A stretch of DNA of 64,000 nucleotides. Origin: Candidatus Sumerlaeota bacterium. Lineage in GTDB: Bacteria > Sumerlaeota > Sumerlaeia > SLMS01 > JAHLLQ01. The DNA is taken from NCBI GenBank assembly GCA_030156535.1, contig JASGMJ010000009.1, positions 5,237 through 69,236 on the forward strand, read 5' to 3'. The position numbers were made by a program, and so were the translations under genes. Shown piece after piece: positions 1-64,000 of the stretch; within the stretch, counting starts at the first letter, position 1, and the number at the start of each line of letters is the position of its first letter. Under the pieces are notes generated by a model. It was not told the origin of the DNA and ran no database searches. It saw only the letters and a list, made by a program, of their open reading frames with translations.

Positions 1-2
1 AC

Positions 3-932
3 CATGATGACAGAGGGCAGAGAGTCTTCGGCGCCCTTCCTCTCGGCCTATACTGCAAGTGGGAAGACACGACAGAGTTCTTCTCGCCCCTTGCCAGCTT
101 TCGCGACGCGAAGGACGGCGATTCCTTCCTGAATCTCGGAATGTTTCTCTTCGGTCATATGCGATCGGGGACGTTCTCCAGCTGGTGGGTTCTTGGCAGC
201 ATCCTCGGCACGGCGGCAGACACGGAGAAGGGGCGGGAATGGCACGTCTTTCCGCTCTTCTATCACTCGACCTTCCCCGCGAACAAGACGCGCTGGCGTT
301 CGCTGCTCGGGTTGTTGGCATGGAGTGAGACGGACAAGCGCACCGAGCAGGAGGTCGCGGACGGGTTGGCATCGAGGATGCAGGAGTATCAGCAGACGCT
401 CATGGCTTCGCGGGATGCGCAGGAGACGACGGGAACACTCGCCACGGCATTGCCGGCCCCCGTGTCTCCACGTACCATGTCGATGAGTGAAGACCTCGTC
501 AAACAACGCTATCTTCTTGGCCTTGGAGGGGTGAGCGACAAGTTGGAGTTGAGTGGGAAACTTGATGCCGAGGGCGAACTCACGGAGACAGACACCCACC
601 GTACCAAGAGCTCCTGGCTCTTCCCCGTGTGGTACCAGCGTGACATTGTCGGAGGCCGTCATCGTGCCTGTGTTCTCGGCCGACTCTACGATGAAGTCTC
701 GGAGCCGCACGTCGATGGTGGAACCTACCACCGCCAGCGGGTTCTTTGGCGCGTATACCATCGCGAGCGCCTGGAAGACCACACCAGCATCGACGTGTTC
801 CCCTTCCTCGCGTTCGACACCGCCCCCGATTTGCGCAAGTATTCCTTTGCGGGTGGCTTGGCCGAATACAGCAGGAAGGACGGCAAGCGCCGCATCAAAC
901 TGTTGTGGATTCCGATCGGACTGGGGGACTAG
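3..932 (+). CDS. Hypothetical repeat-containing protein, 5' partial. The frame is open from the window edge and shows recurring W-x-x-F/Y-P-hydrophobic motifs.
   Basis: The frame of ORF 141..932 has no stop back to nt 3. Repeated motifs WHVFPLFYHSTF / WLFPVWYQRD / VLWRVYHRER / IDVFPFLAFDT occur, and the upstream in-frame translation (YCKWEDTTEFFSPLASF) continues the repeat. Confidence 0.5.
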   Translation, partial: HDDRGQRVFGALPLGLYCKWEDTTEFFSPLASFRDAKDGDSFLNLGMFLFGHMRSGTFSSWWVLGSILGTAADTEKGREWHVFPLFYHSTFPANKTRWRSLLGLLAWSETDKRTEQEVADGLASRMQEYQQTLMASRDAQETTGTLATALPAPVSPRTMSMSEDLVKQRYLLGLGGVSDKLELSGKLDAEGELTETDTHRTKSSWLFPVWYQRDIVGGRHRACVLGRLYDEVSEPHVDGGTYHRQRVLWRVYHRERLEDHTSIDVFPFLAFDTAPDLRKYSFAGGLAEYSRKDGKRRIKLLWIPIGLGD

Positions 933-989
933 GTGCGCCCGCAACGCTGGAAAGCAAATGCGTCGGGGAGCGGCTTCGGTTTGCTTCCG

Positions 990-2408
990 CTATTCCACGA
1001 TCCAGCTCTCTGCCGTTTTCTCTGCGGCCAGCACGCCGATTCCCGTCCCCAGGATGTTCTCTCCGCGGCTGGCATCCCACGTGCCCTGATTCGCCATACG
1101 CACGGAATACTCAGGGCGGTCGCGCAGGGAGACGGCGTTGTCCGGCAGCCACAGAACCCATCGCGCTCCCTGGGCGGCATCCACTTCACGTGGCAACGTG
1201 AACAAGCCGTCGAGCACGATCTCGCCGTCCTCTGCCAGCCAACGCCTCGGGTCCGCGTCCTCCATCGGCCACTCGGCAAGCACCTCCGTCCCCAATATCA
1301 GCCGCAGCACCACGGGCCGCGGCTGGTACATCGGTGCGAAGCCCACGTTGCGCACCGTTACGGAAGCCGCGAAGGTTTCGCCACCCCGCACTTCATCCGG
1401 CAACTGCGCCCGTACCAACTCGAACCGGTAGCCCAGCCGCCGCTCGATTTCCGCATAGCACCCGCCCGTCTGCCATTCCGCGATCACGTCGGGGTGGTAG
1501 ACGCGGTTGAGGTACGTCGCGTGAAAGCGCGCCAGTTCGGCCAAGGCATTCGGGCACGTGGTGTACTCCGAGGGCGCACAGGTTTCCCCGCCCATCGGCA
1601 CAAAGCGCGTGTCGGCCGCGAGGAACGCCTTTTGTTCTTCCACGCTTGATGACTCGTAGGTCCCCTGATCCGTTGAGGAGGAAAGAAAGCAGTCGTTGTG
1701 GTGGCCGATCCGCGCGACGGGCGCGCTCGTGAACGCCGTTTCCGCCGTCACCTGCTCACCGGGAAAGAGCGCCTCGTTTCCGAATGCGGGATCCTTGAAC
1801 CACGGACGCCGCACCTGCACGAAGGCATTCGAGGGAAGGAATGCCAGCAGCGCCGAAATCACCGCACGCCGGTTCTCCACCGTCGGCAGATTGTAGCGCA
1901 CTTCGACGCCTTCGGGTCCAAAGTTCGTGGTGCTGTGCCACTCGCCCCATGCACCGATCACGCCCGCCTGCACGAAGGCGATCACGTCGCTGTTGCGCGC
2001 CAGCATCGGCTGCAACTGCAACAGGTGCGCCTGCAGGCGCGAGAAGGACACGTCGTCCTCGTAGCCGTCATTGTAGACGATTCGGACAACCGCCTTCACG
2101 CCCGCATCCCGCACGCGCTCCAGTCCGGATTCCAGATTGTCCAGATGAAGCGGCGAAATCGACGTCGTGCGGAACGCCGAAAGATCCACCCGCGTGTAGA
2201 CCAGCGTCACCCCCTGCGAGCGCATTGCCGCGTAGTTCGTCGTCAGGTCGCTGAGCGAGCCATTGTCGGCGCCGACGAGATAGAAACCGCGCTCGGGATT
2301 CAGGATCGCCGCCGTGGTGGGGGAGTACGTGTAGTCTTGAATTTCGGCTTGGCCTGCCATGGGGAGAACGACCGCCAGAAGGAGAATGATGGTGCGGGCA
2401 AGCGGCAT
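990..2408 (-). CDS. Secreted DUF4832/DUF4874-like (glycoside-hydrolase-like) protein. The true start is the internal Met of the listed 828-aa ORF.
   Basis: Signal peptide MPLARTIILLLAVVLPMAGQA follows a CAT (ATG) at 2406-2408. The upstream part of the long ORF is antisense to a clear epimerase gene. The protein body looks like a TIM-barrel (WGEWH, HNDCF). Confidence 0.6.
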   Translation of the reverse strand: MPLARTIILLLAVVLPMAGQAEIQDYTYSPTTAAILNPERGFYLVGADNGSLSDLTTNYAAMRSQGVTLVYTRVDLSAFRTTSISPLHLDNLESGLERVRDAGVKAVVRIVYNDGYEDDVSFSRLQAHLLQLQPMLARNSDVIAFVQAGVIGAWGEWHSTTNFGPEGVEVRYNLPTVENRRAVISALLAFLPSNAFVQVRRPWFKDPAFGNEALFPGEQVTAETAFTSAPVARIGHHNDCFLSSSTDQGTYESSSVEEQKAFLAADTRFVPMGGETCAPSEYTTCPNALAELARFHATYLNRVYHPDVIAEWQTGGCYAEIERRLGYRFELVRAQLPDEVRGGETFAASVTVRNVGFAPMYQPRPVVLRLILGTEVLAEWPMEDADPRRWLAEDGEIVLDGLFTLPREVDAAQGARWVLWLPDNAVSLRDRPEYSVRMANQGTWDASRGENILGTGIGVLAAEKTAESWIVE

Positions 2409-2555
2409 CGTTGAGTTTATCCCGTCGTTTTGGTACAGCATTAAATAAAATAATGAATCTGGGGCAACCGAATTGTCGATTCTTCTCTGGCGCCCCGGCC
2501 GCCACCCCGGCACGAAAGCTCCGAATTCCTTTCCTTTTCCCCGGAGCTTTCCTCC
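2409..2555. promoter_or_regulatory. Divergent intergenic region containing an AT-rich stretch (ttaaataaaataatgaatc) in an otherwise GC-rich context.
   Basis: The divergent starts of the 990..2408(-) and 2556..3479(+) genes flank it, and it is locally AT-rich. Confidence 0.3.
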
Positions 2556-3479
2556 ATGTCCACACCCACCAGCGTTCTCATCACCGGCGGCGCAGGCTTC
2601 ATCGGCAGTCATCTTGCCCGCGCCTGGGTGGCGCGCGGCGCGCGCGTCGTTGTGCTTGATTCCCTGCGCACCGGGCACCGCGCGAATCTGGCCGGTGTTG
2701 ACTGCCAGTTTGTCGAGGGGTCCGTCGAAGACGCCGCCCTCGTTCGCCGCTGCGCCGAAGGCATCGACGTGATCCACCATCTGGCCGCGCTGGTCTCCGT
2801 GCCCGAGTCGATGGAAAAGCCCGCGCTCACAGAAGCCATCAACGTTCTTGGTACCCTGAACGTTCTCGAAGCCGCCCGTGCCGCCCGTGTCGGCAAGGTC
2901 GTCTTCTCCTCCACGTCGGCCGTTTACGGCATGATCGACCGCCCCATGCATGCCGAGACAGATCTTCCCGCGCCCGCCAGTCCCTACGCCATTACGAAGC
3001 TCGCGGGCGAGCACTACATGCACCTGTATGCCGAGGCGTTCGGCGTTCCCACAATCTGCTTCCGCTACTTCAACGTCTACGGCCCGCGCCAGGATCCCAA
3101 ATCGCCCTACGCCGCCGCCGTCGCGATCTTCGCCGATCTTGCGCGCGCCGGCAAGCCACTGCGCGTGTACGACGACGGCGAGCAGACGCGCGACTTCGTC
3201 CATGTCAACGACGTCGTCGCCGCGAACCTTCTCGGTGCCGAAACGGGGAGCGGCGTCTTCAACGTCGCCTGCGGCACGCGCATCACCGTCAACGATCTCG
3301 CACGAAAGATCATTGCCACGGCGGGCTCTTCCTCCCAGATTGAATACGCTCCGCCGCGCCCGGGCGACATCCGCCATTCCCGGGGCGATTCCACCAAGCT
3401 GCGCGCGCTGGGATGGCAGCCCGCCGTGACGCTTGACGAGGGGTTGCAGCTTACGTTGAACGAGGGAGGCCCCCAATGA
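2556..3479 (+). CDS. NAD-dependent epimerase/dehydratase (SDR; UDP-sugar 4-epimerase-like)
   Basis: N-terminal Rossmann motif LITGGAGFIGSHL and the SAVYG...YAITK catalytic YxxxK motif. Confidence 0.85.
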   Translation: MSTPTSVLITGGAGFIGSHLARAWVARGARVVVLDSLRTGHRANLAGVDCQFVEGSVEDAALVRRCAEGIDVIHHLAALVSVPESMEKPALTEAINVLGTLNVLEAARAARVGKVVFSSTSAVYGMIDRPMHAETDLPAPASPYAITKLAGEHYMHLYAEAFGVPTICFRYFNVYGPRQDPKSPYAAAVAIFADLARAGKPLRVYDDGEQTRDFVHVNDVVAANLLGAETGSGVFNVACGTRITVNDLARKIIATAGSSSQIEYAPPRPGDIRHSRGDSTKLRALGWQPAVTLDEGLQLTLNEGGPQ

Positions 3480-4462
3480 TCGAGGATCGGGAAATCGTTC
3501 AGCTCGAGGCGACGGGCGAACGGGTCAAGCTCCTGGTCCGCCGCGGCGGCAACGCCGGCGAGGCCAACCGCCTGCGCTCCTTTCTCGGGCACAAGGGCTC
3601 GCCCTACACCGAGCACGTGAACGACTTCCTCAAGAACGGCAGCCGTGGCCTGTACGAAGGCCTCGAATGGCGCTTCTACCTCGCCGAGATCGATGGCGTC
3701 TACGCTGCGAACATCTGCACCTGGGAGTACAAGGGCGTCGGCCTGCTCGGGCACGTCTTCACGCATCCCGTCCATCGCCGCAAAGGCCTCGCGCGCCTTC
3801 TCATGGATTTCCTCCACGACGATTTCGAGCAGCGCGGCGGGCACACCATGCAGCTCAACACCCGGCCGGATTCCTACCAGCAGAACTTCTACGCCAGCCT
3901 CGGATACGAACGTCTCGCCGCCGCGCCCGGCTCCATGTTCCGGCTTTTTGGCGAGGACCACACCGAGCCCGACAGCGACGTCGCCCCGGTTGTCTTTGAG
4001 TGGCGCCACTGGCCCACGCTGCACCAGTCGCTGCTGATGGAAGGGCGCCCTTTCGTGCGCTCCGTCGGCATGGGGATTTACGGACCGGGATCCGCCGAGG
4101 GGCGGCTGCTCGACGTCTTCTATCGCGGTGGAATCTCGCGGCACCGCGAATCGCTTTGCGTGCTGGAGGCCGCCGCCTCGCGCGTCGTCGGTTGTGCCAG
4201 CATCCTCCCCGATCGCCTCTGGGGGGGGAAGGGGACGCACAAAGTTCTCGACGTCTATGTCGAGTCCTTTCACCGCCGGTGCACGGGCGACCTGGTGGCC
4301 ACAGTCCTCGAGAAGGCCACAGGTCCACTCCTCTGGTACCGCGAGGTGGAGGAGGACGAGACCGTGAATCCCGCGGCCTTCGGGTTCGAGCCCGCGGGCT
4401 ACCTGCCGGAGTCCGGCGACGGCCGGGACATTGAAATCTGGCAGTTGGCCGCCGGGAAATAA
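3476..4462 (+). CDS. GNAT-family N-acetyltransferase (possibly tandem GNAT)
   Basis: Acetyl-CoA pocket motif HVFTHPVHRRKGLARLLM. It is coupled to the epimerase by an ATGA overlap. Confidence 0.55.
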   Translation: MIEDREIVQLEATGERVKLLVRRGGNAGEANRLRSFLGHKGSPYTEHVNDFLKNGSRGLYEGLEWRFYLAEIDGVYAANICTWEYKGVGLLGHVFTHPVHRRKGLARLLMDFLHDDFEQRGGHTMQLNTRPDSYQQNFYASLGYERLAAAPGSMFRLFGEDHTEPDSDVAPVVFEWRHWPTLHQSLLMEGRPFVRSVGMGIYGPGSAEGRLLDVFYRGGISRHRESLCVLEAAASRVVGCASILPDRLWGGKGTHKVLDVYVESFHRRCTGDLVATVLEKATGPLLWYREVEEDETVNPAAFGFEPAGYLPESGDGRDIEIWQLAAGK

Positions 4463-4567
4463 CACTATTTTATCTGCTTAAATTTAATGCCAAACTAAAT
4501 CCTTGCGCCCCTGCCCTCTCCCGTGCCAGCGAGAGGCATCCTTCATCTTCGCAACCGGGTTGATCCC

Positions 4568-5845
4568 ATGTCTCGCCATCCTCTCTTGCTTCTCCTTTTC
4601 GTGCTTCTTCTCTCCGCCTGCGGGGAGAGCACTTCCACGTCGGAAACCACGTTGCGCTACTCGCGCTGGGGCCTTCCTGAGGAAATCGAAGCCGAGCGCG
4701 AACTGCTCAAGCAATTCGAGGCCGCCAATCCCGGCATTCGCGTCATCGTCGAATACAGCTCGTGGTCCGAGTACTGGAACAAGCTGCAAGCGCAGATGGC
4801 GGCCGGCTCCGCGCCCGACGTTTTCCTGATGGGCGGAACCTATGTGCATGACTACGCGGAGCGCGGCCAGCTCGAGAATCTCAACGCTCTTGCCGCTGCC
4901 GATGAGTCCTTCTCGCTCGACGATTATTTCGCCCGCACCAACGAAGTCTACACGTTCGACGATGGCCTTTGGGCACTGCCGCGCGACTGCAACACACTGG
5001 CCGTCTACTACAACAAGGCGATCTTCGACGAGGCGGGTGTTCCATATCCCGAAGAGGGCTGGACGTGGGACGACCTTGTTGAGAAAGCCCGCGCCACCAC
5101 CATCGACCGCGACAACGACGGCCGCAACGAGACGTGGGGGTTCCTCGCCAGCTTCGAGTCCCTGGAAGTCAACTGGGGCACGTGGGTCTGGCAGAACGGC
5201 GGAGCGATTCTGAACGACGACCGCACGAAGTGCCTGCTCGACCAGCCCGAAGCGGTCGAGGCGCTGCGGTTCTACACCGGGCTCGTGCTCGACGAGAAGG
5301 TCTCCCCGGACACGGCGGAGGCGTCACGCTTCGGCAGCAACATGTTCCTCACGGGCACGCTCGCGATGTCCATGGAGGGCTCCTGGCGTCTGCGCGCCGC
5401 TTCGCGCATCGAGGACTTCGAGTGGGGCATCGCGCCCCTTCCGCGTCACAAGCAGGCCGTTGCTCCTGTCAATGGACTCGGGAATTCCATCTACGCCAAG
5501 TCGAAGAACAAGGAAGCCGCCTGGCGTCTCGTCCGTTTTCTCGCGAGCGAAACGTACCAGGCCAATCTCGCCAAGTCCGGCACCTCGATTCCCGCGCTGA
5601 AGAGTGTTGCCGAGTCCGACGTCTATCTCGATGGAAACCCGCCGGGAAAGGAACTCTTCCTCCGCCAGATCGACTCGGGCCGTACGCTTCCGTTCACCAC
5701 GGGTTTTGCAAAGTGGGAAGACGCGATTCGCGGCCAGCTTGAACTCGTCTGGCTTGGCCGCAAGGACATCGACACAGCCCTGCGCGACGCCACTGTTCAG
5801 GTGGACGCGATCCTCGCCGGCAATGCGGCGGGGGAGAAGCAGTGA
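4568..5845 (+). CDS. Carbohydrate ABC transporter substrate-binding lipoprotein (family 1 SBP). An alternative upstream start exists at 4523.
   Basis: Lipobox LLLSAC-G after a hydrophobic h-region. Sugar-SBP-like body (TLAVYYNKAIFDEAG, WGIAPLP). Confidence 0.8.
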   Translation: MSRHPLLLLLFVLLLSACGESTSTSETTLRYSRWGLPEEIEAERELLKQFEAANPGIRVIVEYSSWSEYWNKLQAQMAAGSAPDVFLMGGTYVHDYAERGQLENLNALAAADESFSLDDYFARTNEVYTFDDGLWALPRDCNTLAVYYNKAIFDEAGVPYPEEGWTWDDLVEKARATTIDRDNDGRNETWGFLASFESLEVNWGTWVWQNGGAILNDDRTKCLLDQPEAVEALRFYTGLVLDEKVSPDTAEASRFGSNMFLTGTLAMSMEGSWRLRAASRIEDFEWGIAPLPRHKQAVAPVNGLGNSIYAKSKNKEAAWRLVRFLASETYQANLAKSGTSIPALKSVAESDVYLDGNPPGKELFLRQIDSGRTLPFTTGFAKWEDAIRGQLELVWLGRKDIDTALRDATVQVDAILAGNAAGEKQ

Positions 5846-6807
5846 CGGAGGGCCCCGTGCCAGCGCATCAGGCCGTTGCTCCACAGCCCGTTCCCGGGCG
5901 CCGCCGTGGTTCCCTGGCGCGCACCGAGCGTTTCTGGGGGCTCCTGCTCAGTTCCCCCTACATTCTTGGCCTGCTGTTCTTCGCCGCCGGTCCCATCCTG
6001 TTCTCCTGGATCATCGGGTTCTTTGAATGGGACAGCCTGACGCCGCCGCGCTTCGTTGCCCTGGCGAACTGGCAACGCCTCTTCACCGATCCGCTCTTTC
6101 ACAAGGCGCTCTTCAACACGCTCTATTTCGTCCTCGGCAGCGTCCCCCCCGGCGTCTTGCTCTCGCTGCTGCTGGCGATGGCGGTGAACCGCGGCATCAA
6201 GGGCATCACGATCTTCCGCACGATTTACTTCACCCCCGTTGTCACGTCCGTTGTGGCCGTTGCCCTTGTGTGGACGTGGATCTACGACACGAACGTCGGC
6301 ATCCTGAATCTGCTGATCGAGCGCACGTTCAAGCTCTTTGGCGCGCGTCCGCCCGAGCCCATCGCCTGGCTCAACGATCCCCGTTTCGCCATGCCCGCCA
6401 TCATCGCCATGAGCATCTGGAAGGGGCTCGGCTACAACATGGTGATCTTCCTGGCGGCACTGCAGGACGTTCCCACCCAGCTCTACGAAGCCGCCGAGCT
6501 CGATGGCGCCGGGCGCCTTGGCAAGTTCCGGCACGTCACGCTTCCCATGATTTCTCCTGTCACGTTCTTCGTTCTCGCGGTTTCCCTGATCGGCGCGTTC
6601 CAGGTCTTCGACCAGATTTACATCATGGCGAAGGATGGCCGCCCCGCCAACTCCACGCTGACGATTGTCTACCACCTGTACAACCACGCGTTCCGGTATC
6701 TGGAAATGGGCTATGCGAGCACCATTGGCGCGGCGCTGTTCCTGATGATCTTCGCGGTCACGCTCTTCCAGCTCTGGGCGCAGAAACGGTGGGTACACTA
6801 CCAATGA
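5842..6807 (+). CDS. Carbohydrate ABC transporter permease (MalF/UgpA-like)
   Basis: Multi-TM protein with the EAA-like loop EAAELDGAG.. and an ATGA overlap with the SBP gene. Confidence 0.85.
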   Translation: MTEGPVPAHQAVAPQPVPGRRRGSLARTERFWGLLLSSPYILGLLFFAAGPILFSWIIGFFEWDSLTPPRFVALANWQRLFTDPLFHKALFNTLYFVLGSVPPGVLLSLLLAMAVNRGIKGITIFRTIYFTPVVTSVVAVALVWTWIYDTNVGILNLLIERTFKLFGARPPEPIAWLNDPRFAMPAIIAMSIWKGLGYNMVIFLAALQDVPTQLYEAAELDGAGRLGKFRHVTLPMISPVTFFVLAVSLIGAFQVFDQIYIMAKDGRPANSTLTIVYHLYNHAFRYLEMGYASTIGAALFLMIFAVTLFQLWAQKRWVHYQ

Positions 6808-7649
6808 GCACCAGGCGCCTTTCTCCCCGTGCGGTTTCCGCGGCGGCGTTGCAGTACCTGCTGCTCGGCCTGCTGGCGTTCCTCATGGTCTTCCCCTTTC
6901 TGTGGATGGCGAGCACCTCGCTCAAGTCTTTCGGCGAGGCCTTCGCCTATCCGCCCACGCTGCTCCCGCGCGCCTGGCGCTGGAGCAACTACGGCGAAAT
7001 CTTCAACGCCATGCCGATGACGCGCTTCCTTCTCAACAGCTGCAAGATCACCGGCCTCACCGTGCTCGGTATGCTGCTCTCCTGCTCCATGGCCGCCTTT
7101 GCACTGGCGCGTCTTGAATTTCCCGGCAAGCGACTGCTGTTCGCCAGCACCCTCGCCACGCTCATGGTTCCGTACCAGGTCACGCTGATCCCCGTCTTCA
7201 TTCTGTTCCAGTATCTCGGCTGGAAGGACACGCACTACCCGCTGTGGGTTCCGGCGTTCTTCGGCGGCGCGTTTGGCGTTTTCCTTCTCCGCCAGTTTTT
7301 CATCGGCGTCCCCAAGGACCTCTATGAAGCCGCGCTCGTGGACGGCAGCACCCCCGGCGGCATCCTCTTCCGGATTTATCTCCCTCTCGCCAAGCCCGCC
7401 CTGACCACGCTCGGCGTCTTCACGTTCATGGCTTCCTGGAATGACCTGTTGAATCCGCTCATCTACATCGACACGCTGGAGAAAATGCCGCTGACGGCCG
7501 GGCTGAGTTTCCTCCAGACCCAGTATGGCAGCGACTGGCCCCTGATGATGGCGGGCGCCATGATCTCCATCCTCCCGATCCTCGCGATCTTCTTCGTGGC
7601 CCAGCGCGCCTTCATTCAAGGCATTGCCACCGCCGGGCTGAAAGGTTGA
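6804..7649 (+). CDS. Carbohydrate ABC transporter permease (MalG/UgpE-like)
   Basis: MSTRRLSPRAV..FPFLWM... and the EAA loop YEAALVDGSTP. It starts at the internal ATG 6804 of the long 6027 ORF and overlaps the previous stop by 4 nt. Confidence 0.85.
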   Translation: MSTRRLSPRAVSAAALQYLLLGLLAFLMVFPFLWMASTSLKSFGEAFAYPPTLLPRAWRWSNYGEIFNAMPMTRFLLNSCKITGLTVLGMLLSCSMAAFALARLEFPGKRLLFASTLATLMVPYQVTLIPVFILFQYLGWKDTHYPLWVPAFFGGAFGVFLLRQFFIGVPKDLYEAALVDGSTPGGILFRIYLPLAKPALTTLGVFTFMASWNDLLNPLIYIDTLEKMPLTAGLSFLQTQYGSDWPLMMAGAMISILPILAIFFVAQRAFIQGIATAGLKG

Positions 7650-7736
7650 GACAGAACAAGCGGGTTTGCCGCATTGTTTTCCGGGATCGTGAATCAATCC
7701 GGCTGACAACCGTGCCCCGCCCGTAGGAAAACAAAA

Positions 7737-9017
7737 GTGCGACACCCCTCCAGACGACCAGCCACTGAACCTTTGGAAACGGACCCCATGACTCCCGCAG
7801 CGAAAATTCCCACCCGCCCCGATCTCGTTGTCGTTCCCAACAGTTCCACGCCCGCCGATCGATCCATCGAGAAGCGCCGCCTGCGCAAGCACTCCGTCCT
7901 CAACGTCGTCCGCGCCCACGGCCCGGTCTCCCGCGCCGGGATTTCCAAAATTTCGAACTTCAACCTCCCCAGCGTCTCCGCTCTCGTCGATGAACTCGTG
8001 GAAGAGGGCCTCGTGCTCGAAGAGGAGGCCCAGCGCGTTCCCCGCGGCCGGCGCCCCATCCCCGTCCACTTGAACGAGAGCGCCGCATCGATCCTCGGCA
8101 TCGACATCGGCAAGAGTTCCACGATCGGGCTTCTTCTCAACCTCGGGGGCACGCTCATCACCCGCGTCGAGAAAAGAACCCCGTCGCTCTCCACGCCCAA
8201 GGCACACGAGGAATGGGTTGCGAAGATCGCCGCTCAGGTCTTTGCCGAGACTGGCGACAAGACTCCCCCCCTCGCCGGCATTGGCATCGGTCTTCCGGGG
8301 CTCATCGGCAAGTCCAGTTCAGGCACGGAAACCCACAACATTGCCACGCATCTGGCCACTTCCCTCGAAGCCATTTACGGCGTGTGCACCATTGTGGAAA
8401 ACGACGCGCGCATGATGGCGCTCGGTTGCATGCTCTTCGGCCAGGGGAAAGCTCTCTCCAGCTTCGCTGTCCTCAACATCGGCTTCGGTCTCGGCATGGG
8501 CCTCGTGCTCGACGGACGCCTCTTCCAGGGCACCCAGGGGTTCGGTGGCGAGATTGGGCACATCCCTCTCGGCGAGTCCGGCGTCCCCTGCTATTGCGGC
8601 AAGAGCGGCTGCCTGGAGAACATCGTTTCCGGTTCCGGCCTCGTTCGCCTGGCCAAGGCCAAGGGCCTTGCCGTCAGCGACGCCGCCGAAGTGGCCGAAC
8701 TTGCCCGCAAGGGCGACCGCAAGGCACTCGCGATCTTCCGCACTTTCTCCGAACACCTCGGCCGCACTGCCGCCGTCGTGATGAACCTCTACGATCCCGA
8801 GGCCGTCATCCTCAGTGGCCGCGTTTGCCGGGCAGGCGACCTGTTCATCGATGGGGCTCGCGCCGAACTCGAACGCCACGTCCTCGCTCCGATTGCCCGG
8901 CACAGCGAACTTCTCGTCAGCACCCTCGACGTCGACCTGGGTCCGATTGGTGCCGCCGCCGCTGTTCTCCACCGCATCTTTTTCTCCAGTCACGTCAGCA
9001 TCGACGAGGTTATCTGA
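7737..9017 (+). CDS. ROK-family transcriptional regulator / sugar kinase-like (NagC/XylR type)
   Basis: N-terminal wHTH (VLNVVRAHGPVSRAGISK), the ROK glycine-rich motifs LGIDIGKSS and GIGIGLPG, and a CxCGxxGC zinc motif (PCYCGKSGCLE). Confidence 0.8.
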   Translation: MRHPSRRPATEPLETDPMTPAAKIPTRPDLVVVPNSSTPADRSIEKRRLRKHSVLNVVRAHGPVSRAGISKISNFNLPSVSALVDELVEEGLVLEEEAQRVPRGRRPIPVHLNESAASILGIDIGKSSTIGLLLNLGGTLITRVEKRTPSLSTPKAHEEWVAKIAAQVFAETGDKTPPLAGIGIGLPGLIGKSSSGTETHNIATHLATSLEAIYGVCTIVENDARMMALGCMLFGQGKALSSFAVLNIGFGLGMGLVLDGRLFQGTQGFGGEIGHIPLGESGVPCYCGKSGCLENIVSGSGLVRLAKAKGLAVSDAAEVAELARKGDRKALAIFRTFSEHLGRTAAVVMNLYDPEAVILSGRVCRAGDLFIDGARAELERHVLAPIARHSELLVSTLDVDLGPIGAAAAVLHRIFFSSHVSIDEVI

Positions 9018-9143
9018 CCCGTTGCGGCCCCGGGCCGCGCCGGGGCGCCGATTTCGCCGTTGACAATCCCCCGGCCAGCCCCCCACACTCCGTTTATTAC
9101 AGGACTAAATTTAATACAAAAGCAACGAACCGGACAACGCCTC

Positions 9144-10241
9144 ATGCATCGCCTCGCCATTATCGGATTCGGAGACATGGGCAGCGCCCACGCTGCCGGC
9201 TTCAACGCCCTCCCCTCCTGCGAGATCGTCGCCACCGTCGAGCCTGACGCCGCACGCCTCGCCTATCGCGACGTCCCCTGGAAGAACGGCGCCCCTCCGA
9301 ACTTTGCCGACACGGCCTCCATGCTCCGCGCCATCAAGCCGGATGCCTGCGTCGTCGCCGTTCCCGACCTCCAGCACCGCGCGGTCTCCGAACTCGTTCT
9401 CGATGCCGGGTGCGACTTGTTCCTCGAAAAGCCCATCACCACCACGCTGCCCGACGCCGACGCCATTATCGCTCGTGCGCGCGAACGCGGGCGGCTTCTC
9501 CAGATCGGTCTCGTCTACCGCTACTCGAATCTTTACCGCCGCATGGCCGAGCGCGCCGCCGAGCCGGGCCATCCCGTCCGCCTCATGTGGTGCAAGGAGT
9601 TGCGCCAGTGTTTTCCCCAGCGCCCCTGGTTCTACTCGCAGCATGCAACAGGTGGCACGCTGGTGGAGAAGGACTGCCATCACTTCGATCTCTTCAACTG
9701 GATGATTGCCAGCCGCCCCGTCCGCGTCTTCGCAACGGGTGGCCAGCACGTGTGGAAGTCCGGCGCCGTCATTGACTGCAATTACTGCCCCGACGAACCC
9801 CGCGCCATCGAGGAGATCGACACCATCGATCACGCGCTCGTCACGATTGACTACGAGAACGGCGCGCGTGCCTGCCTGATCCTGTGCATGTACCTGCGTC
9901 CGGAGAACGTGATGCCCGAGGGGCTCGAAGTCGGCGCCATCGCCCTGAGTGGCAGGCAGATGATCGCGTATCGCGACGAGCGCCTTGGCGTTGGCGGCGT
10001 TGGCGATCCGCTGGCCTTCGAGCGGCTCGACATGTGGGCCGACAACCAGGGCTTCGGGCATATCGGCTGTCAGCAGCAGCGCATCGAGTTCCTCGAATGC
10101 CTGGAACAGCGCCGCGAGCCGTTTGCCAACGGCGAGGTCGGCCGCGATTCCCTTCTCGTCGCTCTCGCCGCCGAACGCTCCATCCGCGAAGAACGTCCCA
10201 TCGACCTCAAGGAGTTTGCCGCATGTCCGACCTGCGCATAA
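9144..10241 (+). CDS. Gfo/Idh/MocA-family NAD(P)-dependent oxidoreductase
   Basis: N-terminal Rossmann LAIIGFGDMGSAHA and an EKP motif (LFLEKPITTT). Confidence 0.8.
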   Translation: MHRLAIIGFGDMGSAHAAGFNALPSCEIVATVEPDAARLAYRDVPWKNGAPPNFADTASMLRAIKPDACVVAVPDLQHRAVSELVLDAGCDLFLEKPITTTLPDADAIIARARERGRLLQIGLVYRYSNLYRRMAERAAEPGHPVRLMWCKELRQCFPQRPWFYSQHATGGTLVEKDCHHFDLFNWMIASRPVRVFATGGQHVWKSGAVIDCNYCPDEPRAIEEIDTIDHALVTIDYENGARACLILCMYLRPENVMPEGLEVGAIALSGRQMIAYRDERLGVGGVGDPLAFERLDMWADNQGFGHIGCQQQRIEFLECLEQRREPFANGEVGRDSLLVALAAERSIREERPIDLKEFAACPTCA

Positions 10242-11323
10242 GCTCCACGGAAGCAGCGGCCGCGATTGAAACATCCGCTCCCGGGCGCATTTGCCTTTTC
10301 GGCGAGCACCAGGACTACCTTGGCCTGCCCGTGATTGCCGCCGGAATCGACCTGCGTGTTTCCATCGTGGCGCGTCCGCGCGCGGCCTCTCCCTTTCGTG
10401 TGGCCATGCCCGACATCCACAAGGTCGTGGAGTTCGACCCCAACAAGGAAAACACGTACTCCCACGACCGCGACTACCTCATTGCCGCCGCCAACGTTCT
10501 TCGCCGCGAAGGCGTCGAGTGGCCCTGCGGATACGACGTCGAAGTCACTAGCACGATTCCGATCAACAGCGGCGCCTCCAGTTCCTCCGCGCTCCAGGTG
10601 GCGTGGTGCGCGTTCCTGCTCGCTGCCGCCGGAGACGTCCGCGCAGCCGATCCCCGCACTGCCGCGCGCTATGCGCATCTTTCCGAGGTTGTGGAGTTCG
10701 GCTCGCCCGGCGGCATGATGGATCACTATTCGACGGCGCTCGGCGGAATCATCTGGCTCGATTGCGCCACGCACACGCCCGCGCCGCTCCCCGCCTGGGC
10801 ATCGGAGTACGTCCTCGTGGATTCCGGCATTCCCAAGGACACGAATGGCGTTCTCGGAAGCGTTCGCGCCCGCGCCGAGAGCATTGACGTCGATTTCCAT
10901 GCTCTCAACGGCGCCGAGGAATGGCCGGCCATCCATGACTCCCTTCCTCCCGATCGCCGGGGCGTCTTCCTCGCCAACGCCCGCAACAAGCAACTAACCC
11001 TGGAGGCGCGTGGCGTGATCGAGAACACCACGGATGCAGTACGCCTGGGCCGTCTCCTGTCCGAGCATCACGTGCAGCTCTCGCGCAATCTCGGTGTGTC
11101 TCTTCCTGCTATCGACGACCTTCTTGCCCGCGGCATTGCTGCGGGAGCACTCGGCGGAAAGATCAACGGTTCCGGCGGGGGAGGATCGCTTTTCCTCTTC
11201 TGTCCGGGGCGCTCGAATGAAATCGCTGCCCTGTATCAGGGCATGGGCCTGCGTGCCTTTGCCGTCGCTGTTTCAAGCGGCCTCGGACTTCTCATCGACG
11301 GAAAGGAAAGAGTCTGCTCATGA
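10223..11323 (+). CDS. GHMP-family sugar kinase (galactokinase/GalNAc-kinase/glucuronokinase-like)
   Basis: GHMP motif PINSGASSSSAL and a C-terminal GGKINGSGGGGS motif. It overlaps the oxidoreductase gene. Confidence 0.8.
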   Translation: MSDLRISSTEAAAAIETSAPGRICLFGEHQDYLGLPVIAAGIDLRVSIVARPRAASPFRVAMPDIHKVVEFDPNKENTYSHDRDYLIAAANVLRREGVEWPCGYDVEVTSTIPINSGASSSSALQVAWCAFLLAAAGDVRAADPRTAARYAHLSEVVEFGSPGGMMDHYSTALGGIIWLDCATHTPAPLPAWASEYVLVDSGIPKDTNGVLGSVRARAESIDVDFHALNGAEEWPAIHDSLPPDRRGVFLANARNKQLTLEARGVIENTTDAVRLGRLLSEHHVQLSRNLGVSLPAIDDLLARGIAAGALGGKINGSGGGGSLFLFCPGRSNEIAALYQGMGLRAFAVAVSSGLGLLIDGKERVCS

Positions 11324-12738
11324 ACAGGATTGCTCCCTCGCTTGCCACAGCGGCGCTTCTCGCGCTCCCCTCAATGATGATGGGCGGAGGCGTCTCCTGG
11401 TCGATGCAGGACACGCTCGACGCGTCTTCCTCTGCCCGGACGCTTGCCTACTTCCGCTCCGATGACTCCGTGCTTTGTCTGGAAGTCGAGGAGGATGTCT
11501 GGAGCGATCCCCGTGTTGCCGACGCAACGCGCCCCTACAAGTGCGTATTTGTTGACGTGAAGTCACCGGCTGCGGCCAGTACGGCGCTCAGGCAAGGCGT
11601 TTACGTCGTGCCCACGACGCTTGTTCTTGAAGGCGGAAGAGAAGTCGGGCGCCTGGAACGCCTTGCCGAACGCGAGGCCACGCTGCGCTTTCTCGAGAAA
11701 CCGGAGACGGTTCTCGCCCAGGCTCCCGCCTCTGCTCCCTTGCCCGCGCAGGGCACCCGGACGGGAAACTCCGAGCCAGTCTTCATGGAAGATTCCGCGG
11801 CTGATTACTCCGTCCCTGAATTGAACCTGATTGGGTTGGCTGCCGTTGAACAGGCTGGCCGCATCACCATTCAGATTCGCCTGCAATCGCCGCCCGATGC
11901 TGGCGCGTTGGGGCGCTACAATGTTTACGTGGACGCGGACGACAACGAGGAAACGGGGTTCGCCGATGCCAAGCATCGCGGCGCTGACTATTTGATTCAG
12001 GGGGCCAATTTCTACAAGTTCGGCGGCGCACAGCCCACCGAGTGGAACTGGCTGCCACCAAGGACGATCACCTTCAACCTCAGGGGGCAGGGAGTTTCCT
12101 ACTCCTTTGATCGTTCCATGATCGCCGCGCCTCCCGATTCGCAGATCAACATCTGGTCCTCCACGGTGGACGACTCCTGGAACCCGGTCGACTGGGCGCC
12201 GGACGATCGCCGCCTCACGCTCGGCAAGGGCATTTCCCTCGCCTCCACGCCCCAGCCTGCGGGTCCCGGCTCTCCCCCCGTCGCCGAGGCAACGGTCTTC
12301 AGTGACCCTGCCGGCGATGCCGATCAGCCACAGAACGACTTTGTCAGCGCGGCCGTCAACTACCAGGGCAACGACCTGCGCGTCGTTCTCGAATACAATG
12401 CGACGCCCAATCTCAACGGCCTGCACGTGATGATCGATGCCGATGCCGATCCCACGACAGGATTTGGGGACGGAGTCCGGGACGGCGCCGATTTTATGGT
12501 CGAGGGCGTTTCTCTCTATCGTCATCCGCCCTCGGCGGGAAAGAACTGGCAGTGGGAGAACCCCGTCGAGATTCCCACACGTGTCATCGGAAAGCGCGTC
12601 GAGATTCTCGTCCCCCGCTCTCGCGCGGGCATCGTTTACAACCAGCCGATTCGTCTCTGGTTCTCCACCACCGATGACGCTTGGGCGCCGTCCGACTGGT
12701 TGCCCGACAGCGGCGTCGTGAAGTTCCCCAAGCAGTAG
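11320..12738 (+). CDS. Hypothetical secreted protein with a thioredoxin-fold-like N-terminus (no CxxC) followed by an internal tandem duplication
   Basis: Signal-like N-terminus. Repeated segments GADYLIQGANFYKF..WNW and GADFMVEGVSLYRH..WQW, also ...IWSSTVDDSWNPVDWAPDD vs ...LWFSTTDDAWAPSDWLPD. ATGA coupling to the kinase gene. Confidence 0.55.
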   Translation: MNRIAPSLATAALLALPSMMMGGGVSWSMQDTLDASSSARTLAYFRSDDSVLCLEVEEDVWSDPRVADATRPYKCVFVDVKSPAAASTALRQGVYVVPTTLVLEGGREVGRLERLAEREATLRFLEKPETVLAQAPASAPLPAQGTRTGNSEPVFMEDSAADYSVPELNLIGLAAVEQAGRITIQIRLQSPPDAGALGRYNVYVDADDNEETGFADAKHRGADYLIQGANFYKFGGAQPTEWNWLPPRTITFNLRGQGVSYSFDRSMIAAPPDSQINIWSSTVDDSWNPVDWAPDDRRLTLGKGISLASTPQPAGPGSPPVAEATVFSDPAGDADQPQNDFVSAAVNYQGNDLRVVLEYNATPNLNGLHVMIDADADPTTGFGDGVRDGADFMVEGVSLYRHPPSAGKNWQWENPVEIPTRVIGKRVEILVPRSRAGIVYNQPIRLWFSTTDDAWAPSDWLPDSGVVKFPKQ

Positions 12739-12837
12739 ACGGCAGGATCCGCAGCTCGTTCTTCATCCCACCGTGAGCTTCCCGCTTAGCACGGGCACGC
12801 TGAACACGCGACGCAACCCAATGCTTCTGGACCGATT

Positions 12838-15800
12838 ATGACGCCCCGCCTTCCGCTCATCGCACTCCTGCTCACTTTCACTCCTCCAGTCCTTGCGGCG
12901 TTAACGCTCGATCCAGCGTCGCCGTCGTTCCTTCTTCAGGACGGCGAGCCACTCTCCCGTACGCCTCCACGGATTCTGCTGACCGAGTGGATTCCGACAG
13001 GAGCTTCCGCTGGCGGCGAGTCGGGTGGCGCCTCGCAAGCCCAGGGTGTCGGCTCGATCATCGAAGCGGAAACGCTCGACGCGCGCGTCCTTTCCTGGCG
13101 CGAGGATCCATGGCTAACTCAACCCACTGTGACATCCGATGGCGCGCCCCTGCACTATCATGCTGTCTTTCCACGCGATCTCGTTGTGGACTACGAATGG
13201 CAGCAGCACGGCGACCACCTTCGTGTCACCGGTGCGCTCCGCAATCTCGCCAACGATCCCGCGCGCCGCGAGGTCCCCGTCACGCTTGGCCTCGCTCTCT
13301 TCGTTGAGGACGCTAATCTGGAGTGGCTGCGCGACCATCACGTCAGCGAATCCGCCGCCAGCAACGACGAACGCATCTGGTCGGTTACGACGACGGCCGG
13401 TCCTCTCGGCGCGATGTCGCGCTACCTGCATGGCGCTGTTCGTGGGGACCGCGTGGCTCTCGCTGCAGCCTTTCCCCCCGATCAACCGCGCATCCAGCGC
13501 ATCCGCTGGGACGGCGTCCACCGGGCGCTTGTTATCGAGTTCGACGCCGTCGTTTCCGATGAGACCCTGAAGTTTCCGAACGAAGTCCCTTTCGAATTCT
13601 GGGTCTTCGATTTTCCCCGCGAGTTCGGTGCGCGTGGCGTCCTGCGTTCCTACTACGACCTCGCTCCCGATTCCTTCGCCGCGCGCAGCATGGACCAGGG
13701 GCAGTGGATGCCCTTCACCCAGATCGATCATGTCCAGCGGCCCGAGGACTTTCATTTTCGCTATCACGAGTACCATCCCAACGTTTCCGTGGCCTACAAC
13801 AACGCCAATGACATCGAGTCGCTGGTCTACTGCGAGCCGCCTGTGCAGTACGTGATTCTGCCGCAGGATGCCTTCGAGGACGCGGCACGTCTCCAGCGCA
13901 TCATCGACTCGAAGAGCGATGTCCAGGGCTCGCAGGTGCGTGGCTCGGCCGCATACAGGAGCGACGGCTCGCTCTTCGCCAACTACGTCGTGACCCCTTG
14001 GGCCACGGGCGCGCGCATACCCACCAACGGCGACCCGGAACTGCCGCGCACCGCCGGGAATCCGTACAACAGTTTCGATGCGAACTGGAAACCGTATCTC
14101 GATCTCTATCGCAACCGGGCTGCCGCGCCACCGCAGTCCTGGACCGGTGGTCTCTCCATGGACGGCGTCGTCGGGGCCAGTGGCAGGGCGTTGATGTTGT
14201 CCGCCGGGGGAAGTACGTCACAGCCAATCGAAACAAAATCAGGGACGGAGTCTCTCTCCGGCTCGGTTCGCGCCAAAGGCCGCGAAGGTGCGCACCTGCG
14301 CGTAGCCCTTTCCGGTCTGGAGGGTGACGTACGCGACTTCGCCCTCTCCGCCTCGTTCGCCGAGTATGCCTTCGAGCTTCCCGGCGGCACGGTGCTCCCC
14401 ACTCTTCTCCTTCAAGCCAGTGGTGCCGATGTCTGGATCGACGAAGTGCGTCTCGATGGCGCCTCGCTCGACAACGCCGGTTTCGAGTCGACGACCGCCG
14501 ATCCCGAACAAGTGACCGGCTTGTATCTCGACAGCTTCGAGGGGTGGGATTCCAAGGACATCAACTTCCGCCGCGAGCATTTTGCCACATCGGATTTCCC
14601 GCTGACGTTCGAAGCCACGACCGGCACCACGGGCCAGGTCATCATGATGGGCAATTTCGAACTCGCCGCGGAAGCGCGCCGCCGTTTGCACGAGCGCGGC
14701 GATTTGCTTATGGCCAACACGGCTCTCTATCAATGGGCGTGGTCCGCCCACTACCTTGACGTTCTCGGCATCGAAACGAATTGGGGAACGGGCGAACGAC
14801 TCAGTCCGCCGGACATCGGCATCATGGACTACATTCGCGCGCTCTGCTATCAGAAGCCCTACTGCTATCTGCAGAACGTGGAGTTCGACAAGTTCCGCGG
14901 CGCGAAAGTCGATCAGTACTTCGCACGCTGCCTCCACTACGGATTCTGGCCCGGGTTCTTCAGCCACAACGCGGCGGAGGCCCCGTACTGGGAGAATCCC
15001 GATCTCTACAACTCCGACCGCGCCCTCTTTATCCGCTTCATGCGCCCGCAGGCCGCCGCGACACGCGCGGGATGGGAACCCATCACGCTGGCCGCCGTTG
15101 ACGATGACGAGCTTCTCGTCGAGCGCTGGGGTGGTGCTCCCTATCGCGGCGAGATCCTCGCGCCGGACACCTTCTTCCTCACCGTTTACAATCCCACGGA
15201 TCGACTTCGCCAAGGCAGTCTGACCCTTGATTCGCGCCTCACAGGCGGGCGGCGCTATCTTGCCATCGACGCGCTTGGCGGCAGCCGGGCCACAACCGAT
15301 TCCAGCGGCAACGTCACGCTTGCGCTCGCTCCTCTCGACGTGACGTTGATTCAGTTCGTCGCACGTGACGACGCGGGAACGGAAACAACTCTCGCGGCCG
15401 CGCAGCAGGAACTCCTCGCTCTCGCCGCCAAGTGGCAGCGCCACGGCATGATCGATGCAGAGGCCGTCCAGCAACTCGCCCGTCTTCAGAACACAGAGGC
15501 ACTCGGCGACCGTCTTGGCATCGTCACCTCCTGGCGCACCGGGCATCGCTCGCAACTCGAACCGCTCTATCAGTTCGAATTCGACCGTGCCTTCTCCACA
15601 TGGCGCCTGCTCCTTGCTGCGCGCGACGAGGCGGCATCGGGTCAGTTGTTCGATCCACAAGTGCCTTCGCTCGTGACGCCCGGCGAAGACGCCATCCTTC
15701 GTGTCAGCGAAGCTTTTGCCGATCGTGATCTGATCGCCAGCGCTGAGTTCGCCGGCACTTCCTCCTCGTATCCGCTCACCGACGGCGTTGCCACGATTCC

Positions 15801-16662
15801 CATTCCCGCGTCACTTCCCATTGGCGAGAAAGTGCGCTTCTCCATTCAGCCCCGCGACGCCCTTGCTCCCTCTCCGCATTTCGAGTCACACGCCGAAGTG
15901 CGTCCGGCACTCGGACTCCTTGCGGTTCCGGCATCCCTGACGGCGGGCGATCAGGTTCCGCTTGGCTTTGCCGTTCGTAACAATCTGGCAAGGCCGCAGG
16001 CGGGAACGCTTCGCCTTGTTCTTCCGCCCGAGTGCGGCGCCGTCGCCCCGATGCCTCTTGAACTCTCGGCGGGCGAGGAGCGCTCGATCCTGATTCCCCT
16101 GTCCATCGAGCAACGCCCTGCCGATCTGGATGCCGTGCGCACGGTTCGTATTGAGTGGCACCGCCGCGATTCCGGCGATCTCATTACGCAATCGCTCCCG
16201 CTCACAATTCTCGCGCGCGGCGCCAGCCTTCTGCGCGGGCATGGTATTACGGCGCATGTCGATTCCGCCTACTTCGGCTACGACACGCGTCCCCTGACGG
16301 ATGGCGTCACGGACACCCGCAACGTTGATTGGGTCGATGCCGCCTGGGCCAGCGAGGAAGCCCTCGTACCGCACTGGGTCGAGTTTCGTTTCGCGGAGCC
16401 GCTTCGCATCTCCGAGGTCAAGATCTGGTGGGCGCTCGACAACGGCGTCTACCACACATCCGCGCACCTCTTGATTCAGGGCACCCGGGATGGAGAGACG
16501 TGGCAGACGCTCGTGACGCACACCGATCCGACTCCGTCCCCGGTTTCCACGTATGCGCTCGATGCCACGCCGTTGCGCGGCTTGCGCCTTCTCCAGCCTG
16601 CGGGTGGTGGTGCTCCCACGCGTCCTGGCATCCTCTGGCTCGGCGAGGTGGAGGCGCGATGA
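12838..16662 (+). CDS. Large (1274 aa) secreted hypothetical protein with a C-terminal F5/8-type-C (discoidin / CBM32-like) domain. Putative glycan-binding or glycan-degrading.
   Basis: Signal peptide MTPRLPLIALLLTFTPPVLAAL. C-terminus WVEFRFAEPLRISEVKIWWALDNG...LIQGTRDGETWQTL is typical of discoidin domains. Confidence 0.6.
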   Translation: MTPRLPLIALLLTFTPPVLAALTLDPASPSFLLQDGEPLSRTPPRILLTEWIPTGASAGGESGGASQAQGVGSIIEAETLDARVLSWREDPWLTQPTVTSDGAPLHYHAVFPRDLVVDYEWQQHGDHLRVTGALRNLANDPARREVPVTLGLALFVEDANLEWLRDHHVSESAASNDERIWSVTTTAGPLGAMSRYLHGAVRGDRVALAAAFPPDQPRIQRIRWDGVHRALVIEFDAVVSDETLKFPNEVPFEFWVFDFPREFGARGVLRSYYDLAPDSFAARSMDQGQWMPFTQIDHVQRPEDFHFRYHEYHPNVSVAYNNANDIESLVYCEPPVQYVILPQDAFEDAARLQRIIDSKSDVQGSQVRGSAAYRSDGSLFANYVVTPWATGARIPTNGDPELPRTAGNPYNSFDANWKPYLDLYRNRAAAPPQSWTGGLSMDGVVGASGRALMLSAGGSTSQPIETKSGTESLSGSVRAKGREGAHLRVALSGLEGDVRDFALSASFAEYAFELPGGTVLPTLLLQASGADVWIDEVRLDGASLDNAGFESTTADPEQVTGLYLDSFEGWDSKDINFRREHFATSDFPLTFEATTGTTGQVIMMGNFELAAEARRRLHERGDLLMANTALYQWAWSAHYLDVLGIETNWGTGERLSPPDIGIMDYIRALCYQKPYCYLQNVEFDKFRGAKVDQYFARCLHYGFWPGFFSHNAAEAPYWENPDLYNSDRALFIRFMRPQAAATRAGWEPITLAAVDDDELLVERWGGAPYRGEILAPDTFFLTVYNPTDRLRQGSLTLDSRLTGGRRYLAIDALGGSRATTDSSGNVTLALAPLDVTLIQFVARDDAGTETTLAAAQQELLALAAKWQRHGMIDAEAVQQLARLQNTEALGDRLGIVTSWRTGHRSQLEPLYQFEFDRAFSTWRLLLAARDEAASGQLFDPQVPSLVTPGEDAILRVSEAFADRDLIASAEFAGTSSSYPLTDGVATIPIPASLPIGEKVRFSIQPRDALAPSPHFESHAEVRPALGLLAVPASLTAGDQVPLGFAVRNNLARPQAGTLRLVLPPECGAVAPMPLELSAGEERSILIPLSIEQRPADLDAVRTVRIEWHRRDSGDLITQSLPLTILARGASLLRGHGITAHVDSAYFGYDTRPLTDGVTDTRNVDWVDAAWASEEALVPHWVEFRFAEPLRISEVKIWWALDNGVYHTSAHLLIQGTRDGETWQTLVTHTDPTPSPVSTYALDATPLRGLRLLQPAGGGAPTRPGILWLGEVEAR

Positions 16663-17702
16663 AGAGCGGCACCGAAGTTCTTCCCGTTCAGGCGTCCCTT
16701 GCGCAGGAGGACGTCCAGACTGCCTTGCAGCGTGCCCGTGACGCCGGTGCTTCCCTGGCCGAATGCCTCGGGATTCTGCAACGCTGGTCCGAGGCCGTTG
16801 GGTACTTCGCGCATCTCGGCGAGCCGAACGAGTTCCTCGTCTTTCCCGACGCGTCGCTTGGCCTCGACCTTCGTTTGCAAATCAACTATTCGCGTCTGGC
16901 GTACAAGGCGCCCGAGGGCCGCCGCATCGGATGCCCCCTGTGCTTTGAGAACATCGGCACACCGGGCAAGGAGCTGCTGCGCGTCTTCGAGTTCAATCTC
17001 GCGGGCGTTCCGTACTTCTCGCACCTCACGCCCTTCCCGCTTCATTCCGGCCACTTCGTCCTGAACGCACGCACGCACGAGCCCATGCGCATCGGCGAGC
17101 CTGCGCTGCGCGAAGCCGCCGCCTTTCTCGCTGAGGCTCCCGGCTGGCTCCTTGCCTCCAACAGTGATGTCGAGTGGGCCGGCGCGTCCGTCCTGAGTCA
17201 TCACCACTGCCAACTTTTCCGCGAGCTTCGCCTACCCATCGAGGACGCCGCCGTTCGTTCTCCAGGCCAAGTGGGTGACGTTGCCTGCGACCTTCTTTGC
17301 TGGCCGGGTCCCGTCTATCGTTTGTCGGGACCAGAGGAAGCGACGCTCGACGCCGCGGCGCGCCTGATTGCGCTCTGGAAAGCGCGCGACCCGGGGCGCT
17401 GCACGTGCAACTATCTCATGCGCCGGACGGACAGCAGCGGGCTCGTTTTGCATCTCTTCATGCGGCATCCCGACTGGCGCACGCCCGAGCACCTGCGTTC
17501 CATCAAAAGTGAGGGCGTTGGCATCATCGAGGTCGCCGGCGAGGTCATCGTTCCGCCTCTTGCCGGCAAGACACGCGCCGAGAACCGTGAGTTCTTCGAG
17601 GCCGAAGGCCTGCGCGTCATCCACGGCATCATCGGCGGCAACGCGCCGCTCGACGAGCGACTCGACTGGGATTTCTACGCCGCTTTTCCATCTCTTCTTT
17701 GA
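16659..17702 (+). CDS. GalT-branch HIT-superfamily nucleotidyltransferase/phosphorylase-like protein (HxHxQ motif)
   Basis: The SHHHCQLF motif fits HxHxQ (GalT / GDP-L-galactose phosphorylase / Apa branch). The upstream CPLC pair resembles the GalT zinc site. ATGA overlap with the preceding gene. Confidence 0.45.
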   Translation: MKSGTEVLPVQASLAQEDVQTALQRARDAGASLAECLGILQRWSEAVGYFAHLGEPNEFLVFPDASLGLDLRLQINYSRLAYKAPEGRRIGCPLCFENIGTPGKELLRVFEFNLAGVPYFSHLTPFPLHSGHFVLNARTHEPMRIGEPALREAAAFLAEAPGWLLASNSDVEWAGASVLSHHHCQLFRELRLPIEDAAVRSPGQVGDVACDLLCWPGPVYRLSGPEEATLDAAARLIALWKARDPGRCTCNYLMRRTDSSGLVLHLFMRHPDWRTPEHLRSIKSEGVGIIEVAGEVIVPPLAGKTRAENREFFEAEGLRVIHGIIGGNAPLDERLDWDFYAAFPSLL

Positions 17703-17719
17703 GAAAGTCGTCCCCCAAC

Positions 17720-17750
17720 AAAAAAGCCCGGAGACATCGTCCCCGGGCCT
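17720..17750 (-). terminator. Rho-independent terminator (GCCCGG-loop-CCGGGC followed by T7 on the minus strand) between convergent genes
   Basis: aaaaaaGCCCGGagacatcgtccCCGGGC. Read on the minus strand this is stem-loop + TTTTTT, immediately downstream of the 17781..18584(-) stop. Confidence 0.5.
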
Positions 17751-17780
17751 TCTGACATTCCTCGTACTGACGAACCCGCC

Positions 17781-18584
17781 TCAGTAATTCATTCCCCGGT
17801 TCGCGTAGTACTGCTTCACCTCGACGTTGGCCATGAAGACCAGCGTCAGGATGCCCGCCGTCATCGTGATAATGTTGCAGTCCAGGATCGTGATAATCAT
17901 CATGACTGTGACCCATTTGACAGGAGCACCGGGCGGATTAGCCAGCATTTTTGCCCCCACAATAATAGCGCCGACTGCCGCCACCAACTCTACAATCCAA
18001 AACACCCACGTGCACATCGCACAAGGTAGCATAACGGCCATGCCCGAAAGGGTGAGCGTGGCAACAATCGGAACCCAAATCAGACTAAAAATTCCGGGAA
18101 TCAGGTAGAGCAGAGCCATCGCCATGATGAGACCCGGCTTCTGATCACCGCCTCCCAGCGCGGTTCCTCCGCTGGTGGGAGGCACCGTGAAGCCGCCAGA
18201 GCCCTGCTGAGTGGGCGGCGGAGGAGGCGGAGGCGTTGGGTAGGCCGAGGCACTCGGCGCGGCCGGGGGAGTTGGATAGGAAGGTTGTGGTGGAGGGGGA
18301 GGAACTGGTGGTGCTGGCGGCGGAGGAGGAGGAGCGGCAAACCCGCTCCCGCCAGTGCCTGAAGGGGGCGGTGGCGGTGGTGGTGGAGGGGGAGGCGGAG
18401 GCGGCGAAGCCCAACTGCTCTTTGCCGGAGCCGAGTCCTTCGGGATGGGGAACTGACTGTCGCTTGCCAGATTTGTCCGCTCGGGATCGTCATTATAGCC
18501 CGAAGACGCTTGCTCCTCGGGCGGCGTCGAGGGAAGGGGGGGCGGTTGCCCGCCGGGGTCTTGGGAAGGATCGTGCGATGTCAT
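17781..18584 (-). CDS. Proline-rich membrane protein (long PPPPP tracts N-terminal, ~4-TM hydrophobic C-terminal domain)
   Basis: SPPPPPPPPPPPPPPSG...APPPPPPAPPVPPPPPQP, then TM segments LIPGIFSLIWVPIVATL, VFWIVELVAAVGAIIVG, VMMIITILDCNIITMTAGILTLVF. Confidence 0.6.
   Translation of the reverse strand: MTSHDPSQDPGGQPPPLPSTPPEEQASSGYNDDPERTNLASDSQFPIPKDSAPAKSSWASPPPPPPPPPPPPPPSGTGGSGFAAPPPPPPAPPVPPPPPQPSYPTPPAAPSASAYPTPPPPPPPTQQGSGGFTVPPTSGGTALGGGDQKPGLIMAMALLYLIPGIFSLIWVPIVATLTLSGMAVMLPCAMCTWVFWIVELVAAVGAIIVGAKMLANPPGAPVKWVTVMMIITILDCNIITMTAGILTLVFMANVEVKQYYANRGMNY
18280..18420. repeat. Low-complexity CCN/GGN (proline-codon) tract inside the proline-rich gene
   Basis: Runs of ggcgg/ggagg on the plus strand (ggcggcggaggaggaggagcggc...ggtggcggtggtggtggaggggg). 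Confidence 0.6.
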
Positions 18585-18727
18585 CGGTCGGCTCCGGAGT
18601 GGGAGTTGGAGTGCCCCCTGCCGGAATCGGGCATCGTCCTCGCTCTGGTCAGCGGCAGGGCATCGGCCTTGGTGAATTCCGATCCAACGTGCCGCTTACT
18701 GATGGAGCAACGAAATAAGGAGCATTC

Positions 18728-19165
18728 ATGGAAAAGATCATCGTTCACGCCAGATTCCACACCGGGCACCGCCAGATCGGCTATCCGGGCAAATGCCGCT
18801 TTGTCCACGGCCACACGTGGCGCGGCACCATCACGGTCGAAACGGATGAATTTCCGCGCGACGAACTCGACATGTCCCTCGATTTTGGGGATCTCAAGCG
18901 AATCCTGCGCGATCTCGACCACAAGATGCTCGTCGTTCCCGACGACAAGGAGTTCATCGACGCGGAGCTCTTCGAGCCCGAAGGTGTTGTCATCCTCGAA
19001 GGCAAGGGCCCGAGCGTCGAAAACGTCGCCAGCTATGCGTGGAACAAGGTCGTCGAGACCATCTGCGGCAAGTACCCGGGACTCGGCAAGACGTACCATG
19101 TCGAAGTCCAGATCCAGGAAACCGAGAACAATTTCTTCATCATTGCCAAGGACACGGTTGTCTAG
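18728..19165 (+). CDS. queD: 6-carboxy-5,6,7,8-tetrahydropterin synthase (QueD) / 6-pyruvoyl-tetrahydropterin synthase family
   Basis: CxxxHGH zinc motif (CRFVHGHTWRG) and a ~145 aa size typical of QueD/PTPS. Confidence 0.75.
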   Translation: MEKIIVHARFHTGHRQIGYPGKCRFVHGHTWRGTITVETDEFPRDELDMSLDFGDLKRILRDLDHKMLVVPDDKEFIDAELFEPEGVVILEGKGPSVENVASYAWNKVVETICGKYPGLGKTYHVEVQIQETENNFFIIAKDTVV

Positions 19166-19180
19166 CCATCAGGCACTCCG

Positions 19181-20680
19181 ATGACGCCCTCTTCCTCTTC
19201 CTCGTCCGCTCCCCCCCCTTTGTCCAGGGGGGAGCGTGAAACGATGGAGGGGAAGGGCGGCTTCCTCCGCCGCCACGCAGACACGTGGATCGCCCTCGGA
19301 TTGCTGGCCTGTTTTGCCCTGTCGCGCTTCATCGCCGTTCGCCAAGGGCTCGTCTTTAATTTCGACATCCTTGATTTCGGCTATCAGTTTCTCGACCCGG
19401 CTCTTCTCAAACACGACCTTTCTCGCAGCCTCTGGTTCCTTCATTCCCAGCCACCTGGCTTCAATCTCTTCCTCGGTGTGATACTGAAGCTCGCGCCCGG
19501 AACGGGCCGCACGCTCTTCGCCTGGGCGTTCCGGTTGATGGGTGTGCTGCTCGTGCCGAGCCTGTTTTTCCTGCAGCGCCGTCTCGGCGTGCCGCGTGCG
19601 GTGGCGGCGGGCGCGACGCTTCTCGTCGTTCTGTCTCCCGCCGCGTTGCTCTATGAAAACTGGCTCTTCTACACGTATCCGGTGGCGTTGTTGCTCGTCG
19701 TTGCCGCGCTCTGCTTCGCCCGTTTTGCCGAGCAGGGCAAAGCCCTCGACGGTTTCGCCCTGTTCGCCGCGCTCGCCGCACTCGTGTATCTTCGCAGCAT
19801 CTTCCACCCCGTCTGGTTTCTCGCGCTCGTGGCGCTGGCCGCATGGAGCCGTGGGCGTGGCGAGTGGCGCCGCACCGCGCTGCTTGCGCTGGGCCCCTTT
19901 GTCCTCGTCCTCGCGCTCTTCGGCAAGAACCTCGTTCTGTTCGGCGAGTTCACGTCGAGCACCTGGCTCGGCATGAGTGCCTCAAAAATGACCACGACCG
20001 GTCTGACGGACGAGGAGTGGGCACGCCTTCGCGCAGAGCCCGGCTATCCCGCGATCCTCGACATCGAAACCTTCGAGAGCGTCGCCCGCTACGAGCCCTT
20101 TCTCCCTCCGCATCAGGCACGCGGCATTCCGGCGCTCGACACGATCGACAAAACAACCGGCTACACCATCGAGGAACGTTTCATTCCGTTCTTCAATCTC
20201 AATCATGCCCAGGTGATCGACGCCGCGCACCTGTACGGAGATGCCGCCAAATGGGTCTTCGCGCGCGAGCCGATGGGCTACTGGCGTTCCGTCAACCTGG
20301 CGCTCATCGTGTTCTTCAAGCCGGCGAGCGAGTATCTCTTCCTTGCACAGACGCCCGGCGACATTCGCGGCTACGAGAAAGCCTACAATCTCATCGTCCA
20401 CGGCAAGATCGGCCGCCACACCTACATCAACGACGAAGGCCGCGTCGAGTATGGCGACCGCCGCAACGATTGGGCAAACATCGGTTTTCTTCTTCCGCCG
20501 CTGGTGCTTCTGCCCATCCTCTACGGTTTTTGGCTGTTCTGCGGAATCGTGCGGAGACGGCGTGCCGCCACTCCGGCCGATCATGCCATCCTGTTTCTGG
20601 CGGCCAACATAACATGGCGTGGATCACGCTGCTTGGGGTCTTTCTGGAAGTGGGCGAGAACAATCGCTTCCGCTACATGA
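19181..20680 (+). CDS. Polytopic membrane protein, GT-C-fold glycosyltransferase-like (ArnT/PMT-like). The start may be an internal Met near 19244.
   Basis: Many TM helices. A first-loop acidic motif (FNFDILDFGY) and HSQPPGF resembling the HPPL motif of GT39/GT83. A possible C-terminal frameshift is listed in the findings. Confidence 0.4.
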   Translation: MTPSSSSSSAPPPLSRGERETMEGKGGFLRRHADTWIALGLLACFALSRFIAVRQGLVFNFDILDFGYQFLDPALLKHDLSRSLWFLHSQPPGFNLFLGVILKLAPGTGRTLFAWAFRLMGVLLVPSLFFLQRRLGVPRAVAAGATLLVVLSPAALLYENWLFYTYPVALLLVVAALCFARFAEQGKALDGFALFAALAALVYLRSIFHPVWFLALVALAAWSRGRGEWRRTALLALGPFVLVLALFGKNLVLFGEFTSSTWLGMSASKMTTTGLTDEEWARLRAEPGYPAILDIETFESVARYEPFLPPHQARGIPALDTIDKTTGYTIEERFIPFFNLNHAQVIDAAHLYGDAAKWVFAREPMGYWRSVNLALIVFFKPASEYLFLAQTPGDIRGYEKAYNLIVHGKIGRHTYINDEGRVEYGDRRNDWANIGFLLPPLVLLPILYGFWLFCGIVRRRRAATPADHAILFLAANITWRGSRCLGSFWKWARTIASAT

Positions 20681-20796
20681 TGGAGCCCGCAAACGTCGCG
20701 TTGGCTGCCGTCCTGTTGGCCCGGGGGGGTGCCTTCGCTCGCGGGAGAGCGGCATCGCGGCGTGCGGAGAACGCCTGATTCCCGTGTGGCGCGGCA

Positions 20797-23205
20797 TCAT
20801 CCCATGCGCGCGGTCATCTTCTCGACTTCTTCCCGGGTGGTGTTGCCCATGCCGCTTTCCGTGGGCACCTTGGGGCTGCTCTTGCTGTCGCGGCGCTGCT
20901 GAGGCTCGGATTTCTTGTCGGGATAGTCGATACGCGTGTGGAAGCGGCTTCTGAGCGTCTTGACGAAGGACTCGCGGATGATGTTCAGATCGCGCAGCGT
21001 CAGGTTGCAGTTGTCGAACTGGCCGTCGTTGAACTTTTCCGTGATGGCGTTGCGCACAATCAGCTCGATGTCGTCCTCGCGCACGGCCCGGGCACTCAGC
21101 TTCGCCGTCGCCGTCGCCTCCACCGTGTCGGCGAGCATCACGATGGCCGACTCGATCGTCTGTGGCTTTGGCCCCGGATAGCGGTAATCGTCCTCGCGCA
21201 CCGGTTCCTTCATCTCGCCTTTCTCGAATGCCTTCTGGGCTTTTCGGTAGAAGTACTGGATCAGGCTCGTGCCGTGGTGTTCCGCGATGAAGTCCGCGAC
21301 CACGGGCGGCAACTTGTGGCGCTTGGCCAGCTCCAGTCCCTCCTTCACGTGATTGCGAATAATCAGCGTGGACATCTGCGGCCGCAGATCGTCGTGGCGC
21401 TTGCGGTCTTCCGGCGTGATCTGGTTCTCCGTGAAGTACTCGGGTTTCGACATCTTGCCCACGTCGTGGTAATAGCACCCCGCGCGCACCAACAGGTAGT
21501 TCACGCCGATCGCCGTGGCCGCCGACTCCGCCAGCTTCGCCACGTTCAGCGTGTGTTGCAGCGTCCCCGGTGCCTCCTCCTCCATGCGCCGGAGCAGCGG
21601 ATGCTGCAGGCCGCACAACTCCAGCAGCCGCATGTCCGTCGTGATCTGAAAGAGCACCTCGAAAACGGGCAGCACCGCGAACGAAATCAGCGAACACATG
21701 ATGCCCGAGAAAGCACCGATGGCCGCGCCCGTCCACGCCGCCTGCAGGTTTCCGCCGATGGCGTGCAGAATCAGGATCGTCGCCGCATTCACGAATCCGA
21801 TCAGCAAACCCGCGTACAGCACCTCGCGGCGTTCGCGGAACGTGTACAACGCCGCAACCGCCGTATAGCCGCCGAACAGCCCCACGATCACGAATTCGTA
21901 CTCCAGATTCGCTTCCACGCCAAAGAGCAGGCAGCCCAGCGTCACGAGCATCAGCGCCATACGCACGTCAAGCATCAGCACCCCGAGGATGCCAATCACG
22001 CCCGCCGGGAACGCATAGCCCGCCAACGGACTGGCGTCCCCCGCGATCAGGAGAAACAGGCGCCCAAGTCCCAGTGCCAGCAACAACGGCAGGCTGAGCA
22101 AAAGCACCGCCGGCGTGCTGAACGTCAGCTCGTGGCTGAACTTGATGACGAAGAACGAAATGATCAGCAGCGCGATCAGAACGAACAGCACTTCCGCCCC
22201 AAATCGCAGCGCACGGTACTTGCCGTAGGGGACCGCATAGGCTCTCAGGAGGTCCGCTTCCTCCTCCGTAATCTCTCTCGGAAACGGCCCGCTTTCCTCG
22301 GCGATCAACGGGGTCTCCTTGGCGATCTCACGGGGCCTGTCGCGCGGAAAGCTCTCCCATCGGCGGCGTGTCTCGTCCTTGCTGAACCGCAGGTTCGGAC
22401 GCACCGCCATGTTCAGCAGCCGCAGCGTCACCTGACCCGGCAGGGAATCGAGAACCGCAAAGCTGTCCGTGCCCGTTTCCGCCGGGGCCTCGTCTCCCAT
22501 CGCGTTTTCCAGCAGCGTTCCCATCCGCTTGGGGATCAGGTTCCTCAGCAAAACTTCCGCATCCTCGGGGAAGCGCCGCACCCGTGGCTCAATGCCGGGA
22601 GGAAGACTGGTGTACTGGACCTCGCGAAACTGTTCCTTGATGCTGCTGTAGTGCGACCAGTCAGGCGTGGTGATCAGGAAGTCGTCCCCGTACAGTTCGC
22701 CCAGCACGAGCGCCGCGCGATTGCGAAACCGCTCGTCCCTGGCCAGCGAAGCCAGCATCCGAAGTTCCGCCGCCGGCCAGTTGCCCAGTTGCGGGTCTCG
22801 CTCGGCAAAGTAGTTCGACAGGGATTCGTCATTACCCAGCACGTGGGGAGGGGCGCTTTGCGCGGCCTGAAGGATGCGCTCCAGCCGCTCCATCCCGCGG
22901 TCCTGAACCGATGAGTCGTAAATGAAGACGCGCCGGTGTTCGCGGTCGCGCCGGGCTTCCCATGCCCGCAGGGCTCCTGTTGGCGAATAGGAAAACGCCA
23001 CTTGGGCAACAATGGGCCCCTCGATTTCCGCACCGGCAACCGTGGGAGGCTGGTCCAGCCAGATCGAAGGCGAGACCAGCAGAACCGTCAGCACGAACAC
23101 GACGCCCAGCATCACCCAGCGAAACGGGTGCTTGCCGCGCGGTGTTTGCACCTCGCGTCCCCGGGCGAGTTCCCGGGCCTTGCGCGCAATCGGAACGACT
23201 TTCAA
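20797..23205 (-). CDS. pgpH: 7TM receptor with intracellular HD/HDIG phosphohydrolase domain (PgpH/YqfF-like, c-di-AMP phosphodiesterase family)
   Basis: N-terminal signal plus extracellular region, a 7-TM block, and a C-terminal HD domain (YYHDVGK, HHGTSLIQYFY, LADTVEA). Confidence 0.85.
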   Translation of the reverse strand: MKVVPIARKARELARGREVQTPRGKHPFRWVMLGVVFVLTVLLVSPSIWLDQPPTVAGAEIEGPIVAQVAFSYSPTGALRAWEARRDREHRRVFIYDSSVQDRGMERLERILQAAQSAPPHVLGNDESLSNYFAERDPQLGNWPAAELRMLASLARDERFRNRAALVLGELYGDDFLITTPDWSHYSSIKEQFREVQYTSLPPGIEPRVRRFPEDAEVLLRNLIPKRMGTLLENAMGDEAPAETGTDSFAVLDSLPGQVTLRLLNMAVRPNLRFSKDETRRRWESFPRDRPREIAKETPLIAEESGPFPREITEEEADLLRAYAVPYGKYRALRFGAEVLFVLIALLIISFFVIKFSHELTFSTPAVLLLSLPLLLALGLGRLFLLIAGDASPLAGYAFPAGVIGILGVLMLDVRMALMLVTLGCLLFGVEANLEYEFVIVGLFGGYTAVAALYTFRERREVLYAGLLIGFVNAATILILHAIGGNLQAAWTGAAIGAFSGIMCSLISFAVLPVFEVLFQITTDMRLLELCGLQHPLLRRMEEEAPGTLQHTLNVAKLAESAATAIGVNYLLVRAGCYYHDVGKMSKPEYFTENQITPEDRKRHDDLRPQMSTLIIRNHVKEGLELAKRHKLPPVVADFIAEHHGTSLIQYFYRKAQKAFEKGEMKEPVREDDYRYPGPKPQTIESAIVMLADTVEATATAKLSARAVREDDIELIVRNAITEKFNDGQFDNCNLTLRDLNIIRESFVKTLRSRFHTRIDYPDKKSEPQQRRDSKSSPKVPTESGMGNTTREEVEKMTARMG

Positions 23206-23372
23206 ACTCGTCTGGCTCCCTCTTCAGAGCGTTGCCTGGTCTCACATCATGCCCCCGCACACAAGGCGCGAGGCATTGCCTGCCAACGGTGCCGCACTCT
23301 CTCGAATTTCCGGCACGAGCGCAAACGATCTTCTCTTGCCTGGCGGGGGAGAGGGAACGGCTGCCCGCCGCA

Positions 23373-24476
23373 TCAGGACGCTTCCTGAGTCGAAGGGAGG
23401 CGGGGCGCCGCTGCTCTCAGGTGCCCGTGGGCGGCCGATTCCGCTGCTTCCTTCTCGTTCTTCTTGTCCTGCTCGTAGGCGTTGATGATCTTGGTCAGCA
23501 GGGGATGGCGCACCACATCGCGGTTCGAGAAGCGCGTGAAGCCGACGCCTTCGATGTTTGTCAGGATGCGGTGTGCATGAACCAGTCCGGAGGTCTGGCC
23601 CCGAGGCAGATCGACCTGCGTCACGTCGCCCGTGATCACGGCCTTGGATTCGAAGCCCAGCCGCGTCAGGAACATCTTCATCTGCTCGATCGTCGTGTTC
23701 TGTCCCTCGTCGAGAATCACGAAGGCGTTGTTCAGCGTGCGCCCGCGCATGTAGGCCAGCGGCGCGATTTCGATCACTCCCGAGGCCACGGCCTCGCGGA
23801 TGCGCTCGGCCTCCATCATCTCGTACAGGGCGTCCCACAGCGGCCGCACGTAGGGGTCGAACTTTTGGGCGAGGTCGCCCGGCAGGAAACCGAGCCGCTC
23901 GCCTGCTTCCACCGCCGGCCGGCAAAGAATGATCCGGTTCACCTCGCCCGCCGTCAGCGACGCCACCGCCATCGCCATCGCCAGATAGGTTTTTCCGGTT
24001 CCCGCTGGTCCAATTCCAAAGATAATCGTGTTCTGGCGAATGGCCATGATGTAATCGCGCTGGGTTGCCGTCAGCGGCGAAAGACGACGCCGTTTCAGTG
24101 GCACGTGGATCGGCTCCAGCAGGTAGTCCGTCAGCTTCTCGCCCGCCCTCTTTTCCGTCTCCCGTTCCGCGGGGAGGGCTCCCTCCACGGGCACGAGGCC
24201 CGAGCGCGCGCGCTCGGCCGCATAGCGCATCGCCGAGCGGAACTGGTGGTCGGACAGACGCCCTCGCTGGCGCACGACTTCCAGAATTTCCTGGATCACG
24301 TGCGACGTGCGCTCCACCTCCTCCGCGCTGCCGATGATCTTTAGCCGATTTCCCCGCAGCACCAGCTTCGCTTCCAGATGGCCCTGCAATTCCCTGATTT
24401 TCTCGTCGTTGCGGCCGCAAAATTCCACTGCTTCCGCTTGGCTCAACATGATGCTCGTTTCAATGAGTTCTGGCAA
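23373..24476 (-). CDS. phoH: PhoH-family ATPase (PhoH/YbeZ)
   Basis: Walker A GPAGTGKTYLA, Walker B FVILDEGQN and a KH-like N-terminus. The phoH-pgpH synteny is conserved. Confidence 0.9.
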   Translation of the reverse strand: MPELIETSIMLSQAEAVEFCGRNDEKIRELQGHLEAKLVLRGNRLKIIGSAEEVERTSHVIQEILEVVRQRGRLSDHQFRSAMRYAAERARSGLVPVEGALPAERETEKRAGEKLTDYLLEPIHVPLKRRRLSPLTATQRDYIMAIRQNTIIFGIGPAGTGKTYLAMAMAVASLTAGEVNRIILCRPAVEAGERLGFLPGDLAQKFDPYVRPLWDALYEMMEAERIREAVASGVIEIAPLAYMRGRTLNNAFVILDEGQNTTIEQMKMFLTRLGFESKAVITGDVTQVDLPRGQTSGLVHAHRILTNIEGVGFTRFSNRDVVRHPLLTKIINAYEQDKKNEKEAAESAAHGHLRAAAPRLPSTQEAS

Positions 24477-24642
24477 AGGGGGGCTGCTCCCAGGTTATTC
24501 ACAGGTTTCTCTCGCAAACTCCGGAACACCCCGGATTCACCTCTTCGCCCACGCAATTGTCAATCGGAACCGGGGTGTGCGTGCATGCCTGCCCATCGTT
24601 GTTGGAACCGGCATGAAGGTTGGGCTTTCAAGTCATATGAAT

Positions 24643-25170
24643 TCAGTAGTGCAGGCGCCTGAGATACGTCACCATGCGTTGGTTGGCGCGCCGCAGCCGC
24701 GCCGCCAGAATCTCCGCCGCATTGCGGTAAATCACGGCCCCGGCTTGCGGGTTCTTTCGGCAGGTGCCGCGCAGTGTCACCGCCGGAATCTGCAGCAGAA
24801 TGGAGGGCTCCGACGCCACCGCCGTCACGTGGCGGCGTTGCTCGTCGAGCAGGATCGTTTCGCCAAAAACCTCGCCCTCGCCCAGCTTCGCAATCTCGAC
24901 TTCCATGTTCGGCGAGATCGATTCCACACGCAGCTCGATCCGCCCCTTCACCACGTGAAACACGTCGGTGGCGAGTTCGCCCTCTTCCATCAGCGTCTGG
25001 CCCCGGTAGGCGACGACGGCCGTTGAGTCCCGCACGACTTCTTCTAGCGCGTCTCTCGCCACTCCCCGCAGCAGCGGACAGCCTATCACCAGCAGCCCCT
25101 TGTCCTGCGTATCCAGCAGGCGTTCCAAGGCAGCCGTCCCGCTCTCCATTCCATCGCTGTACGACGTCAC
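24643..25170 (-). CDS. Cyclic-nucleotide-binding domain protein (stand-alone cNMP-binding, no HTH)
   Basis: FGETILLDEQRRHVTAVA matches the cNMP-binding FGE...RSA-type motif. The small size has no room for a DNA-binding domain. Confidence 0.7.
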   Translation of the reverse strand: MTSYSDGMESGTAALERLLDTQDKGLLVIGCPLLRGVARDALEEVVRDSTAVVAYRGQTLMEEGELATDVFHVVKGRIELRVESISPNMEVEIAKLGEGEVFGETILLDEQRRHVTAVASEPSILLQIPAVTLRGTCRKNPQAGAVIYRNAAEILAARLRRANQRMVTYLRRLHY

Positions 25171-25197
25171 GATCCCACTCCGTCAATAGGGCTGCGC

Positions 25198-25746
25198 TCA
25201 ATCCTTCGAGTTCAGGAACTCCAGGCATGCACGCATCATCGCGGGCAAATCCGGTGGTGTTCTCGATGTGACCAAGTTGCCGTCCACCACGACTTCCTTG
25301 TCTTCATAGGTTCCGCCGGCATTGATGCAGTCGGTCTTGATCGCCCCGACCGAGGTGAAGCGCCTGCCGCGCAGGATGTCCGCTTCGCACATCATCCAGG
25401 GGCCGTGACAGATCGATGCCACCAGGCCGCCCTGCTGGAACACGTCGCGGACGAACTTCACCATCGCCTTGTTCCGCCGCATCTTATCCGGCGCATAGCC
25501 CCCGGGAATCACGACGCCGTCGAAGGCCGATGCCTTGGCCGATGCGATCGCCATGTCGGAGGGGAGTGCGTACCCGTGCTTGCTCTCGTAGACCACGCCC
25601 TTTTCCGGGCCGATCACCCTGACTTCGATTCCGGCCTCGCGCAGGCGAAGGATCGGATACCACGCTTCAAGGTCTTCATACACATTTTCGGCGAGAACCG
25701 CCACCCGCTTGGGCCGGGGGCTTTTTTCGCTCTCATTTTTCGGCAT
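25198..25746 (-). CDS. DJ-1/PfpI family protein (type 1 glutamine amidotransferase-like protease/deglycase)
   Basis: The nucleophile-elbow ICHGP motif and the GG pair (VVIPGGYAPD) are typical. Confidence 0.85.
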   Translation of the reverse strand: MPKNESEKSPRPKRVAVLAENVYEDLEAWYPILRLREAGIEVRVIGPEKGVVYESKHGYALPSDMAIASAKASAFDGVVIPGGYAPDKMRRNKAMVKFVRDVFQQGGLVASICHGPWMMCEADILRGRRFTSVGAIKTDCINAGGTYEDKEVVVDGNLVTSRTPPDLPAMMRACLEFLNSKD

Positions 25747-25785
25747 GGCAGACTCCGCAGGAAAGCAACCTCTTCAGTTGTCACG

Positions 25786-26244
25786 TTACGCACCGATTTC
25801 ATCGCTGTCGAGCCAGATTGTCACTGGGCCGTCGTTGACCAGGCGAACCTGCATCATGGCGCCGAAGACACCGGACTCCACGGGGCCGCTGGAGTAGACC
25901 TCGCGAACCCGCGCGACGAACTTCGCGTACAGTGCCTTGGCCGCCTCTGGCTCCAGACTCCGCGTAAAGGAGGGGCGCCTCCCCTTTCGGATGTCCGCGT
26001 AGAGCGTAAACTGCGAGACAAGAAGGATGCCGCCCTGGACGTCGGCCAGAGCCAGGTTCGTGTTGCCCGCTTCGTCGGCAAACAGCCGAAGGCCCACGAG
26101 CTTGTCGATGACCTTGCCCAGCCGGGCCTCGGTGTCCCCCTCGCCAAAGCCGACGAGCACCACGACGCCGCGTCCGATCCGCCCATGGCAAACGCCGTCG
26201 ATGGTGACTTCTGCTTCCGTAACTCGTTGAATGACAAGCCTCAT
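25786..26244 (-). CDS. dtd: D-aminoacyl-tRNA deacylase
   Basis: MRLVIQRV..., the SQFTL motif and the NDGPVT motif. ~150 aa. Confidence 0.9.
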   Translation of the reverse strand: MRLVIQRVTEAEVTIDGVCHGRIGRGVVVLVGFGEGDTEARLGKVIDKLVGLRLFADEAGNTNLALADVQGGILLVSQFTLYADIRKGRRPSFTRSLEPEAAKALYAKFVARVREVYSSGPVESGVFGAMMQVRLVNDGPVTIWLDSDEIGA

Positions 26245-26403
26245 ACTTTGGCCGACTCCTATTGTCGTGCCTCTTCCCTCACCCCCGCGGGGTGGTCAAC
26301 CCATCTTGCCCGTCCGGATTTGGCGGGTGATTTGGGCAGATGCCCTGTTGTTGATCCTCTTGGCACTGACATCGCTGTGCACCATGCTACCTTGAACGCG
26401 GGA

Positions 26404-27648
26404 ATGGGATCCCATCGCATGGCCTTTCATCTTCCACCTCTCAAGCGGCTTTACCAGCGTCTTCGCACCCGATGGCGCGAGACCATGCGGACGCGTTGGG
26501 TCTACCGCCTTCCCGTCGACGGGGCCGTGTTCATTTTCGTCACGCTGCTCATCGGGCTGGCCGCGATGAACACCGGCGCCCAGCTCCTCTACCTCGTCTT
26601 CGGCATGATGTGCGCCCTGTGGATTCTTTCCGATTTCATGGCGACGTCCTCCATGAGCCGGTTGCGCTTCTCCCGCCATCTTCCCGCCCACGCCGTGGCC
26701 CGCGAGCCCGTTGAGATCGCCGTCACCATCGAGAACCGAAAGCGCACTCTCAGCAGTTTTTCGCTGCGGGTTCAGGACAGCGACAGCGAGGGGCGGCTGG
26801 TGGGCGCCACGTTCTTCACCCGCGTCCCTCCCCGGGGGAGCGCCCGCGAAACCTATCAGTGCGTCTTTCCCCGCCGGGGGACGTACCGCCTCAGCCGTCT
26901 CACCATCGCGACCCGTTTCCCGTTTGGGCTGATCGAACGCCGCATCCACCGCAAGGAGGAGTCCGAGATTCTCGTGCTTCCTCCCACGATTCCCCTCGGT
27001 TCCCTGGCGGCCACCATTCGCGCCGAATTTGGCAACACTGAAACCCGCGTGAAGGGGCACGGTTCGGGCCTCTACGGCATCCGCGAGTACACCGAGGGGG
27101 AATCCGCGCGCGATATCCACTGGAAACTTTCCGCCCGCGCCTCGTCGCTCATGATCCGCGAATTTGAAAGCGACCGCCGCCGCAACGCCACCATCATCCT
27201 CGACAACCGCTTTCCCGCCAGCGCGAACAAGACCGACCGCGACAACCTCGAACGCGGCATCGTTCTCGCCGCCTCCCTGGTGCTTTGGCTCCTCGGCCGT
27301 GGATACGAAGTCGAACTCGCCACGGCCTCCGGGCGCGTTCCTTTTGGGGCGGGTGCGTCCCATCGTACCCGGCTTCTTCGCGCTCTTGCCTTGCTGGAGC
27401 CGCTGTTGGAAACAGGATGCGATCCGATGCTCAGTCTTCAGGATCCGCACAGCCTGCGTCTGGCCGTGCTCTATCGCGATGCCGCCGCACCCGCGGGCAC
27501 GATCCCCATCGCCACGTCCCGCTGGAGCAAACTGCTCGACGAGGTCATCGAGCATCCCCTCGACGACGCTCCCGCCACCGGCACTCTCACGCTCGACGCC
27601 TTGCCCGCTTCTTCCGGGGCCGGCAGGGGGGAGGCGCGCCGGCCATGA
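26404..27648 (+). CDS. DUF58-domain protein (MoxR-system-associated, VWA-like)
   Basis: Two N-terminal TM helices, then GLYGIREYTEGESARDIHWKLSAR (the DUF58 hallmark). It starts at the internal ATG of the long 25405 ORF. Confidence 0.75.
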   Translation: MGSHRMAFHLPPLKRLYQRLRTRWRETMRTRWVYRLPVDGAVFIFVTLLIGLAAMNTGAQLLYLVFGMMCALWILSDFMATSSMSRLRFSRHLPAHAVAREPVEIAVTIENRKRTLSSFSLRVQDSDSEGRLVGATFFTRVPPRGSARETYQCVFPRRGTYRLSRLTIATRFPFGLIERRIHRKEESEILVLPPTIPLGSLAATIRAEFGNTETRVKGHGSGLYGIREYTEGESARDIHWKLSARASSLMIREFESDRRRNATIILDNRFPASANKTDRDNLERGIVLAASLVLWLLGRGYEVELATASGRVPFGAGASHRTRLLRALALLEPLLETGCDPMLSLQDPHSLRLAVLYRDAAAPAGTIPIATSRWSKLLDEVIEHPLDDAPATGTLTLDALPASSGAGRGEARRP

Positions 27649-29984
27649 GTTTCCTGCGCTCCTTTCATCTCCTGACTTACGCCACTGCACTTTGGGCCTT
27701 CCTCGCCCTCGTTTCCACCGGCCAGCTTCATCTCCCGGCCGTGGCGTTCTTTCTTCTCGCGTATATCGTGGCCATCAGCTGCCACCGCCGCGGTATTCGC
27801 TTGCCCGGACTGATGTGGACCTTCGTCTCGCTCGGGGCCTTTGCCCTCGCCTTGTACGGCTGGCAGATCGTGGGAGAACGTCTCTACTCCGTCACGTATT
27901 TCTTCCTGTACCTTGAAATCAACAAACTGTTCACGGCGGAGAAGAACCGCGACTACCTTCAGGTCTACGCGCTTACCTTCTTCCAGGTGCTCGCCGCTTC
28001 CGTCTCCACGGAATCCGTGCTCTTCGCTCCCATGCTTGCCGTCTACGTGTTCCTCGTGATCGCCTCGTTGATGACCTTCACGATCAAGCGCGATGCCGAG
28101 ATCGCGTTCGCCGCAACACGCCGGAAGGATCGCTCCACTGATCCCTCCGCCCCCCGGCCCGCCGCTGCCACGCGCGCCGTGGCCGAGCGCATCGCCGCCG
28201 CGCCCTACCTCGACAGCCGCCTCACCGCCTGGCTGAGCATTCTTACGTTTCTCGTTCTTCTCATTGGCTCTGTTGTTTTCTGGATCGTCCCACGAACTTC
28301 CAGTCCCAACTTCTTCACCGGCCTGTCGGGACGTCAGGGCAACACCGCGAAGAGCGCCTTCTCCGACAACATCGACTTCTCGGGTATGGAGCAAATCCAG
28401 AACGACCCGACCATCGTCATGCGTGCCACTCCCGAAGCAGACGACTTTCAGACCCGCCCGGAGTTCCTGCGCATTCGCGGAACCGCCTTGGATCTCTTTA
28501 CCGGGCGCGAGTGGAGCAAGTCGCCCCTCGTTGCCGGGCGCATCTCCTCCCGCCGCGAGTCATCGGTCATCCTCACCGACCAAGGGGTGCAGGGCACTCC
28601 CTTCACGGCGCGCATCACGCTCGAGCCCGAATCCTCCGGCTATTTGTTCTCCATCGATCAACCCTACAATATCGACCTCCCCGAGTTTCACCATCTCGAC
28701 ATCGACGTTGAAAGCGGCTCGGCACGTTCGCTTGTTTCGCGCTCCGCCCCCATCAGCTACACGTCCACCGGGATGCTCAGCGAAACGGCACAGAGCGCCG
28801 GATCGAATCCGCTGCGCAACAGCCTGGCAGCGCCCGGCGGTGCGCGGCGGGCTCCCGCCATCATCGAGGAGACCGGGCGCCGGCTTGCTGAAATCGCCGA
28901 ATCCATCCGCCTCATTTCCGGTCTTTCCTCCCGGGGCAAGCGTGCCATCGTCAGCGATCCGAACTACCTCCAAACACCCCGCACGGCCGACATGCGCGTC
29001 ATCACCGAGACTGCTGCCGCCTGGACGGAGGGGCTGACGGACGACAATGCCCGGGCGCACCGAATCGAAGAACGCCTCCGCACCGAGTTCGACTACTCAC
29101 TCGACATTTCTTTCAGCAACCGCGAGGACCACCTCGCCTACTTCCTCACCGAAGCACGCCGCGGGCACTGCGAGTACTTTGCCACCACCATGGCACTCAT
29201 GCTCCGCTCCCAGGGCATTCCCTCGCGCGTCGTGAACGGTTACCTCACCGATGAGTGGAGTCCTTCCAGCCGCCGCTACATCGTCCGCCAGGAACACGCA
29301 CACTCCTGGGTGGAAGCCCAGATTGACCACACTGGCCGCTGGTTCACCTTTGATCCAACGCCCGCCTCCGGCATCGGTTCCAATCGTATCTCCCACTCCT
29401 TCTATCACACCTTCAGCCAGTGGACGGACGCGTTGAAGGTGTTCTGGTATGAGAGCTACATCGACTTCAACCTTACCGACCAGCGCGAGGGAATCATCGC
29501 CTTCCTGCGCACCCTGCGAGCGGGGCGCGAGAAGGCCAGAACAGGAATGACATCGCTGGGCAGCTTGTGGACGGGCGATTCGGTTCTACCGATAAACGGA
29601 CGCCAGCTTCTCGGCGGCATGCTTCTCTTCATTGGTCTCGGGCTGGCGGCTTTCCTCAGCGTCCATGTGCGCCGGTTCCTGCCGCTCGCATCGCGTGACG
29701 GCCGCTCTCCCCGCGACGGCTATCTCACGCCTGCGCGGGTCCGCGTGTACATCGGGCTGCTGCGTCAGGCCGAACGGCTTCGTCCGCGCCCACCGTCGCA
29801 GACCCCCCTGGAGTATGCCCGCACCCTGGCTGACCAATCCGGGGAACAACTGCGGCCGTTCCACGAGCTGACCCAGGCCTACTACGCCGTGCGTTACGAT
29901 CAGGCGCCTTGGACGCCTGAACTCGACGAGCTCGCCGCCCAGGCACGCCAGCGTTTCGCTGAACTCAGCCCGGAAACGTCATGA
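27645..29984 (+). CDS. Transglutaminase-like membrane protein (DUF3488-TGase core-DUF4129 architecture)
   Basis: N-terminal multi-TM region. TGase Cys motif GHCEYFATTMALMLRSQGIPSRVVNGY plus HAW(V)E. ATGA overlap with the DUF58 gene. Confidence 0.8.
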   Translation: MSFLRSFHLLTYATALWAFLALVSTGQLHLPAVAFFLLAYIVAISCHRRGIRLPGLMWTFVSLGAFALALYGWQIVGERLYSVTYFFLYLEINKLFTAEKNRDYLQVYALTFFQVLAASVSTESVLFAPMLAVYVFLVIASLMTFTIKRDAEIAFAATRRKDRSTDPSAPRPAAATRAVAERIAAAPYLDSRLTAWLSILTFLVLLIGSVVFWIVPRTSSPNFFTGLSGRQGNTAKSAFSDNIDFSGMEQIQNDPTIVMRATPEADDFQTRPEFLRIRGTALDLFTGREWSKSPLVAGRISSRRESSVILTDQGVQGTPFTARITLEPESSGYLFSIDQPYNIDLPEFHHLDIDVESGSARSLVSRSAPISYTSTGMLSETAQSAGSNPLRNSLAAPGGARRAPAIIEETGRRLAEIAESIRLISGLSSRGKRAIVSDPNYLQTPRTADMRVITETAAAWTEGLTDDNARAHRIEERLRTEFDYSLDISFSNREDHLAYFLTEARRGHCEYFATTMALMLRSQGIPSRVVNGYLTDEWSPSSRRYIVRQEHAHSWVEAQIDHTGRWFTFDPTPASGIGSNRISHSFYHTFSQWTDALKVFWYESYIDFNLTDQREGIIAFLRTLRAGREKARTGMTSLGSLWTGDSVLPINGRQLLGGMLLFIGLGLAAFLSVHVRRFLPLASRDGRSPRDGYLTPARVRVYIGLLRQAERLRPRPPSQTPLEYARTLADQSGEQLRPFHELTQAYYAVRYDQAPWTPELDELAAQARQRFAELSPETS

Positions 29985-30070
29985 CCACTCTTTCCGCCAT
30001 TGCCACCACTCGTCCCGGTGCTTAGCACGGGGCGACGCAACCCCGCACTCCATCGCGCAGGCAGCTTCCC

Positions 30071-30949
30071 GTGACTACCGCTTCTCTTCCGCAAGATCTC
30101 CTGAAGTGCCACTCCTTCTCCATCGGCTCCGTCCCCGTGGGAGGGGCCAATCCCCTCGTCCTGATCGCCGGACCGTGTGTGATCGAGAGCCGCGAGCACG
30201 CCCTCGAAATGGCCGAGCGCATCGCCCGCATCGCCCAGCGCCTTTCGATTCCGCTCATCTTCAAGGCTTCCTACGACAAGGCGAACCGCAGTTCCTCGCA
30301 ATCCTACCGGGGGCCGGGTCTCGAACGCGGGCTGGCGATTCTCGGGGAAGTCCGCTCTTCCGTCGGGTGTCCCGTTCTCACGGATGTTCACACCGAAGAG
30401 CAGGCTGCCGTTGCCGCCAGCGTGGTCGATGTCCTGCAACTCCCCGCTTTTCTCTGCCGCCAGACGGATTTCGTTCAGGCATGCGGACGCACGGGCAAGC
30501 CAGTTGCCGTGAAAAAGGGGCAGTTCCTTGCTCCCGAGGACATGACCAACGTTGTCGAGAAGCTGCGCGAAGTTGGGTGCAACGACATCCTGCTCACCGA
30601 ACGCGGCGCTTCGTTCGGCTACCGCAATCTTGTCTCCGACTTCCGTTCACTTGCCATCATGCAGGCGCTGACCGGTCTTCCCGTTTGCTTCGACGCAACG
30701 CATAGCGTTCAGCAACCCGGTGGCCTCGGAACGGCTTCTGGTGGCAAGCGCGAGTTCGTTCCGCTCTTGGCGCGGGCGGCCTGTGCCGTTGGCATCAACG
30801 TCTTGTTTCTCGAAGTACACGACCGGCCCGAGCAGGCGCTGAGCGACGGCCCCAACATGGTGCCTCTCACTGATCTCGAAGCCCTGCTCAAGGTCTGCCT
30901 GGCACTTGATGCCGCTGTTCGCTCGGCTCTGCAGGACGGTGCGCAGTGA
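30071..30949 (+). CDS. kdsA: 3-deoxy-8-phosphooctulonate synthase (KDO8P synthase), GTG start
   Basis: [23 protein letters not shown] and ATHSVQ motifs are characteristic of KdsA. Confidence 0.9.
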
Positions 30950-31806
30950 CTTCGGATTCTCCCACCGGCACCGCGAAGGTTGTTGTCCTGCCGCGCCAAC
31001 CGCTGATGCGGGTGGCCGCCATTGTGGAGTACGACGGCACGGGCTTCGCCGGCCTCCAGCGCCAGGTCGGTCAGCCCTCCATCCAAGCCTGCTTCGAGAA
31101 AATGGCGGCGGCCTTTGGGGTGCGCGATGCCGGATTCAGGGCTGCCGGACGCACCGATGCGGGCGTCAACGCACGGGGACAGGTCATCGCCATCCATATC
31201 CCCGAAACGATTCGTGGCAAGAACCTCATCAGCGCCATGAACTGGCACCTTCCCGAATCCATTCGCGTGCGCCGCGCCGAAATTGTCGGCCCGGACTTTG
31301 ATCCCCGGATCGATGCCCGCCTGCGCACCTACCGCTATCATCTTTGTGGTGGGCAGGCGTTTCCGCCCCTGATGCGTGGACGCATGGGACGCGTGCGTGC
31401 CCATCTCGACCTTGATCTCATGCGCGAAGCCGCCCAGGTTCTTCAGGGTCAGCATGACTTCAAGGCATGGCGGTCCACGATGTGCCAGGCCAAGCGCACG
31501 CTGCTGGACCTCGTGCACGTGTCCGTCGAGCCCTGGCGCGACGCCGGTCCCCACGGCATGGACACCCAGTGCTTCCAACTCGAATTCTCGTGCCGTTCCT
31601 TCCTCCACCGCATGGTTCGCTATCTCGTCGGCGGCATTGCCCGCGCAGGGGCAGGTGATCTCACGCCAGACGATCTGCGCGCTCATTTGAAGGCTGGCAC
31701 GTTGCCTCCGCGCGTCGCACCCGCCGACGCCAATGGGCTTTCACTGGAGCGCGTTGAGTACCTGCCGGAGAAAGACCCTTTTCGTGGGCCGCCATCCTGC
31801 GTCTGA
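30946..31806 (+). CDS. truA: tRNA pseudouridine(38-40) synthase
   Basis: GRTDAGVNA catalytic-Asp motif. ~270 aa. ATGA overlap with kdsA. Confidence 0.9.
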
Positions 31807-31824
31807 ACGTCGTCGCGAAGGAAC

Positions 31825-31847
31825 AAAAAAAGCGCGCCGCAGCGCGC
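31825..31847. terminator. Bidirectional rho-independent terminator (A7-GCGCGC-cgca-GCGCGC) between convergent truA and the NusG-paralog gene
   Basis: A perfect 6-bp GC stem with a 4-nt loop. An A-tract lies on the plus strand (T-tract for the minus-strand transcript) and a T-rich run follows on the plus strand. Confidence 0.5.
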
Positions 31848-31881
31848 CAGTCCTTCGTCTTCACGTCCTTTGCGACCGTCT

Positions 31882-32547
31882 CTAGGCAACCACGTCCTCG
31901 ACGTTCGCCACGACGTTCGCCAGGTTGGCGTCTGGCATTTCGCGAATCGTGGACTTCCGCCCGCGGCGGCCTGCGCGATGAGTCTTCTTGTAGGGAACAC
32001 CGCCGGTCTCGTAATCCGCCAGCACCACCCAGTCGAGCGGCACGACAATCTCCACTGCCTGGCCCACCACGGAAATCGCGGAAGCCACGCGTGCTTCGCG
32101 CTTGTTGCGCCAGACAACGATCCCCTCCACGCCTTCCAGCGGCCCCGTCACAACGCGTGCTCGTCGTCCGCGCTCGGGGATGGGGCCCAGCCGGACATCG
32201 CGCTCAAGCCCGGCAACGTAGCGCACGACGCGCATCTCCTGCTCGGGAATCGCCGAGGGCGTACCCGGACGCATTCCCACCAGATAGCGAGCCTCCGGGA
32301 TTCGGGCAGTGGATGCCGAGAGTCCCTGGCTCATCCGTGCGAGAAAGAAAACATACGAGGGAAACAGTGGCTCGGCTGCGGCACCAGCGGCACCGCCTTT
32401 CACCGTTGGCACCAGAACTTCCTCCACGGCCGGAAGGTCTTGCAGGGCATCCGCAACCCGGCACTCGGCGCCCGTGCGCGTATGCACGGCATACCAACAC
32501 GGTGCGCCACCGGATTCACGTGCTGTACTGGAAGAGGCTACTGCCAT
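31882..32547 (-). CDS. NusG-paralog transcription antiterminator (UpxY/LoaP/RfaH-like specialised NusG)
   Basis: NGN domain WYAVHTRTGAEC and KOW motif VVTGPLEGVEGIVV. It lies at the distal end of the polysaccharide export operon. Confidence 0.65.
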   Translation of the reverse strand: MAVASSSTARESGGAPCWYAVHTRTGAECRVADALQDLPAVEEVLVPTVKGGAAGAAAEPLFPSYVFFLARMSQGLSASTARIPEARYLVGMRPGTPSAIPEQEMRVVRYVAGLERDVRLGPIPERGRRARVVTGPLEGVEGIVVWRNKREARVASAISVVGQAVEIVVPLDWVVLADYETGGVPYKKTHRAGRRGRKSTIREMPDANLANVVANVEDVVA

Positions 32548-32582
32548 ACTTCGATTGCCGATTCTGCCTGAGAGTCCCGCGA

Positions 32583-33710
32583 CTACAACGGGTTGTAGGT
32601 GGCGTTCACGCCGGCCCTTGTGCCGCTGGCAAACACGTCGCCCAGGATTGCCGCGAAGGTTCTCCAGTTCGACTTGTAGATGAAGATCTGGTCATTGTCT
32701 TCGAGCACCAGGTCGGGCTGCTTGCGGCGCATCATCTCGCGGACATTCACGAAGTAGGACTCCGTCGAGCCGTTGGGATGCGTGCGCACGACTTCGGCAA
32801 TCGACTTCGCCTTGAAGTCGAGCCCGCCCGTCTCGGTGATGACCTGCACCAAAGTGCGGAGACTGGGGCCCAGGAAGACGACGCGCGGATTGCGCACGTT
32901 GCCGTTGATCGAAATCGTTCCAGCGGGCGGCACGTAGATCACGTCGTAGGGACGCAGCGGGATGTTATAGCGCAGGTCGCCGCCAAGGATGAACTCGTCA
33001 AGAGGCAGGACGATCTCCTCGCGCGGGACGATGCGTCCGTCGTCCTGGAGAAGGCGCAGCAACGCTTCCGGTTCCATTTCGACGCGCTGCTTCTGCGTCA
33101 CCTTCTCGCGGTAGATCTTCAAGATGCGCGCCGGAGGCAATCCGCCCGTGCGGCCGCCGAAGGTAAGCCCGCCCGCCTTGAAGATGGCGTCGAGCACCGT
33201 ATCGCCCACGGCCAGCTCGTAACGACCGGGTTCGCGAATGCTGCCGAGTACCGTGACCTGATTGGCGTAGTACTTCTTGATGCGAACGACGGGCACCGGG
33301 TCCTTGATGAACGGCGAATAGGCGACCTTGATTTCCTGCTGCAATTGTTCCGTCGTCTTGCCGTGCACCGTAATGGCGCCGATGTAGGGGAGCGTGATCG
33401 TCGGGCTGTCCGAGACAGTGATCTCATAGCCTTCCTGATCGCTGCCCGTCGGGCCCAGAAGGTCGGGGCGTCCGACGAACGTCAGCGACATCACGTCGCC
33501 CGGCCCGATGGCATACTCGCGCCGCGACGGCAACTGCATGTCCATGTCGGCCAGACGTTCAACTGATGTCTCCCAGTCCCGGCGCGCGGGATCGAAGGCC
33601 GGAGGAAGCCCGGCGTCGAAGGGACTGCGGGAAGGCGAGTAGCAAGCTCCCAGAAATACTGTCAGTGCCAGAAGGAACAACTGGCCCGCACTTGCGAACG
33701 CTTTTTTCAT
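32583..33710 (-). CDS. Polysaccharide export outer-membrane lipoprotein (Wza/GumB-like, SLBB domains). The start is the internal Met of the listed ORF.
   Basis: Lipoprotein signal MKKAFASAGQLFLLALTVFLGAC. Poly_export-like PGDVMSLTF motif and SLBB-like repeats. Confidence 0.8.
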   Translation of the reverse strand: MKKAFASAGQLFLLALTVFLGACYSPSRSPFDAGLPPAFDPARRDWETSVERLADMDMQLPSRREYAIGPGDVMSLTFVGRPDLLGPTGSDQEGYEITVSDSPTITLPYIGAITVHGKTTEQLQQEIKVAYSPFIKDPVPVVRIKKYYANQVTVLGSIREPGRYELAVGDTVLDAIFKAGGLTFGGRTGGLPPARILKIYREKVTQKQRVEMEPEALLRLLQDDGRIVPREEIVLPLDEFILGGDLRYNIPLRPYDVIYVPPAGTISINGNVRNPRVVFLGPSLRTLVQVITETGGLDFKAKSIAEVVRTHPNGSTESYFVNVREMMRRKQPDLVLEDNDQIFIYKSNWRTFAAILGDVFASGTRAGVNATYNPL

Positions 33711-33741
33711 CGGATCAAACCTCACACTTTCGTCAGTCGGT

Positions 33742-34923
33742 TCATGTGCCGCGTGTCGGCGCCAGCACTTGCTGGGCCGCGGTGGTGTCCTCCGAGGCAG
33801 ACGATTCGCGTGCTGCCTGGATTTCCTTCTGCTCTTCTTCCCTGCGGTGGGCGAGAAAGGAAACATTCTCGATCATGATGATGAATCCCGCGAACAGAAA
33901 AGCGGCGTTCGCCAGAATCAGCGCCGGCGATCCCGCCTTCTCGAGCGTGAACGCTGTCAGGCCAAGGTAGGCCGTCAGGAACCACAGGATCCAGACGACG
34001 CGCTTCTGTGACAAGCCCAGCCCCAGCAGGCGGTGGTGAAGGTGCTCCTTGTCGGCACTGAAGGGATGACGTCCTTGTCGTGTTCGCCGCACAATCGCCA
34101 GTGCCGTGTCCATCACGGGCACCGCAATGCACAGCAACGGAATCACCAGTGTCAGGATCGCCGTGCTCTTCGTCCCGGTTGTCAGCGTTGTGCACGCCAG
34201 CATGTAACCCAGGAAAAGACTTCCCGTGTCGCCGAGAAAAATCTTCGCGGGATGGTAATTATGAAAAAGAAAGCCGACGCACAAACCGGCCGTGAGCGCC
34301 GGCATAATCGCGTAGAACGACGTGTCGAACTGGGCGATGATCGCGGCCAGCACCAGACTCGAAATGCCACTGATGCCCGCGCACAACCCGTCCAGACCGT
34401 CGATGATGTTCAGTGCGTTCATCAGTCCGGCAAACCACAGGATCGTGATCGGCAGGCCCCAGTATCCCAGCGCAATGCGCCCCGATTCCACAAACGGCCA
34501 CGTGAGCGATTCCAGGCGCAGGCCGCCCGCGAAGACGATAACGGCCACCACGATCTGAGCTCCGAGCTTGTACAACGGGCGCATTCCCCGTGAATCATCC
34601 CAGATCCCCACAACGACGATGATCGTGGCTCCCAGAATGATCGCCAGAAACTCGCGCCCCGCTCCGGCGAACAGGGCGGGAGCCAGAAAATAGAGAGCAA
34701 GTGTCACGAGGGCGAAGCTGGTGAACAGCGCGAGCCCGCCCAGTCGAGGTGTCGGCTTCGTGTGAACCCGGCGGGCATCAACCTGATCGATCGCTCCGAT
34801 CACGTAAGCGATCCGCCCCGCCACGGGTGTCAGCAACCACGTCAGCACCGCTCCCGCAGCGCACGCAAGTGCCAGCAGAACCCAAAGTGGAACTTCGCCT
34901 CCCAGTGTCGGGATCACTGTCAT
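33742..34923 (-). CDS. Undecaprenyl-phosphate sugar-1-phosphate transferase (GT4 MraY/WecA family; initiating GlcNAc-1-P transferase-like)
   Basis: DD motif (IWDDSRG), NALNIIDGLDGL and HLHHRL motifs, and ~10 TM segments. Confidence 0.85.
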   Translation of the reverse strand: MTVIPTLGGEVPLWVLLALACAAGAVLTWLLTPVAGRIAYVIGAIDQVDARRVHTKPTPRLGGLALFTSFALVTLALYFLAPALFAGAGREFLAIILGATIIVVVGIWDDSRGMRPLYKLGAQIVVAVIVFAGGLRLESLTWPFVESGRIALGYWGLPITILWFAGLMNALNIIDGLDGLCAGISGISSLVLAAIIAQFDTSFYAIMPALTAGLCVGFLFHNYHPAKIFLGDTGSLFLGYMLACTTLTTGTKSTAILTLVIPLLCIAVPVMDTALAIVRRTRQGRHPFSADKEHLHHRLLGLGLSQKRVVWILWFLTAYLGLTAFTLEKAGSPALILANAAFLFAGFIIMIENVSFLAHRREEEQKEIQAARESSASEDTTAAQQVLAPTRGT

Positions 34924-37259
34924 TTATCTCTGCCCGTCGAGCCAGCCAATGCCGGCTTTGTGATTTCCCCAGACTCGTCCTTCGACGCGTCCTTCCCGTA
35001 ACTGTATCCGTATCCGTAGCCGTATCCATAGCCGTAGTCGTTGCCGCTGTTGCTTCGCTTCATCGTGTTGTAGACCACGCCCAGAATCTTCGCTTCCATC
35101 GAGCGCAGCTTCTTCGTTGTGTGAACGAGAGCTTCCATCTGGGTCTTGCCAGGCCGCACGACGAGGATGACGCCGTCGGCCTTCTGGGAGAGCACCAGAG
35201 CATCGGCCATCCCATGCGCCGGGCACGTATCGAGCAGGATCGTCGAATAGCGTCCGCGAAGCTGGGTGATCAAATCCGTCATTGCCTTGCTGTCGAGCAG
35301 CGACACCGACGACGGTGTTGCACGTCCTGCCGGGAGCACGTCCAGATTATCGCGCACGGAGGAGACGATGGCCTCGTCGATGGTGGTCTGCCCCGTCAGC
35401 ACGTCGCTCAATCCGGGCACCTTGGCCAACTGGAACTCGCGATGCACCACCGGTCGCTTGAGGTCTGCGTCGATAAGCAACGTCCGCTCGGAACGTTCGC
35501 CAAAGAACGACGCCAGATTCGAGGAGACCGTGGACTTCCCTTCCTGGGGAAAGCAGCTTGTGATGACGATCACCTGCGGCGAGCGTCCTGCACTGGAATA
35601 TTGAATCGATGTGCGGACATAGCGCACGGCTTCGGCAGCTGGCGTCTTGGAATTCTGAGCCAGCGGTGCATGTACCCGCTTGCCCCGTCCGCGGATAAGA
35701 CCTTTCTCGCCGGCATGCAGGTAGGGGAGGACTCCGAGGAAGGGGAGGCTCAGGCTGTTCTCCACGGCTCTGGGGTCTCTCACCGAGCGGTCGAGAATGC
35801 TGATCGAAAGAACCAGGCCCGCGCCGAACAGCAGACCGAGGATCCCCGCGATGACAAGGATGCGCGAGACGTTGGGTGAAATGGGCTTGGTTGGAATGCT
35901 TGCCGGCCCCAGCACCGAAACGTTCGACTTCCGTGCATCATCCGTCACTTCGATCTTCTTGTACTGATCAAGCAACGAGTTGAGCACCTGGCGCGTGGCT
36001 TCGATCTCCCTCTGGGGGATTCTCAGGGAAATCAACTGCTTCTCCAGCGCATCGACGCGTTCGCGCTGAGCTTCCAGACGGTTTTCAAGTGCGGCGAGTT
36101 TCAGCCGGGCGACTTCCAGCTTGTCCTCGTTCAGTTCCTGATAGTCCGCCGTTGCCTTTCGGATTTGTTCCTCAATGCCATCGAGTTCCTTCTTCAAGCG
36201 AACGAGTGGCAGGAAGGTGTCATCGTTTTCCGCTGAGAGCTTCGCGTATTCCGCCAGCAACTCGGACTTGCGCTCCAGCAATCCCTGGATCAGCCGGTTG
36301 TCCATGTCGAGCATCATGCGGCTGTCCGGCGAGCGGTAGGCCGCCGCCTCCGCCTCCAGCAGGTCCACCTCATAACGCTGCGTCTCGACCTGCTTGGTCA
36401 GCGTCGTCAACGTTTCGATCGCGATCTGGCGTTCAGCGTCCGTGACGCTGAGGTCCGCCTTTCCGCTCACCTGATACAGTTCTTTCTCGGCCTTGGCGAG
36501 TTCGCTCTTGGTCTTGTCGATCTGGTCCTTCACATAGCCACGGGCGTAAGTCGACGATTGCCGCTGTCCCCGTTCCATGTAAGCGATGAATTCGTTCGCG
36601 TAGGCATTGGCGATTTGTGCCGCCCGTTCCTTGTTGCTGCTTCGCACCTTCACTTCGATGATGCGTGTTTCGGGGCGAAGGCGCACGTCAATGCTGTTGA
36701 TCAGCGAATTGATGCGTCGTTGTTGCCGGACGACTTCGCCGTCCACACTCTTCTGCTCCGATACGAGCACATTGTTGACCTTCTCTGACACAAAACTCAC
36801 GAACTCGCGAATGCGTGCCAGAGGTGATTCGTCCTTCACCTGTTCCGTTGTCTTCATTGGGCCCAGCACGCGCAACACTTCCGTTGCGATTGCCGGGCTC
36901 TTCAACATTTCGACAGCCGTATTGATCTCATCGCGGGGAAACATCATTGACTGGCTTTCGCCGAAATCCACCACGGCCGACTTGGGGTCGTACTTGATTT
37001 GCACGACGGATTCGTACACCAGGGCCGAACGCTTGATCTGGAAGGCGCCCAGCATCAGGAACAGCACGACGAAAAACAGTACGAACCACCGGCGATGCCA
37101 GAGAAGTTCGATGTAACGGCGCACTTCCGCGAAGTCGTCTCCCGACTCCGCTTCCCGAGGCACTGCCTCCAGCAAAATCGGCTGCATTGCTGCCGTGGGA
37201 ACCATTTGGGAGTTCGCCGCCGGGGCACTCCCTTGCTCACGATTCGATGAGTTGCTCAA
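34920..37259 (-). CDS. Polysaccharide co-polymerase + BY-kinase (Wzc/GumC-like) with a C-terminal tyrosine cluster
   Basis: Wzz-like N-terminus with a TM helix and a long coiled-coil periplasmic region. Walker A GKSTVSSNLA, DxD. C-terminal YGYGYGYGYSYG tail. Confidence 0.85.
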   Translation of the reverse strand: MSNSSNREQGSAPAANSQMVPTAAMQPILLEAVPREAESGDDFAEVRRYIELLWHRRWFVLFFVVLFLMLGAFQIKRSALVYESVVQIKYDPKSAVVDFGESQSMMFPRDEINTAVEMLKSPAIATEVLRVLGPMKTTEQVKDESPLARIREFVSFVSEKVNNVLVSEQKSVDGEVVRQQRRINSLINSIDVRLRPETRIIEVKVRSSNKERAAQIANAYANEFIAYMERGQRQSSTYARGYVKDQIDKTKSELAKAEKELYQVSGKADLSVTDAERQIAIETLTTLTKQVETQRYEVDLLEAEAAAYRSPDSRMMLDMDNRLIQGLLERKSELLAEYAKLSAENDDTFLPLVRLKKELDGIEEQIRKATADYQELNEDKLEVARLKLAALENRLEAQRERVDALEKQLISLRIPQREIEATRQVLNSLLDQYKKIEVTDDARKSNVSVLGPASIPTKPISPNVSRILVIAGILGLLFGAGLVLSISILDRSVRDPRAVENSLSLPFLGVLPYLHAGEKGLIRGRGKRVHAPLAQNSKTPAAEAVRYVRTSIQYSSAGRSPQVIVITSCFPQEGKSTVSSNLASFFGERSERTLLIDADLKRPVVHREFQLAKVPGLSDVLTGQTTIDEAIVSSVRDNLDVLPAGRATPSSVSLLDSKAMTDLITQLRGRYSTILLDTCPAHGMADALVLSQKADGVILVVRPGKTQMEALVHTTKKLRSMEAKILGVVYNTMKRSNSGNDYGYGYGYGYGYSYGKDASKDESGEITKPALAGSTGRDK

Positions 37260-37407
37260 CGATCCACACCTGTCTGGGCCACCCGCGGTATCTGCAAGGG
37301 AAGGCCTTCTTTTTTTGGAATTAAGAATAACGCCGGATTGGGAATGCTGACAATTCGGAAGATAAATGGTTCAATTGTAGTCTTCGGCAGAAGCCGATCT
37401 ATATTAC

Positions 37408-38871
37408 TCATGTCTGCCCACGTGAGCCTATTGCCTTGGTGCCCGTCAAGAGTAAGGCACCCACCAAGAGAAAATGAAATCCCACGATGGGCAGCCGTAG
37501 ATGAAAGTCGAAAAAGGCATGAACAAGCGTGATGGCCATTCCCGCCAATGCAGCCCGGCGGAATCCTCTCATCCGCCTGCCAAGAATCGCACTTCCACTG
37601 TCCCATTCTCTCTTGAAGCATCGCAGGAACCACACCAAGGCGCCAAGAACGGCCGCCGTCCAGACCAACCCCAGTTCCGAAACTACTTGCACATAATCGT
37701 TGTGCGACCAAACGGCAAGAACACTTGTGGGTCTGCCAAGCAGGAAACGGTTTATGGATGCCTCGGCTCCGCCCAGCCCCAAACCCAGCAGCGGAACCTG
37801 TGCCAAACCCTTCAGTGTCGCCAGCCAGTACGCGGCTCGCCCTCCCAAATCCTCGGTCTCTGGCAGCCGGGCCGCGAAACCTTCGAGCGCCGACGAAAAG
37901 AGAAGAAGAGTGATGCCGGAAGCAGCAATCAGCCCCATCACCCAGACGTTTACCCCCAGCAGCCCGCCACCGTCACTCTTGCGCTTCTGTGTGCCTTGTT
38001 CGCGCTTCCTCCCAATCGGAAGGCGCATCGCAACATCGGCCAGTCCCACCAAGGCGACGGCTAGCAACGAACCGCGCGAAAGCGCCAGCATCCAGCCGAT
38101 AAAAGCCACCGCGACCACGCCACCCAGAAACAGCATCAGGTCGCGCCGCTGCGACTCCATGTAGCCGTAGCGATTGTATTTCTGCCGCGTTGCCACCCAC
38201 CATGCGGCAATGGGCAGACCCAGCATCACAAGCGCTGCGTGATGGTTCGAGTTGTACGCAATGCCGAAAGCACGGTCGGTGCTTCCCAGCACATAGACCA
38301 CAGCCCCGATCCACGCCTCCACCACGGCACCACCCGCCACCAGGACAGCCAGAATGACAAAGCCGCGCTGGCGCGATGCCACGACGCAGGCACCGATGAA
38401 ATACAGCAGACTCGCTGCCATCTGGTTCCAGCCGCGCCATGCCGCTTCGGGCGTGATGGCCAGTGGCACGCGGTCGGGCACCGGATAGCCTGCCTGCCGC
38501 ATGGCCGCCAATGCTTCACGCCAAAAGGGCGACACCCGTTCGACAAAATCCACGGGTAGGGGAATCAGCGTCGCCCCCGACCACAGAAGCGTTCCCACGC
38601 CAATCGCCAGCAGAACGCGCAACGCCGTGTACGGACGCAGGCTGAACCGCCCCGATGCCCAGAACGCAACTCCCCACACTCCCAGCAGCCCGCAGGCAAT
38701 CCAGCCCCAGGCCCGCAACATATCCTCATACCCATATCCAAAAGAAAAGCACGCGCCCGCCTCGATCAGCAAAACCAACGCAGGCCCTACCCAGTAAAAT
38801 GCCTCCCGAAGGGTGACCCCCGAGCCCAGCCCACCACTCTCCCACTCCTGCTCCCAAGACGCATGGGTCAT
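37408..38871 (-). CDS. O-antigen ligase / Wzy_C-family membrane protein
   Basis: Polytopic. Wzy_C signature SHNDYVQVVSELG in a large periplasmic loop. Confidence 0.7.
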   Translation of the reverse strand: MTHASWEQEWESGGLGSGVTLREAFYWVGPALVLLIEAGACFSFGYGYEDMLRAWGWIACGLLGVWGVAFWASGRFSLRPYTALRVLLAIGVGTLLWSGATLIPLPVDFVERVSPFWREALAAMRQAGYPVPDRVPLAITPEAAWRGWNQMAASLLYFIGACVVASRQRGFVILAVLVAGGAVVEAWIGAVVYVLGSTDRAFGIAYNSNHHAALVMLGLPIAAWWVATRQKYNRYGYMESQRRDLMLFLGGVVAVAFIGWMLALSRGSLLAVALVGLADVAMRLPIGRKREQGTQKRKSDGGGLLGVNVWVMGLIAASGITLLLFSSALEGFAARLPETEDLGGRAAYWLATLKGLAQVPLLGLGLGGAEASINRFLLGRPTSVLAVWSHNDYVQVVSELGLVWTAAVLGALVWFLRCFKREWDSGSAILGRRMRGFRRAALAGMAITLVHAFFDFHLRLPIVGFHFLLVGALLLTGTKAIGSRGQT

Positions 38872-40178
38872 TGAGTGACTTCTCCTTGCGCGGTGGCGAA
38901 CTCGATGCCTTCCAGATAAACGACCTGATCCCCGGCCTCCGGGGCATCACGGTGTGTGCGCCCCAAGGAAAGCGACAGCATTACCGGTGCATCGGTGGGA
39001 GCGAGAACAGCTTCGTACACGCTTTCTTCCTCCGCCATTGGCACCTTGCGTGCGCTATTGTGAAAGGCTTCTCCCTGCTTGGCGATCAGGATGCACGGCG
39101 ACTCGGTCGCACCTTCCGCCCGCAGGCGAATGCGCACGCGGACAGGATGCTCGTGCGCGGGCATCGGCAACTCATACATCAGCCAGCGGAACTCTTTGCT
39201 CTTCACCGGAGAGGCGCGGAACGTCAGCCTCAGCCTTCCTGCTCCCTCGCCTTCCAGCCAGTACAACTCCGCGTTCGGTGTTATTGTGAAAGGCCGCCAG
39301 CCAAAAGGAAAATTGTCTGACAACGGCGAGCGTTCCAGCGTCAGGTTCTCCGCCAGCAGAGGAGGTTGCGTGTTGGCGCCGGGCACCTGCTCCAGGCTGC
39401 CGCTCTCCAACTGCCAGACCTTCCAGGCCGCTTCCAGCACGACAGGGCTCTTCAGCAGTCGTGCCAGTCGCTGGCGAAACTCCGCGTCCGAATATGTCTC
39501 TTCGGGGATCAAGGACACGACTTCGGCTACGGCGTCCGCATCATTGTACCAGAGTCCCTCAAGAAGATCCGCCGTCTCGGCAGGGGAGAGCCCCTCGCGC
39601 CACAAGAGACCCCAAGCCTCGCTCGGAGGCACTCCGATCCACAGCAGGCGTTGCGCGGCGGCCTTGCGTGCGCTTGCCGTCGTACCGCCAATCTGCACTG
39701 CCAGAGCAACGGCCCGGTCGCGCTCACCGAGCAAGTCCCACAACTCGACGGCCATCAGACGCCGATCGGTGTGGAACGGATGGAGGACGTCGGAATGCTC
39801 CAGCGCCGCTCTTGCCTGGTCGGGTTCGCCCTGAAACAACCGGTAACGTGCTCCATAGAGCCAGAGTTTGGACTTCATGGGCGCCAGCAGCAACGCGCGT
39901 GCGATCAACTCCTGGGCCCCTTCGTACTGCGGCGGAATTGGCTGCTCGCCAAGGAAGTACGCCATCGTCAGCAGCTGCTCCGAGTCGGCGGGAACATCCG
40001 CGAGCGTCTGCGACGCCAGAAATTCGAAGTCATCGCGCTCCCACTGCACCCGCCAGGCCTCGCGTTCCTCGAGCGACTGCAGATTCGCTCGCCCCCAATA
40101 CGCGACGGTGGGGACAAGAAATGCCAGAACCAACCAACGGTGCCAGCGGGAGCTTCTCTTTTTGCCTGATGGGGACAC
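38868..40178 (-). CDS. Membrane-anchored hypothetical protein (N-terminal TM, helical-repeat-like region). Co-transcribed with the O-antigen ligase-like gene.
   Basis: N-terminal TM WLVLAFLVPTVAY. ATGA-type 4-nt overlap with the downstream gene. Confidence 0.45.
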   Translation of the reverse strand: MSPSGKKRSSRWHRWLVLAFLVPTVAYWGRANLQSLEEREAWRVQWERDDFEFLASQTLADVPADSEQLLTMAYFLGEQPIPPQYEGAQELIARALLLAPMKSKLWLYGARYRLFQGEPDQARAALEHSDVLHPFHTDRRLMAVELWDLLGERDRAVALAVQIGGTTASARKAAAQRLLWIGVPPSEAWGLLWREGLSPAETADLLEGLWYNDADAVAEVVSLIPEETYSDAEFRQRLARLLKSPVVLEAAWKVWQLESGSLEQVPGANTQPPLLAENLTLERSPLSDNFPFGWRPFTITPNAELYWLEGEGAGRLRLTFRASPVKSKEFRWLMYELPMPAHEHPVRVRIRLRAEGATESPCILIAKQGEAFHNSARKVPMAEEESVYEAVLAPTDAPVMLSLSLGRTHRDAPEAGDQVVYLEGIEFATAQGEVTQ

Positions 40179-40292
40179 GGGAGAATCGCGAAAGGGGAGT
40201 GTGCAGAAGGAGCAGCGGTGCAGTCACAAAAAAGCGCCGGGGCAAGCAACCGCCCCGGCGCACGTATCATTGTAAGGAAAGGACTTCGCCGA

Positions 40293-41132
40293 TCAGGGGA
40301 TCAGGTCGCTGGCATCCAGATCGTTGAGTTCCTTGCGGAGCTTGTGCACGTCGTCTTCCAGATTGCTGGACTTGTTCAGGCCATAGATTCCAACGCCCAG
40401 GCCTGCAACGCCAACGCCAACACCGGCGAGACCCACTGCGGAACCGCCGCCACCGCCGCCACCGCTGGATGCTGCGGGTGCGGTGGTCTGGGCTGCATCC
40501 TGCTGGGCCAGCGGCTGGAGGCCGCGCGTACCGGGCATCCACTTGCCCGCTTCGTTCAGCACCATTTCGAGCGTATCGTTGGCGCCGACCACGGCAAGCT
40601 GCGCGCCGGTCTTGATATCCTTGACCACGGCCATCTCGTTGAGCGCGGAGAGGCGGATCGTCTGCGGGCCAAGCTGTTCCACGGCGAGAACCGCGGACTT
40701 CGCTTCGCCAGCCGTCGGCACCACTTCCGTCTCACCCTCTTCGGCGAGCGGCTGAACCGTGCTGAAATCAATCGTGTCGTACTCAACACTCATCGGGTTG
40801 CCCGACTGGAAACCGGCAGCCACGGTGCCCGACTGCAAGCGGACAATGCGCTCCTGGACCATGGAGACTTCCGAGTTGCTGCCAACCAGCACAGTGCCGT
40901 TGTCCGCGAGGCGGATTGTCACAGGCTCGGCACCCGCGATGACGCGGTCGCCCACCATCAGGCGCGCCATCTGGCCAGCACCCGGTGTCATCGTGTCCGT
41001 TGCCTGGACGATTTCATAGCCACCCTTCCCATCCACAACCCCAACCCAAGTTGCGGCGGCCTCAGCCCCCATTCCAAAGGCGGGCAGCGATAGCACTCCC
41101 GCTGTCAGCAAGATTCCGAGAAACTTCTTCAT
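40293..41132 (-). CDS. Secreted hypothetical protein with a Gly-rich C-terminal hydrophobic segment
   Basis: Signal peptide MKKFLGILLTAGVLSLPAFG. C-terminal SSGGGGGGGSAVGLAGVGVGVAGLGVGIYGL. Confidence 0.5.
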   Translation of the reverse strand: MKKFLGILLTAGVLSLPAFGMGAEAAATWVGVVDGKGGYEIVQATDTMTPGAGQMARLMVGDRVIAGAEPVTIRLADNGTVLVGSNSEVSMVQERIVRLQSGTVAAGFQSGNPMSVEYDTIDFSTVQPLAEEGETEVVPTAGEAKSAVLAVEQLGPQTIRLSALNEMAVVKDIKTGAQLAVVGANDTLEMVLNEAGKWMPGTRGLQPLAQQDAAQTTAPAASSGGGGGGGSAVGLAGVGVGVAGLGVGIYGLNKSSNLEDDVHKLRKELNDLDASDLIP

Positions 41133-41442
41133 GTTGAGCTGCCTGTCCTATATTGAGATAGTGAAATGCTTAAAGACGAGAATGGATACGCCTCGACTTG
41201 CCGGTGATGAGAACCGCTCCCATGCCCCGTGTCAAGCTGGAAGGGAGACTTTTTTGCAGATACTTCTCGCCGATCCACAAATCGAAGAGATTTTCTGTCT
41301 GATACTTTGCATTCTGATTCTATTGGGCTTGAGGGTGGGTGGAGATGCGTGTCGCCGGGCTCTGAAGCTGGCTGCTTAGTTGTCGGGGCCAAAAAAAATC
41401 ACATTCGGCACCCTGAATCTATCGCGCTCCACATTGCCGTCA

Positions 41443-42042
41443 TCAGGCGGGATCTTCTGCTGCGCCATCAGCCGATATCATGGTGGACTTCTCTGGACGC
41501 CCGGCGGCAAGACCTCTCCGCCGCCCTATAATTGAAGCTACCCTCCTTGCCGCTCCCCAGGCAATCAGGAAAGCGCCCCATCCTGCAATAATCCCCCCCC
41601 AAGCCCACTGGAGGTCCTCCCATGTTGCGTTGCGTTTTGGGATGAACTGTTGCCGATACTCATCATAAGCGGGAATCAGGAGCACCGCCAGCAGCGGAAT
41701 CCCCAGTGCCACCCACTTCCACCGCCGCCCCAGAAGGCGTATTCCCAGAAACCCCAGAAAACCGGCCAGCAACCCGTAGGGCACGGAGACGGCGAAGTGG
41801 AGATAGTAGTCGATATGCCTGGGAGGGGTCTTGCGCCATCTCGGGGGAGTCAGTGCATGGACGATCCGGTTGCTCCGGATTTCCTTCTCATACCGTTGCG
41901 TCGTCGCAACGGGGGAGGTGGCCAATGTCGTGGTGAAGGCAAAGTAGCCTCCCAGAATACAGAGGGCCAAGCCGAGCAGCACGCTCAACCTAAGGTGACT
42001 CCGGCGAGACTGATTATTCTTTTGTGGGGAACATTCCTGCAT
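41443..42042 (-). CDS. Small polytopic membrane protein, possibly VanZ-like
   Basis: Four predicted TM helices. The assignment is weak. Confidence 0.35.
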   Translation of the reverse strand: MQECSPQKNNQSRRSHLRLSVLLGLALCILGGYFAFTTTLATSPVATTQRYEKEIRSNRIVHALTPPRWRKTPPRHIDYYLHFAVSVPYGLLAGFLGFLGIRLLGRRWKWVALGIPLLAVLLIPAYDEYRQQFIPKRNATWEDLQWAWGGIIAGWGAFLIAWGAARRVASIIGRRRGLAAGRPEKSTMISADGAAEDPA

Positions 42043-42130
42043 TGTCGGGGCAACTTCCCTATGTTGTCATTCTTCCGGAAAGAGCAACTCGCGGGCCGGA
42101 GAGTCAGCACGGCTTTCGTGCCTGCAATCT

Positions 42131-42192
42131 CGTGTCAAGCCGCGCAACGTGTCCACCCTTTTGCATATGCAAGCACAACGTGGCTTGACACG
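42131..42192. promoter_or_regulatory. Nested palindromic element in a 440-bp divergent intergenic region. A 14-bp inverted repeat (cgtgtcaagccgcg / cgtggcttgacacg, 1 mismatch) flanks a perfect palindrome TTGCATATGCAA.
   Basis: Seen directly. Each IR arm carries TTGACA (a -35-like hexamer) facing a divergent gene. Confidence 0.35.
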
Positions 42193-42483
42193 CGAAATCC
42201 TCCGCCCTTACATCCCCCCGCCACTGCGAGGGGCGTCGCGTTCAAGGCTCCATGGATTGTTGTTTTCCATGTCGAAGCCGTTCTGCTCTCCGTCTCTCCG
42301 TCTCCTGAAATGACTCTCTCGAGCCTTTTCCGTTTGTTCGGAAATCGGCAACGGGGAAGATTTCGTCTTCCCTCACCCACTTGATTCCCAATCCTGAAGT
42401 CTTGTTCGAGAGCACCTCGCATTGCGCTGCGCCAGTTGATCTGGCTTCTGTGACAGTAACAATTCCCCCAAGGTAGGAAATTA

Positions 42484-43845
42484 ATGACAGCAACAGCTTC
42501 TCTTCTCGATCAATCCTTGAATCCTGCTGCCACGCAACTCATCGACAAAATCCGCAACCGCACCGCAGTGATCGGTGTCATCGGCCTTGGCTATGTCGGG
42601 CTTCCGCTGCTCATCGAGTTCCACAAGGCTGGCTTTCCGGTTATTGGGCTCGACATCGACACCAGCAAAATCGAGAGCCTGCGTGCCGGCAAGTCCTACA
42701 TCCTCCACATCCCCGGCGAGAACGTCGCGGCGATGGCTGCGAGCGAAAAGTTCTCCGCCTCCTCCGACATGGCCGACGCGAACAAGTGCGACGCGCTGCT
42801 TCTGTGCGTTCCGACGCCACTAACCCATCACCGCGAACCGGACATCACGTATGTCACCTGCACCTGCGAGAGCATCGCTCCGGCCATGCGCGCCGGCCAG
42901 ATCGTCATCCTCGAATCCACAACCTACCCGGGCACGACCGATGAAGTCATGGTGCCGATTCTGGAGAAGGGCTCGGGCCTGAAGGCCGGGCGCGACTTCT
43001 TCGTCGCCTACTCGCCCGAACGCGAAGACCCCAGCAACAAGAGCTTCAGCACGGCAACGATCCCAAAGGTCGTCGGCGCCATGACGCCCCAGGGACTCGA
43101 AGCGGCCAAGAGCCTCTACGATGCCGTCGTCGTGAAGACGATCCCCGTTTCCTCCACGCGCGTCGCCGAAGCCACCAAGCTGATGGAGAACATCTTCCGC
43201 TGCGTCAACATCGCGATGGTCAACGAACTCAAAGTCGTTTTCCAGCGGATGGACATCGACATCTGGGAGGTCATCGAGGCCGCCAAGACCAAGCCCTTCG
43301 GCTTTATGCCCTTCTATCCCGGCCCCGGCCTGGGTGGACACTGCATCCCCATCGACCCCTTCTATCTGACGTGGAAGGCGCGCGAGTACGAAACGCCCAC
43401 CCGCTTCATCGAACTCGCTGGTGAAATCAACACCGAGATGCCCAAGTACGTCGTTTCGCAGACGATGGAAGCTCTCAACGAGCAGGGCAAGGCACTCAAG
43501 GGAAGCCGCATCCTGCTCATCGGATTGGCCTACAAGGCTGATGTCGACGACTTGCGCGAAAGCCCCACCTTCAAGCTCATCGAACTCTTCGAGAAGCGCG
43601 GCGCCGAAGTTCTCTTCCACGACCCGCACATTCCCGAAATCATGATGACGCGTGAACACGCCGCCCTTGCAGGCCGCAAATCCGTCCCGCTGGACGAGGC
43701 TGCGAAGTGCGACGCAACGGTCATCTCCACCGCGCACGCCGCCGTCGATTACGCCAAGCTTGGTAAGATCGCCAAGGTCATCGTCGACACGCGCAACGCC
43801 ATGGTGGGTGTCACCGACGCCACCGCCGCCATCCACAAAGCCTGA
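42484..43845 (+). CDS. UDP-N-acetyl-D-mannosamine/glucosamine 6-dehydrogenase family (nucleotide-sugar dehydrogenase, WecC/Cap5O/WbpA-like)
   Basis: N-terminal Rossmann IGVIGLGYVGLP, catalytic-Cys region GGHCIPIDP and a UDP-binding C-terminal domain. Confidence 0.9.
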   Translation: MTATASLLDQSLNPAATQLIDKIRNRTAVIGVIGLGYVGLPLLIEFHKAGFPVIGLDIDTSKIESLRAGKSYILHIPGENVAAMAASEKFSASSDMADANKCDALLLCVPTPLTHHREPDITYVTCTCESIAPAMRAGQIVILESTTYPGTTDEVMVPILEKGSGLKAGRDFFVAYSPEREDPSNKSFSTATIPKVVGAMTPQGLEAAKSLYDAVVVKTIPVSSTRVAEATKLMENIFRCVNIAMVNELKVVFQRMDIDIWEVIEAAKTKPFGFMPFYPGPGLGGHCIPIDPFYLTWKAREYETPTRFIELAGEINTEMPKYVVSQTMEALNEQGKALKGSRILLIGLAYKADVDDLRESPTFKLIELFEKRGAEVLFHDPHIPEIMMTREHAALAGRKSVPLDEAAKCDATVISTAHAAVDYAKLGKIAKVIVDTRNAMVGVTDATAAIHKA

Positions 43846-43938
43846 TCGCCTTCAACATTCGACTGCCGGCCGGGGGTCTTCTTTGACCGTTCCCCTCCCT
43901 GGCCGGCACATCTTCCCTCCCCCTACAAGAGCAAACTC

Positions 43939-44949
43939 ATGAAGATTCTCGTTACCGGAACGGCCGGTTTCATCGGCTTCCATCTTGCCAACTCGCTGCT
44001 CGATGACGGCCATGAAGTCGTCGGACTCGACAACTTCAATCAGTACTACGCCCCCGTTTTGAAGGAACGCCGTCACGCCATCCTCGAAGCACGCGAAGGC
44101 TTCCGCCCGTTCAAGTGCTCGCTCGAGGACTCTGATCGCGTCCTTGCCTGCATGAAGCAGGAGCGCTTTGACGTGGTCGTCAACCTGGCCGCACAGGCCG
44201 GCGTGCGCCACTCGCTCACACATCCCTTCGATTACATGCGCTGCAATCTCGAAGGGTTCCTCAGCATCCTCGAAGGCTGCCGTCACTCCGAAGTCCCGCG
44301 ACTGGTGTACGCCTCCAGTTCCAGCGTCTATGGCAGCAACACCAAGCTGCCCTTCAGCGAGTCCGACAGCGTCGATACTCCCGTCAGCCTCTACGCCGCC
44401 ACAAAGAAGGCCAACGAGCTGATGGCCCACACCTACACGCACCTCTACGGCCTCCAGACCATCGGCCTGCGGTTCTTCACGGTCTACGGCCCGTGGGGAC
44501 GCCCCGACATGGCCATGTGGCTGTTCGCCGACGCCATTCAGCAAGGCAAGCCCATCAAGGTCTTCAACCACGGCGACATGCGCCGCGACTTCACCTACAT
44601 CGCAGAAATTGTCGATGGCGTGAAGCGTTGCGTTGTCACCGAAGGCCTCGACAAGTACGAAGTCTTCAACCTCGGCAACCATCGCAGCGAAAAGCTGATG
44701 GATATGATCGAGTACCTCGGAAAGTGCATGGGCAAGCAGCCCGAAATGGAACTGCTTCCCATGCAGCCTGGCGATGTGCCCGCGAGCTTTGCCGACATTG
44801 ATCGCGCCCGCACGAAGCTGGGCTTCGAGCCGCGCACGACCATCTTCGACGGCGTCTCCGCATTCGTCGAGTGGTTCAAGGAAAACCAGGACCTCGTCGA
44901 CCAGGTACGTGCCTGGGAATCCCGGCCGCAAACCGGCACAAAGGTCTGA
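43939..44949 (+). CDS. NAD-dependent epimerase (UDP-glucuronate 4-epimerase-like, GalE/WcaG family)
   Basis: ILVTGTAGFIGFHL and the YAATKKANE catalytic motif. Confidence 0.9.
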   Translation: MKILVTGTAGFIGFHLANSLLDDGHEVVGLDNFNQYYAPVLKERRHAILEAREGFRPFKCSLEDSDRVLACMKQERFDVVVNLAAQAGVRHSLTHPFDYMRCNLEGFLSILEGCRHSEVPRLVYASSSSVYGSNTKLPFSESDSVDTPVSLYAATKKANELMAHTYTHLYGLQTIGLRFFTVYGPWGRPDMAMWLFADAIQQGKPIKVFNHGDMRRDFTYIAEIVDGVKRCVVTEGLDKYEVFNLGNHRSEKLMDMIEYLGKCMGKQPEMELLPMQPGDVPASFADIDRARTKLGFEPRTTIFDGVSAFVEWFKENQDLVDQVRAWESRPQTGTKV

Positions 44950-44960
44950 GCAACAAACCC

Positions 44961-46256
44961 ATGACATCTCCCCTTATCCGCATCGAAGGTCCCACGCCGC
45001 TCTTCGGCGAAATCGACGTGCGTGGCGCCAAGAACGCCGCGCTGCCGCTCCTCATGGCCGCCGCGGCAGGCTCCGCGCCAGTCACACTGACGAACCTGCC
45101 CACGGAACTCCGTGACATCCAGGCCGAGATCGAAGCCCTGCGCTATATCGGCTGCAACGTCGAGCAGGCCGACGGCACCGCCACGCTCGCGCTCTCCGAC
45201 CCCACGACCACCGAGCTTCCCCCGGAAATCTCCGGCAAGATTCGCACATCCCTACTCTTCCTTGGTCTTCTGGCCGGCAGATTCGGACACGCGAAGATCA
45301 CCATGCCGGGGGGGTGCGATCTCGGTGACCGCAAGTTCGACCTCCATCTCGAAGGCCTGCGCCTTCTTGGGGCCGATATTCACGTCGACGAGCACTCCAT
45401 CGAAGTCACGGCCAAAAAGCTGAAGGGCGCCGACATTCACTTCTACCTTCCTTCAACCACCGGGACGGAGAACGTGATGATTGCGGCGTGCTTTGCCGAG
45501 GGCCGCACGCGCATCTTCAATGCGAACACCCGCCCCGAAGTCGCCGACCTTGCCGTCTGCCTCAACGCGATGGGAGCACGCATCTCCGTGCGCAACCGCG
45601 TCGTCGAAGTGGAGGGCGGCCGCCTTCTTGGTGGTGCCACGCACAAGGTGATGAAGGGCTGGGACGAAGCGGTGACGTACATTCTCGCCGCGGGACTCTC
45701 CGGGGGGGAAATCTGTATCCGGGATTTCAGCACCGACTTCATCCGCAACGATGTCGCCTACATGCGCGACGCCGGACTCGATGTTTTCGAATGGGGCGGA
45801 AATCTCTATGCCAGCGGCAAGGGCAAGAAGCTCCGCGCCTTTGATCTCTTCACGGCTCCCTATCCGGGAGTAAACTCCGACATGCAGCCGCTCTTCGCCG
45901 CCTTCGCCAGCAAGTGCGAGGGCTCGACGAGTGTCACCGACCAGCGATTCACCGAACGCTTCCAATACGCCGCCGAACTCCGCAAGATGGGCGTGCCGAT
46001 CGAATCCTACGGCAATTGCGCCGTGATCGAAGGACCTGCCCGCCTCAAGGGCGCCAATGTCCGCGCGCTCGATCTGCGTTGCGGAGCCGCCCTTGTCATG
46101 GCCGGCCTTGCCGCGGAAGGCACGACGGTCATCGACAATTGCCAGCAAATCTATCGCGGCTACGAGCTTCTCGTTCCGCGCCTTCGTTCGCTTGGGGCCA
46201 ATATCAGCGGCGAGACCGAAGAAACAAATGTCCGGTTGCAACCCTCTCATGCCTGA
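44961..46256 (+). CDS. murA: UDP-N-acetylglucosamine 1-carboxyvinyltransferase paralog (MurA-like enolpyruvyl transferase) embedded in the polysaccharide cluster
   Basis: KNAALPLL motif and active-site Cys loop GGCDLGDRKFDLH. ~430 aa, EPSP-synthase-fold repeats. Confidence 0.85.
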   Translation: MTSPLIRIEGPTPLFGEIDVRGAKNAALPLLMAAAAGSAPVTLTNLPTELRDIQAEIEALRYIGCNVEQADGTATLALSDPTTTELPPEISGKIRTSLLFLGLLAGRFGHAKITMPGGCDLGDRKFDLHLEGLRLLGADIHVDEHSIEVTAKKLKGADIHFYLPSTTGTENVMIAACFAEGRTRIFNANTRPEVADLAVCLNAMGARISVRNRVVEVEGGRLLGGATHKVMKGWDEAVTYILAAGLSGGEICIRDFSTDFIRNDVAYMRDAGLDVFEWGGNLYASGKGKKLRAFDLFTAPYPGVNSDMQPLFAAFASKCEGSTSVTDQRFTERFQYAAELRKMGVPIESYGNCAVIEGPARLKGANVRALDLRCGAALVMAGLAAEGTTVIDNCQQIYRGYELLVPRLRSLGANISGETEETNVRLQPSHA

Positions 46257-47208
46257 ATCCGGCGCGCTTCTCAAGCCGCCGGGTGAACACATCGTCGGCA
46301 CTGTTCGCTGCAACGAGCCACTCTGTCTCCACGCAAACTGGGAGATTGGCGGGCCTGCGGACTACTTGCTCGAACCTGCCAGTCCCGCGCAGCTTGCCGC
46401 CGGACTGCAATGGATTCGCGAGAACTCTCTTCCCTTTGCCATCATTGGTGACGGCACAAACATCCTCTTTCCCGACGAGGGGTTTCGTGGCGCGATCATC
46501 AAGATTGGCCGCCGGATGAGCAGCCATCGCATCGAGGGCATGACGATCGACGCGCAGGCAGGCGCGTGGATTCCCAGTCTTGCACGCATTGCCGCCGCCG
46601 CCGGCATTGGTGGCATGGAGCACACGATCGGCATTCCAGGCACGCTGGGCGGACTTGTTCTGATGAATGGCGGCAGCCTGCGGAAAAGCATCGGGACCAT
46701 GGTGCGCCGCGTCTGGGCACTTGATCGCGAAGGCAATGAGCACCAACTCGATCATGAGGAGTGCGCCTTCGAGTACCGCAAGTCCGCGCTCCAGTCCAAC
46801 GGTCTCATCGTCACGCGGGTGCTTCTCGAAGGTACGCCGCGCGATCCCGGCGAATCCCGGCGCGAAATGCTCGACATCATTCGCAAACGCCGCCTGAAGT
46901 TTCCCAAGAAGCTCCCGAACTGCGGTTCCGTCTTCATCAGCCGCCCCGAAATGTACGACACCTACGGCCCTCCGGGAAAGATCATCGAGGAGACCGGCCT
47001 CAAGGGGACGCGTATTGGCGGCGCCATGATCCCCGATCTGCACGCGAATTTCATCGTCAACGCGGGAGGCGCCACGGCGGCCGACATCAAGAGCATGGTT
47101 CGGCTCGTCCGGGAAAAGGTGCATGCCCGCACCGGTTTCTGGATGATCTGCGAAGTGCGCACTCTCCTGCCCGACGGTTCTTTCCGCCCCGTCCACGAGG
47201 TCCTCTAG
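46228..47208 (+). CDS. murB: UDP-N-acetylenolpyruvoylglucosamine reductase (MurB) paralog. An alternative start is at 46249.
   Basis: FAD-binding PCMH domain (FAIIGDGTNILF), and C-terminal KLPNCGSVF and GGAMIP..HANFIVN MurB motifs. It overlaps murA. Confidence 0.85.
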   Translation: MSGCNPLMPESGALLKPPGEHIVGTVRCNEPLCLHANWEIGGPADYLLEPASPAQLAAGLQWIRENSLPFAIIGDGTNILFPDEGFRGAIIKIGRRMSSHRIEGMTIDAQAGAWIPSLARIAAAAGIGGMEHTIGIPGTLGGLVLMNGGSLRKSIGTMVRRVWALDREGNEHQLDHEECAFEYRKSALQSNGLIVTRVLLEGTPRDPGESRREMLDIIRKRRLKFPKKLPNCGSVFISRPEMYDTYGPPGKIIEETGLKGTRIGGAMIPDLHANFIVNAGGATAADIKSMVRLVREKVHARTGFWMICEVRTLLPDGSFRPVHEVL

Positions 47209-47217
47209 CTCCACCAC

Positions 47218-47787
47218 ATGGGACTCTTCGCTTGTTTCTCCCAAGACCTTCGCGCGCGTGGCCGCCGCGTTCCCGGGCCGGGTGCCCTGCTTGCCCGCTA
47301 CTTGTTCAATCCGGGCTATCGCGTCGTTGTTCTCTACCGTCTTGCCGAGTGGCTCCGCCGTCTGCCGTTGCCGATGCGCATCGGCCGTCTGTTTGCCCTC
47401 GCGATTCTGACGCGTCTTTCCCGTGTTCCCGGCGTCGAGATTCGCACTCGCCAGCCCATCGGCGAGGGCGTGGTGTTTCCACATCCGCACGACATCGTCA
47501 TCGGCGGGGGAGCCCGCATTGGCCGCAACGCGACCATCTATAACGGTGTGACGTTTGGGGGTAAAGGGGGCGACATCGAGGACGAATCCGGCGATCTGTT
47601 TGCCCGCTATCCGCGGATTGGCGACGACGTGATTGTTTATCCCGGTGCAAAGATCATTGGGCCGGTGGAGATCGGCTCGCGCTGCGTGATCGGAGCCAAC
47701 TCCGTTGTTCTTCAGTCCTTTGATGAAGACTGCGTGATTGCCGGAGTTCCAGCACGTCTTGTCAGGCGGATATCCCGTGAATCGTAG
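47218..47787 (+). CDS. Hexapeptide-repeat acetyltransferase (serine O-acetyltransferase-like / polysaccharide O-acetyltransferase)
   Basis: Left-handed beta-helix hexapeptide repeats (IGRNATIYNGVTFGG, IGDDVIVYPGAKIIG, IGANSVVL). Confidence 0.75.
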   Translation: MGLFACFSQDLRARGRRVPGPGALLARYLFNPGYRVVVLYRLAEWLRRLPLPMRIGRLFALAILTRLSRVPGVEIRTRQPIGEGVVFPHPHDIVIGGGARIGRNATIYNGVTFGGKGGDIEDESGDLFARYPRIGDDVIVYPGAKIIGPVEIGSRCVIGANSVVLQSFDEDCVIAGVPARLVRRISRES

Positions 47788-49165
47788 TACCGGGCCGTCA
47801 CGGCAACGGCCTCCCCAGGAAACCTTTGCAAAGTCCAGTGTCCAGACGATCGGTGTTCGCTTTATCCTTCTCGTGGCGAACTTCGGAACGGGCATCATTA
47901 CGGCACGCTGGCTCGGCCCCGAAGGTGTTGGCCTGTGCGCCCTGCTCTACATGATCAAGGACGTTGCCTTTCGATTCGGCAACCTTGGCATCGGGACGGC
48001 CTTCTCGTTCTTCATTGCGCGCAAGCTCGCCGGCACGCGGCGCCTCACTTTTCTCGCCTGGGTTCTCGGAGCAACTCTCGCGCTCGTGAGCAGCGGGGTT
48101 CTCCTCGCCATTCGCAAGCAGGCCTGGAGCCCCTGGAACAACGTCGATCTGCCGCTGTTCCTCCTCGCGTTGGGCACCGTTCCCGTGATGTATCTCACGA
48201 CGTTCTTCCAGCGCATCCTCAGCGGCCAGCTCCGCATTACACCCGTCAATGTTTCCAGCATCATCGGCGACTTCGCTCAGTTCGCCGGGCTTGTTGTTTT
48301 CATCGTGATTCTGCCTTGGGGGATTGCTGGCGCCGTTCTCGCCCTCCTTGTCAGCGACCTTCTCCGGCTCTCGTACCTTGTCCTGACGATGATTCGATTT
48401 CCATTCGATGACGAGGACAAAGCCCACGCCGACGACGCAAAGCCTGCGAGGGAATTGATTCCAGCCATTTGGCGCTATGGCCGCTGGCAGTACCTCATTA
48501 TGTTCGCCATGTATCTGGTCGAGGAGATGCCCATTCTCCTGCTCAAGGGAATCACGATGAACGATTCCTTTGTCGGCTTCTTTGCCCGCGCCCGTGGGCT
48601 GGGGCGCCAGACACGCCTGATGACGATGCCGATTTCACAGGTGCTGTTCCCCTTTACGGCGGCCTCCGAGGAAAAGGTCGCCGTTCGCCGCACCAACATG
48701 TTGTGCCGAAACCTCCTGATGATTTCGACTGTCGGCATCGCCTTTTCCTGTCTCATCATCGAGCCCGTCATTGTGTTCCTCTACGGCGAGGAGTTCCGCA
48801 CGGCGGCGTCGGTTTTCTATGTCCTGGCGCCAGGCGTGATCAGTTGGCCAATCGGCCATTTCCTGGCCACGCATCTCTCCGCCTCGGGCGAGCCGCACAA
48901 GGTCTTCTGGGCCTCGCTCCCTCCCGTTATTGTCGGCGGCATTGTTGGCTACTGGCTTGTTGGCGCCTACGGCGTTGTTGGCGCCGGCATGACGGCGACG
49001 ATCATCTACACCCTGCAAACATTCGTGCGTCTCCTGCAATACCACGCAACCTATACCACCACGTACCGCGAGATCCTTGTTGTTACCAGCGAGGATCTCG
49101 CGCGCTACAAGCAGCTCCCATCGCTCGTCATGGGCCGTCTGCGCAGAAAGCCCGCTTCTTCATGA
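47738..49165 (+). CDS. Wzx-like oligosaccharide flippase (MOP superfamily polysaccharide biosynthesis protein). The true start is probably downstream of 47738, possibly non-ATG.
   Basis: 12-14 TM helices and a PST-family-like composition. It lies within the glycan cluster and has a 50-nt overlap with the upstream gene. Confidence 0.65.
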   Translation: MPEFQHVLSGGYPVNRSTGPSRQRPPQETFAKSSVQTIGVRFILLVANFGTGIITARWLGPEGVGLCALLYMIKDVAFRFGNLGIGTAFSFFIARKLAGTRRLTFLAWVLGATLALVSSGVLLAIRKQAWSPWNNVDLPLFLLALGTVPVMYLTTFFQRILSGQLRITPVNVSSIIGDFAQFAGLVVFIVILPWGIAGAVLALLVSDLLRLSYLVLTMIRFPFDDEDKAHADDAKPARELIPAIWRYGRWQYLIMFAMYLVEEMPILLLKGITMNDSFVGFFARARGLGRQTRLMTMPISQVLFPFTAASEEKVAVRRTNMLCRNLLMISTVGIAFSCLIIEPVIVFLYGEEFRTAASVFYVLAPGVISWPIGHFLATHLSASGEPHKVFWASLPPVIVGGIVGYWLVGAYGVVGAGMTATIIYTLQTFVRLLQYHATYTTTYREILVVTSEDLARYKQLPSLVMGRLRRKPASS

Positions 49166-50349
49166 ATGCACCAGCCACCGAGCCCCGCGTCCTCTTCTTT
49201 ATTTCCGTCATGGGACACGGACGGGGCGGCCACTTCTATAGCCTTCGTACGACGGCTGAGGCTCTATCCGCGCACTTCCCCTGCCGGATTGTGATGCTTG
49301 GCAAGAAAGTCTCTCCCGTCATTGCTTCCTCCTCCGTCCCCCATTCGCTTGTTCGCGCAACGGGATGGAATCATCCGGCGGCCGTGCTTGCCATCAAGCG
49401 CGAGATTCGCGAGTTCCGTCCCACCGTCCTGCATTCCTTTGATGTCTCCAGTCACGGGTTGGTCCGCGCCGCAGGGGTATTGAGCAGGCTGCCCGTCGTG
49501 ATGACCAAAGCAGGAGGCCCCAATCCCAAGCGTTTCTTTCCGCGCGCGGACCACATTGTACTCTTCAGCAAGGAGAACGCCGACTTCTTCGCGGCGCATC
49601 CCAAGTTCCGCCGCGCACGCCGCTATCACATTCCCAACCGAGCTGTCGAAATCCAGGACGACCCCCGCCGCATCGCCAAGGCTCGCGCCACGCTCGATCC
49701 CAACCGTCCCACGTTCTTGCGCATCGCACGATTCAACCCTCACTATCGCGAGAGTCTGGTCCAGGCGGTCAACCTCGTAAAACGCCTGAACGGGGATGGT
49801 GCGCCCTGCCAGCTCGTGCTCATCGGTACCCCACAGATTCCGGCCGTTTACGGCGAGATTCTCGCTCTGCGCGACGAGCACATCCACATCTTTGCCGAGG
49901 ACGAGTACACCGTCGAAGCGAGCCAGCTACTTGGCCTTGCCGATTTTGTTGTCTCCACAGGCCGCTCCATCATGGAAGCCAGCAGCAAAGGGAAAGTCCT
50001 GCTGACGCCCTATGCAGGCGGCACGATCCCCGTTCTCGTCACTCCGGAGAACTTCCAGTCGTTCTTTGAGACCAACTTTTCGCCGCGCAATTCGCTTGCC
50101 GACTACAACGAAGAGGCCAACTACGCGCGGCTACGCACCCTGGTTACTGATCGCTCTCAGGCAGATCAACTCAAGAACCAGTCGCGCGAATGGTTCGACC
50201 GCCATTTCAGCATCCACGGTGCCATCGACGCTTACCGTGACGTCTACGAAACCGCCATGAGAGTTGGAGTTGGCTCTCCGCATCCTGTGGATGCTCTCCT
50301 TAACTCGGCCCTCTCACTTCGCCATTATGCCCGCGCAGCCAATGAATAA
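49162..50349 (+). CDS. Glycosyltransferase (GT-B fold, GT4-like)
   Basis: Size and context. ATGA overlap with the flippase. The start is an internal ATG of the long 48469 ORF. Confidence 0.6.
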   Translation: MNAPATEPRVLFFISVMGHGRGGHFYSLRTTAEALSAHFPCRIVMLGKKVSPVIASSSVPHSLVRATGWNHPAAVLAIKREIREFRPTVLHSFDVSSHGLVRAAGVLSRLPVVMTKAGGPNPKRFFPRADHIVLFSKENADFFAAHPKFRRARRYHIPNRAVEIQDDPRRIAKARATLDPNRPTFLRIARFNPHYRESLVQAVNLVKRLNGDGAPCQLVLIGTPQIPAVYGEILALRDEHIHIFAEDEYTVEASQLLGLADFVVSTGRSIMEASSKGKVLLTPYAGGTIPVLVTPENFQSFFETNFSPRNSLADYNEEANYARLRTLVTDRSQADQLKNQSREWFDRHFSIHGAIDAYRDVYETAMRVGVGSPHPVDALLNSALSLRHYARAANE

Positions 50350-51532
50350 TCCGCCCACAGCCTCATCTCCGGTTCGTGAAGAGGGACGTCCCCTTTTGAT
50401 TGTGGGCGATCTGTGCCCCATCAATGCGAATGAGTCTCTCTTTAGAGAAGCGACCTCTCCCGAGGATTTCGGCGGCGAGTGGACAGCCCTTTTTCACAAG
50501 GCAGCTTACTCGATCGCTAATCTGGAGTGTCCGCTAATCGAGTCCCCCTCTCCGGTGATCAAGACCGGTACGGTTATTGGGGCGCCACACGAGACGGCCA
50601 CAGGTCTCTCCCAACTGGGGCTAAAGGCCGTCAGTCTCGCCAACAACCACATAATGGATCATGGTGCGGCGGGGCTCACCACCACCATGAATACCTTGCA
50701 GGGAATCGGAATCGAGCACTTCGGAGCCGGTGATTCTGATGTTATTGCCCGGCGGCAGCATGAGTTCATGTTGGGTGGGCAGAGCGTCATTGTCTTTTCT
50801 GCAGCTGAGCATGAGTTCTCTATCGCGGGCCCGGGTACTCCTGGAGCAAACGGACTCGATCCGGCTCGTCTTGTTCTGGATGTTCATCGTGCCGCCGAGG
50901 CAGGCAAGTTTGTGATCGTTCTGCTTCATGCCGGCAAAGAGTATCACCCCTACCCGCCGCCCGCTCTTCGCGCCCTGTGTGCCGTCCTTGTCGAGGCCGG
51001 AGCCCGCTGCATTGTCTGCCAGCATTCTCATTGCATGGGGGCCATCGAGCGCTTCAACGACAGCGTTGTGTTCTATGGCCAGGGCAACTTCCTGTTTGAC
51101 TGGCACACGCGCCGGCCAGCCTCGTGGTATGAGGGCTTCCTGATTGAACTGGCCATTGATGATTCCGGAAAATTCGATTTCGACCTCCATTGCCTGAAGG
51201 CCGAGAGGGGACGACCGGGAACCCGTCTTCTCGCTCCCGAAGAGTCCACCGCCATACGCGAGCGTCTGTGCGCGATGGGGGCTCAATGCTCCGATCCACT
51301 TTTTCTGGAAGCCGAGTGGCGCCGCTTGTGCGACGCGAAGGCTGCGTTGTATTTCGCCATACTCCGAGGCCACGGGAGAATCCGGCGGGCTCTTGACGCG
51401 AAGATTGGCAGGATCCCCGCACACAAGGGAGAAGAGCTCACGACGCTCCTCAATATAATACGATGCGAAAGCCATCGAGAGGTTCTTTTGACAATCCTGG
51501 AACAAGCCCATGCAGCACGGAAAGGCTCGTGA
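50327..51532 (+). CDS. CapA/PGA_cap-family metallophosphatase-like protein
   Basis: GDLCPIN...LECPL...LANNHIMDHG...HAGKEYHPYP...CQHSHCMGAIE...VFYGQGNF pattern typical of CapA (calcineurin-like). Confidence 0.65.
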   Translation: MPAQPMNNPPTASSPVREEGRPLLIVGDLCPINANESLFREATSPEDFGGEWTALFHKAAYSIANLECPLIESPSPVIKTGTVIGAPHETATGLSQLGLKAVSLANNHIMDHGAAGLTTTMNTLQGIGIEHFGAGDSDVIARRQHEFMLGGQSVIVFSAAEHEFSIAGPGTPGANGLDPARLVLDVHRAAEAGKFVIVLLHAGKEYHPYPPPALRALCAVLVEAGARCIVCQHSHCMGAIERFNDSVVFYGQGNFLFDWHTRRPASWYEGFLIELAIDDSGKFDFDLHCLKAERGRPGTRLLAPEESTAIRERLCAMGAQCSDPLFLEAEWRRLCDAKAALYFAILRGHGRIRRALDAKIGRIPAHKGEELTTLLNIIRCESHREVLLTILEQAHAARKGS

Positions 51533-53141
51533 CTCTATGAATACATCGCGCGCCCATGAATTGGAATCGCCTCTTCACCTCTATCAGGCCGCCCGCTATC
51601 AGAGTGCGGATGGAAAATGGCACGACAAATTCGACTCCGCTGTAGAGGCACTTCCGGCGGAATGCCATGTCTTGACCTCTTCGATTTTGTCGCTTCTCTG
51701 TTTCAGTCAAGTCTGTGGGAACGCAACGCTCCTGCGGGAGATCGTTCGCCAACCGTGGCTCTCGTCCATAAATCCTGATGGAACAGTCAAGCTTTCCGAG
51801 ATTCCTCCGCACGGCTTTCTCGCTCCTTCGGTTGATACAATCGGGAAGGAACTCCTGAGCCGCCTGGAAGCGGAAGCGGAACGAGTTTGTTCGCGATTCT
51901 CCCGCGTTTATCTTCTTCTTTCCGGTGGACTCGACAGCCGGATCATCGCTGGTGTCACGGCGAAGCTTCATCGCAAGGGGATTTTGAAGGAAGCCCCCGT
52001 TGCCGTTACATGGGGATTCGCGGATTCCCGAGACGCCCACTATGCAAGGAAGATCGCTGAGCACTACAACTTTGAATGGATCAACATCCCCTTTGGCCCA
52101 AAGGAGGTGGAGGTCAACATCTCGGAGACCGCTTTGCACCTGGGGGCGCTCCATTCACCCGAGATGCTCCACTACATGACCTGGTTTGAGCGCATCGAGC
52201 CTGATGCACTTGTTCTCGCTGGCAGCTTTGGCGACTCGATCGGTAGGGCAGAGTTCTCCGGCCGGCACCTGCTGGAGTTGAATGAGTTCAAGCCCTCCGA
52301 CCCGTTTTCCCTGCTAAAGCCGGAGGTACGTGGCGCTTCGATTCAGGGCGTCAAGCGTGCGATTGCCGAGCTTGGCGAGCGGGCACCTGGAGCACCCAGG
52401 CATGCCAAGCTTGAGCACTACATGCAGGGATACCGGATGCGAGGGAACCTCTGCCATGCGTTGGGGCTCATCAACAGATACGCAACCATTTACCAGATGT
52501 TCACGGACCCAAGCGTCTATGGCTACATGTGGTCGCTTCATCCATCGTCTCGTACAGACGAAGTGTATGCGAGCCTGCTGGAGGAACTGGACCCCTTTCT
52601 GGCGCGCCTCCCCTGGGCTCGTAACAACAAGGCCGTGAGAGGGAAGACGGCCGGTGCCGAGCAGCGCCTGCTTGCCGCCTATCACGACTACACGGGATGG
52701 TCGGCAGGTCCATTGCGCAGCCATCTGGAAAAGCTCGTTGATCCTGAATGGTTTGAGGCTCAGGGCGTCTTCAATCCTGATGCGCTTGTCGCCATGCGCA
52801 ACACGGTCGCTACGTCGACAACCCGTGTCGGGCGAATCAACGACGTTTGGCTCTGGCTTGCCGGATTCCGCGTCATGGTTGACCACCTGGAACAAACGGG
52901 CCGCAAGATCTCCTACGAGATTCCCGAGCCAATGGATGGGAAGGGCCAGATCAAGGACGAGAGCAGAAGTCTAAAGGTGACCGTTCTCTCTCCTCTCCTG
53001 CGCACAGCCCAGCGTTCTGCTCCGCTTACTGCTTTCCTCAAGGAATGTCGAACGAGATTCCGCCATCTCAAGCGTCTCCGCTTGCGCGCACAGGCACTGA
53101 AGGAATTCCCGCCCACAATGGGGAGCCATGATGCCTCATGA
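51510..53141 (+). CDS. Asparagine-synthetase-family amidotransferase-like protein (PP-loop synthetase domain) lacking the N-terminal Cys nucleophile. WbpS-like sugar-amidating enzyme candidate.
   Basis: PP-loop LLLSGGLDSRIIAG. The N-terminus MQHGK has no MCG glutaminase start. Confidence 0.65.
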   Translation: MQHGKARDSMNTSRAHELESPLHLYQAARYQSADGKWHDKFDSAVEALPAECHVLTSSILSLLCFSQVCGNATLLREIVRQPWLSSINPDGTVKLSEIPPHGFLAPSVDTIGKELLSRLEAEAERVCSRFSRVYLLLSGGLDSRIIAGVTAKLHRKGILKEAPVAVTWGFADSRDAHYARKIAEHYNFEWINIPFGPKEVEVNISETALHLGALHSPEMLHYMTWFERIEPDALVLAGSFGDSIGRAEFSGRHLLELNEFKPSDPFSLLKPEVRGASIQGVKRAIAELGERAPGAPRHAKLEHYMQGYRMRGNLCHALGLINRYATIYQMFTDPSVYGYMWSLHPSSRTDEVYASLLEELDPFLARLPWARNNKAVRGKTAGAEQRLLAAYHDYTGWSAGPLRSHLEKLVDPEWFEAQGVFNPDALVAMRNTVATSTTRVGRINDVWLWLAGFRVMVDHLEQTGRKISYEIPEPMDGKGQIKDESRSLKVTVLSPLLRTAQRSAPLTAFLKECRTRFRHLKRLRLRAQALKEFPPTMGSHDAS

Positions 53142-53400
53142 CGCTTGCAGGCCGAGGTGTTTTTCGCGGAAAGAAGTCTGCGCCATTGGCGCTGCCCCGC
53201 CTGTGAATCAGTTGCCACGTCATTTGGGCACGACGGGATTGCACAGGATTTACCTCCTTGACGTGGGTGTGGGCGAATGATCCGGAGGGTGGGCGGAAGG
53301 GCTGATGAGCCTCGCGGAAGCGACTTTCGCCAGAGCCCCCGCTTTGGCCGGCAGCTCTCTCGTCTGCCCAGATCTATAGAAGCAATCAGAAGGGCATCCA

Positions 53401-54744
53401 ATGCAGGCTGAGCAAACAATGAACGCCACTACCGCTTTACCCCCCTCCTCCTTCAGGGTGGTGCGGAAAGACGACAAGAGCCGCGCTGATGTGCCTTTCT
53501 GGGATTCCATCACGGCTGGCATTCTTTGTTTTGGATTGGTCTACCTGACATTTACCGACTGGCTGGTCGAGTATTTCAATCAAGACATCTTTGTCGCTAT
53601 CAGCCGTTTTTCCCGTGCCATTCTTCTCGGTTACTTCCTGTACTATTTGGCGCGTACTGGTTTTTCGTTCACCCGGTATGGCTTTCGTTTTGGCGGAATG
53701 CTGTTCATTCTGGCCATTTCACTTTTCGTCTACGCACTGTTCGACAACCATGTGCTCGAAGGGCTATATGCGTACGTTCGTACTCTGCATTGGATTATCG
53801 GTATAGTTGTCGCCTATCGTCTGGTGAGAAGCGGGGCTCTGACTCTTGAAAAGCTGGCGAATGCAATACGTGCCATTATTGTGATCGCAGTTGTGTTTAC
53901 TCTTTTCTATATGCGCACACCTGCTTTTGAGACCAGTTACAACGCCAGCGCCTACCCTTTGCTCTACACTCTTCCACTCCTGTTGATGAGGCCCAAACTC
54001 GGCGCCAAGGACCTGATCTTTCTCGCCATGGCTGTCCTTGGCATTATCGTCACAGTCAAGCGCGGGGCTGTGCTGGGGCTTGGGGCGTCTGTTCTTACGT
54101 ATCTTGTCTGTGCCTTCTATGTTACGCGCAGTGCCCGCCATGTTACCCGCCTCATCATGCTCTCGTTTGTTCTTCTCGTTGCGATTTCGGCAACGGCGGC
54201 CTGGCGATGGGAACGAATCCAGGAGAGAACCACGGACGAGAAGTTGCTCGATCCCCAGAAGGGTGGCTCCGGGCGCTTCGGATTGTGGAGGCGAATTTAC
54301 TACAACTGGTCCAGTGGCGACACGACGGTCATTCTGTTTGGCCGTGGCAATCGTACGCACATGTTTACGCATCCAAATCCCAAGCGTATTGTTCACGCGC
54401 ATAGCGATTTGTTTGCCTTCCTCCATGATCAGGGATTGTATGGCGTTCTCCTTCTGGGCCTCTTTCATCTCTCCTATCTCCGAATATTGTTCCCACTTCT
54501 ATTCCGGAGGGATGCGCGTGCGCCTTCCTTTGCGATGGGCTATGTTGTCTTGTGTTGCGTGAATCTTTACTCCGGCGCTTTTAAGGACCCCAATTTCCTG
54601 GTGTTTGCCCTTCTGATCTCCTACGTGGCCGGAACGAGTGCCAAGCCGCCTGCGCGCTACTTCTTCCTTCTCAATCCCCCTCCTGATCCGCCCGCCTCCG
54701 AGGAGGTCAAGGCACAGGCCTTGGTTCATGACCCGGTCTCCTGA
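53401..54744 (+). CDS. Wzy-family O-antigen/capsule polymerase (Wzy_C domain), low-GC gene
   Basis: ~10 TM helices. HAHSDLFAFLHDQGLYG resembles the Wzy_C motif. Local GC is ~45% vs ~65% background. Confidence 0.65.
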   Translation: MQAEQTMNATTALPPSSFRVVRKDDKSRADVPFWDSITAGILCFGLVYLTFTDWLVEYFNQDIFVAISRFSRAILLGYFLYYLARTGFSFTRYGFRFGGMLFILAISLFVYALFDNHVLEGLYAYVRTLHWIIGIVVAYRLVRSGALTLEKLANAIRAIIVIAVVFTLFYMRTPAFETSYNASAYPLLYTLPLLLMRPKLGAKDLIFLAMAVLGIIVTVKRGAVLGLGASVLTYLVCAFYVTRSARHVTRLIMLSFVLLVAISATAAWRWERIQERTTDEKLLDPQKGGSGRFGLWRRIYYNWSSGDTTVILFGRGNRTHMFTHPNPKRIVHAHSDLFAFLHDQGLYGVLLLGLFHLSYLRILFPLLFRRDARAPSFAMGYVVLCCVNLYSGAFKDPNFLVFALLISYVAGTSAKPPARYFFLLNPPPDPPASEEVKAQALVHDPVS

Positions 54745-55876
54745 CGTTCCGGCGGTTCTGATCGCTACGAAGGATGCCGAAAGCCGGGGAGGGGTCGCGG
54801 GATACTACCGCCTCTTCTTCGAGCGCTACGCTCACTCTTCGCCGCGCATCCTCCGCTTCGAGATCGGTTCACGCTCGAAGGATTATTACCGGCGCACCTC
54901 CCGCCCGGTGGCCTATGCTCTCGATTTGCTTCGGGATCTTTGGCGCCTTGGTGCTCTGCTGCGGCGCGACCGTTCCATTCGCGTTGTGCATGTGAACCCC
55001 TCCCTGATTCCGGTTCCTCTGCTGCGCGACGGTCTCGCCATCTTGGTAGCCCGTTTGCTGCGGCGCAGGACACTCGTTTTCTACCGAGGCTGGGATGAGT
55101 CGGAAGTCGCGCGCATCGACCGGTCATCCGTACTCCGAACTCTGTTTCGCGCCGTTTTTGGACACGCGGATCATTCGATTGTCCTCTCGGAGGGATTTGT
55201 TCCGCCTCTTCTCCGTTGGGGCGTCCCCTCCGGAAGCATCAGTGTCTCGAAGACGATGTTCGACGGCCGACTTGTCCAGATGCCTGTCGACCGAACGGGT
55301 CAGCCCCCACGCATCGTTTTTCTCAGCCGCGTCAGTCCCCTCAAGGGCGTCGGCGAACTCCTCCAGGCCGCCGCGGCTCTCCATCGCGAGGGGCATCAAT
55401 TCTCACTCGACATCTACGGCCATGGGGCCACGGACACAATCATCGCCGAACTCGAAGCCATGGCCCATCGCGAGGGGCTCGACGGAATTTGCCGCTTCCC
55501 CGGTTTCGTGGATGGGCCCGACAAGTACGCGGCACTCGCCGACACCGACATCTTCGCGCTTCCGTCATATCAAGAGGGGTGCCCCAACGCCGTGACAGAG
55601 GCCCTCGCTTCAGGGGCTTTTGTGGTCTCAACGCGCGTTGGGGCGATACCCGAGCTCGTCACGCAGGACTATCAGGGCTCGCTGGTCGAACCGCGCGACA
55701 GCCAGGCACTGACAGAGGCGCTCCGCAGTGCACTCGAGAACATCGATGCCATTCGTGGTGGCGCCCTGCGCCGCCGAGCCGCCGCGCTGGAGTCCTTTGA
55801 GGCTGACATCATCATCAAGCAAGTCCACCAAATCTACGGTACTCTCCTTGAGTCACCTTCCCCGGCGAATCAATGA
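54728..55876 (+). CDS. Glycosyltransferase family 4 (retaining GT-B)
   Basis: EX7E motif region PSYQEGCPNAVTEALASGAFVV. It starts at the internal ATG of the long 54638 ORF. Confidence 0.85.
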   Translation: MTRSPDVPAVLIATKDAESRGGVAGYYRLFFERYAHSSPRILRFEIGSRSKDYYRRTSRPVAYALDLLRDLWRLGALLRRDRSIRVVHVNPSLIPVPLLRDGLAILVARLLRRRTLVFYRGWDESEVARIDRSSVLRTLFRAVFGHADHSIVLSEGFVPPLLRWGVPSGSISVSKTMFDGRLVQMPVDRTGQPPRIVFLSRVSPLKGVGELLQAAAALHREGHQFSLDIYGHGATDTIIAELEAMAHREGLDGICRFPGFVDGPDKYAALADTDIFALPSYQEGCPNAVTEALASGAFVVSTRVGAIPELVTQDYQGSLVEPRDSQALTEALRSALENIDAIRGGALRRRAAALESFEADIIIKQVHQIYGTLLESPSPANQ

Positions 55877-57096
55877 CCAAGCCTTCATCCGAACCGATCG
55901 TCTACATCGTAACTCCCTTTGAGAACCGAATGGCAAAGCGGGGAACGCGCTTGCCCGTCCTGGCAGACATGCTGGCCGACCGGGGATTCCAGGTGGAGTA
56001 TCTCACGACGAATTTCAGCCATGCCTACAAGCGTCACTTCACTGAGGAAGAAATCGCGACGGAGCAGGCAAAGCTGAAGTACCGGATGACCGTCTTCTCT
56101 GTTCCCGGTTATCGTTCGAACATCTCGGTGCGGCGTATTATCTGCAATCTCTTGATGGCTTGGCAGATCTGCCTGCATCTGACAAGGAAGCTGCGCAGAG
56201 ACAGCGTCATCGTTGTTCCCTCAAGGCCAGTGGAGTTGGTCTTTTGCATCGCCATCGTCAGGCGCTTGCGTGCGTGCCGGGCAGTCCTGGATATCCGCGA
56301 CATTTGGCCGGATGCGCTGATGATTCGCAGCGCCCCGAAGAAAGCTGTATTTTCCGCTTACTGCAACATCCACCTTCATCCGTCTCTTGCGCGCTACGAC
56401 AGGTACGTCCACATCTCTCCCAGCTTCGTCGATTGGCTGCACCGATACGCCCCGGCCAAGGACTCCATTTTTCTCCCTCCGGGTTTCGATGCATGGCGTT
56501 GGGAGGGGCTGACCAAGAAGGACTATACTGCTTTTCCCCAGCCGCTGCGCATTGTGTGCGTCGGCCTGCTCCAGCACCAGATCGACGTCATGCCGGTCCT
56601 TGAGGCGTTGGTTACCCGCCCCGACGTCACCCTCACGATTGTGGGTGATCCCGGAGAAGGCCAGAGGTACCCGAAGGTGAAGGCGTTCATCGAGGAACAC
56701 CGCATGGCGAACGTGGAGCTCATCGGCGCCGTTCCCCCCGAGCGCATGCGCGACTACCTGGCCGACAAGCACATTGGTCTGGTTCCGATGATCTCCGACT
56801 CGATTCCGAACAAGGTTTTCGACTACATCGGCGCCTTTTTGCCCATTCTTGCTCTTGGTGATTTCGACACAGCAGATTTTGTCGAAGACCAGGGAATCGG
56901 ATGGCGTGCGGGATTCGACGGAGAGTCGGTTGGGAAACTCTTGGACGCCCTGAGTGTCTCCGATCTTCGCGAGAAGTCGCACCGTGTCGCCGAGATACGC
57001 GACAGTTGGAACCGCGAGACGCTCTTTGAGAAATTTATAGATATCATTACGAGCCTGCTGCCTGAGGGCGCTCGAACTAGGAAGGTTAAGTCCTGA
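55873..57096 (+). CDS. Glycosyltransferase family 4-like (WbuB/TuaC-like)
   Basis: GT-B architecture with a C-terminal LVPMISDSIPNKVFDYIGAFLPIL region. ATGA coupling to the upstream GT. Confidence 0.7.
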   Translation: MTKPSSEPIVYIVTPFENRMAKRGTRLPVLADMLADRGFQVEYLTTNFSHAYKRHFTEEEIATEQAKLKYRMTVFSVPGYRSNISVRRIICNLLMAWQICLHLTRKLRRDSVIVVPSRPVELVFCIAIVRRLRACRAVLDIRDIWPDALMIRSAPKKAVFSAYCNIHLHPSLARYDRYVHISPSFVDWLHRYAPAKDSIFLPPGFDAWRWEGLTKKDYTAFPQPLRIVCVGLLQHQIDVMPVLEALVTRPDVTLTIVGDPGEGQRYPKVKAFIEEHRMANVELIGAVPPERMRDYLADKHIGLVPMISDSIPNKVFDYIGAFLPILALGDFDTADFVEDQGIGWRAGFDGESVGKLLDALSVSDLREKSHRVAEIRDSWNRETLFEKFIDIITSLLPEGARTRKVKS

Positions 57097-59246
57097 TGGA
57101 ACAACTCACTCAGAAACTCGGCTCCGGCGAGATGAAAATCCAGGAAGTCCCCGTTCCCCAACTTGGGGCGGGCGAAGTCCTCGTCCAGAATCATTATTCG
57201 CTCATCAGCAGCGGCACCGAAGGCTCCACCGTCAAGACGGCGCGCAAGGGACTCATCGGCAAGGCGAAGGAACGCCCGCAGCAGGTGAAGCAGGTCCTCG
57301 ACGTTTTGCGGAAACAGGGACCCGTCCAGACCTACCGCGCTGTGATGAAGAAGCTGGAAGCGTACTCGCCGCTGGGCTATAGTTCCGCGGGCATCGTTGT
57401 CGACGTGGCCACCGATGTGCGTGGCATCGCCGTTGGCGACCGCGTGGCCTGTGCGGGTGTTGGCTATGCGAATCATGCCGAGTTCGTTGCCGTCCCCGAG
57501 AACCTTGTTGTCAAGCTCCCCGCCGATGCCGATCTCAAGCGCGCGTGCTACAACACGCTCGGCGCCATCGCGCTTCAGGGAGTTCGCCAGGCCGACCTGC
57601 GCCTGGGCGAGTCGTGCGTCGTGATCGGCCTTGGCCTCATTGGCCAGCTGACGTGCCTGATGCTGCGCGCCAGCGGTGTTCGCACGTTCGGGATCGACGT
57701 CGATCCCGCAGCAGCGCAGACGGCGCGCACGCATTGCGCCGACGAGGCATGGGCGCGCTCCGAGCCCGGCGTCGCCGAACGCATCGACGAACTCACCGGT
57801 GGCCTGGGCTCCGACGCCGTCATCATCACGGCAGGCACCAGCAGCCTCGACCCCATCAACTTTGCCGGACGCCTCGCCCGCAAGAAGGGGCGCGTCGTTG
57901 TTGTCGGTGCCGTTCCCACCGGCTTCGACCGCGATCCCCACTACTACCGCAAGGAACTCGATCTGCGCATGTCGTGCTCCTATGGGCCGGGACGCTATGA
58001 TCTCGACTACGAGGAGAAGGGGCTCGATTATCCGGCCGCTTATGTTCGCTGGACAGAGAACCGAAACATGCAGGCCTTCCAGCACCTCGTGCATTCAGGC
58101 TCACTCGATCTCGACTACCTTAGCACGCACGAGTTCGCCTTCGAGGAAGCCGCCGGTGCCTACGATCTGATCGTCGCACGCTCCGAGCCCTTTCTTGGCA
58201 TCGTTCTGAAGTACGACACGTCGAAGACGCTCAAGCGCGAGCCCATCGCACTCAGGGCCCCGCGCCCCGCAGGCCGCGTGCACCTCGCTTTCATCGGTGC
58301 GGGCAGCTACGCGCAGGGCAATCTGCTGCCGAATATTCCGGAGGATGGGAAGATCATTCGCCGGGGAGTCCTGACGAACTCTGGTACAACCTCCAAGCGT
58401 GTCGCAGAGCGCTTCTCCTTCGAGTTCTGTGCCGACCAGGAAAGCGACCTCCTGGCAAACGACACGATCGACACCATCTTCATCGCGACACGCCATGATT
58501 CCCACGCGGACTACGTTTTGAAGGCGCTGCGCGCGGACAAGCATGTCTTTGTGGAGAAGCCTCTTTGTCTTCGAGAGGACGAACTCGAAGAGATCAGCAC
58601 CGCCTTCGCCGACCGGGCCGCCGGCAAAAATCCCGCTCACCTCCTTGTCGGCTTCAACCGCCGTTTCGCTCCACTGGCCGTTGACCTCAAGAAGTCGCTC
58701 GGCAGTGGTCCGATGGCGATGATCTATCGGGTCAACGCGGGGGCGATTCCGCCCGATACGTGGATTCAGGATCCCGATATCGGCGGCGGCCGCATCGTCG
58801 GAGAAGGATGCCATTTCATCGACTTCCTCGCGTTCCTCTGTGGATCGCTGCCCGTGTCCGTTTCGGCAATGGCCGTGCCCGATCCCAACGCGCTCAACGA
58901 CACTGTCAGCATTTCGATCACCTTCGCGAATGGGTCGATCGGAACGGTTCACTACTTCGCCAACGGATCGAAGGAGTTGCCGAAGGAGTACGTCGAAGTC
59001 TACCAGGCGGGGCGCACGGGAATTCTCCGCGACTTCAAGGCACTCGAAATCTATGGGAGCGGCAAGCCGAAGAAGCAGAGCCTCGTGAATCAGGACAAGG
59101 GCCAGGCCGTAATGGTTCGACGTTTCATCGAAGCGATTTGCGACGGCGCCGACCCTCTGATTGCATTCGAAGAAATTGCCGCAGTGACCCGCGCCACCTT
59201 TGCCGCGCATCACTCGCTGCAGTCCAAGCAAACCGTCGTTCTCTGA
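57096..59246 (+). CDS. Bi-domain oxidoreductase: N-terminal Zn-dependent alcohol dehydrogenase (MDR) fused to a C-terminal Gfo/Idh/MocA dehydrogenase
   Basis: N-terminal GroES-like + Rossmann (VIGLGLIGQL), then a second Rossmann AFIGAGSYAQGN and an EKP motif (VFVEKPLCL). Confidence 0.8.
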   Translation: MEQLTQKLGSGEMKIQEVPVPQLGAGEVLVQNHYSLISSGTEGSTVKTARKGLIGKAKERPQQVKQVLDVLRKQGPVQTYRAVMKKLEAYSPLGYSSAGIVVDVATDVRGIAVGDRVACAGVGYANHAEFVAVPENLVVKLPADADLKRACYNTLGAIALQGVRQADLRLGESCVVIGLGLIGQLTCLMLRASGVRTFGIDVDPAAAQTARTHCADEAWARSEPGVAERIDELTGGLGSDAVIITAGTSSLDPINFAGRLARKKGRVVVVGAVPTGFDRDPHYYRKELDLRMSCSYGPGRYDLDYEEKGLDYPAAYVRWTENRNMQAFQHLVHSGSLDLDYLSTHEFAFEEAAGAYDLIVARSEPFLGIVLKYDTSKTLKREPIALRAPRPAGRVHLAFIGAGSYAQGNLLPNIPEDGKIIRRGVLTNSGTTSKRVAERFSFEFCADQESDLLANDTIDTIFIATRHDSHADYVLKALRADKHVFVEKPLCLREDELEEISTAFADRAAGKNPAHLLVGFNRRFAPLAVDLKKSLGSGPMAMIYRVNAGAIPPDTWIQDPDIGGGRIVGEGCHFIDFLAFLCGSLPVSVSAMAVPDPNALNDTVSISITFANGSIGTVHYFANGSKELPKEYVEVYQAGRTGILRDFKALEIYGSGKPKKQSLVNQDKGQAVMVRRFIEAICDGADPLIAFEEIAAVTRATFAAHHSLQSKQTVVL

Positions 59247-59273
59247 CCGTTTCGATTCGAGTTCACTTCTCCG

Positions 59274-61253
59274 ATGCCTTCTCTCTCATGGTACCGCCAA
59301 CGCCTCTCCGCGATGAAGCCCGCAGAGCTTCCATGGCGTCTGCGGCGCAAAATCGCTGCAGAAGCCGGGCGCTTTCGAACCTGGCCTCAGGCCGCTGATC
59401 TTGCACCCGCTGCCTTCTGGCGTAGCGGTGTTTCCCCCATGCAATTCGCGGCGGGAAATGACTCCCGCCTTCCGCATCGCCCCGGGGCAGAGGAACTTGC
59501 CGCGTGGCCAGCGGAATGGCGCGAGCGATGCATCGCCGAAGCCGAGGACGTTCTTGCCGGCCGCGTGACGTTCTTTCATCTCGACCGACACCAGCTCGCC
59601 GATCCCATCGATTGGTCACGTGATGAAGACAGCGGTCTCTCCGTCCCTGTTTTCTATTCCCCCAAGCTCGACTACCGGGATCCGGCGCGCGTAGGCGACG
59701 TCAAAATCATTTGGGAACTCAATCGCCTCCAGCACCTCGTGCGTCTGGGCCAGGCGTGGCTCCTGACACGCGACGAGCGTTTTCCTGCTGCGGCCTGCCG
59801 TCTTGTCGAATCATGGATCGCGGCGAATCCGTGGATGCACGGCATCAACTGGACAAGTGCCATGGAGGCCGGACTCCGCGCGCTCTCGCTCACGTTTCTT
59901 TTTGAATACATCCGCGACTGGCCCGGCATGGAAGCGCGCTTCGTGCAGTTGCTCGCCGCTTCCATCCATCAACATCTCTCATTCATCGACTCGCACTACT
60001 CGCTTCATAGTTCCGCCAATAATCATCTCGTGGCCGAAGCCAGTGGCGCCGCCGTTGCCGCCGCCTACTGGACGCCTTTGCGCAACGCCGCTGCCTGGCA
60101 CGAACGCGCGCGCGCACTTCTCGAACGCGAGATCATCAACCAAAACCACCCCGACGGCGTGAACAAGGAACAGGCGTTCCTCTACCAGTTCTTCGTCTTC
60201 GATCTTTTTCTCCTTCCAGCTCTTCAAGCCCGGCGTAGTGGCCGGGCTTTTTCGTCTGCGTATCACGAGCGGCTCGAACGCATGGCCGAGTTCCTCGCAT
60301 GGGTCACTGATGCGCGCGGCAATACCCCCAACGTTGGCGACCAGGATGACGGCCGGGCCCTGCAGCTGGCTGGTCCTCACGAGTCCACCTGGCCGTCGCT
60401 CTGCCATGCCGCTGGTTGCTTCTTCCAGCGGGCCGACTTCCTTCGGTGGGGGAGTGGCACGCTCGACGAGCGCAACGCCTGGCTCTTTCGCCCGGATGAA
60501 AAAGAACCTTACCTTGCTTTGTCCGCCCAGGCAGACGCCGCCCCGCCCCGGCGCACGCGTCTCTTTCCCGATGGCGGCTATGCCGTCCTGCGGGAGGGTG
60601 AAGGCGATTCCGAGTTTCTCGCCTTGTTCGATGTCGGACCGCATGGATGGCCTGCCACTGCTGCCCATGCTCATTGCGATGCCCTCTCGCTTATCGTGCA
60701 CATTGGCGGGCATCCCGTGCTGGTCGATCCAGGCACGCACTCCTATCGCGACGGCAAGTGGCGTCGTTTTTCTCGCTCCGCTGCCGCGCACAACACGGTG
60801 GCCTTTTCTGGCACCGAGCAGGCGGAATATCTGAATCGTTTCATGTGGGGTCGTCAGCCCTCTATCACTCTAGGCGAATGGACGAATGATGATAAGGGTG
60901 TTTCCGTGGCCGCTTCAGTGGTCTGGCATACGGGCCAGCGGCACACGCGCCAGGTCGAGTTTTGCCCCCGCCAAGGGCGTCTCACTGTCAGTGACAGCTG
61001 GTCAGGGGCGGGCTCCGCAGTCTCTCTTGGATGGTTGCTCGCCACTGACGTAAAGGCACTTGGCTCTGATGAGGCACTCCGAATCTCCGTCGGAACGCGG
61101 GAGTGCATTCTCCATTTCGAGGGAGCAACTCCGCAACTGGTCGCGGCGCTTCACTCCCCGGTTTGCTATCGGTTCCGCGAGACCAGCAGGTACCAGGCGG
61201 AATTGGAGACAAATCAGACATCAACTATAACGGAGTTTATTTGTCCTGCATAA
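59274..61253 (+). CDS. Heparinase II/III-like (alginate-lyase-superfamily) protein
   Basis: ~660 aa. Alpha/alpha-toroid-like N-terminal half (NWTSAMEAGLRALSL, HSSANNHLVAEA), then HAHCDALS...VDPGTHSY...AAHNTV typical of heparinase II/III C-terminal domains. Confidence 0.6.
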   Translation: MPSLSWYRQRLSAMKPAELPWRLRRKIAAEAGRFRTWPQAADLAPAAFWRSGVSPMQFAAGNDSRLPHRPGAEELAAWPAEWRERCIAEAEDVLAGRVTFFHLDRHQLADPIDWSRDEDSGLSVPVFYSPKLDYRDPARVGDVKIIWELNRLQHLVRLGQAWLLTRDERFPAAACRLVESWIAANPWMHGINWTSAMEAGLRALSLTFLFEYIRDWPGMEARFVQLLAASIHQHLSFIDSHYSLHSSANNHLVAEASGAAVAAAYWTPLRNAAAWHERARALLEREIINQNHPDGVNKEQAFLYQFFVFDLFLLPALQARRSGRAFSSAYHERLERMAEFLAWVTDARGNTPNVGDQDDGRALQLAGPHESTWPSLCHAAGCFFQRADFLRWGSGTLDERNAWLFRPDEKEPYLALSAQADAAPPRRTRLFPDGGYAVLREGEGDSEFLALFDVGPHGWPATAAHAHCDALSLIVHIGGHPVLVDPGTHSYRDGKWRRFSRSAAAHNTVAFSGTEQAEYLNRFMWGRQPSITLGEWTNDDKGVSVAASVVWHTGQRHTRQVEFCPRQGRLTVSDSWSGAGSAVSLGWLLATDVKALGSDEALRISVGTRECILHFEGATPQLVAALHSPVCYRFRETSRYQAELETNQTSTITEFICPA

Positions 61254-61522
61254 CCTCATTGTCCGCTTGCGCCTGTTTGTTCGCTTCAAGTAGGCGCTTC
61301 ATTGAAAACACATTTTTGTGTCACAAGTTAGCACTGGACACGCGGGAAATGCTTCCACTAATGTCCGCTCCACTATTGAGTTAGCACTTGGTCACTAACC
61401 CACATAACGTTCCTACAAAGCAATGAACCTCGGTTAACGTCAGTGCAGGGTGGCGAAAGACCCGGCTGCTCTACACCAATTCAGAATCAATCGAATCACG
61501 GACAGGCGGGCGGCTATGCCTG
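61254..61522. promoter_or_regulatory. Lower-GC intergenic region with a direct repeat AGTTAGCACTGG / AGTTAGCACTTGG and the partial palindrome GTTAGCACTTGGTCACTAAC. Probable promoter/operator for the wecG-wecB unit.
   Basis: Seen directly. The TTAGCAC core recurs in other intergenic sites (12786, 30022). Confidence 0.3.
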
Positions 61523-62455
61523 TTGTTCACTATGGATCAAGCCTCAGGGTGGTGCATACAAATGTCAGCGAATAACACATCTTACTACACCAGTACGGCA
61601 ACGCCGATGCCTGTCGGGATGATGTCCTCGGCATCGCTTGAAGGTTTCTCCAGTTCGGCGGTTATCACCCCGGGCTTTCGCCGCGAACGCGTTCAGGGGC
61701 ACCCCGAGAACACTGGCACGCTCCTGCCCGACAACGTTGATGTGCACGGCATTCCCGTCACGATGTTCGACAGCTATGAGCACGCGGTGCGCTGCGTGCG
61801 CGACCGCATCAATGCCGGACGCAAGACGTTCTGCGTGGCCATCAATCCCGAGAAGATTTTCGGGGCCCATCGCAAGCCCGTGTTGCGCGACATTCTCCTC
61901 AAAGCCAACATGCACATTTGCGACGGCGTCGGCGCTGCCATTGCCGCTCGTTTGCTCCATGGCGAGCGTCTTCCCCGCATCACGGGCGTCGGCTTGTTCA
62001 CGGAGTTGATGAAGGCCGCTCCCCGCGAGCGCTGGTGCATCTACCTGCTTGGCGCTTCGCCCGAGGCAAACGAAGGCGCGCGGCGCAGGCTGGAGCAGGA
62101 TCACCCCGGCATCCGCATTGTCGGTGCACGCGACGGATTCTTTGAGTCCAACGAAGAAGTCGTCCGCGACATCAACGACAGTGGTGCCCACATGCTCTTC
62201 GTTGCGATGGGATCACCCAAGCAGGAACAGTGGATCATCGACAACTATGAGCGCCTTGACACGACTTTCATGATGGGAGTCGGCGGAACATATGACGTTG
62301 TCAGTGGCCGCGTGAATCGCGCGCCCGCCTTCTTCCGCAAGACCGGCACAGAATGGCTTTACCGCCTTTTGTCCCAGCCCAGCCGCTGGCGCCGCCAGAC
62401 GGTACTTCCTCGTTTCGCCCTTCTCACGCTTAAGGCCAAGCTCTCGTTCAAATGA
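61523..62455 (+). CDS. WecB/TagA/CpsF-family glycosyltransferase (GT26, N-acetylmannosaminyl(uronate) transferase-like). The start is probably an internal Met.
   Basis: VHGIPVTMFDSYEHAV...FCVAINPEKI...HICDGVG...LLGASPE..MGSPKQEQW pattern of the GT26 WecG/TagA family. Confidence 0.8.
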   Translation: MFTMDQASGWCIQMSANNTSYYTSTATPMPVGMMSSASLEGFSSSAVITPGFRRERVQGHPENTGTLLPDNVDVHGIPVTMFDSYEHAVRCVRDRINAGRKTFCVAINPEKIFGAHRKPVLRDILLKANMHICDGVGAAIAARLLHGERLPRITGVGLFTELMKAAPRERWCIYLLGASPEANEGARRRLEQDHPGIRIVGARDGFFESNEEVVRDINDSGAHMLFVAMGSPKQEQWIIDNYERLDTTFMMGVGGTYDVVSGRVNRAPAFFRKTGTEWLYRLLSQPSRWRRQTVLPRFALLTLKAKLSFK

Positions 62456-63591
62456 AAATTGTCAACATTGTCGGTGCACGACCCAACTTCATGAAAATCG
62501 CCCCCATTATGGAGGCGTACCGTTCAGTACCCGAACTCACTCCGATCCTCGTCCACACTGGTCAGCATTACGACGAGCGGATGAGCGATTTGTTCTTCCG
62601 CCAGCTTGGCATTCCCCGCCCTGACATCAATCTTGGAGTCGGCTCTGGCAGTCATGCCACCCAGACAGCCGAGATCATGAAGGCCTTCGAGCGCGTCGTC
62701 CTCGAGGAAGAGCCCGACGCTCTCCTCGTCGTTGGCGATGTCAACAGCACCATCGCCTGTGGACTCGTCGCGGTGAAGCTCGGCGTTCCTCTTATCCACG
62801 TCGAAGCAGGTTTGCGCAGCGGCGACCGCTCCATGCCCGAGGAGATCAACCGCATCCTCACCGATGCGATCACCGACCTCTTCTTCTGCACCGAGCAGGG
62901 AGCCATCGACAACCTGGTCCGCGAGGGACACGATCCCAGCCGCATCCACTTTGTCGGCAATGTGATGATCGACACCCTGCTCAAGAATCTCGACCGCGCG
63001 CGCCAGTCCACCATTCTCGACGACCTCTCGCTCGATGAACGTGGCTACGCCGTTCTCACGCTCCACCGTCCTTCCAACGTCGACAACCACGCCACGCTCA
63101 CGGGACTGCTCGATTCCGTTGAGGAAATCCAGCGCGATCTCCCCGTCGTCTTCCCCATTCATCCCCGCACCCGTGCCCGCCTTGCCGAGAACGGCCTGGG
63201 AGCGCGCATGGAGGCGATGCCCGGCCTGCGCGTGATCGACCCCGTTGGCTATCTCGATTTCCTGCGCATTCTCGCTGGCGCCCGGGTTGTCCTCACGGAT
63301 TCCGGCGGCATCCAGGAGGAAACGACGATCCTCAAGGTGCCCTGCCTTACCCTGCGCGAGAACACCGAGCGCCCGATTACCGTGCAAGCCGGCTCCAACC
63401 AGATCGTTGGCACCTGCCCCGAGCGAATCCTGCAGGCCTATCGCTCCCTGCCCGCCGACTCCGGGAGCACCTGCGGCACGCCTCCCTTGTGGGACGGCTC
63501 GGCGGCCACCCGCATCGTCCGGATCATCGCCGACACCTACTGCCCCGGCAGCGCAGAAGCAGAGCCCGCGGCTGCCTCAAAGCCTTCCTGA
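62452..63591 (+). CDS. wecB: UDP-N-acetylglucosamine 2-epimerase (non-hydrolysing)
   Basis: MKIVNIVGARPNFMKIAPI..., HTGQHYD, DVNST and HVEAGLRS motifs. Confidence 0.9.
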   Translation: MKIVNIVGARPNFMKIAPIMEAYRSVPELTPILVHTGQHYDERMSDLFFRQLGIPRPDINLGVGSGSHATQTAEIMKAFERVVLEEEPDALLVVGDVNSTIACGLVAVKLGVPLIHVEAGLRSGDRSMPEEINRILTDAITDLFFCTEQGAIDNLVREGHDPSRIHFVGNVMIDTLLKNLDRARQSTILDDLSLDERGYAVLTLHRPSNVDNHATLTGLLDSVEEIQRDLPVVFPIHPRTRARLAENGLGARMEAMPGLRVIDPVGYLDFLRILAGARVVLTDSGGIQEETTILKVPCLTLRENTERPITVQAGSNQIVGTCPERILQAYRSLPADSGSTCGTPPLWDGSAATRIVRIIADTYCPGSAEAEPAAASKPS

Positions 63592-63843
63592 CGCCTCTCC
63601 CTTCGCCGCACCGGCACGCACAAGCCGGAATCCGCCTCTCACCTCCTCTTTTCGCTTGAAGAGCCCCCCGAGCACCCACTAAACACCTCCTCCCTTGCCG
63701 GGAAGCTCTCACGCAACATTGCACCATTCGCGCAACCGGCATCGCCCGGGAGAACCACCTGCCACTCCGGCAGTGGCGCCCTCCCTCCACAACGGCCCCG
63801 ACCACGGCCGCCATTCACGGAGTTCGACTCGAAGGAGCACCCA

Positions 63844-64000
63844 GTGTCCGACAATCCTGCTGAATCCGCCGCCACCATGGAAACAGACGGCGATACCCTT
63901 TCCGCCGTTCTCGACAAAAAGAACGAGCAAGTTCCCCACGAAGTGCTCGCCGCTGAGAACCTCGAAAACTCCCGCATCCGCTATTCCGTCAAAGTCCCCT
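63844..64000 (+). CDS. Hypothetical protein, 3' truncated by the window edge (GTG start preceded by a consensus SD AAGGAG)
   Basis: AAGGAG at 63832-63837, 6 nt before GTG 63844. The frame is open to the window end (VSDNPAESAATMETDGDTLSAVLDKKNEQ...). Confidence 0.35.
   Translation, partial: MSDNPAESAATMETDGDTLSAVLDKKNEQVPHEVLAAENLENSRIRYSVKVP

Follow-up and report, generated by a model that had tools for sequence, protein, structure and literature searches.

Back-to-back divergent promoters form a classical class of divergently transcribed bacterial units in the classification of Beck and Warren, and in the -10 elements of sigma-70 promoters the A at position 2 is nearly invariant. The E. coli bio operator, which lies between divergent genes, is a contiguous dyad of ~40 bp that is bound by one BirA dimer.

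Specialised NusG paralogs load in the leaders of long polysaccharide and polyketide operons (PMC11685472, PMC12691694). RfaH loads at the ops element GCGGTAGC and UpxY at opsX, an element of ~40 bp that includes YGCGNAGCR together with an upstream pause hairpin (PMC11685472, PMC12691694). The loading element of LoaP is a small UNCG RNA hairpin (PMC12691694).

Here we describe a 62-bp element (42131-42192) in a stretch of 64,000 nucleotides from a Candidatus Sumerlaeota bacterium, referred to below as the window. The element is best read as an ordinary promoter region of known kind in a poorly known phylum and not as a new type of operator. We put the probability at about one half that it constitutes the core of a divergent region with back-to-back promoters, whose two arms are outward copies of an extended -35 box, GCTTGACACG. 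With the classical divergent sigma-70-type promoters it shares the outward TTGACA pair between divergent genes and, on the right, a spacer of 17 nt (18 in a relative). It differs from them in that position 2 of the second hexamers, TTACAT and TCTCAT, is not A, in that the left unit has no second hexamer, and in that the box exceeds the -35 hexamer, with 10 identical bases at three sites. Like the bio operator, it contains an imperfect inverted repeat that lies between divergent biosynthetic genes and overlaps promoter elements; unlike in the bio operator, a gap of 34 nt separates the arms, the inner palindrome lies off-centre, one arm alone is conserved, and a regulator gene is absent nearby.

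The element lies in an intergenic region of 441 bp (42043-42483) that forms the hinge of a polysaccharide cluster of ~31 kb. Its parts and the two flanking genes are:

41443-42042, minus strand: VanZ-like gene, 199 aa, the left neighbour; its Pfam match is below the curated cut-off, its match to NCBIfam vanZ_1 above the cut-off of that model
42131-42144, minus strand: left arm CGTGTCAAGCCGCG; it bears the 10-mer GCTTGACACG, read from 42140 to 42131, with TTGACA from 42138 to 42133 (TGTCAA on the plus strand, 42133-42138), and faces the VanZ-like gene
42142-42182, plus strand: direct repeat of the form GC(G/A)CAACGTG, with GCGCAACGTG at 42142-42151 and GCACAACGTG at 42173-42182, 31 nt apart and abutting the arms
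42161-42172, symmetric: inner perfect 12-bp palindrome TTGCATATGCAA, ending 12 nt before the right -35
42179-42192, plus strand: right arm CGTGGCTTGACACG, bearing the 10-mer GCTTGACACG at 42183-42192 with the hexamer TTGACA at 42185-42190
42484-43845, plus strand: UDP-N-acetyl-sugar dehydrogenase gene, 453 aa, the first gene of the ~21-kb plus-strand arm of the cluster

The leftward arm of the cluster encodes the VanZ-like protein, a secreted protein of 279 aa, a protein of 436 aa, Wzy-like and Wzz/tyrosine-kinase-like proteins, a family-4 glycosyltransferase, a Wza-like exporter, and a NusG paralog. The rightward arm starts with the UDP-N-acetyl-sugar dehydrogenase, an epimerase, MurA-like and MurB-like proteins, an acetyltransferase, a flippase, a PGA_cap protein, and an asparagine-synthase-like protein; it continues with a second Wzy-like protein, glycosyltransferases, an oxidoreductase, a heparinase II/III-like protein, a WecG-like protein, and a UDP-GlcNAc 2-epimerase. 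These polysaccharide gene units on both sides bear out a preliminary description of the sequence, which had placed the element in the divergent control region of a glycan cluster. The distance to the VanZ-like start given there, 120 nt, needs correction: from the start of the element to the ATG at 42042 we measured 89 nt. From the end of the element to the ATG of the dehydrogenase gene (42484) the distance is 292 nt. Proteins of the window, the VanZ-like one among them, agree at 100% identity with NCBI entries of a Candidatus Sumerlaeota MAG, from a contig of 147,880 bp. Small ORFs within the intergenic region showed neither conservation nor coding-type GC3.

Some further features of the gene units were seen in passing. 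The MurA-like gene (EPSP_synthase fold) and the MurB-like gene (44871-47208, plus strand) adjoin the UDP-GlcNAc dehydrogenase and epimerase genes, and the pair suggests an enolpyruvyl or muramic-acid-like sugar in the polymer. As listed, the two ORFs overlap by ~200 nt, so that the start of one of them is probably further downstream. All copies of the T-run TTTTTTG/CAAAAAA in the window are intergenic (6/6, at 17719, 31824, 37311, 40227, 41250, and 41390). Because several of them stand just after gene ends, the runs are probably terminator tails; the one at 41390, for instance, follows the VanZ-like stop and, if a terminator tail, would make the VanZ-like gene a single-gene unit.

The arms CGTGTCAAGCCGCG and CGTGGCTTGACACG are complementary at 13 of 14 positions across a gap of 34 nt, and the outer repeat can be extended to 17 nt at 15/17 (42128-42195). 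The preliminary description was accurate in reporting a 14-bp inverted repeat with one mismatch, a TTGACA in each arm in opposite orientations, and a perfect 12-bp palindrome between the arms. Both hexamers face outward and are 46 bp apart between the divergent genes, and the box centres of the two arms are separated by 52 bp, i.e., about five helical turns. The two symmetries had been termed nested palindromes. Both of them exist, but their centres, 42161.5 for the outer repeat and 42166.5 for the inner palindrome, are 5 bp apart; as the centres are not concentric, the two do not form one nested dyad.

The window contains inverted repeats with arms of 14 nt (at most 1 mismatch, gap of at most 60) at 2 distinct places, compared to 0.9 expected. 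The outer repeat, having been chosen post hoc from 64 kb, is therefore not significant window-wide by itself, and what is notable about it is only its position in the 441-bp intergenic region. The other place, CTGGAACAACGTCG / CGACGTTCTTCCAG at 48133-48211 (13/14, gap 51), is of equal quality and lies within the flippase gene, showing that such repeats arise without a regulatory setting. Since perfect 12-bp palindromes also occur at the chance rate (28 observed versus 25.3 in dinucleotide shuffles), the inner palindrome is unremarkable as well. The arms additionally agree at 5/7 of the positions that flank the 10-mer, whereas a third copy of the 10-mer elsewhere agrees with them at only ~1/7. 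This extra likeness hints weakly at a pairwise constraint on the two arms or at a local inverted duplication.

The exact 10-mer GCTTGACACG is present three times in the window, at 42131-42140 (minus strand), 42183-42192 (plus strand), and 41228-41237 (minus strand). The expectation is 0.18 copies per 64 kb, and at least 3 copies were reached in 0.25% of shuffles. All three copies are intergenic within the cluster, and each is aimed at a downstream gene. TTGACA as such is enriched in non-coding DNA, with 4-5 of its 13 copies falling into the 5.4% of the window that is non-coding. The features around the right arm and the third copy, with the Sumerlaeia MAG ACE_SUM1 (L001) for comparison, are:

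42208-42213, plus strand: -10-like TTACAT, 17 nt after TTGACA (18 in L001), inside the conserved block CCTTACATCCCC
42206-42251, plus strand: conserved block with CCTTACATCCCC, comprising the -10-like element together with ~30 nt from the beginning of the putative leader, including TGCGAGGGGCG at 42225-42235
41189-41237, minus strand: third GCTTGACACG unit, with the 10-mer from 41237 to 41228, TTGACA from 41235 to 41230, a 17-nt spacer, TCTCAT from 41212 to 41207, and GTCGAGGCG from 41197 to 41189

The third unit lies ~96 nt upstream of the ATG (41132) of the gene for the 279-aa secreted protein. In the whole window, the pattern TTGACA (at most 1 mismatch)-N16-18-T[TCA][ACT]CAT has 2 matches; one is the right arm and the other the third copy, and the spacer is 17 nt in each case. 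The non-coding enrichment, the conservation of the hexamer in L001, and its recurrence at the third unit with the same spacing substantiate the earlier view of TTGACA as a -35-like element. On this sequence evidence, the promoter of the UDP-GlcNAc-dehydrogenase operon very probably has its -35 box in the right arm, and we infer a plus-strand start near G42220, which would give a leader of ~264 nt. The third copy is proposed as the promoter for those genes of the minus-strand arm that follow the VanZ-like gene. TTACAT has the T at position 6, and at position 2 it has T and not A; TCTCAT likewise lacks the A of the canonical -10 at this position, and neither site was called by a consensus scanner. 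This would mean either that the housekeeping sigma factor of the lineage tolerates a non-A position 2 or that the sites are served by a dedicated sigma factor. Reading the flanks as sigma-54 or sigma-32 promoters was discarded upon inspection, as the spacing is wrong.

L001 is the only independent species with the divergent VanZ-like/dehydrogenase arrangement. Logan contig L082 carries the same intergenic sequence as L001 and hence does not provide a second comparator. Between the window and L001, the dehydrogenases are 83% identical, the VanZ-like proteins 39%, and the products of the next gene 38%; as the two organisms are this distant, unconstrained non-coding DNA should be scrambled. The sole significant intergenic similarity links 42206-42251 to L001 3643-3691 (78% over 50 nt, blastn E 9e-5). 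The block CCTTACATCCCC is exactly kept, as is GCTTGACA upstream of it, whose distance to TTACAT is 17 nt in the window and 18 nt in L001; the gap from GCTTGACA to CCTTACATCCCC is 15 nt in the window and 16 nt in L001. The exact TTGACA of the right arm (42185-42190) is retained in L001 at 3621-3626. For the left arm, there are two conflicting alignments to L001, one to a minus-strand TTGACA (3540 to 3535) and the other to AATCGTGTCC (~3505-3514), and its homology is ambiguous. Relatives with a dehydrogenase identity of at most 71% (L002, L083-L090) have other genes upstream and lack the motif. A query of the protein database with the VanZ-like protein returned nothing beyond the source protein and a single fragment of 61% identity, whose 1-kb contig includes 34 nt of DNA upstream. 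A search with the N-terminal 110 aa of the VanZ-like protein yielded no closer fragment. A metagenome scan with the VanZ-like protein gave no match.

In the divergent-promoter reading that we favour, the inverted repeat would exist because each arm bears the same extended -35 box, GCTTGACACG, facing outward. The right arm, for which the case is largely made, would direct transcription of the plus-strand polysaccharide operon through TTGACA at 42185-42190, the 17-nt spacer, and TTACAT at 42208-42213, from a start near 42220 and with the leader of ~264 nt noted above. The left arm would face the VanZ-like gene as a second site at which the same RNA polymerase holoenzyme, or a factor that recognises the box, could dock; as a promoter, it would be weak or in need of an activator. 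The third box, with the same spacing to TCTCAT, would drive the rest of the minus-strand arm. As this third copy stands alone and has no inverted partner, the box appears to act as a single unit and not as a half-site.

Support for this promoter reading comes from the fact that GCTTGACA-N17/18-CCTTACATCCCC and ~30 nt of the leader are kept despite the 39% and 38% identity of flanking proteins. Against it stand the left arm, which lacks a -10 and whose counterpart in L001 is ambiguous, the off-canonical TTACAT and TCTCAT that escaped the scanner, the comparator, which is one independent species, and the likeness of the arms beyond the 10-mer, which a pure promoter model does not require. No -10-like hexamer is found at 15-19 nt from the left TTGACA (GAAAGC, AAAGCC, AAGCCG, AGCCGT, GCCGTG). 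Of the divergent promoters claimed in the preliminary description, the right one is thus supported, with a conserved TTGACA and a second hexamer at 17/18 nt, and the left one, without a -10, is plausible, so that the pair is only half shown. The left arm, whose box lies 91 nt from the VanZ-like gene, may act as a promoter that is weak or depends on an activator, serve the reader of the box as another docking site, or be a mirror copy without function.

If the last of these applies, the right arm alone is functional, as a -35, and the left arm and the palindrome are products of chance or the relic of a small inverted duplication, so that the symmetry has no function. The VanZ-like gene would then use another promoter, e.g., ATGACA-18-GACAAT at 42070 to 42041. 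We regard this as rather unlikely. It is in line with the frequency of such repeats, which are expected about once per 64 kb and a second of which sits inside a gene, with the chance frequency of the palindrome, with the missing -10 of the left arm, and with the lack of clear conservation of the left arm and the palindrome in L001; moreover, the scanner places a different promoter-like site on the minus strand beside the VanZ start. On the other hand, the left arm repeats the exact 10-mer that recurs at two promoter-like sites and is aimed at a gene 91 nt away, the intergenic region of L001 also has a minus-strand TTGACA (3540 to 3535), and the -10 of the alternative site proposed by the scanner overlaps the annotated start codon.

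If the divergent-promoter reading is right, the element would be the first concrete promoter for this uncultured phylum, with TTGACA as a canonical -35 and T-N-N-CAT as an unusual second element, and it would mark the control point of an exopolysaccharide/capsule cluster of ~31 kb. Such a promoter would help the annotation of Sumerlaeota genomes and the expression of the cluster in another host; it would change no concept.

The symmetry of the element had been taken as a sign of a shared operator. In such an operator, a dimeric or tetrameric regulator bound to the inner palindrome and/or to both arms would co-control the divergent promoters, an arrangement that we consider improbable. Dyad symmetries do exist, the 52-bp distance between arm centres, about five helical turns, would bring the arms to the same face of the helix, and the likeness of the arms reaches past the common 10-mer. 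However, the palindrome is neither over-represented nor repeated nor conserved: a further copy of TTGCATATGCAA was found neither in the window at up to 2 mismatches nor in the 91 fetched loci, and no counterpart of TTGCATATGCAA or of the sequence between the arms could be aligned in the intergenic region of L001. The solitary third box argues against half-site behaviour, and a simple dimer site would not have a gap as wide as 34 nt. Pfam annotation of the ~31-kb cluster (32.5-63.6 kb) revealed biosynthesis and export genes plus the NusG paralog and nothing else, with no gene for a DNA-binding or helix-turn-helix regulator. The shared operator is therefore not supported. Beyond its symmetry, we found nothing that would indicate a role for TTGCATATGCAA. 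A role of the palindrome as UP element was dismissed, as the most AT-rich stretches of the intergenic region lie elsewhere.

What keeps the operator proposal alive at low probability is a symmetric element of L001 just upstream of its own promoter. At 3570-3607, L001 has a perfect 15-bp inverted repeat, CAAATCCGCCTCCGA/TCGGAGGCGGATTTG, with a loop of 8 nt (z = -7.0), which is unrelated to the palindrome of the window and ends 13 nt before the -35, compared to 12 nt for the palindrome. L001 also has three copies of TCAAATCCGCC. They belong to (T)CAAATCCGCC, present at 3535-3607 as two direct copies 32 nt apart and one inverted copy, a sequence that is absent from the window. The direct-repeat spacing of TCAAATCCGCC in L001, 32 nt, compares to 31 nt for GC(G/A)CAACGTG in the window. 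A palindromic element just upstream of the promoter may therefore be a conserved architecture with diverged, species-specific sequence.

The repeat is also predicted to fold well as RNA. As plus-strand RNA it reaches -32.3 kcal/mol (z = -5.9), and the mismatch turns into a G-U pair on this strand only; as minus-strand RNA it has z = -3.2 and as DNA z = -4.0. Intrinsic (Rho-independent) terminators resemble it in their stable GC-rich predicted stem. In contrast to these, the loop measures 34 nt, neither strand has a U-tract or T-run by the repeat, and on neither strand does a gene end upstream of it, and we rejected this assignment. We consider it very improbable that the hairpin acts as a stem-loop of RNA within a leader whose transcription starts further upstream, where it would serve pausing or antiterminator loading for the NusG paralog, or as a barrier between the divergent units. 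The fold on both strands would fit such a role, a strong hairpin of another sequence (z = -7.0) occupies the equivalent place in L001, so that structure could persist without sequence, and the cluster encodes a LoaP/UpxY-like NusG paralog, a kind of factor that uses leader hairpins (PMC12691694, PMC11685472). Yet a U-tract is absent on both strands, and from its place upstream of the conserved -35/-10 blocks, with which it overlaps, the hairpin would not be transcribed as a unit in the best model; its 3' arm is itself the conserved -35, and a conserved plus-strand promoter further upstream was not found. The LoaP hairpin is a small UNCG hairpin and unlike this repeat (PMC12691694). In addition, the distance to the ops-like box described below differs between the two species (29 vs 54 nt), and Rfam gave no matches at gathering thresholds in the window; for 42000-42520 it returned only a spurious lncRNA match (E 1.8).

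A conserved RNA structure of the leader was not borne out either, with z = -1.7 for the fold of the whole leader and a trivial consensus fold of the two sequences. A hairpin, GGGGAAGAUUUCGUCUUCCCU, is seen at 42353-42373 (plus strand), ~+134 to +154 from the putative start. L001 has a shorter one, GGGC-UUUUCUU-GCCC, at 3798-3812 (~+142 to +156), and the two may be a conserved structure.

More interesting than the inverted repeat is the combination of a NusG paralog with a conserved promoter-proximal box in the leader:

31882-32547, minus strand: NusG paralog gene with an NGN domain, the last gene of the minus-strand arm
42225-42233, plus strand: CGAGG box TGCGAGGGG
3661-3669 of L001: CGAGG box TGCGAGGCG
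41197 to 41189, minus strand: CGAGG box GTCGAGGCG

The paralog scores 68 bits with the NCBIfam model for LoaP, 51 with UpxY, 32 with NusG, and 27 with RfaH, all below the curated cut-offs, and by its sequence it is likely a processive antiterminator for the cluster. The box, (T/G)(G/T)CGAGG(C/G)G, follows the second hexamer by 9-11 nt at both promoter-like sites and at the promoter of L001. It matches the core YGCGNAGCR of Bacteroides opsX at 7-8 of 9 positions, i.e., with 1-2 differences (motif from PMC11685472). The pattern TTGACA-N28-42-[GT]CGAGG[CG]G hits these sites alone in the 776 kb searched, a result that is descriptive, as the pattern was derived from the same sites. By analogy with opsX, the CGAGG box may be a loading or pause site.

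As in the ops, opsX, and LoaP systems, a putative leader of ~264 nt precedes a glycan operon of ~21 kb and the cluster encodes its own LoaP/UpxY-like NusG paralog, and the box at both promoter-like sites resembles the YGCGNAGCR of opsX. Different from these systems, the box would lie at only ~+5 to +15 from the putative start and deviates from the opsX consensus at 1-2 positions, and the paralog stays below the curated cut-offs of every named family. The JUMPstart / RfaH ops element GGCGGTAG is absent from the leader, as judged by inspection. The link between the NusG paralog and the CGAGG box concerns the leader and not the inverted repeat, and is a lead rather than a finding. Taken further, the GCTTGACACG boxes, T-N-N-CATC at 17 nt, and (G/T)CGAGG(C/G)G 9-11 nt further on might constitute a cluster-specific module, through which the NusG paralog would be recruited near the promoter on both arms, with the left box as a docking or looping site that couples the arms. 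We hold this for a long shot. If true, the module would be the first ops-like system described in Sumerlaeota, and its promoter-proximal loading would be more lambda Q-like than RfaH-like.

A metagenome scan for the promoter pattern GCTTGACA-N17-18-CCTTACATCCCC, in which the gap is wider than the true 15/16 nt, retrieved one contig, L091. At 1004-1041 (minus strand), this contig carries GCTTGACACGCGA-N11-CCCTTACATCCCC, with 13 + 13 bases identical to the -35/-10 blocks of the window and 2 nt more spacing (19 nt between hexamers). By a rough estimate, ~2 chance matches are expected for the 20 fixed bases of the scan pattern, and L091 matches six bases more. The site overlaps the end of an opposing ORF and adjoins eight copies of a 21-bp tandem repeat, CCGGCCACCGGCCACCGCTCA (1142-1334); the contig is otherwise unrelated. 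On viral contigs, the correctly spaced pattern GCTTGACAN{15,16}CCTTACATCCCC had no match.

Further promoter-like sequences were noticed elsewhere in the window. Upstream of the WecG-like gene, TGGACACGCGGGAAAT...TAATGT at 61335-61366 (plus strand) resembles the TTGACACGCGAAAT...TTACAT of the right arm and may be an internal promoter of the plus-strand arm. Two unrelated intergenic regions, 12784-12820 and 30020-30046 (both plus strand), have GCTTAGCACGGG...CGACGCAACCC in common; one site is located upstream of a gene encoding 1274 aa, the other upstream of a gene of the DAHP-synthase family. TTAGCAC is non-coding at 4 of its 5 copies, the other two being at 61328 and 61381. Judging from these sequences, the element may be a variant -35 box of the form GCTT(G/A)(A/G)CACG or a separate regulatory or RNA motif.

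Follow-up and report, generated by a model that had tools for sequence, protein, structure and literature searches.

The two adjacent genes analysed here encode a MurA-like enolpyruvyl transferase and a MurB-like reductase (hereafter cassette MurA and cassette MurB). They very probably form an accessory, mobile pair that acts, by the route proposed below, in a Wzx/Wzy (Wza/Wzc) polysaccharide operon and not in the peptidoglycan pathway. The likely product, as judged from the proteins and their genomic context, is a UDP-sugar D-lactyl ether destined for a capsule or exopolysaccharide. Within the window, that is, the whole 64-kb stretch of DNA analysed, the pair is accompanied by the following genes.

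32583 to 33866, minus strand, divergent arm: Wza-like exporter
34920 to 37259, minus strand, divergent arm: Wzc-like tyrosine kinase/co-polymerase
37408 to 38871, minus strand, divergent arm: Wzy_C protein
38868 to 40178 and 40293 to 41132, minus strand, divergent arm: two proteins without a family
41443 to 42042, minus strand, end of the divergent arm (32583 to 42042): VanZ-like protein
42484 to 43845, plus strand: UDP-N-acetylhexosamine (ManNAc/GlcNAc-type) 6-dehydrogenase (TIGR03026, 413 bits)
43939 to 44949, plus strand: SDR 4-epimerase, probably of the UDP-glucuronate/galacturonate type (Pfam Epimerase match)
44961 to 46256, plus strand: MurA-like enolpyruvyl transferase of the cassette type, 431 aa (full-length EPSP_synthase/MurA match)
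46228 (ATG) to 47208, plus strand: MurB-like FAD-dependent enolpyruvyl reductase, 326 aa; with the alternative start, ATG 46249 to 47208, 319 aa
47218 to 47787, plus strand: hexapeptide-repeat O-acetyltransferase, serine-acetyltransferase-like (Hexapep match, EpsC/CysE-like)
47738 to 49165 (start uncertain, 47738 to 47777), plus strand: Wzx-type flippase (Polysacc_synt, Polysacc_synt_3)
49162 to 50349, plus strand: divergent GT4-like glycosyltransferase (weak Glyco_transf_4 match)
50342 to 51532, plus strand: PGA_cap (CapA-like metallophosphatase-fold) protein (PF09587, 155 bits; weak 8gq9 match)
51510 to 53141, plus strand: asparagine-synthase-like (PP-loop adenylating) protein (Asn_synthase domain match alone)
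53401 to 54744, plus strand: Wzy_C-family polymerase or ligase-like membrane protein (Wzy_C 29 bits, below the 31.7 cut-off)
54728 to 55876, plus strand: GT1/GT4-family glycosyltransferase (Glycos_transf_1 / Glyco_trans_1_4)
55873 to 57096, plus strand: GT1/GT4-family glycosyltransferase (Glycos_transf_1 / Glyco_trans_1_4)
57096 to 59246, plus strand: ADH_zinc_N + GFO_IDH_MocA fusion oxidoreductase
59274 to 61253, plus strand: heparinase II/III-like protein
61523 to 62455, plus strand: WecG/TagA-family ManNAc(A) transferase (PF03808, 189 bits)
62452 to 63591, plus strand: UDP-GlcNAc 2-epimerase, WecB (PF02350, 357 bits)

The pair lies in a tightly packed operon, and the locus around it encodes a complete apparatus for polysaccharide assembly, of a group-1-like Wzx/Wzy capsule/EPS kind: Wza and Wzc, Wzx, a pair of Wzy_C proteins, four glycosyltransferases, WecB and WecG. 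The sequence-only reading had described an overlapping murA-like and murB-like pair between an epimerase on one side and an acetyltransferase and Wzx flippase on the other, outside any dcw cluster, and the open reading frames agree with this description. The epimerase ends 11 nt before cassette MurA, the two mur-like genes overlap by 29 nt (ATG 46228) or 8 nt (ATG 46249), the acetyltransferase starts 9 nt after cassette MurB, and the ATG of the GT4-like gene overlaps the Wzx stop (ATGA), giving the order epimerase, cassette MurA, cassette MurB, acetyltransferase, Wzx, GT4-like protein, PGA_cap. Cassette MurB is translationally coupled to cassette MurA in the window, and homologues of MurG, FtsQ, FtsA, FtsZ and other peptidoglycan genes are absent from its 64 kb. 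That reading had named an O-antigen or a capsule as the destination of the product; since Wza and Wzc are present, a capsule or exopolysaccharide is preferred and an O-antigen is less indicated. No Bac_transf or WecA/MraY-type initiator was matched among the scanned window ORFs; the locus continues past the window end (64000), and the presence of a WecG/TagA-type transferase implies that a WecA-type initiator is encoded elsewhere.

Among the neighbours, the dehydrogenase has as its best solved relatives Cap5O and an archaeal UDP-ManNAcA dehydrogenase, and those of the acetyltransferase are serine acetyltransferases. The epimerase best matches 5u4q (355 bits), followed by 6zl6 (172 bits), which bears only the PDB name 'Epimerase domain-containing protein' and which we take to be the B. 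cereus UDP-GlcA 4-epimerase, and then by WbpP/WbgU. The GT4-like protein is a candidate for the enzyme that transfers the modified sugar. The asparagine-synthase-like protein, for which a structure search returned no solved relative, is possibly a carboxyl amidation enzyme.

The linkage seen here recurs in distant organisms. In 80 species-representative loci from at least ten phyla-level groups, neighbours were counted within 6 kb of cassette MurA: cassette MurB was present in 67, a Wzx homologue in 45, a GT4-like protein in 41, the acetyltransferase in 40, PGA_cap in 10 and an epimerase orthologue (at least 45% identity) in 13, and 63 of the 80 had at least one polysaccharide marker. Unlike the Paenibacillus dcw cluster, which served as the canonical comparison context, none of the 80 cassette loci contained MurG, FtsQ, FtsA or FtsZ. 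Carriers are rare, a motif-based scan returning only 189 among 185,579 species genomes, and housekeeping murA and murB differ from the cassette genes in this respect as well as in context, the latter being sporadic, set in Wzx/Wzy loci and found on plasmids. The pair resides on a mobilizable 311-kb Agrobacterium plasmid, together with Wzc, a dehydrogenase, an epimerase and Wzy, on a Qingshengfaniella plasmid and on Rhizobium chromids; other carriers are Paenibacillus, Psychrobacter, Pseudoalteromonas, Nostocales and one Vibrionaceae species. The nearest homologues of cassette MurA (58–69% identity) belong to Phycisphaerae/Planctomycetota MAGs, all of which show the order cassette MurA, cassette MurB, (acetyltransferase), Wzx, glycosyltransferase. 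The whole cluster is collinear in the relative locus L004 and in the Sumerlaeia representative L012. In L004 the divergent arm has an identical gene order and a Wzy_C gene is collinear with 53401 to 54744; the asparagine-synthase-like gene is collinear in L004, L005 and L012. Cassette MurA shares 69% identity with its closest relative, but the neighbouring dehydrogenase and epimerase share 83–84% with those of the Sumerlaeia relative, a mosaic pattern of the sort usual in polysaccharide loci. Taken with the family comparisons below, these patterns suggest that the cassette is most likely widespread, horizontally spread and accessory. We found no biochemical study of it in the literature.

Chance similarity can be set aside for both proteins, whose matches span the full length at E-values no higher than 1e-70. 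Pfam EPSP_synthase covers residues 9–406 of the 431 in cassette MurA (242 bits), and solved MurA structures in the PDB align with it end to end, covering 8–415 (E = 3e-84). The active-site Cys, noted earlier as retained, is residue 119 in MPGGCDLGDRKFDLH, equivalent to E. coli Cys115, and alignments show that the equivalents of Lys22/Asn23 (GAKNA), Arg91, Arg120, Asp305 and Arg397 are all kept. Cassette MurB combines FAD_binding_4 and MurB_C and keeps the equivalents of the S. aureus-type Arg188, Ser238, His271 and Glu308, found by motif as R (EYRKS), S (NCGSVF), H (LHANF) and E (CEVR). Housekeeping MurA (EC 2.5.1.7) and MurB (EC 1.3.1.98) thus share with the pair their folds, all catalytic residues, including the Cys targeted by fosfomycin, and the same predicted two-step chemistry. 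Since the catalytic residues of MurA are kept, cassette MurA would transfer enolpyruvyl from phosphoenolpyruvate to a hydroxyl of a UDP-sugar, at O-3 by analogy with MurA. Cassette MurB, with its Arg, Ser, His and Glu in place, would then reduce the enol ether to a D-lactyl (1-carboxyethyl) ether using NADPH/FAD, which is the pathway predicted at the outset from the sequence. The subsequent steps are suggested by conserved linkage: the GT4-like transferase would add the acidic sugar to an undecaprenyl-linked repeat unit, the adjacent hexapeptide acetyltransferase would O-acetylate that unit, and Wzx would flip it for polymerisation by Wzy and export by Wzc/Wza.

It is improbable that cassette MurA instead acts on something other than a UDP-sugar, such as a lipid-linked unit or another nucleotide, or that the product is an enolpyruvyl ether or a pyruvate ketal. 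The equivalents of Phe328 and Arg331 are kept and the Ser162 position is Ser or Thr across the family, which from MurA structures presumably means that uridine diphosphate is still bound; in addition, the cassette MurB encoded here is intact, coupled and catalytically complete. On the other hand, nucleotide-side motif residues differ from the canonical ones, and cassette MurB is missing within 6 kb in 13 of the 80 loci, including that of Paenibacillus mendelii with its full flanks, so that some members of the cassette family may not carry out the reduction to a lactyl group. NikO, the enolpyruvyl-UMP transferase of nikkomycin synthesis (4fqd), also shows that a MurA fold can accept a non-sugar, being like cassette MurA a Cys-dependent enzyme with a changed acceptor outside peptidoglycan synthesis (PMC6801904). 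However, it is far more distant from cassette MurA than MurA structures are (113 bits vs about 280), its acceptor is a nucleotide 3'-OH, and it operates in secondary metabolism without a MurB partner. In the E. coli literature, moreover, the lactyl sugar is taken to be a UDP-sugar (PMC7685785).

Sequence comparison places cassette MurA in a distinct family, apart from canonical MurA. In a tree of cassette-type proteins and seven canonical MurAs (Firmicutes and Proteobacteria), canonical and cassette types were split with bootstrap 100/100, although the cassette proteins include the same phyla, and the window protein fell in cassette subfamily 1. Cassette MurA is ~37% identical to canonical MurAs, which are ~50% identical among themselves. 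Canonical MurA and the two cassette subfamilies are roughly equidistant (36–38% identity), and since the tree has no outgroup the putative single origin of the subfamilies rests on their shared motifs. These motifs are [VI]NSDMQP[LI]F, GGCx[LI]GxRK[FY] and D[QL]RF..R[FY], present in the window protein as YPGVNSDMQPLF, GGCDLGDRKFDLH and DQRFTERFQY. There the canonical RP[IV]DLH, SVGAT, FPTDmQ and ET[IV]FENRF are replaced by RKFDLH, STTGT, VNSDMQ and DQRFTERF, replacements that recur in about 90 relatives, and the changes fixed across the family are FPTD to [VI]NSD, RP[IV] to RK[FY] and ET[IV]FENRF to D[QL]RF[TP][EDG]R[FY]. In a 50%-identity library the motifs were carried only by the ~12 top clusters (316–620 bits), and below about 300 bits mostly canonical types were found.

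Profile scores tell a similar story for cassette MurA. It passes the looser NCBIfam MurA subfamily model NF006873 (394, cut-off 297), falls ~5 bits under the equivalog TIGR01072 (387.0, cut-off 392.7) and scores 318.7 on a second MurA equivalog, NF009470, whose cut-off is 552; on TIGR01072, six cassette proteins scored 368–399 and two canonical controls (E. coli and Paenibacillus) 530 and 612. Cassette MurB lies above the equivalog cut-offs of PRK13905 (275.5, cut-off 259) and TIGR00179 (182, cut-off 144.5), on which a canonical Paenibacillus MurB control scored 371 and 280, respectively. The intact catalytic residues and the scores near equivalog thresholds could be taken to mean that the pair is a redundant or conditional supplier of peptidoglycan precursor, comparable to MurA2/MurZ of Gram-positives, making ordinary UDP-MurNAc in a linkage without meaning. 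This is very unlikely: the large shortfall is on NF009470, which we take to be the model for the MurA2 type, the fixed changes fall at positions 121–122 and 326–330, presumably the UDP-sugar site of the 1UAE complex, and a linkage to Wzx, GT4 and acetyltransferase genes that is conserved across so many phyla-level groups would be unexpected for a spare enzyme. Equally unlikely is the view that these are the sole housekeeping murA and murB, located in a polysaccharide locus by happenstance: the window contains no second MurA or MurB homologue and the profile scores leave room for it, but against it stand the tree and the altered acceptor-side motifs, the sporadic distribution, the copies on plasmids and chromids, carriers in lineages where ordinary murA and murB are expected (Paenibacillus, Psychrobacter, Pseudoalteromonas, Rhizobium and Agrobacterium), and a closest relative that lies across a phylum boundary (Sumerlaeota vs Phycisphaerales) and is nevertheless more similar than canonical MurAs are to one another. 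Family split, motifs, scores, loci and plasmids together lend strong support to the claim that the pair is dedicated and not housekeeping.

For a dedicated pair of this kind, the acceptor could be UDP-GlcNAc, giving true UDP-MurNAc, or it could be a uronic acid (UDP-GlcA, UDP-GalA or UDP-HexNAcA), giving a residue resembling nosturonic acid. The changed acceptor-side motifs, together with the linked dehydrogenase and 4-epimerase, tip the balance slightly towards a uronic acid. Of the muramic-acid-like residue first proposed, the lactyl ether is therefore retained, and the sugar that bears it may well not be GlcNAc. Activity on UDP-GlcNAc is nonetheless entirely possible, given that cassette MurB passes its equivalogs and cassette MurA narrowly misses TIGR01072, and the argument for a uronic acid is weakened by the dehydrogenase, which looks like a UDP-ManNAc/GlcNAc type and may do no more than supply the WecB/WecG ManNAcA branch. 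It would be tempting, though doubtful, to go further and suppose that the pair makes no UDP-MurNAc at all and is a general route to lactyl-ether uronic acids of the nosturonic kind. The basic residues fixed in the family (Pro121 to Lys and Val327 to Arg) would then be adaptations to an anionic acceptor, and the new lactyl or the uronic carboxylate would be amidated by the asparagine-synthase-like and PGA_cap proteins. If true, this would mean a capsule with muropeptide-like side groups, and the enzymology of a whole acidic-sugar class would be defined in at least ten phyla.

Nosturonic acid (3-O-D-lactyl-GlcA), from Nostoc commune and Vibrio alginolyticus, has its ether at O-3, as in muramic acid, and the same lactyl configuration. 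The link to the cassette is by analogy, with carriers that include Nostocales and one Vibrionaceae species, and the literature on those polysaccharides yielded no gene assigned to the sugar. A Vibrio exopolysaccharide containing 3-O-lactyl-GlcA together with Ala-amidated GalA (PMC5983295) offers a parallel, because epimerase and asparagine-synthase-like genes occur here.

The sequence-only reading had considered lactyl-ether sugars rare in surface glycans and their genes poorly documented, which calls for a refinement, as documented cases of both exist. Such sugars occur in E. coli O58, O124, O146, O69 and O150, and wfeP (O124/S. dysenteriae 3) has been assigned to 'synthesis of UDP-D-GlcpLA' (PMC7685785). 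The title of a paper on S. boydii 17 announces 'two new genes' for a lactyl-ether ('glycolactilic acid') sugar, and a preprint compared a 'pyruvyl transferase' of the Campylobacter pgl system with MurA and linked it to a 234-Da glucolactilic acid. The E. coli and Shigella genes are likened to the cassette by product alone, the predicted class in both being a UDP-activated 1-carboxyethyl ether sugar of Wzx/Wzy systems; there the ether is found in R as well as S form, on Glc, on O-4 of GlcNAc or on Rha, and a DNA search found no match to the cassette family in E. coli genomes. An enzyme-level demonstration of lactyl-ether sugar synthesis was not found in the literature. Ketal pyruvyltransferases (CsaB/WcaK/PssM type) belong to an unrelated protein family and form cyclic 1-carboxyethylidene ketals, not ethers, with no reductase. 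What they share with the cassette is that products of polysaccharide clusters attach a three-carbon acid from PEP to surface glycans (PMC6801904). The pair belongs to a kind of system that is known, though under-characterised.

The cassette matters first for annotation. NCBI names the window protein murA, and two plasmid copies likewise carry murA/murB names there, with peptidoglycan, cell-cycle or cell-division GO terms, so that metabolic reconstructions and surveys of essential genes or antibiotic targets could count cassette genes as wall enzymes. In the sequences examined, the motifs [VI]NSD, RK[FY] and D[QL]RF tell cassette from canonical MurA. The cassette also provides a compact, conserved and testable pair of soluble enzymes for lactyl-ether sugar synthesis, and cultivable carriers exist. 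The Cys kept in cassette MurA suggests that capsule decoration in carriers would be a further target of fosfomycin. As for the organism itself, the capsule or exopolysaccharide predicted for this candidate Sumerlaeota MAG is acidic and O-acetylated, and some of the MAG's genes look to have been exchanged with Planctomycetota.

The MurA-like and MurB-like proteins encoded in the window (MurA* and MurB*, so named to set them apart from the canonical peptidoglycan enzymes) are intact, catalytically complete as judged from their residues, and coupled. The sequence-only reading had placed a murA-like gene that retains its active-site cysteine, overlapping a murB-like gene, between an epimerase and an acetyltransferase/Wzx flippase, and every detail of this was confirmed, including the coordinates. 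MurA* matches MurA over its full length (Pfam EPSP_synthase, 242 bits; NCBIfam NF006873, 394 bits), and its residues 8-415 align with solved MurA structures (E = 3e-84). The cysteine targeted by fosfomycin is kept in the motif MPGGC (residue 119, corresponding to E. coli Cys115), as are the equivalents of Lys22/Asn23, Arg91, Arg120, Asp305, and Arg397. MurB* combines FAD_binding_4 and MurB_C domains, passes the PRK13905 model (275.5 against a cut-off of 259), and has its catalytic Arg, Ser, His, and Glu all intact. For both proteins, homology to the solved MurA and MurB structures is unambiguous. Depending on the MurB* start chosen, the two reading frames share 29 or 8 nt; gene starts are approximate for Wzx, PGA_cap, and MurB*. 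Together with the short spacers on either side (11 nt from the epimerase end to MurA*, and 9 nt from the MurB* end to the acetyltransferase start), this overlap indicates co-transcription and translational coupling.

Genes of the polysaccharide locus, in order within each arm
Minus strand, one arm: Wza, Wzc, a Wzy_C protein, two family-less proteins, a VanZ-like protein
Plus strand, operon start: UDP-HexNAc-type dehydrogenase, SDR 4-epimerase, then MurA* and MurB*
44961-46256, plus strand: MurA*, ORF of 431 aa
ATG 46228 or ATG 46249 to 47208, plus strand: MurB*, type-II MurB
Plus strand, next after MurB*: serine-acetyltransferase-like hexapeptide acetyltransferase, Wzx, divergent GT4-like transferase, PGA_cap protein
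Plus strand, after PGA_cap: Asn-synthase-like protein, second Wzy_C protein, two GT1 transferases
Plus strand, last genes: ADH/GFO fusion oxidoreductase, heparinase II/III-like protein, WecG/TagA transferase, WecB

This single polysaccharide locus fills the window, whose G+C is ~62%, from ~32.5 kb to its end. The nearest solved relative of the SDR 4-epimerase is 5u4q (355 bits), followed by 6zl6, which we take to be the B. cereus UDP-GlcA 4-epimerase, with WbpP/WbgU ranking lower; the nearest solved relatives of the dehydrogenase are Cap5O and UDP-ManNAc dehydrogenases. No homologue of MurG, FtsQ, FtsA, or FtsZ was found anywhere in the window, so the earlier statement that the pair lies outside a dcw cell-wall cluster holds. 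With Wza and Wzc present, the locus more likely makes a capsule or exopolysaccharide than an O-antigen. Neither tRNA genes nor Rfam families were found in the window, the first 32 kb of which are taken up by genes for transport, regulation, and assorted housekeeping functions. Two large proteins encoded there are unrelated to the pair: one of 1274 aa (12838-16662), in which only a C-terminal F5/8 type C (discoidin) domain can be recognised, and a TgpA-type transglutaminase of 899 aa (27285-29984).

Several other members of the locus deserve mention. Two Wzy_C-family membrane proteins occur together (37408-38871, minus strand; 53401-54744, plus strand), an arrangement shared by L004, a relative's locus on a 423-kb JGI contig; they may be a polymerase paired with either a second polymerase or a ligase-like enzyme. 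The cassette GT4 gene is followed by PGA_cap (CapA-like) and Asn-synthase-like genes (50342-53141), the latter encoding a PP-loop domain only, with neither a glutaminase domain nor a solved relative, and these proteins may act on a sugar carboxylate, by amidation or another modification. An unusual ADH_zinc_N and GFO_IDH_MocA fusion oxidoreductase (716 aa) directly precedes the heparinase II/III-like protein (57096-61253 for both), a lyase-fold protein whose placement among biosynthetic genes makes it a candidate uronate C5-epimerase or processing enzyme.

A phylogeny against housekeeping MurA places the window protein apart from the canonical enzymes. Canonical sequences of known context were taken from E. 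coli (ibaG-murA), Neisseria, Priestia (murAA-spoIID), Sphingomonas, Ruegeria, Agathobacter, and Paenibacillus (murG-murB-murA-ftsQAZ). Aligned with these, the cassette type keeps every residue for PEP binding and catalysis and differs consistently in four motifs.

Motifs of canonical MurA and of the cassette type
GGCaIGaRP[IV]DLH in canonical MurA, GGCxLG[DE]RK[FY]DLH in the cassette type
SVGAT in canonical MurA, [ST]T[TSG][GA]T in the cassette type
hPGFPTDmQaQ in canonical MurA, YPG[VI]NSDMQPLF in the cassette type
ET[IV]FENRFmH in canonical MurA, D[QL]RF[TP][EDG]R[FY]xY in the cassette type

A neighbour-joining tree (49 taxa, 413 columns, 100 bootstraps), which is distance-based and includes few canonical sequences and none from Planctomycetota or Sumerlaeota, separates canonical MurA, subfamily 1, and subfamily 2 with 100% support each. 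Subfamily 1 comprises the window protein and those of Planctomycetota, Sumerlaeia, Krumholzibacteria, and Firmicutes, and subfamily 2 those of Bacteroidota, Proteobacteria, Cyanobacteria, Verrucomicrobiota, and Trueperaceae. As the tree lacks an outgroup, the case for a common origin of both cassette subfamilies rests on their shared motifs. Mean identity is 50% among canonical proteins sampled across Firmicutes and Proteobacteria, and ~37% between these and either cassette subfamily. Against TIGR01072 (cut-off 392.7), six cassette proteins scored 368-399, the window MurA* scoring 387, compared with 530 and 612 for two canonical controls. When an exhaustive 50%-identity library was searched, the cassette motifs occurred in only ~12 top clusters (316-620 bits), and matches below ~300 bits were mostly canonical. 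Percent identity to the window MurA* was rejected as a discriminator, as canonical MurA (37-38%) and subfamily 2 (37-42%) overlap; motifs, tree, and gene context tell the two types apart. The subfamilies themselves differ at fixed sites in all loci aligned (GAKNAALP versus GAKNSALR/K, LPTTSGTEN versus xRSTGATEN, and DQRFTERFQY versus DLRFPGRYGY), which may reflect different acceptor sugars or ether positions.

How widely this type occurs was gauged by scanning a single genome from each of 185,579 species (a set that lacks the window's own genome and in which the top match is 69%) with peptide patterns from the window MurA*, of which only NSDMQPLF is broadly conserved. The scan returned 189 relatives, a lower bound given that variants such as NSDMQPIF of Paenibacillus mendelii escape the pattern. 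Gene neighborhoods were counted within ±6 kb of MurA* in the best 80 of the 189, by local BLASTP of window proteins against all locus ORFs. MurB* was present in 67/80, a Wzx homologue in 45/80, the GT4-like transferase in 41/80, the acetyltransferase in 40/80, the dehydrogenase in 20/80, an epimerase orthologue (at least 45% identity) in 13/80, and PGA_cap, placed after GT4 and chiefly in Bacteroidota, in 10/80. At least one polysaccharide-assembly marker accompanied 63/80, and a MurG, FtsQ, FtsA, or FtsZ homologue none (0/80). Carriers include Bacteroidota (Winogradskyella, Algoriphagus, Sphingobacterium, Pontibacter), Gamma-/Alphaproteobacteria (Psychrobacter, Photobacterium, Pseudoalteromonas, Aliidiomarina, Sphingomonas), Cyanobacteria (Anabaenopsis, Leptolyngbyaceae), Verrucomicrobiota, Kiritimatiellia, Trueperaceae, Firmicutes, Desantisbacteria, Krumholzibacteria, Planctomycetota, and Sumerlaeia. 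The pair is also borne by the chromids of Rhizobium gallicum and R. etli, by a 382-kb Qingshengfaniella plasmid, and by a mobilizable 311-kb Agrobacterium plasmid, there together with Wzc, dehydrogenase, epimerase, and Wzy. On two plasmids (NZ_CP042263.1 and NZ_CP045856.1), RefSeq annotates the cassette pair as 'UDP-N-acetylglucosamine 1-carboxyvinyltransferase' and 'murB', with GO terms that place it in the cell cycle, cell division, and peptidoglycan synthesis; these housekeeping labels are consistent over-annotation.

In 13/80 loci MurA* has no MurB* within 6 kb, sometimes despite full flanks (L009, L061, L081, L023, and L085 among these relatives' loci). L009 is the exopolysaccharide cluster of P. 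mendelii (JANHOF010000002.1, 8001-11146), where MurA*-AcT-Wzx (AcT, the hexapeptide acetyltransferase) has no adjoining MurB. In such carriers the enolpyruvyl ether may be kept, converted otherwise, or reduced by a distant MurB.

The best homologues of MurA* (58-69% identity) are from Phycisphaerae/Planctomycetota MAGs, followed by a tier at ~53% from Krumholzibacteriota, Bacteroidales, and P. mendelii, and the module MurA*-MurB*-(hexapeptide AcT)-Wzx-GT4 was seen in every homologue context inspected. In one MAG (L006/L007; GCA_012974985.1, JABAOH010000351.1, 8271-9886), MurA*-MurB*-Wzx-GT4 directly follows reductive-dehalogenase-like and VcrB-like anchor genes, which is an odd setting for it. 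The entire cluster of the window is collinear in L004 and in L012, the GTDB Sumerlaeia representative ACE_SUM1, where identity is 83-84% for the dehydrogenase and epimerase, 68% for MurA*, 59-61% for MurB*, 52% for Wzx, and 47% for Wzy. PGA_cap, the Asn-synthase-like gene, and the second Wzy (50000-54800) have a G+C of only 0.53-0.58, compared with 0.60-0.63 in the flanks. Both the G+C dip and the fall in identity from 83% to 47-52% (L012) mark the locus as a mosaic shaped by internal recombination, a pattern typical of hypervariable polysaccharide loci.

We consider it probable that MurA* and MurB* form a dedicated polysaccharide pathway. The earlier proposal that the pair serves an O-antigen or capsule stands in that it lies in a polysaccharide locus and belongs to a distinct family, and as to the product a capsule or exopolysaccharide seems likelier than an O-antigen. 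That these are instead the organism's only housekeeping copies is very improbable. No second MurA or MurB homologue was found elsewhere in the 64-kb window; against this reading, 189 relatives in 185,579 species make the family far from universal. Even as a lower bound, this count falls three orders of magnitude short of universality, and a housekeeping role is therefore ruled out for the family as a whole; the named carrier taxa presumably have ordinary murA/murB elsewhere in their genomes. A planctomycete-specific wall pathway, which the Planctomycetota-like hits might suggest, was rejected, as the cassette is shared by Firmicutes, Proteobacteria, Bacteroidota, and Cyanobacteria and is also carried on plasmids.

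As a dedicated pathway, the cassette would work as follows. By analogy with the established MurA and MurB mechanisms, MurA* would transfer enolpyruvate from PEP onto a hydroxyl of a UDP-sugar, and MurB* would reduce the product to a D-lactyl ether. Gene linkage suggests that the GT4-like enzyme would transfer the lactyl sugar, the acetyltransferase would O-acetylate the unit, and the cassette's own Wzx would handle the resulting repeat unit; the pair is inherited together with this flippase, glycosyltransferase, and acetyltransferase.

As for the acceptor, we tentatively favor a uronic acid, N-acetylated or not. The fixed changes of MurA* fall in motifs that we take to line the UDP-sugar site of the E. 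coli MurA-UDP-GlcNAc complex (1UAE), and two new basic residues lie at positions 121 and 327; both features favor an acceptor other than GlcNAc. So do the UDP-GlcA-epimerase-like gene immediately upstream in the window, with counterparts in 13 loci, the Asn-synthase-like adenylating enzyme of the window locus, and the precedent of 3-O-lactyl-GlcA. The last is known as nosturonic acid from Nostoc, and a Vibrio exopolysaccharide contains it together with Ala-amidated GalA (PMC5983295). UDP-GlcNAc itself seems a less likely acceptor, favored by HMM scores near the equivalog level and by the retained Asn23, and other sugars take up the remaining likelihood.

The sequence-only reading had also held that lactyl-ether sugars are poorly documented in their biosynthesis, which is only partly so. 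Their presence in E. coli O58, O124, O146, O69, and O150 is established (PMC7685785), and a recent preprint tied a 234-Da glucolactilic acid to a MurA-like pyruvyl transferase encoded in Campylobacter pgl loci; the idea of non-wall enolpyruvyl chemistry as their source is thus already known. A low-GC Photobacterium MurA* gene had no match in 5,426 E. coli genomes ('distant' blastn), and the searched text and supplements of the E. coli O-antigen catalogues make no mention of murA, enolpyruvyl, or wfeP. In open-access full text, whose coverage is incomplete, we found neither a characterization of MurA/MurB paralogs in polysaccharide clusters nor the biochemistry or breadth of the MurA*/MurB* cassette.

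In summary, a cassette of five to seven genes is conserved, with a family-wide signature, a spread across phyla and plasmids, and housekeeping labels. The MurA* family makes an old question, how lactyl-ether sugars form, directly testable.

Follow-up and report, generated by a model that had tools for sequence, protein, structure and literature searches.

Does the low-GC stretch at the centre of a polysaccharide locus in an uncultured Candidatus Sumerlaeota bacterium mark a swapped, serotype-determining cassette? In enterobacterial O-antigen loci, the low-GC centre (wzx, wzy and glycosyltransferase genes) is usually read as transfer from a lower-GC source; in Salmonella, the GC contrast is 28-37% versus 51-52%, and the region is swapped for non-homologous genes between serogroups (PMC3715488). 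The original prediction saw a cassette of this kind at positions 50300-57100 of the stretch of DNA analysed here (64,000 nucleotides, hereafter the window). The features that bear on the question are the following.

32583..38871, minus strand: Wza-like protein, family-4 phosphoglycosyl transferase (WecA-like), Wzc-like protein and a second Wzy_C protein (Pfam)
42484..49165, plus strand: UDP-sugar dehydrogenase, epimerase, MurA-like, MurB-like, hexapeptide acetyltransferase and Wzx (Pfam, NCBIfam)
49159..50349, plus strand: GT4a glycosyltransferase, left flank (weak Glyco_transf_4 match)
50145..55222, plus strand: low-GC3 segment, the true extent of the anomaly (maximum-likelihood two-breakpoint in-frame GC3 segmentation)
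50342..51532, plus strand: CapA-like gene, PGA_cap family (Pfam PF09587, 154.6 bits)
51537..53141, plus strand: AsnB-like gene (Pfam PF00733, Asn_synthase, 42.2 bits, residues 123-212)
53142..53400, no strand: lineage-specific AsnB-Wzy spacer of 259 nt (60.2% GC)
53401..54744, plus strand: putative polymerase of repeat units, a membrane protein of the Wzy_C family (PF04932, 29.1 bits, short of the gathering score of 31.7)
54728..55876, plus strand: GT4b glycosyltransferase (Pfam Glyco_trans_1_4, 103 bits)
55873..57096, plus strand: GT4c glycosyltransferase (Pfam Glyco_trans_1_4, 33.6 bits)
57096..59246, plus strand: two-domain oxidoreductase (zinc-ADH and GFO/IDH/MocA), right flank (Pfam)
59274..61253, plus strand: heparinase II/III-like gene (Pfam PF07940 and PF16889)
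61254..61522, no strand: ordinary intergenic spacer (50.2% GC)

The Pfam matches confirm the gene identities given in the original prediction (PGA_cap/CapA, Asn_synthase, Wzy_C and two GT4 genes). A Wzx-type flippase is encoded at 47738-49165 (PF01943, 49.3 bits against a cut-off of 28.2; PF13440, 37.7 bits), and initiation and export functions are represented by PF00953 (131 bits, 33742-34923), by Wzz, GNVR and AAA_31 domains (34920-37259) and by Poly_export and SLBB domains of the Wza type (32583-33866). There are two Wzy_C candidates for the polymerase and ligase roles in the window, at 53401-54744, with at least six strongly hydrophobic segments, and at 37408-38871 on the minus strand (33.4 bits). 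Judged by this domain content, the region is probably the centre of a Wzx/Wzy-dependent operon for heteropolysaccharide (EPS, capsule or O-antigen-like) biosynthesis.

The match in the AsnB-like protein is limited to the PP-loop synthetase part of asparagine synthase; PDB matches cover residues 120-192 only, and no glutaminase-domain match was found in Pfam and PDB searches. PDB relatives of the CapA-like protein are labelled as poly-gamma-glutamate synthesis protein, with the nearest solved chains matching residues 88-180 only, and NCBIfam and PDB searches returned no specific function for either protein. The strong PF09587 match links the former to the PGA_cap/CapA (PgsA) family of poly-gamma-glutamate capsule systems; unlike these systems, the window lacks the PgsB and PgsC partners, and its CapA-like gene is embedded in a sugar-polymer operon next to the AsnB-like gene.

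The B-band (wbp) O-antigen cluster of Pseudomonas aeruginosa serves 2,3-diacetamido-mannuronic acid sugars. Its gene repertoire may be similar to that of the window in the UDP-sugar 6-dehydrogenase, GFO-type 3-dehydrogenase, hexapeptide N-acetyltransferase, UDP-GlcNAc-type 2-epimerase, AsnB-like amidotransferase, GT4 transferases, Wzx/Wzy and WecA-like initiator. In contrast to wbp, the window showed no DegT-type aminotransferase, its dehydrogenase carries a fused zinc-ADH domain, and it includes CapA-like, heparinase II/III-like and MurA/MurB-like genes.

The compositional dip itself is real. Sliding-window GC is not uniform: positions 50300-57100 form the lowest-GC 6.8-kb stretch in the 64 kb (57.37%, with the minimum at 50301; mean 61.5%, sd 1.8%), and the lowest 4.5-kb window starts at 50101. 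Tetranucleotide analysis also shows the anomaly, since the z-scores of the 5-kb segments in the block correlate with the rest of the window at 0.43-0.45, compared with 0.65 ± 0.08, the lowest values of all (ranks 1-4 of 60). The dinucleotide signature at 50-55 kb is mildly atypical (rank 7-8 of 119), and that at 37-42 kb deviates more. It should be noted that the size of the dip had been overestimated. The two 60-nt samples quoted for it are correct (40.0% GC at 53521-53580 and 66.7% at 8521-8580), but the block has 57.4% GC against 62.0% in the rest of the window, not about 45% against 65%, and the Wzy gene as a whole has 53.0%, not about 45%. The spacer at 61254-61522, also taken as a low-GC sign, does not stand out, with 50.2% GC compared with 46.6%, 50.3% and 54.6% in other intergenic regions of the locus (46.6-54.6%).

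The dip is mainly a deficit at synonymous sites (GC3) confined to the CapA-like, AsnB-like and Wzy genes, at about 50.1-55.2 kb. Segmentation of the plus-strand operon gave GC3 of 0.629 inside 50145-55222 and 0.742 outside (2ΔLL = 74.7), with breakpoints close to the CapA start and the Wzy end and an abrupt rather than graded change at the edges. Only CapA (0.63; overall GC 57.8%), AsnB (0.65) and Wzy (0.61) are clearly low, about 0.75 being expected, and all confident genes outside the polysaccharide locus lie at 0.70-0.85. Thus, of the five genes said to be less GC-rich, three are so at synonymous sites; GT4b is at the background (62.2% GC, GC3 0.69), and GT4c combines 56.9% GC with a GC3 of 0.71, its low GC coming mainly from its amino-acid composition, which alone predicts 59.0%. 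The flanking GT4a (0.70) and oxidoreductase (0.76) are normal. Values about as low as those of the three genes do occur outside the block, in the heparinase-like gene (0.66), VanZ (0.65) and the hexapeptide acetyltransferase (0.67). The host-atypical composition expected of a genomic island was therefore found, but it is modest, concerns three of the five genes and is measured against a background of the 64-kb window only.

Three other sources of the contrast were rejected. The reference gene set for GC3 was picked partly by high GC3, and the real-looking genes that it skipped have GC3 of 0.72-0.85. Amino-acid composition alone predicts 58.9% GC for Wzy, which explains about 3 of its 9 missing points, and explains almost nothing for CapA and AsnB. 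Nor is low GC3 intrinsic to the genes, given that they show no such deficit in the related loci L001, L086 and L092.

We compared the locus, with the two-domain oxidoreductase as the anchor, in two other Sumerlaeia lineages that carry it completely, L001/L081 and L086-L089; L081 belongs to the species of L001 (99.1% DNA identity) and L087-L089 to that of L086, and they add no independent lineages. A short fragment from a congener, L083 (JGI 3300048591), covers GT4b-GT4c only. The same five block genes occur in the same order in both complete lineages, and the GT4b-GT4c pair is also present in L083, so that neither patchy presence in these sampled lineages nor non-homologous replacement between the two complete ones was observed. 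The original prediction expected the block to be replaced in relatives and had itself named identical content as the finding that would speak against it; for gene content, identity is what we found. Between L001 and L086, the block is 89-95% identical, equal to its flanks (86-96%), and gene-content differences lie outside it: a toxin-antitoxin insert in L001, and an additional sulfotransferase gene in L086, save for which the upstream operon genes (42484..49165) are colinear there. Within a Sumerlaeota clade, the operon appears to have been passed on as one unit. One local difference is the AsnB-Wzy spacer, which has no similarity to any fetched locus and no Rfam match; the junction is a 4-nt overlap in L086 and a distance of about 50 nt between the matches in L001.

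None of L001/L081, L086-L089 and L083 shows a GC dip. In L001 and L086, GC3 of the CapA, AsnB and Wzy orthologues is 0.82-0.87 and matches that of the flanks there; the shift is therefore specific to the lineage of the window. The difference in GC3 between the window and L001 is −0.21 to −0.26 for these three genes and mostly −0.10 to −0.16 for their neighbours (Wzx −0.01, hexapeptide acetyltransferase −0.08). GC at codon positions 1 and 2 is most shifted in CapA and AsnB (−0.04 and −0.06).

The phylogenetic data point to other genes than the composition does. CapA, AsnB and Wzy, like the flanking oxidoreductase, pair with the other Sumerlaeia copies as reciprocal nearest neighbours in 500 of 500 bootstraps, and searches of 5.8 billion proteins or 1.84 billion representatives gave no closer homologues of these three. 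In amino-acid identity, CapA reaches 58% to L001 and 56% to L086 (next representative at most 44%); AsnB is identical to P0001 (PWP23_1244), followed by 60% (Sumerlaeia) and then at most 51%; Wzy is identical to MDK2971490.1, followed by 47% (Sumerlaeia) and 36% (Allochromatium). In the flanks, GT4a is 68% identical to both L001 and L086, the heparinase-like protein 54-55%, and the oxidoreductase 79-80% to Sumerlaeia and 50-70% across many phyla. GT4b, in contrast, is 84% identical to L083 and only 39-40% to L001/L086, whose copies are closer to the outgroups L092 (56%) and L090 (48-50%) than to the window; L001 was nearer to the window than to any outgroup in 0 of 500 bootstraps. GT4c diverges with the same asymmetry (90% to L083, 47-48% to L001/L086, the latter being closer to L025 with 53-55% and L090 with 52%; 2 of 500 bootstraps). 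Discordance with the flanks, as expected of an island, is thus confined to GT4b and GT4c, which do not deviate in composition. By this phylogeny, parts of the block would have separate histories, which counts in favour of replacement.

The marks of mobility expected of a genomic island are absent: the window contains no tRNA gene, and there are only short chance repeats at the block borders, no integrase, IS or other mobility genes among the Pfam matches at the block edges, and only chance-level matches to promoters and terminators at the block. An Rfam scan of 36-64 kb was empty, the 61254-61522 spacer included. The packing of the genes is tight, starts overlapping the preceding stops (by 8 nt for the CapA-like start and the GT4a stop), which counts against replacement.

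Horizontal or homologous replacement is the single most likely cause of the anomaly, and to this extent the original claim of horizontal exchange holds. We give a little less than even credence to its specific form, in which homologous recombination exchanged about 4.5-5 kb for the allele of an unsampled relative with lower GC. It is suggested by the GC3 of 0.61-0.65 in three adjacent genes, the sharp segmentation, the most atypical tetranucleotides of the window and the lineage-specific shift; by the fact that low GC3 is not intrinsic to the genes (Wzy 0.82 and CapA 0.74 in L092); by the compositional mosaic of the same module elsewhere; and by the shift at codon positions 1 and 2, largest in CapA and AsnB, as expected after a long stay in a lower-GC genome. 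The CapA-like, AsnB-like and Wzy genes carry an AT-ward shift specific to this lineage, mainly synonymous and smaller at positions 1 and 2, which they would have acquired when this sub-segment was swapped for the orthologous segment of an unsampled lower-GC relative; we infer both this allelic replacement and its donor. The event would have been recent enough for drift to the host composition to be still incomplete. Gene content and order would have remained unchanged, and an altered polysaccharide structure is therefore only a possible, inferred effect. Several observations count against replacement: no donor for CapA-AsnB-Wzy was found in the protein sets searched, the CapA divergence ratio is on schedule (0.54 against 0.44-0.49 in the flanks), both breakpoints lie at gene boundaries, which also fits gene-specific forces, repeats, tRNA genes, integrases and IS are absent, the dinucleotide signature is mild, and the background is 64 kb only.

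Nearly as likely is a change in place, an explanation that we regard as plausible but somewhat doubtful: native, vertically inherited genes would have drifted to lower GC3 under weaker GC-favouring forces, possibly because of weak codon-usage selection where expression is low, or of reduced recombination-driven biased gene conversion in a locus core that evolves fast and recombines little. Perfect synteny, the reciprocal-nearest affinity with other Sumerlaeia, the flank-like divergence of CapA, breakpoints at gene boundaries and the absence of mobile-element scars all agree with such drift, as do the lowish GC3 values of the heparinase-like gene, the hexapeptide acetyltransferase and VanZ. Moreover, in polysaccharide clusters the lowest GC often falls on wzx and wzy, an observation that "needs explanation" (PMC3715488). 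However, L001 and L086 have no dip, nor do Wzy and CapA of L092, so the force acting in place would have to be both gene-specific and lineage-specific; it would also have to act on CapA and AsnB, soluble enzymes of the same operon as neighbours with normal GC3, and produce an abrupt rather than graded change.

That the five genes are a foreign serotype-determining cassette, swapped for other genes in related strains within a constant frame, is improbable, and this model is largely refuted at the available sampling. In its favour, no other stretch of the window is as low in GC or as atypical in tetranucleotides as the block, loci of this type classically vary in their Wzy and glycosyltransferase genes (PMC3715488), and GT4b and GT4c are phylogenetically discordant. 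The swapped cassette is nevertheless unsupported, because synteny is conserved (identical content and order in both complete lineages, the GT4b-GT4c pair in L083), the low-GC genes group with the Sumerlaeia copies, the discordant genes have near-normal GC3, the block and part of the supposed frame travel as one module across phyla, and the borders bear no marks of mobility; in addition, GT4b is not low in GC, and the differences in gene content between relatives lie elsewhere. The window resembles the galactose-initiated O-antigen set of Salmonella in having a (here probable) Wzx/Wzy-dependent locus, the lowest GC in the (here putative) polymerase gene and adjacent segments that differ in GC. 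It differs in that the contrast is small (53-58% versus 62%), all known relatives share one gene content, the composition of the glycosyltransferases is close to normal, and the low-GC genes include two soluble enzymes (CapA-like and AsnB-like). Even less probable is an assembly artefact in which the contig, coming from a metagenome-assembled genome, would be a consensus mosaic with about 5 kb from a lower-GC relative in the same community: the orthology and colinearity of the segment would fit a cross-population chimera, and this module shows a GC jump, possibly a chimeric one, in the Logan contig L082, but two precise switches at gene boundaries would be needed between populations too divergent to share long k-mers, and on the right-hand side the congener fragment L083 aligns gap-free to the window over 1,444 nt and does not differ in composition.

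The dip is thus an ordinary compositional patch, not a demonstrated swapped serotype cassette, and low GC within a polysaccharide locus is no automatic sign of one. The locus also cautions against calling islands by GC alone, since the genes of odd composition are phylogenetically well behaved and the phylogenetically odd GT4b and GT4c look compositionally normal. Beyond annotation, the importance of the result is small.

The block recurs across phyla together with the downstream oxidoreductase, heparinase-like and WecG genes as one module. In L092, this module is a gene-by-gene GC3 mosaic (0.53-0.87), and in L091 the oxidoreductase has GC3 of 0.70 among genes at 0.33-0.41, with the same pattern in L082; the module therefore appears to undergo repeated gene-scale replacement between hosts that differ in GC. 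We tentatively suggest, with clear reservations, that GT4-CapA-AsnB-(Wzy)-GT4-GT4-oxidoreductase-heparinase-like-WecG is a coherent glycan-building module whose evolution proceeds through homologous replacement on the gene scale, between hosts far apart in GC. The GC-rich oxidoreductase allele in contigs of 40-48% GC (L082, L091) would then be one example and the AT-shifted CapA-AsnB-Wzy segment of the window another, in the opposite direction, and the dip would be a snapshot of unusually active allele exchange between lineages with the operon architecture conserved. Metagenome scans with AsnB and GT4c found no close relatives and no CapA-AsnB-Wzy of the L083 congener. The CapA/AsnB-like/two-domain oxidoreductase/heparinase-like module, not surprising in kind, may merit biochemical study; in the loci compared, the CapA-like gene always adjoins the AsnB-like gene.

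The compositional shift of the block at 50300–57100 is genuine but small; the polysaccharide operon around it is otherwise conserved, and the phenomenon is an ordinary one, here seen in a phylum that has received little study. Mean GC is 57.4% in the block, 62.0% in the remainder and 61.5% in the whole window; the block is the lowest-GC 6.8-kb stretch, with the minimum beginning exactly at 50301. The tetranucleotide z-score correlation of its 5-kb segments with the rest of the window is 0.43–0.45 versus 0.65 ± 0.08, which places them at ranks 1–4 of 60 for lowest correlation, while dinucleotide usage departs only slightly from the norm (rank 7–8 of 119) and is surpassed by 37–42 kb, whose signature is the most deviant in the window. 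The original prediction of a low-GC island is borne out by the GC minimum and the tetranucleotide usage, but the contrast is small. The 60-nt samples behind it were recomputed as 40.0% and 66.7% GC, which is right yet unrepresentative; the Wzy gene, put at ~45%, has 53.0% GC over its whole length, and the supposedly low-GC spacer 61254–61522 has 50.2%, like other intergenic regions of the locus (46.6–54.6%). Further dips as deep as much of the block (54.6–57%) occur at 36500–38000 and 41000–43000, falling on intergenic or divergent-promoter stretches, on VanZ and on the 5' portion of the Wzc gene.

The genes of the block, whose predicted identities agree with Pfam, are as follows.
50342–51532, CapA-like (PGA_cap) gene
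51537–53141, AsnB-like gene
53401–54744, plus strand, Wzy_C protein gene
54728–55876, GT4b gene
55873–57096, GT4c gene
They are embedded in a Wzx/Wzy-type operon, with Wza, Wzc and a WecA-like protein encoded upstream and divergently, and the locus may resemble the Pseudomonas wbp pathway. Judging from family membership, the glycosyltransferases and the polymerase would act on a sugar repeat unit, which the CapA-like/AsnB-like pair would probably modify. Two membrane proteins with a Wzy_C domain are encoded in the locus, at 37408–38871 on the minus strand (33.4 bits) and at 53401–54744 (29.1 bits; gathering score 31.7), candidates for the roles of polymerase and ligase-like enzyme.

GC was split by codon position, and the expected GC of each gene was derived from its amino acids and the codon usage of the 1–31 kb genes. 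All five genes had been described as less GC-rich, which applies to CapA, AsnB and Wzy, with a GC3 (GC at the third codon position) of 0.63, 0.65 and 0.61 against an expected value of about 0.75. In contrast, GT4b is at background level (GC 62.2%, GC3 0.69), and the low GC of GT4c (56.9%, GC3 0.71) is mostly explained by the amino acids it encodes, from which 59.0% is predicted. When in-frame GC3 along the operon is segmented by maximum likelihood, a low segment emerges at 50145–55222 (0.629 versus 0.742, 2ΔLL 74.7), which takes in CapA from its start and extends roughly to the end of Wzy. The background set is unbiased, since genes initially skipped have GC3 values of 0.72–0.85. All window genes with GC3 ≤ 0.67 fall inside the polysaccharide locus, including the heparinase-like, VanZ and acetyltransferase genes, though these lie outside the block.

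At the borders, the CapA start overlaps the stop of GT4a, and GT4b overlaps the Wzy end. No tRNA genes were found in the window, nor any Rfam matches at 36–64 kb; repeats around the block are short and at chance level, and promoter-like and terminator-like motifs there are at or below the shuffled expectation. The sole novelty is the 259-nt AsnB–Wzy spacer (53142–53400), host-like at ~60% GC inside the low-GC segment, for which neither the fetched loci nor Rfam gave a match. It is missing in L086 (a Sumerlaeia locus), where AsnB and Wzy overlap, and in L001 (another), where about 50 nt separate the matches; it may represent an internal promoter or the scar of a recombination event.

Relatives were found with the oxidoreductase directly downstream of the block as anchor, scanning one genome per species. 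A Candidatus Sumerlaeota MAG encodes proteins identical to the window's AsnB, Wzy and GT4b on one contig of 147,880 bp, as PWP23_1244 to PWP23_1246. The top oxidoreductase match was L001, from a Candidatus Sumerlaeia MAG (79% amino-acid identity), followed by 50–70% matches across many phyla. Gene order in L001 agrees completely with that of the window from acetyltransferase through 2-epimerase, block included, with amino-acid identities of 58% (CapA), 60% (AsnB), 47% (Wzy), 39% (GT4b) and 47% (GT4c) in the block and 52–79% in the flanks. A third lineage, L086–L089 (86.5% DNA identity to L001), carries the entire VanZ-to-WecG locus in the window's order plus one additional sulfotransferase gene, and a 1.4-kb congener fragment, L083, matches 55140–56583 ungapped at 84.7% DNA identity (GT4b 84%, GT4c 90% amino-acid identity) with the same composition. 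Identical block content in all related strains was to count against the original prediction, and the content is the same in every relative available (for L083, the GT4b/GT4c part only). The sulfotransferase-like gene, between epimerase and MurA-like in L086 (3645–4460) and L087 and lacking in the window (44950–44960), is a real gene-content difference outside the block.

The closest known homologues also lie in Sumerlaeia, at 60% for AsnB (next ≤51%), 47% for Wzy (next 36%) and 56–58% for CapA (next ≤44% among 1.84 billion representatives). With four module-bearing outgroup loci (L025, L090, L091, L092), the window and L001/L086 are reciprocal nearest neighbours in 500/500 bootstraps for CapA, AsnB, Wzy and the oxidoreductase. 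The ratio of the window–L001 distance to the outgroup distance is 0.44–0.49 for flanks, 0.54 for CapA, 0.68 for AsnB, 0.99 for GT4b and 1.01 for GT4c. GT4b of L001 is 56% identical to L092 and 50% to L090 but just 40% to the window (nearer the window in 0/500 bootstraps), and GT4c is 55% identical to L025 versus 48% to the window (2/500). The compositional and phylogenetic anomalies therefore differ in place. GT4b and GT4c (window 54728–57096; L001:7660–9944; L086:14104–16418) are the sole block genes breaking Sumerlaeota monophyly, the L001/L086 copies being nearer L092, L090 and L025 than the window copies, with GC3 near normal in both lineages.

The best supported explanation, still tentative, is that an orthologous segment of about 4.5–5 kb (CapA–AsnB–Wzy) from an unsampled, lower-GC relative replaced the resident one by homologous recombination, which would leave gene content as before. 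Nearly as likely is an AT-ward drift of these three genes in place, which would require a force both gene-specific and lineage-specific. Block GC3 in L001 and L086 is 0.82–0.87, equal to that of neighbours there, and the window-minus-L001 difference is −0.22 (CapA), −0.21 (AsnB) and −0.26 (Wzy), compared with −0.10 to −0.16 for most neighbours (exceptions Wzx, −0.01, and HexAT, −0.08). Low GC3 as an intrinsic property of these genes is ruled out by L092, of 61% GC, with 0.82 for Wzy and 0.74 for CapA. That the block is a foreign, serotype-determining cassette is unlikely, contradicted by both conserved gene content and concordant phylogeny. An assembly chimera is improbable.

The set GT4–CapA–AsnB–(Wzy)–GT4–GT4–oxidoreductase–heparinase-like–WecG recurs in unrelated, mostly low-GC lineages, with only the position of Wzy varying, so that the predicted "cassette" and part of its "frame" form one module. 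Module loci elsewhere are gene-by-gene compositional mosaics, with GC3 from 0.53 to 0.87 in L092, an oxidoreductase at 0.70 amid genes at 0.33–0.41 in L091, and a similar contrast in L082, a Logan contig; gene-scale replacement between hosts differing in GC thus appears common in the module. In Salmonella, the classic case of such a low-GC region, the GC contrast is much larger, and the low GC content of wzx and of wzy is something that, according to Reeves and colleagues (PMC3715488), "needs explanation".

The GC-rich oxidoreductase allele of L091 (13445–15598) and L082 (4342–5307) has 57.7–58.7% GC and GC3 0.70–0.72 on contigs of 40–48% GC with neighbours at GC3 0.21–0.41, a mirror image of the window's dip; at about 68–70% amino-acid identity to the window's, it points to a recent transfer between lineages or, alternatively, to chimerism of the Logan contigs. 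The oxidoreductase, a fused zinc-ADH and GFO/IDH/MocA protein (window 57096–59246; loci L002–L080), is 50–70% identical across Planctomycetota, Desulfobacterota, Bacteroidota, Gammaproteobacteria and other groups and often adjoins WecG-like, heparinase-like and 2-epimerase genes, with which it makes up a polysaccharide sub-module of wide distribution. Toxin–antitoxin-like small pairs (PhdYeFM with a partner, DUF4160/DUF2442, PhdYeFM/PIN) are inserted between module genes at 7198–7811 in L081, of the same species as L001, and at 13687–14187 and 19930–20533 in L092, whereas both the window and L086 lack them. The operon also contains MurA-like and MurB-like genes (44961–47208), which are conserved in L086 and score 387 bits on TIGR01072 (slightly below the 392.7 cut-off) and 267 bits on PRK13905 (over the 259 cut-off); they may provide the polymer with a muramic-acid-like (lactyl-ether) sugar, or else be the housekeeping copies.
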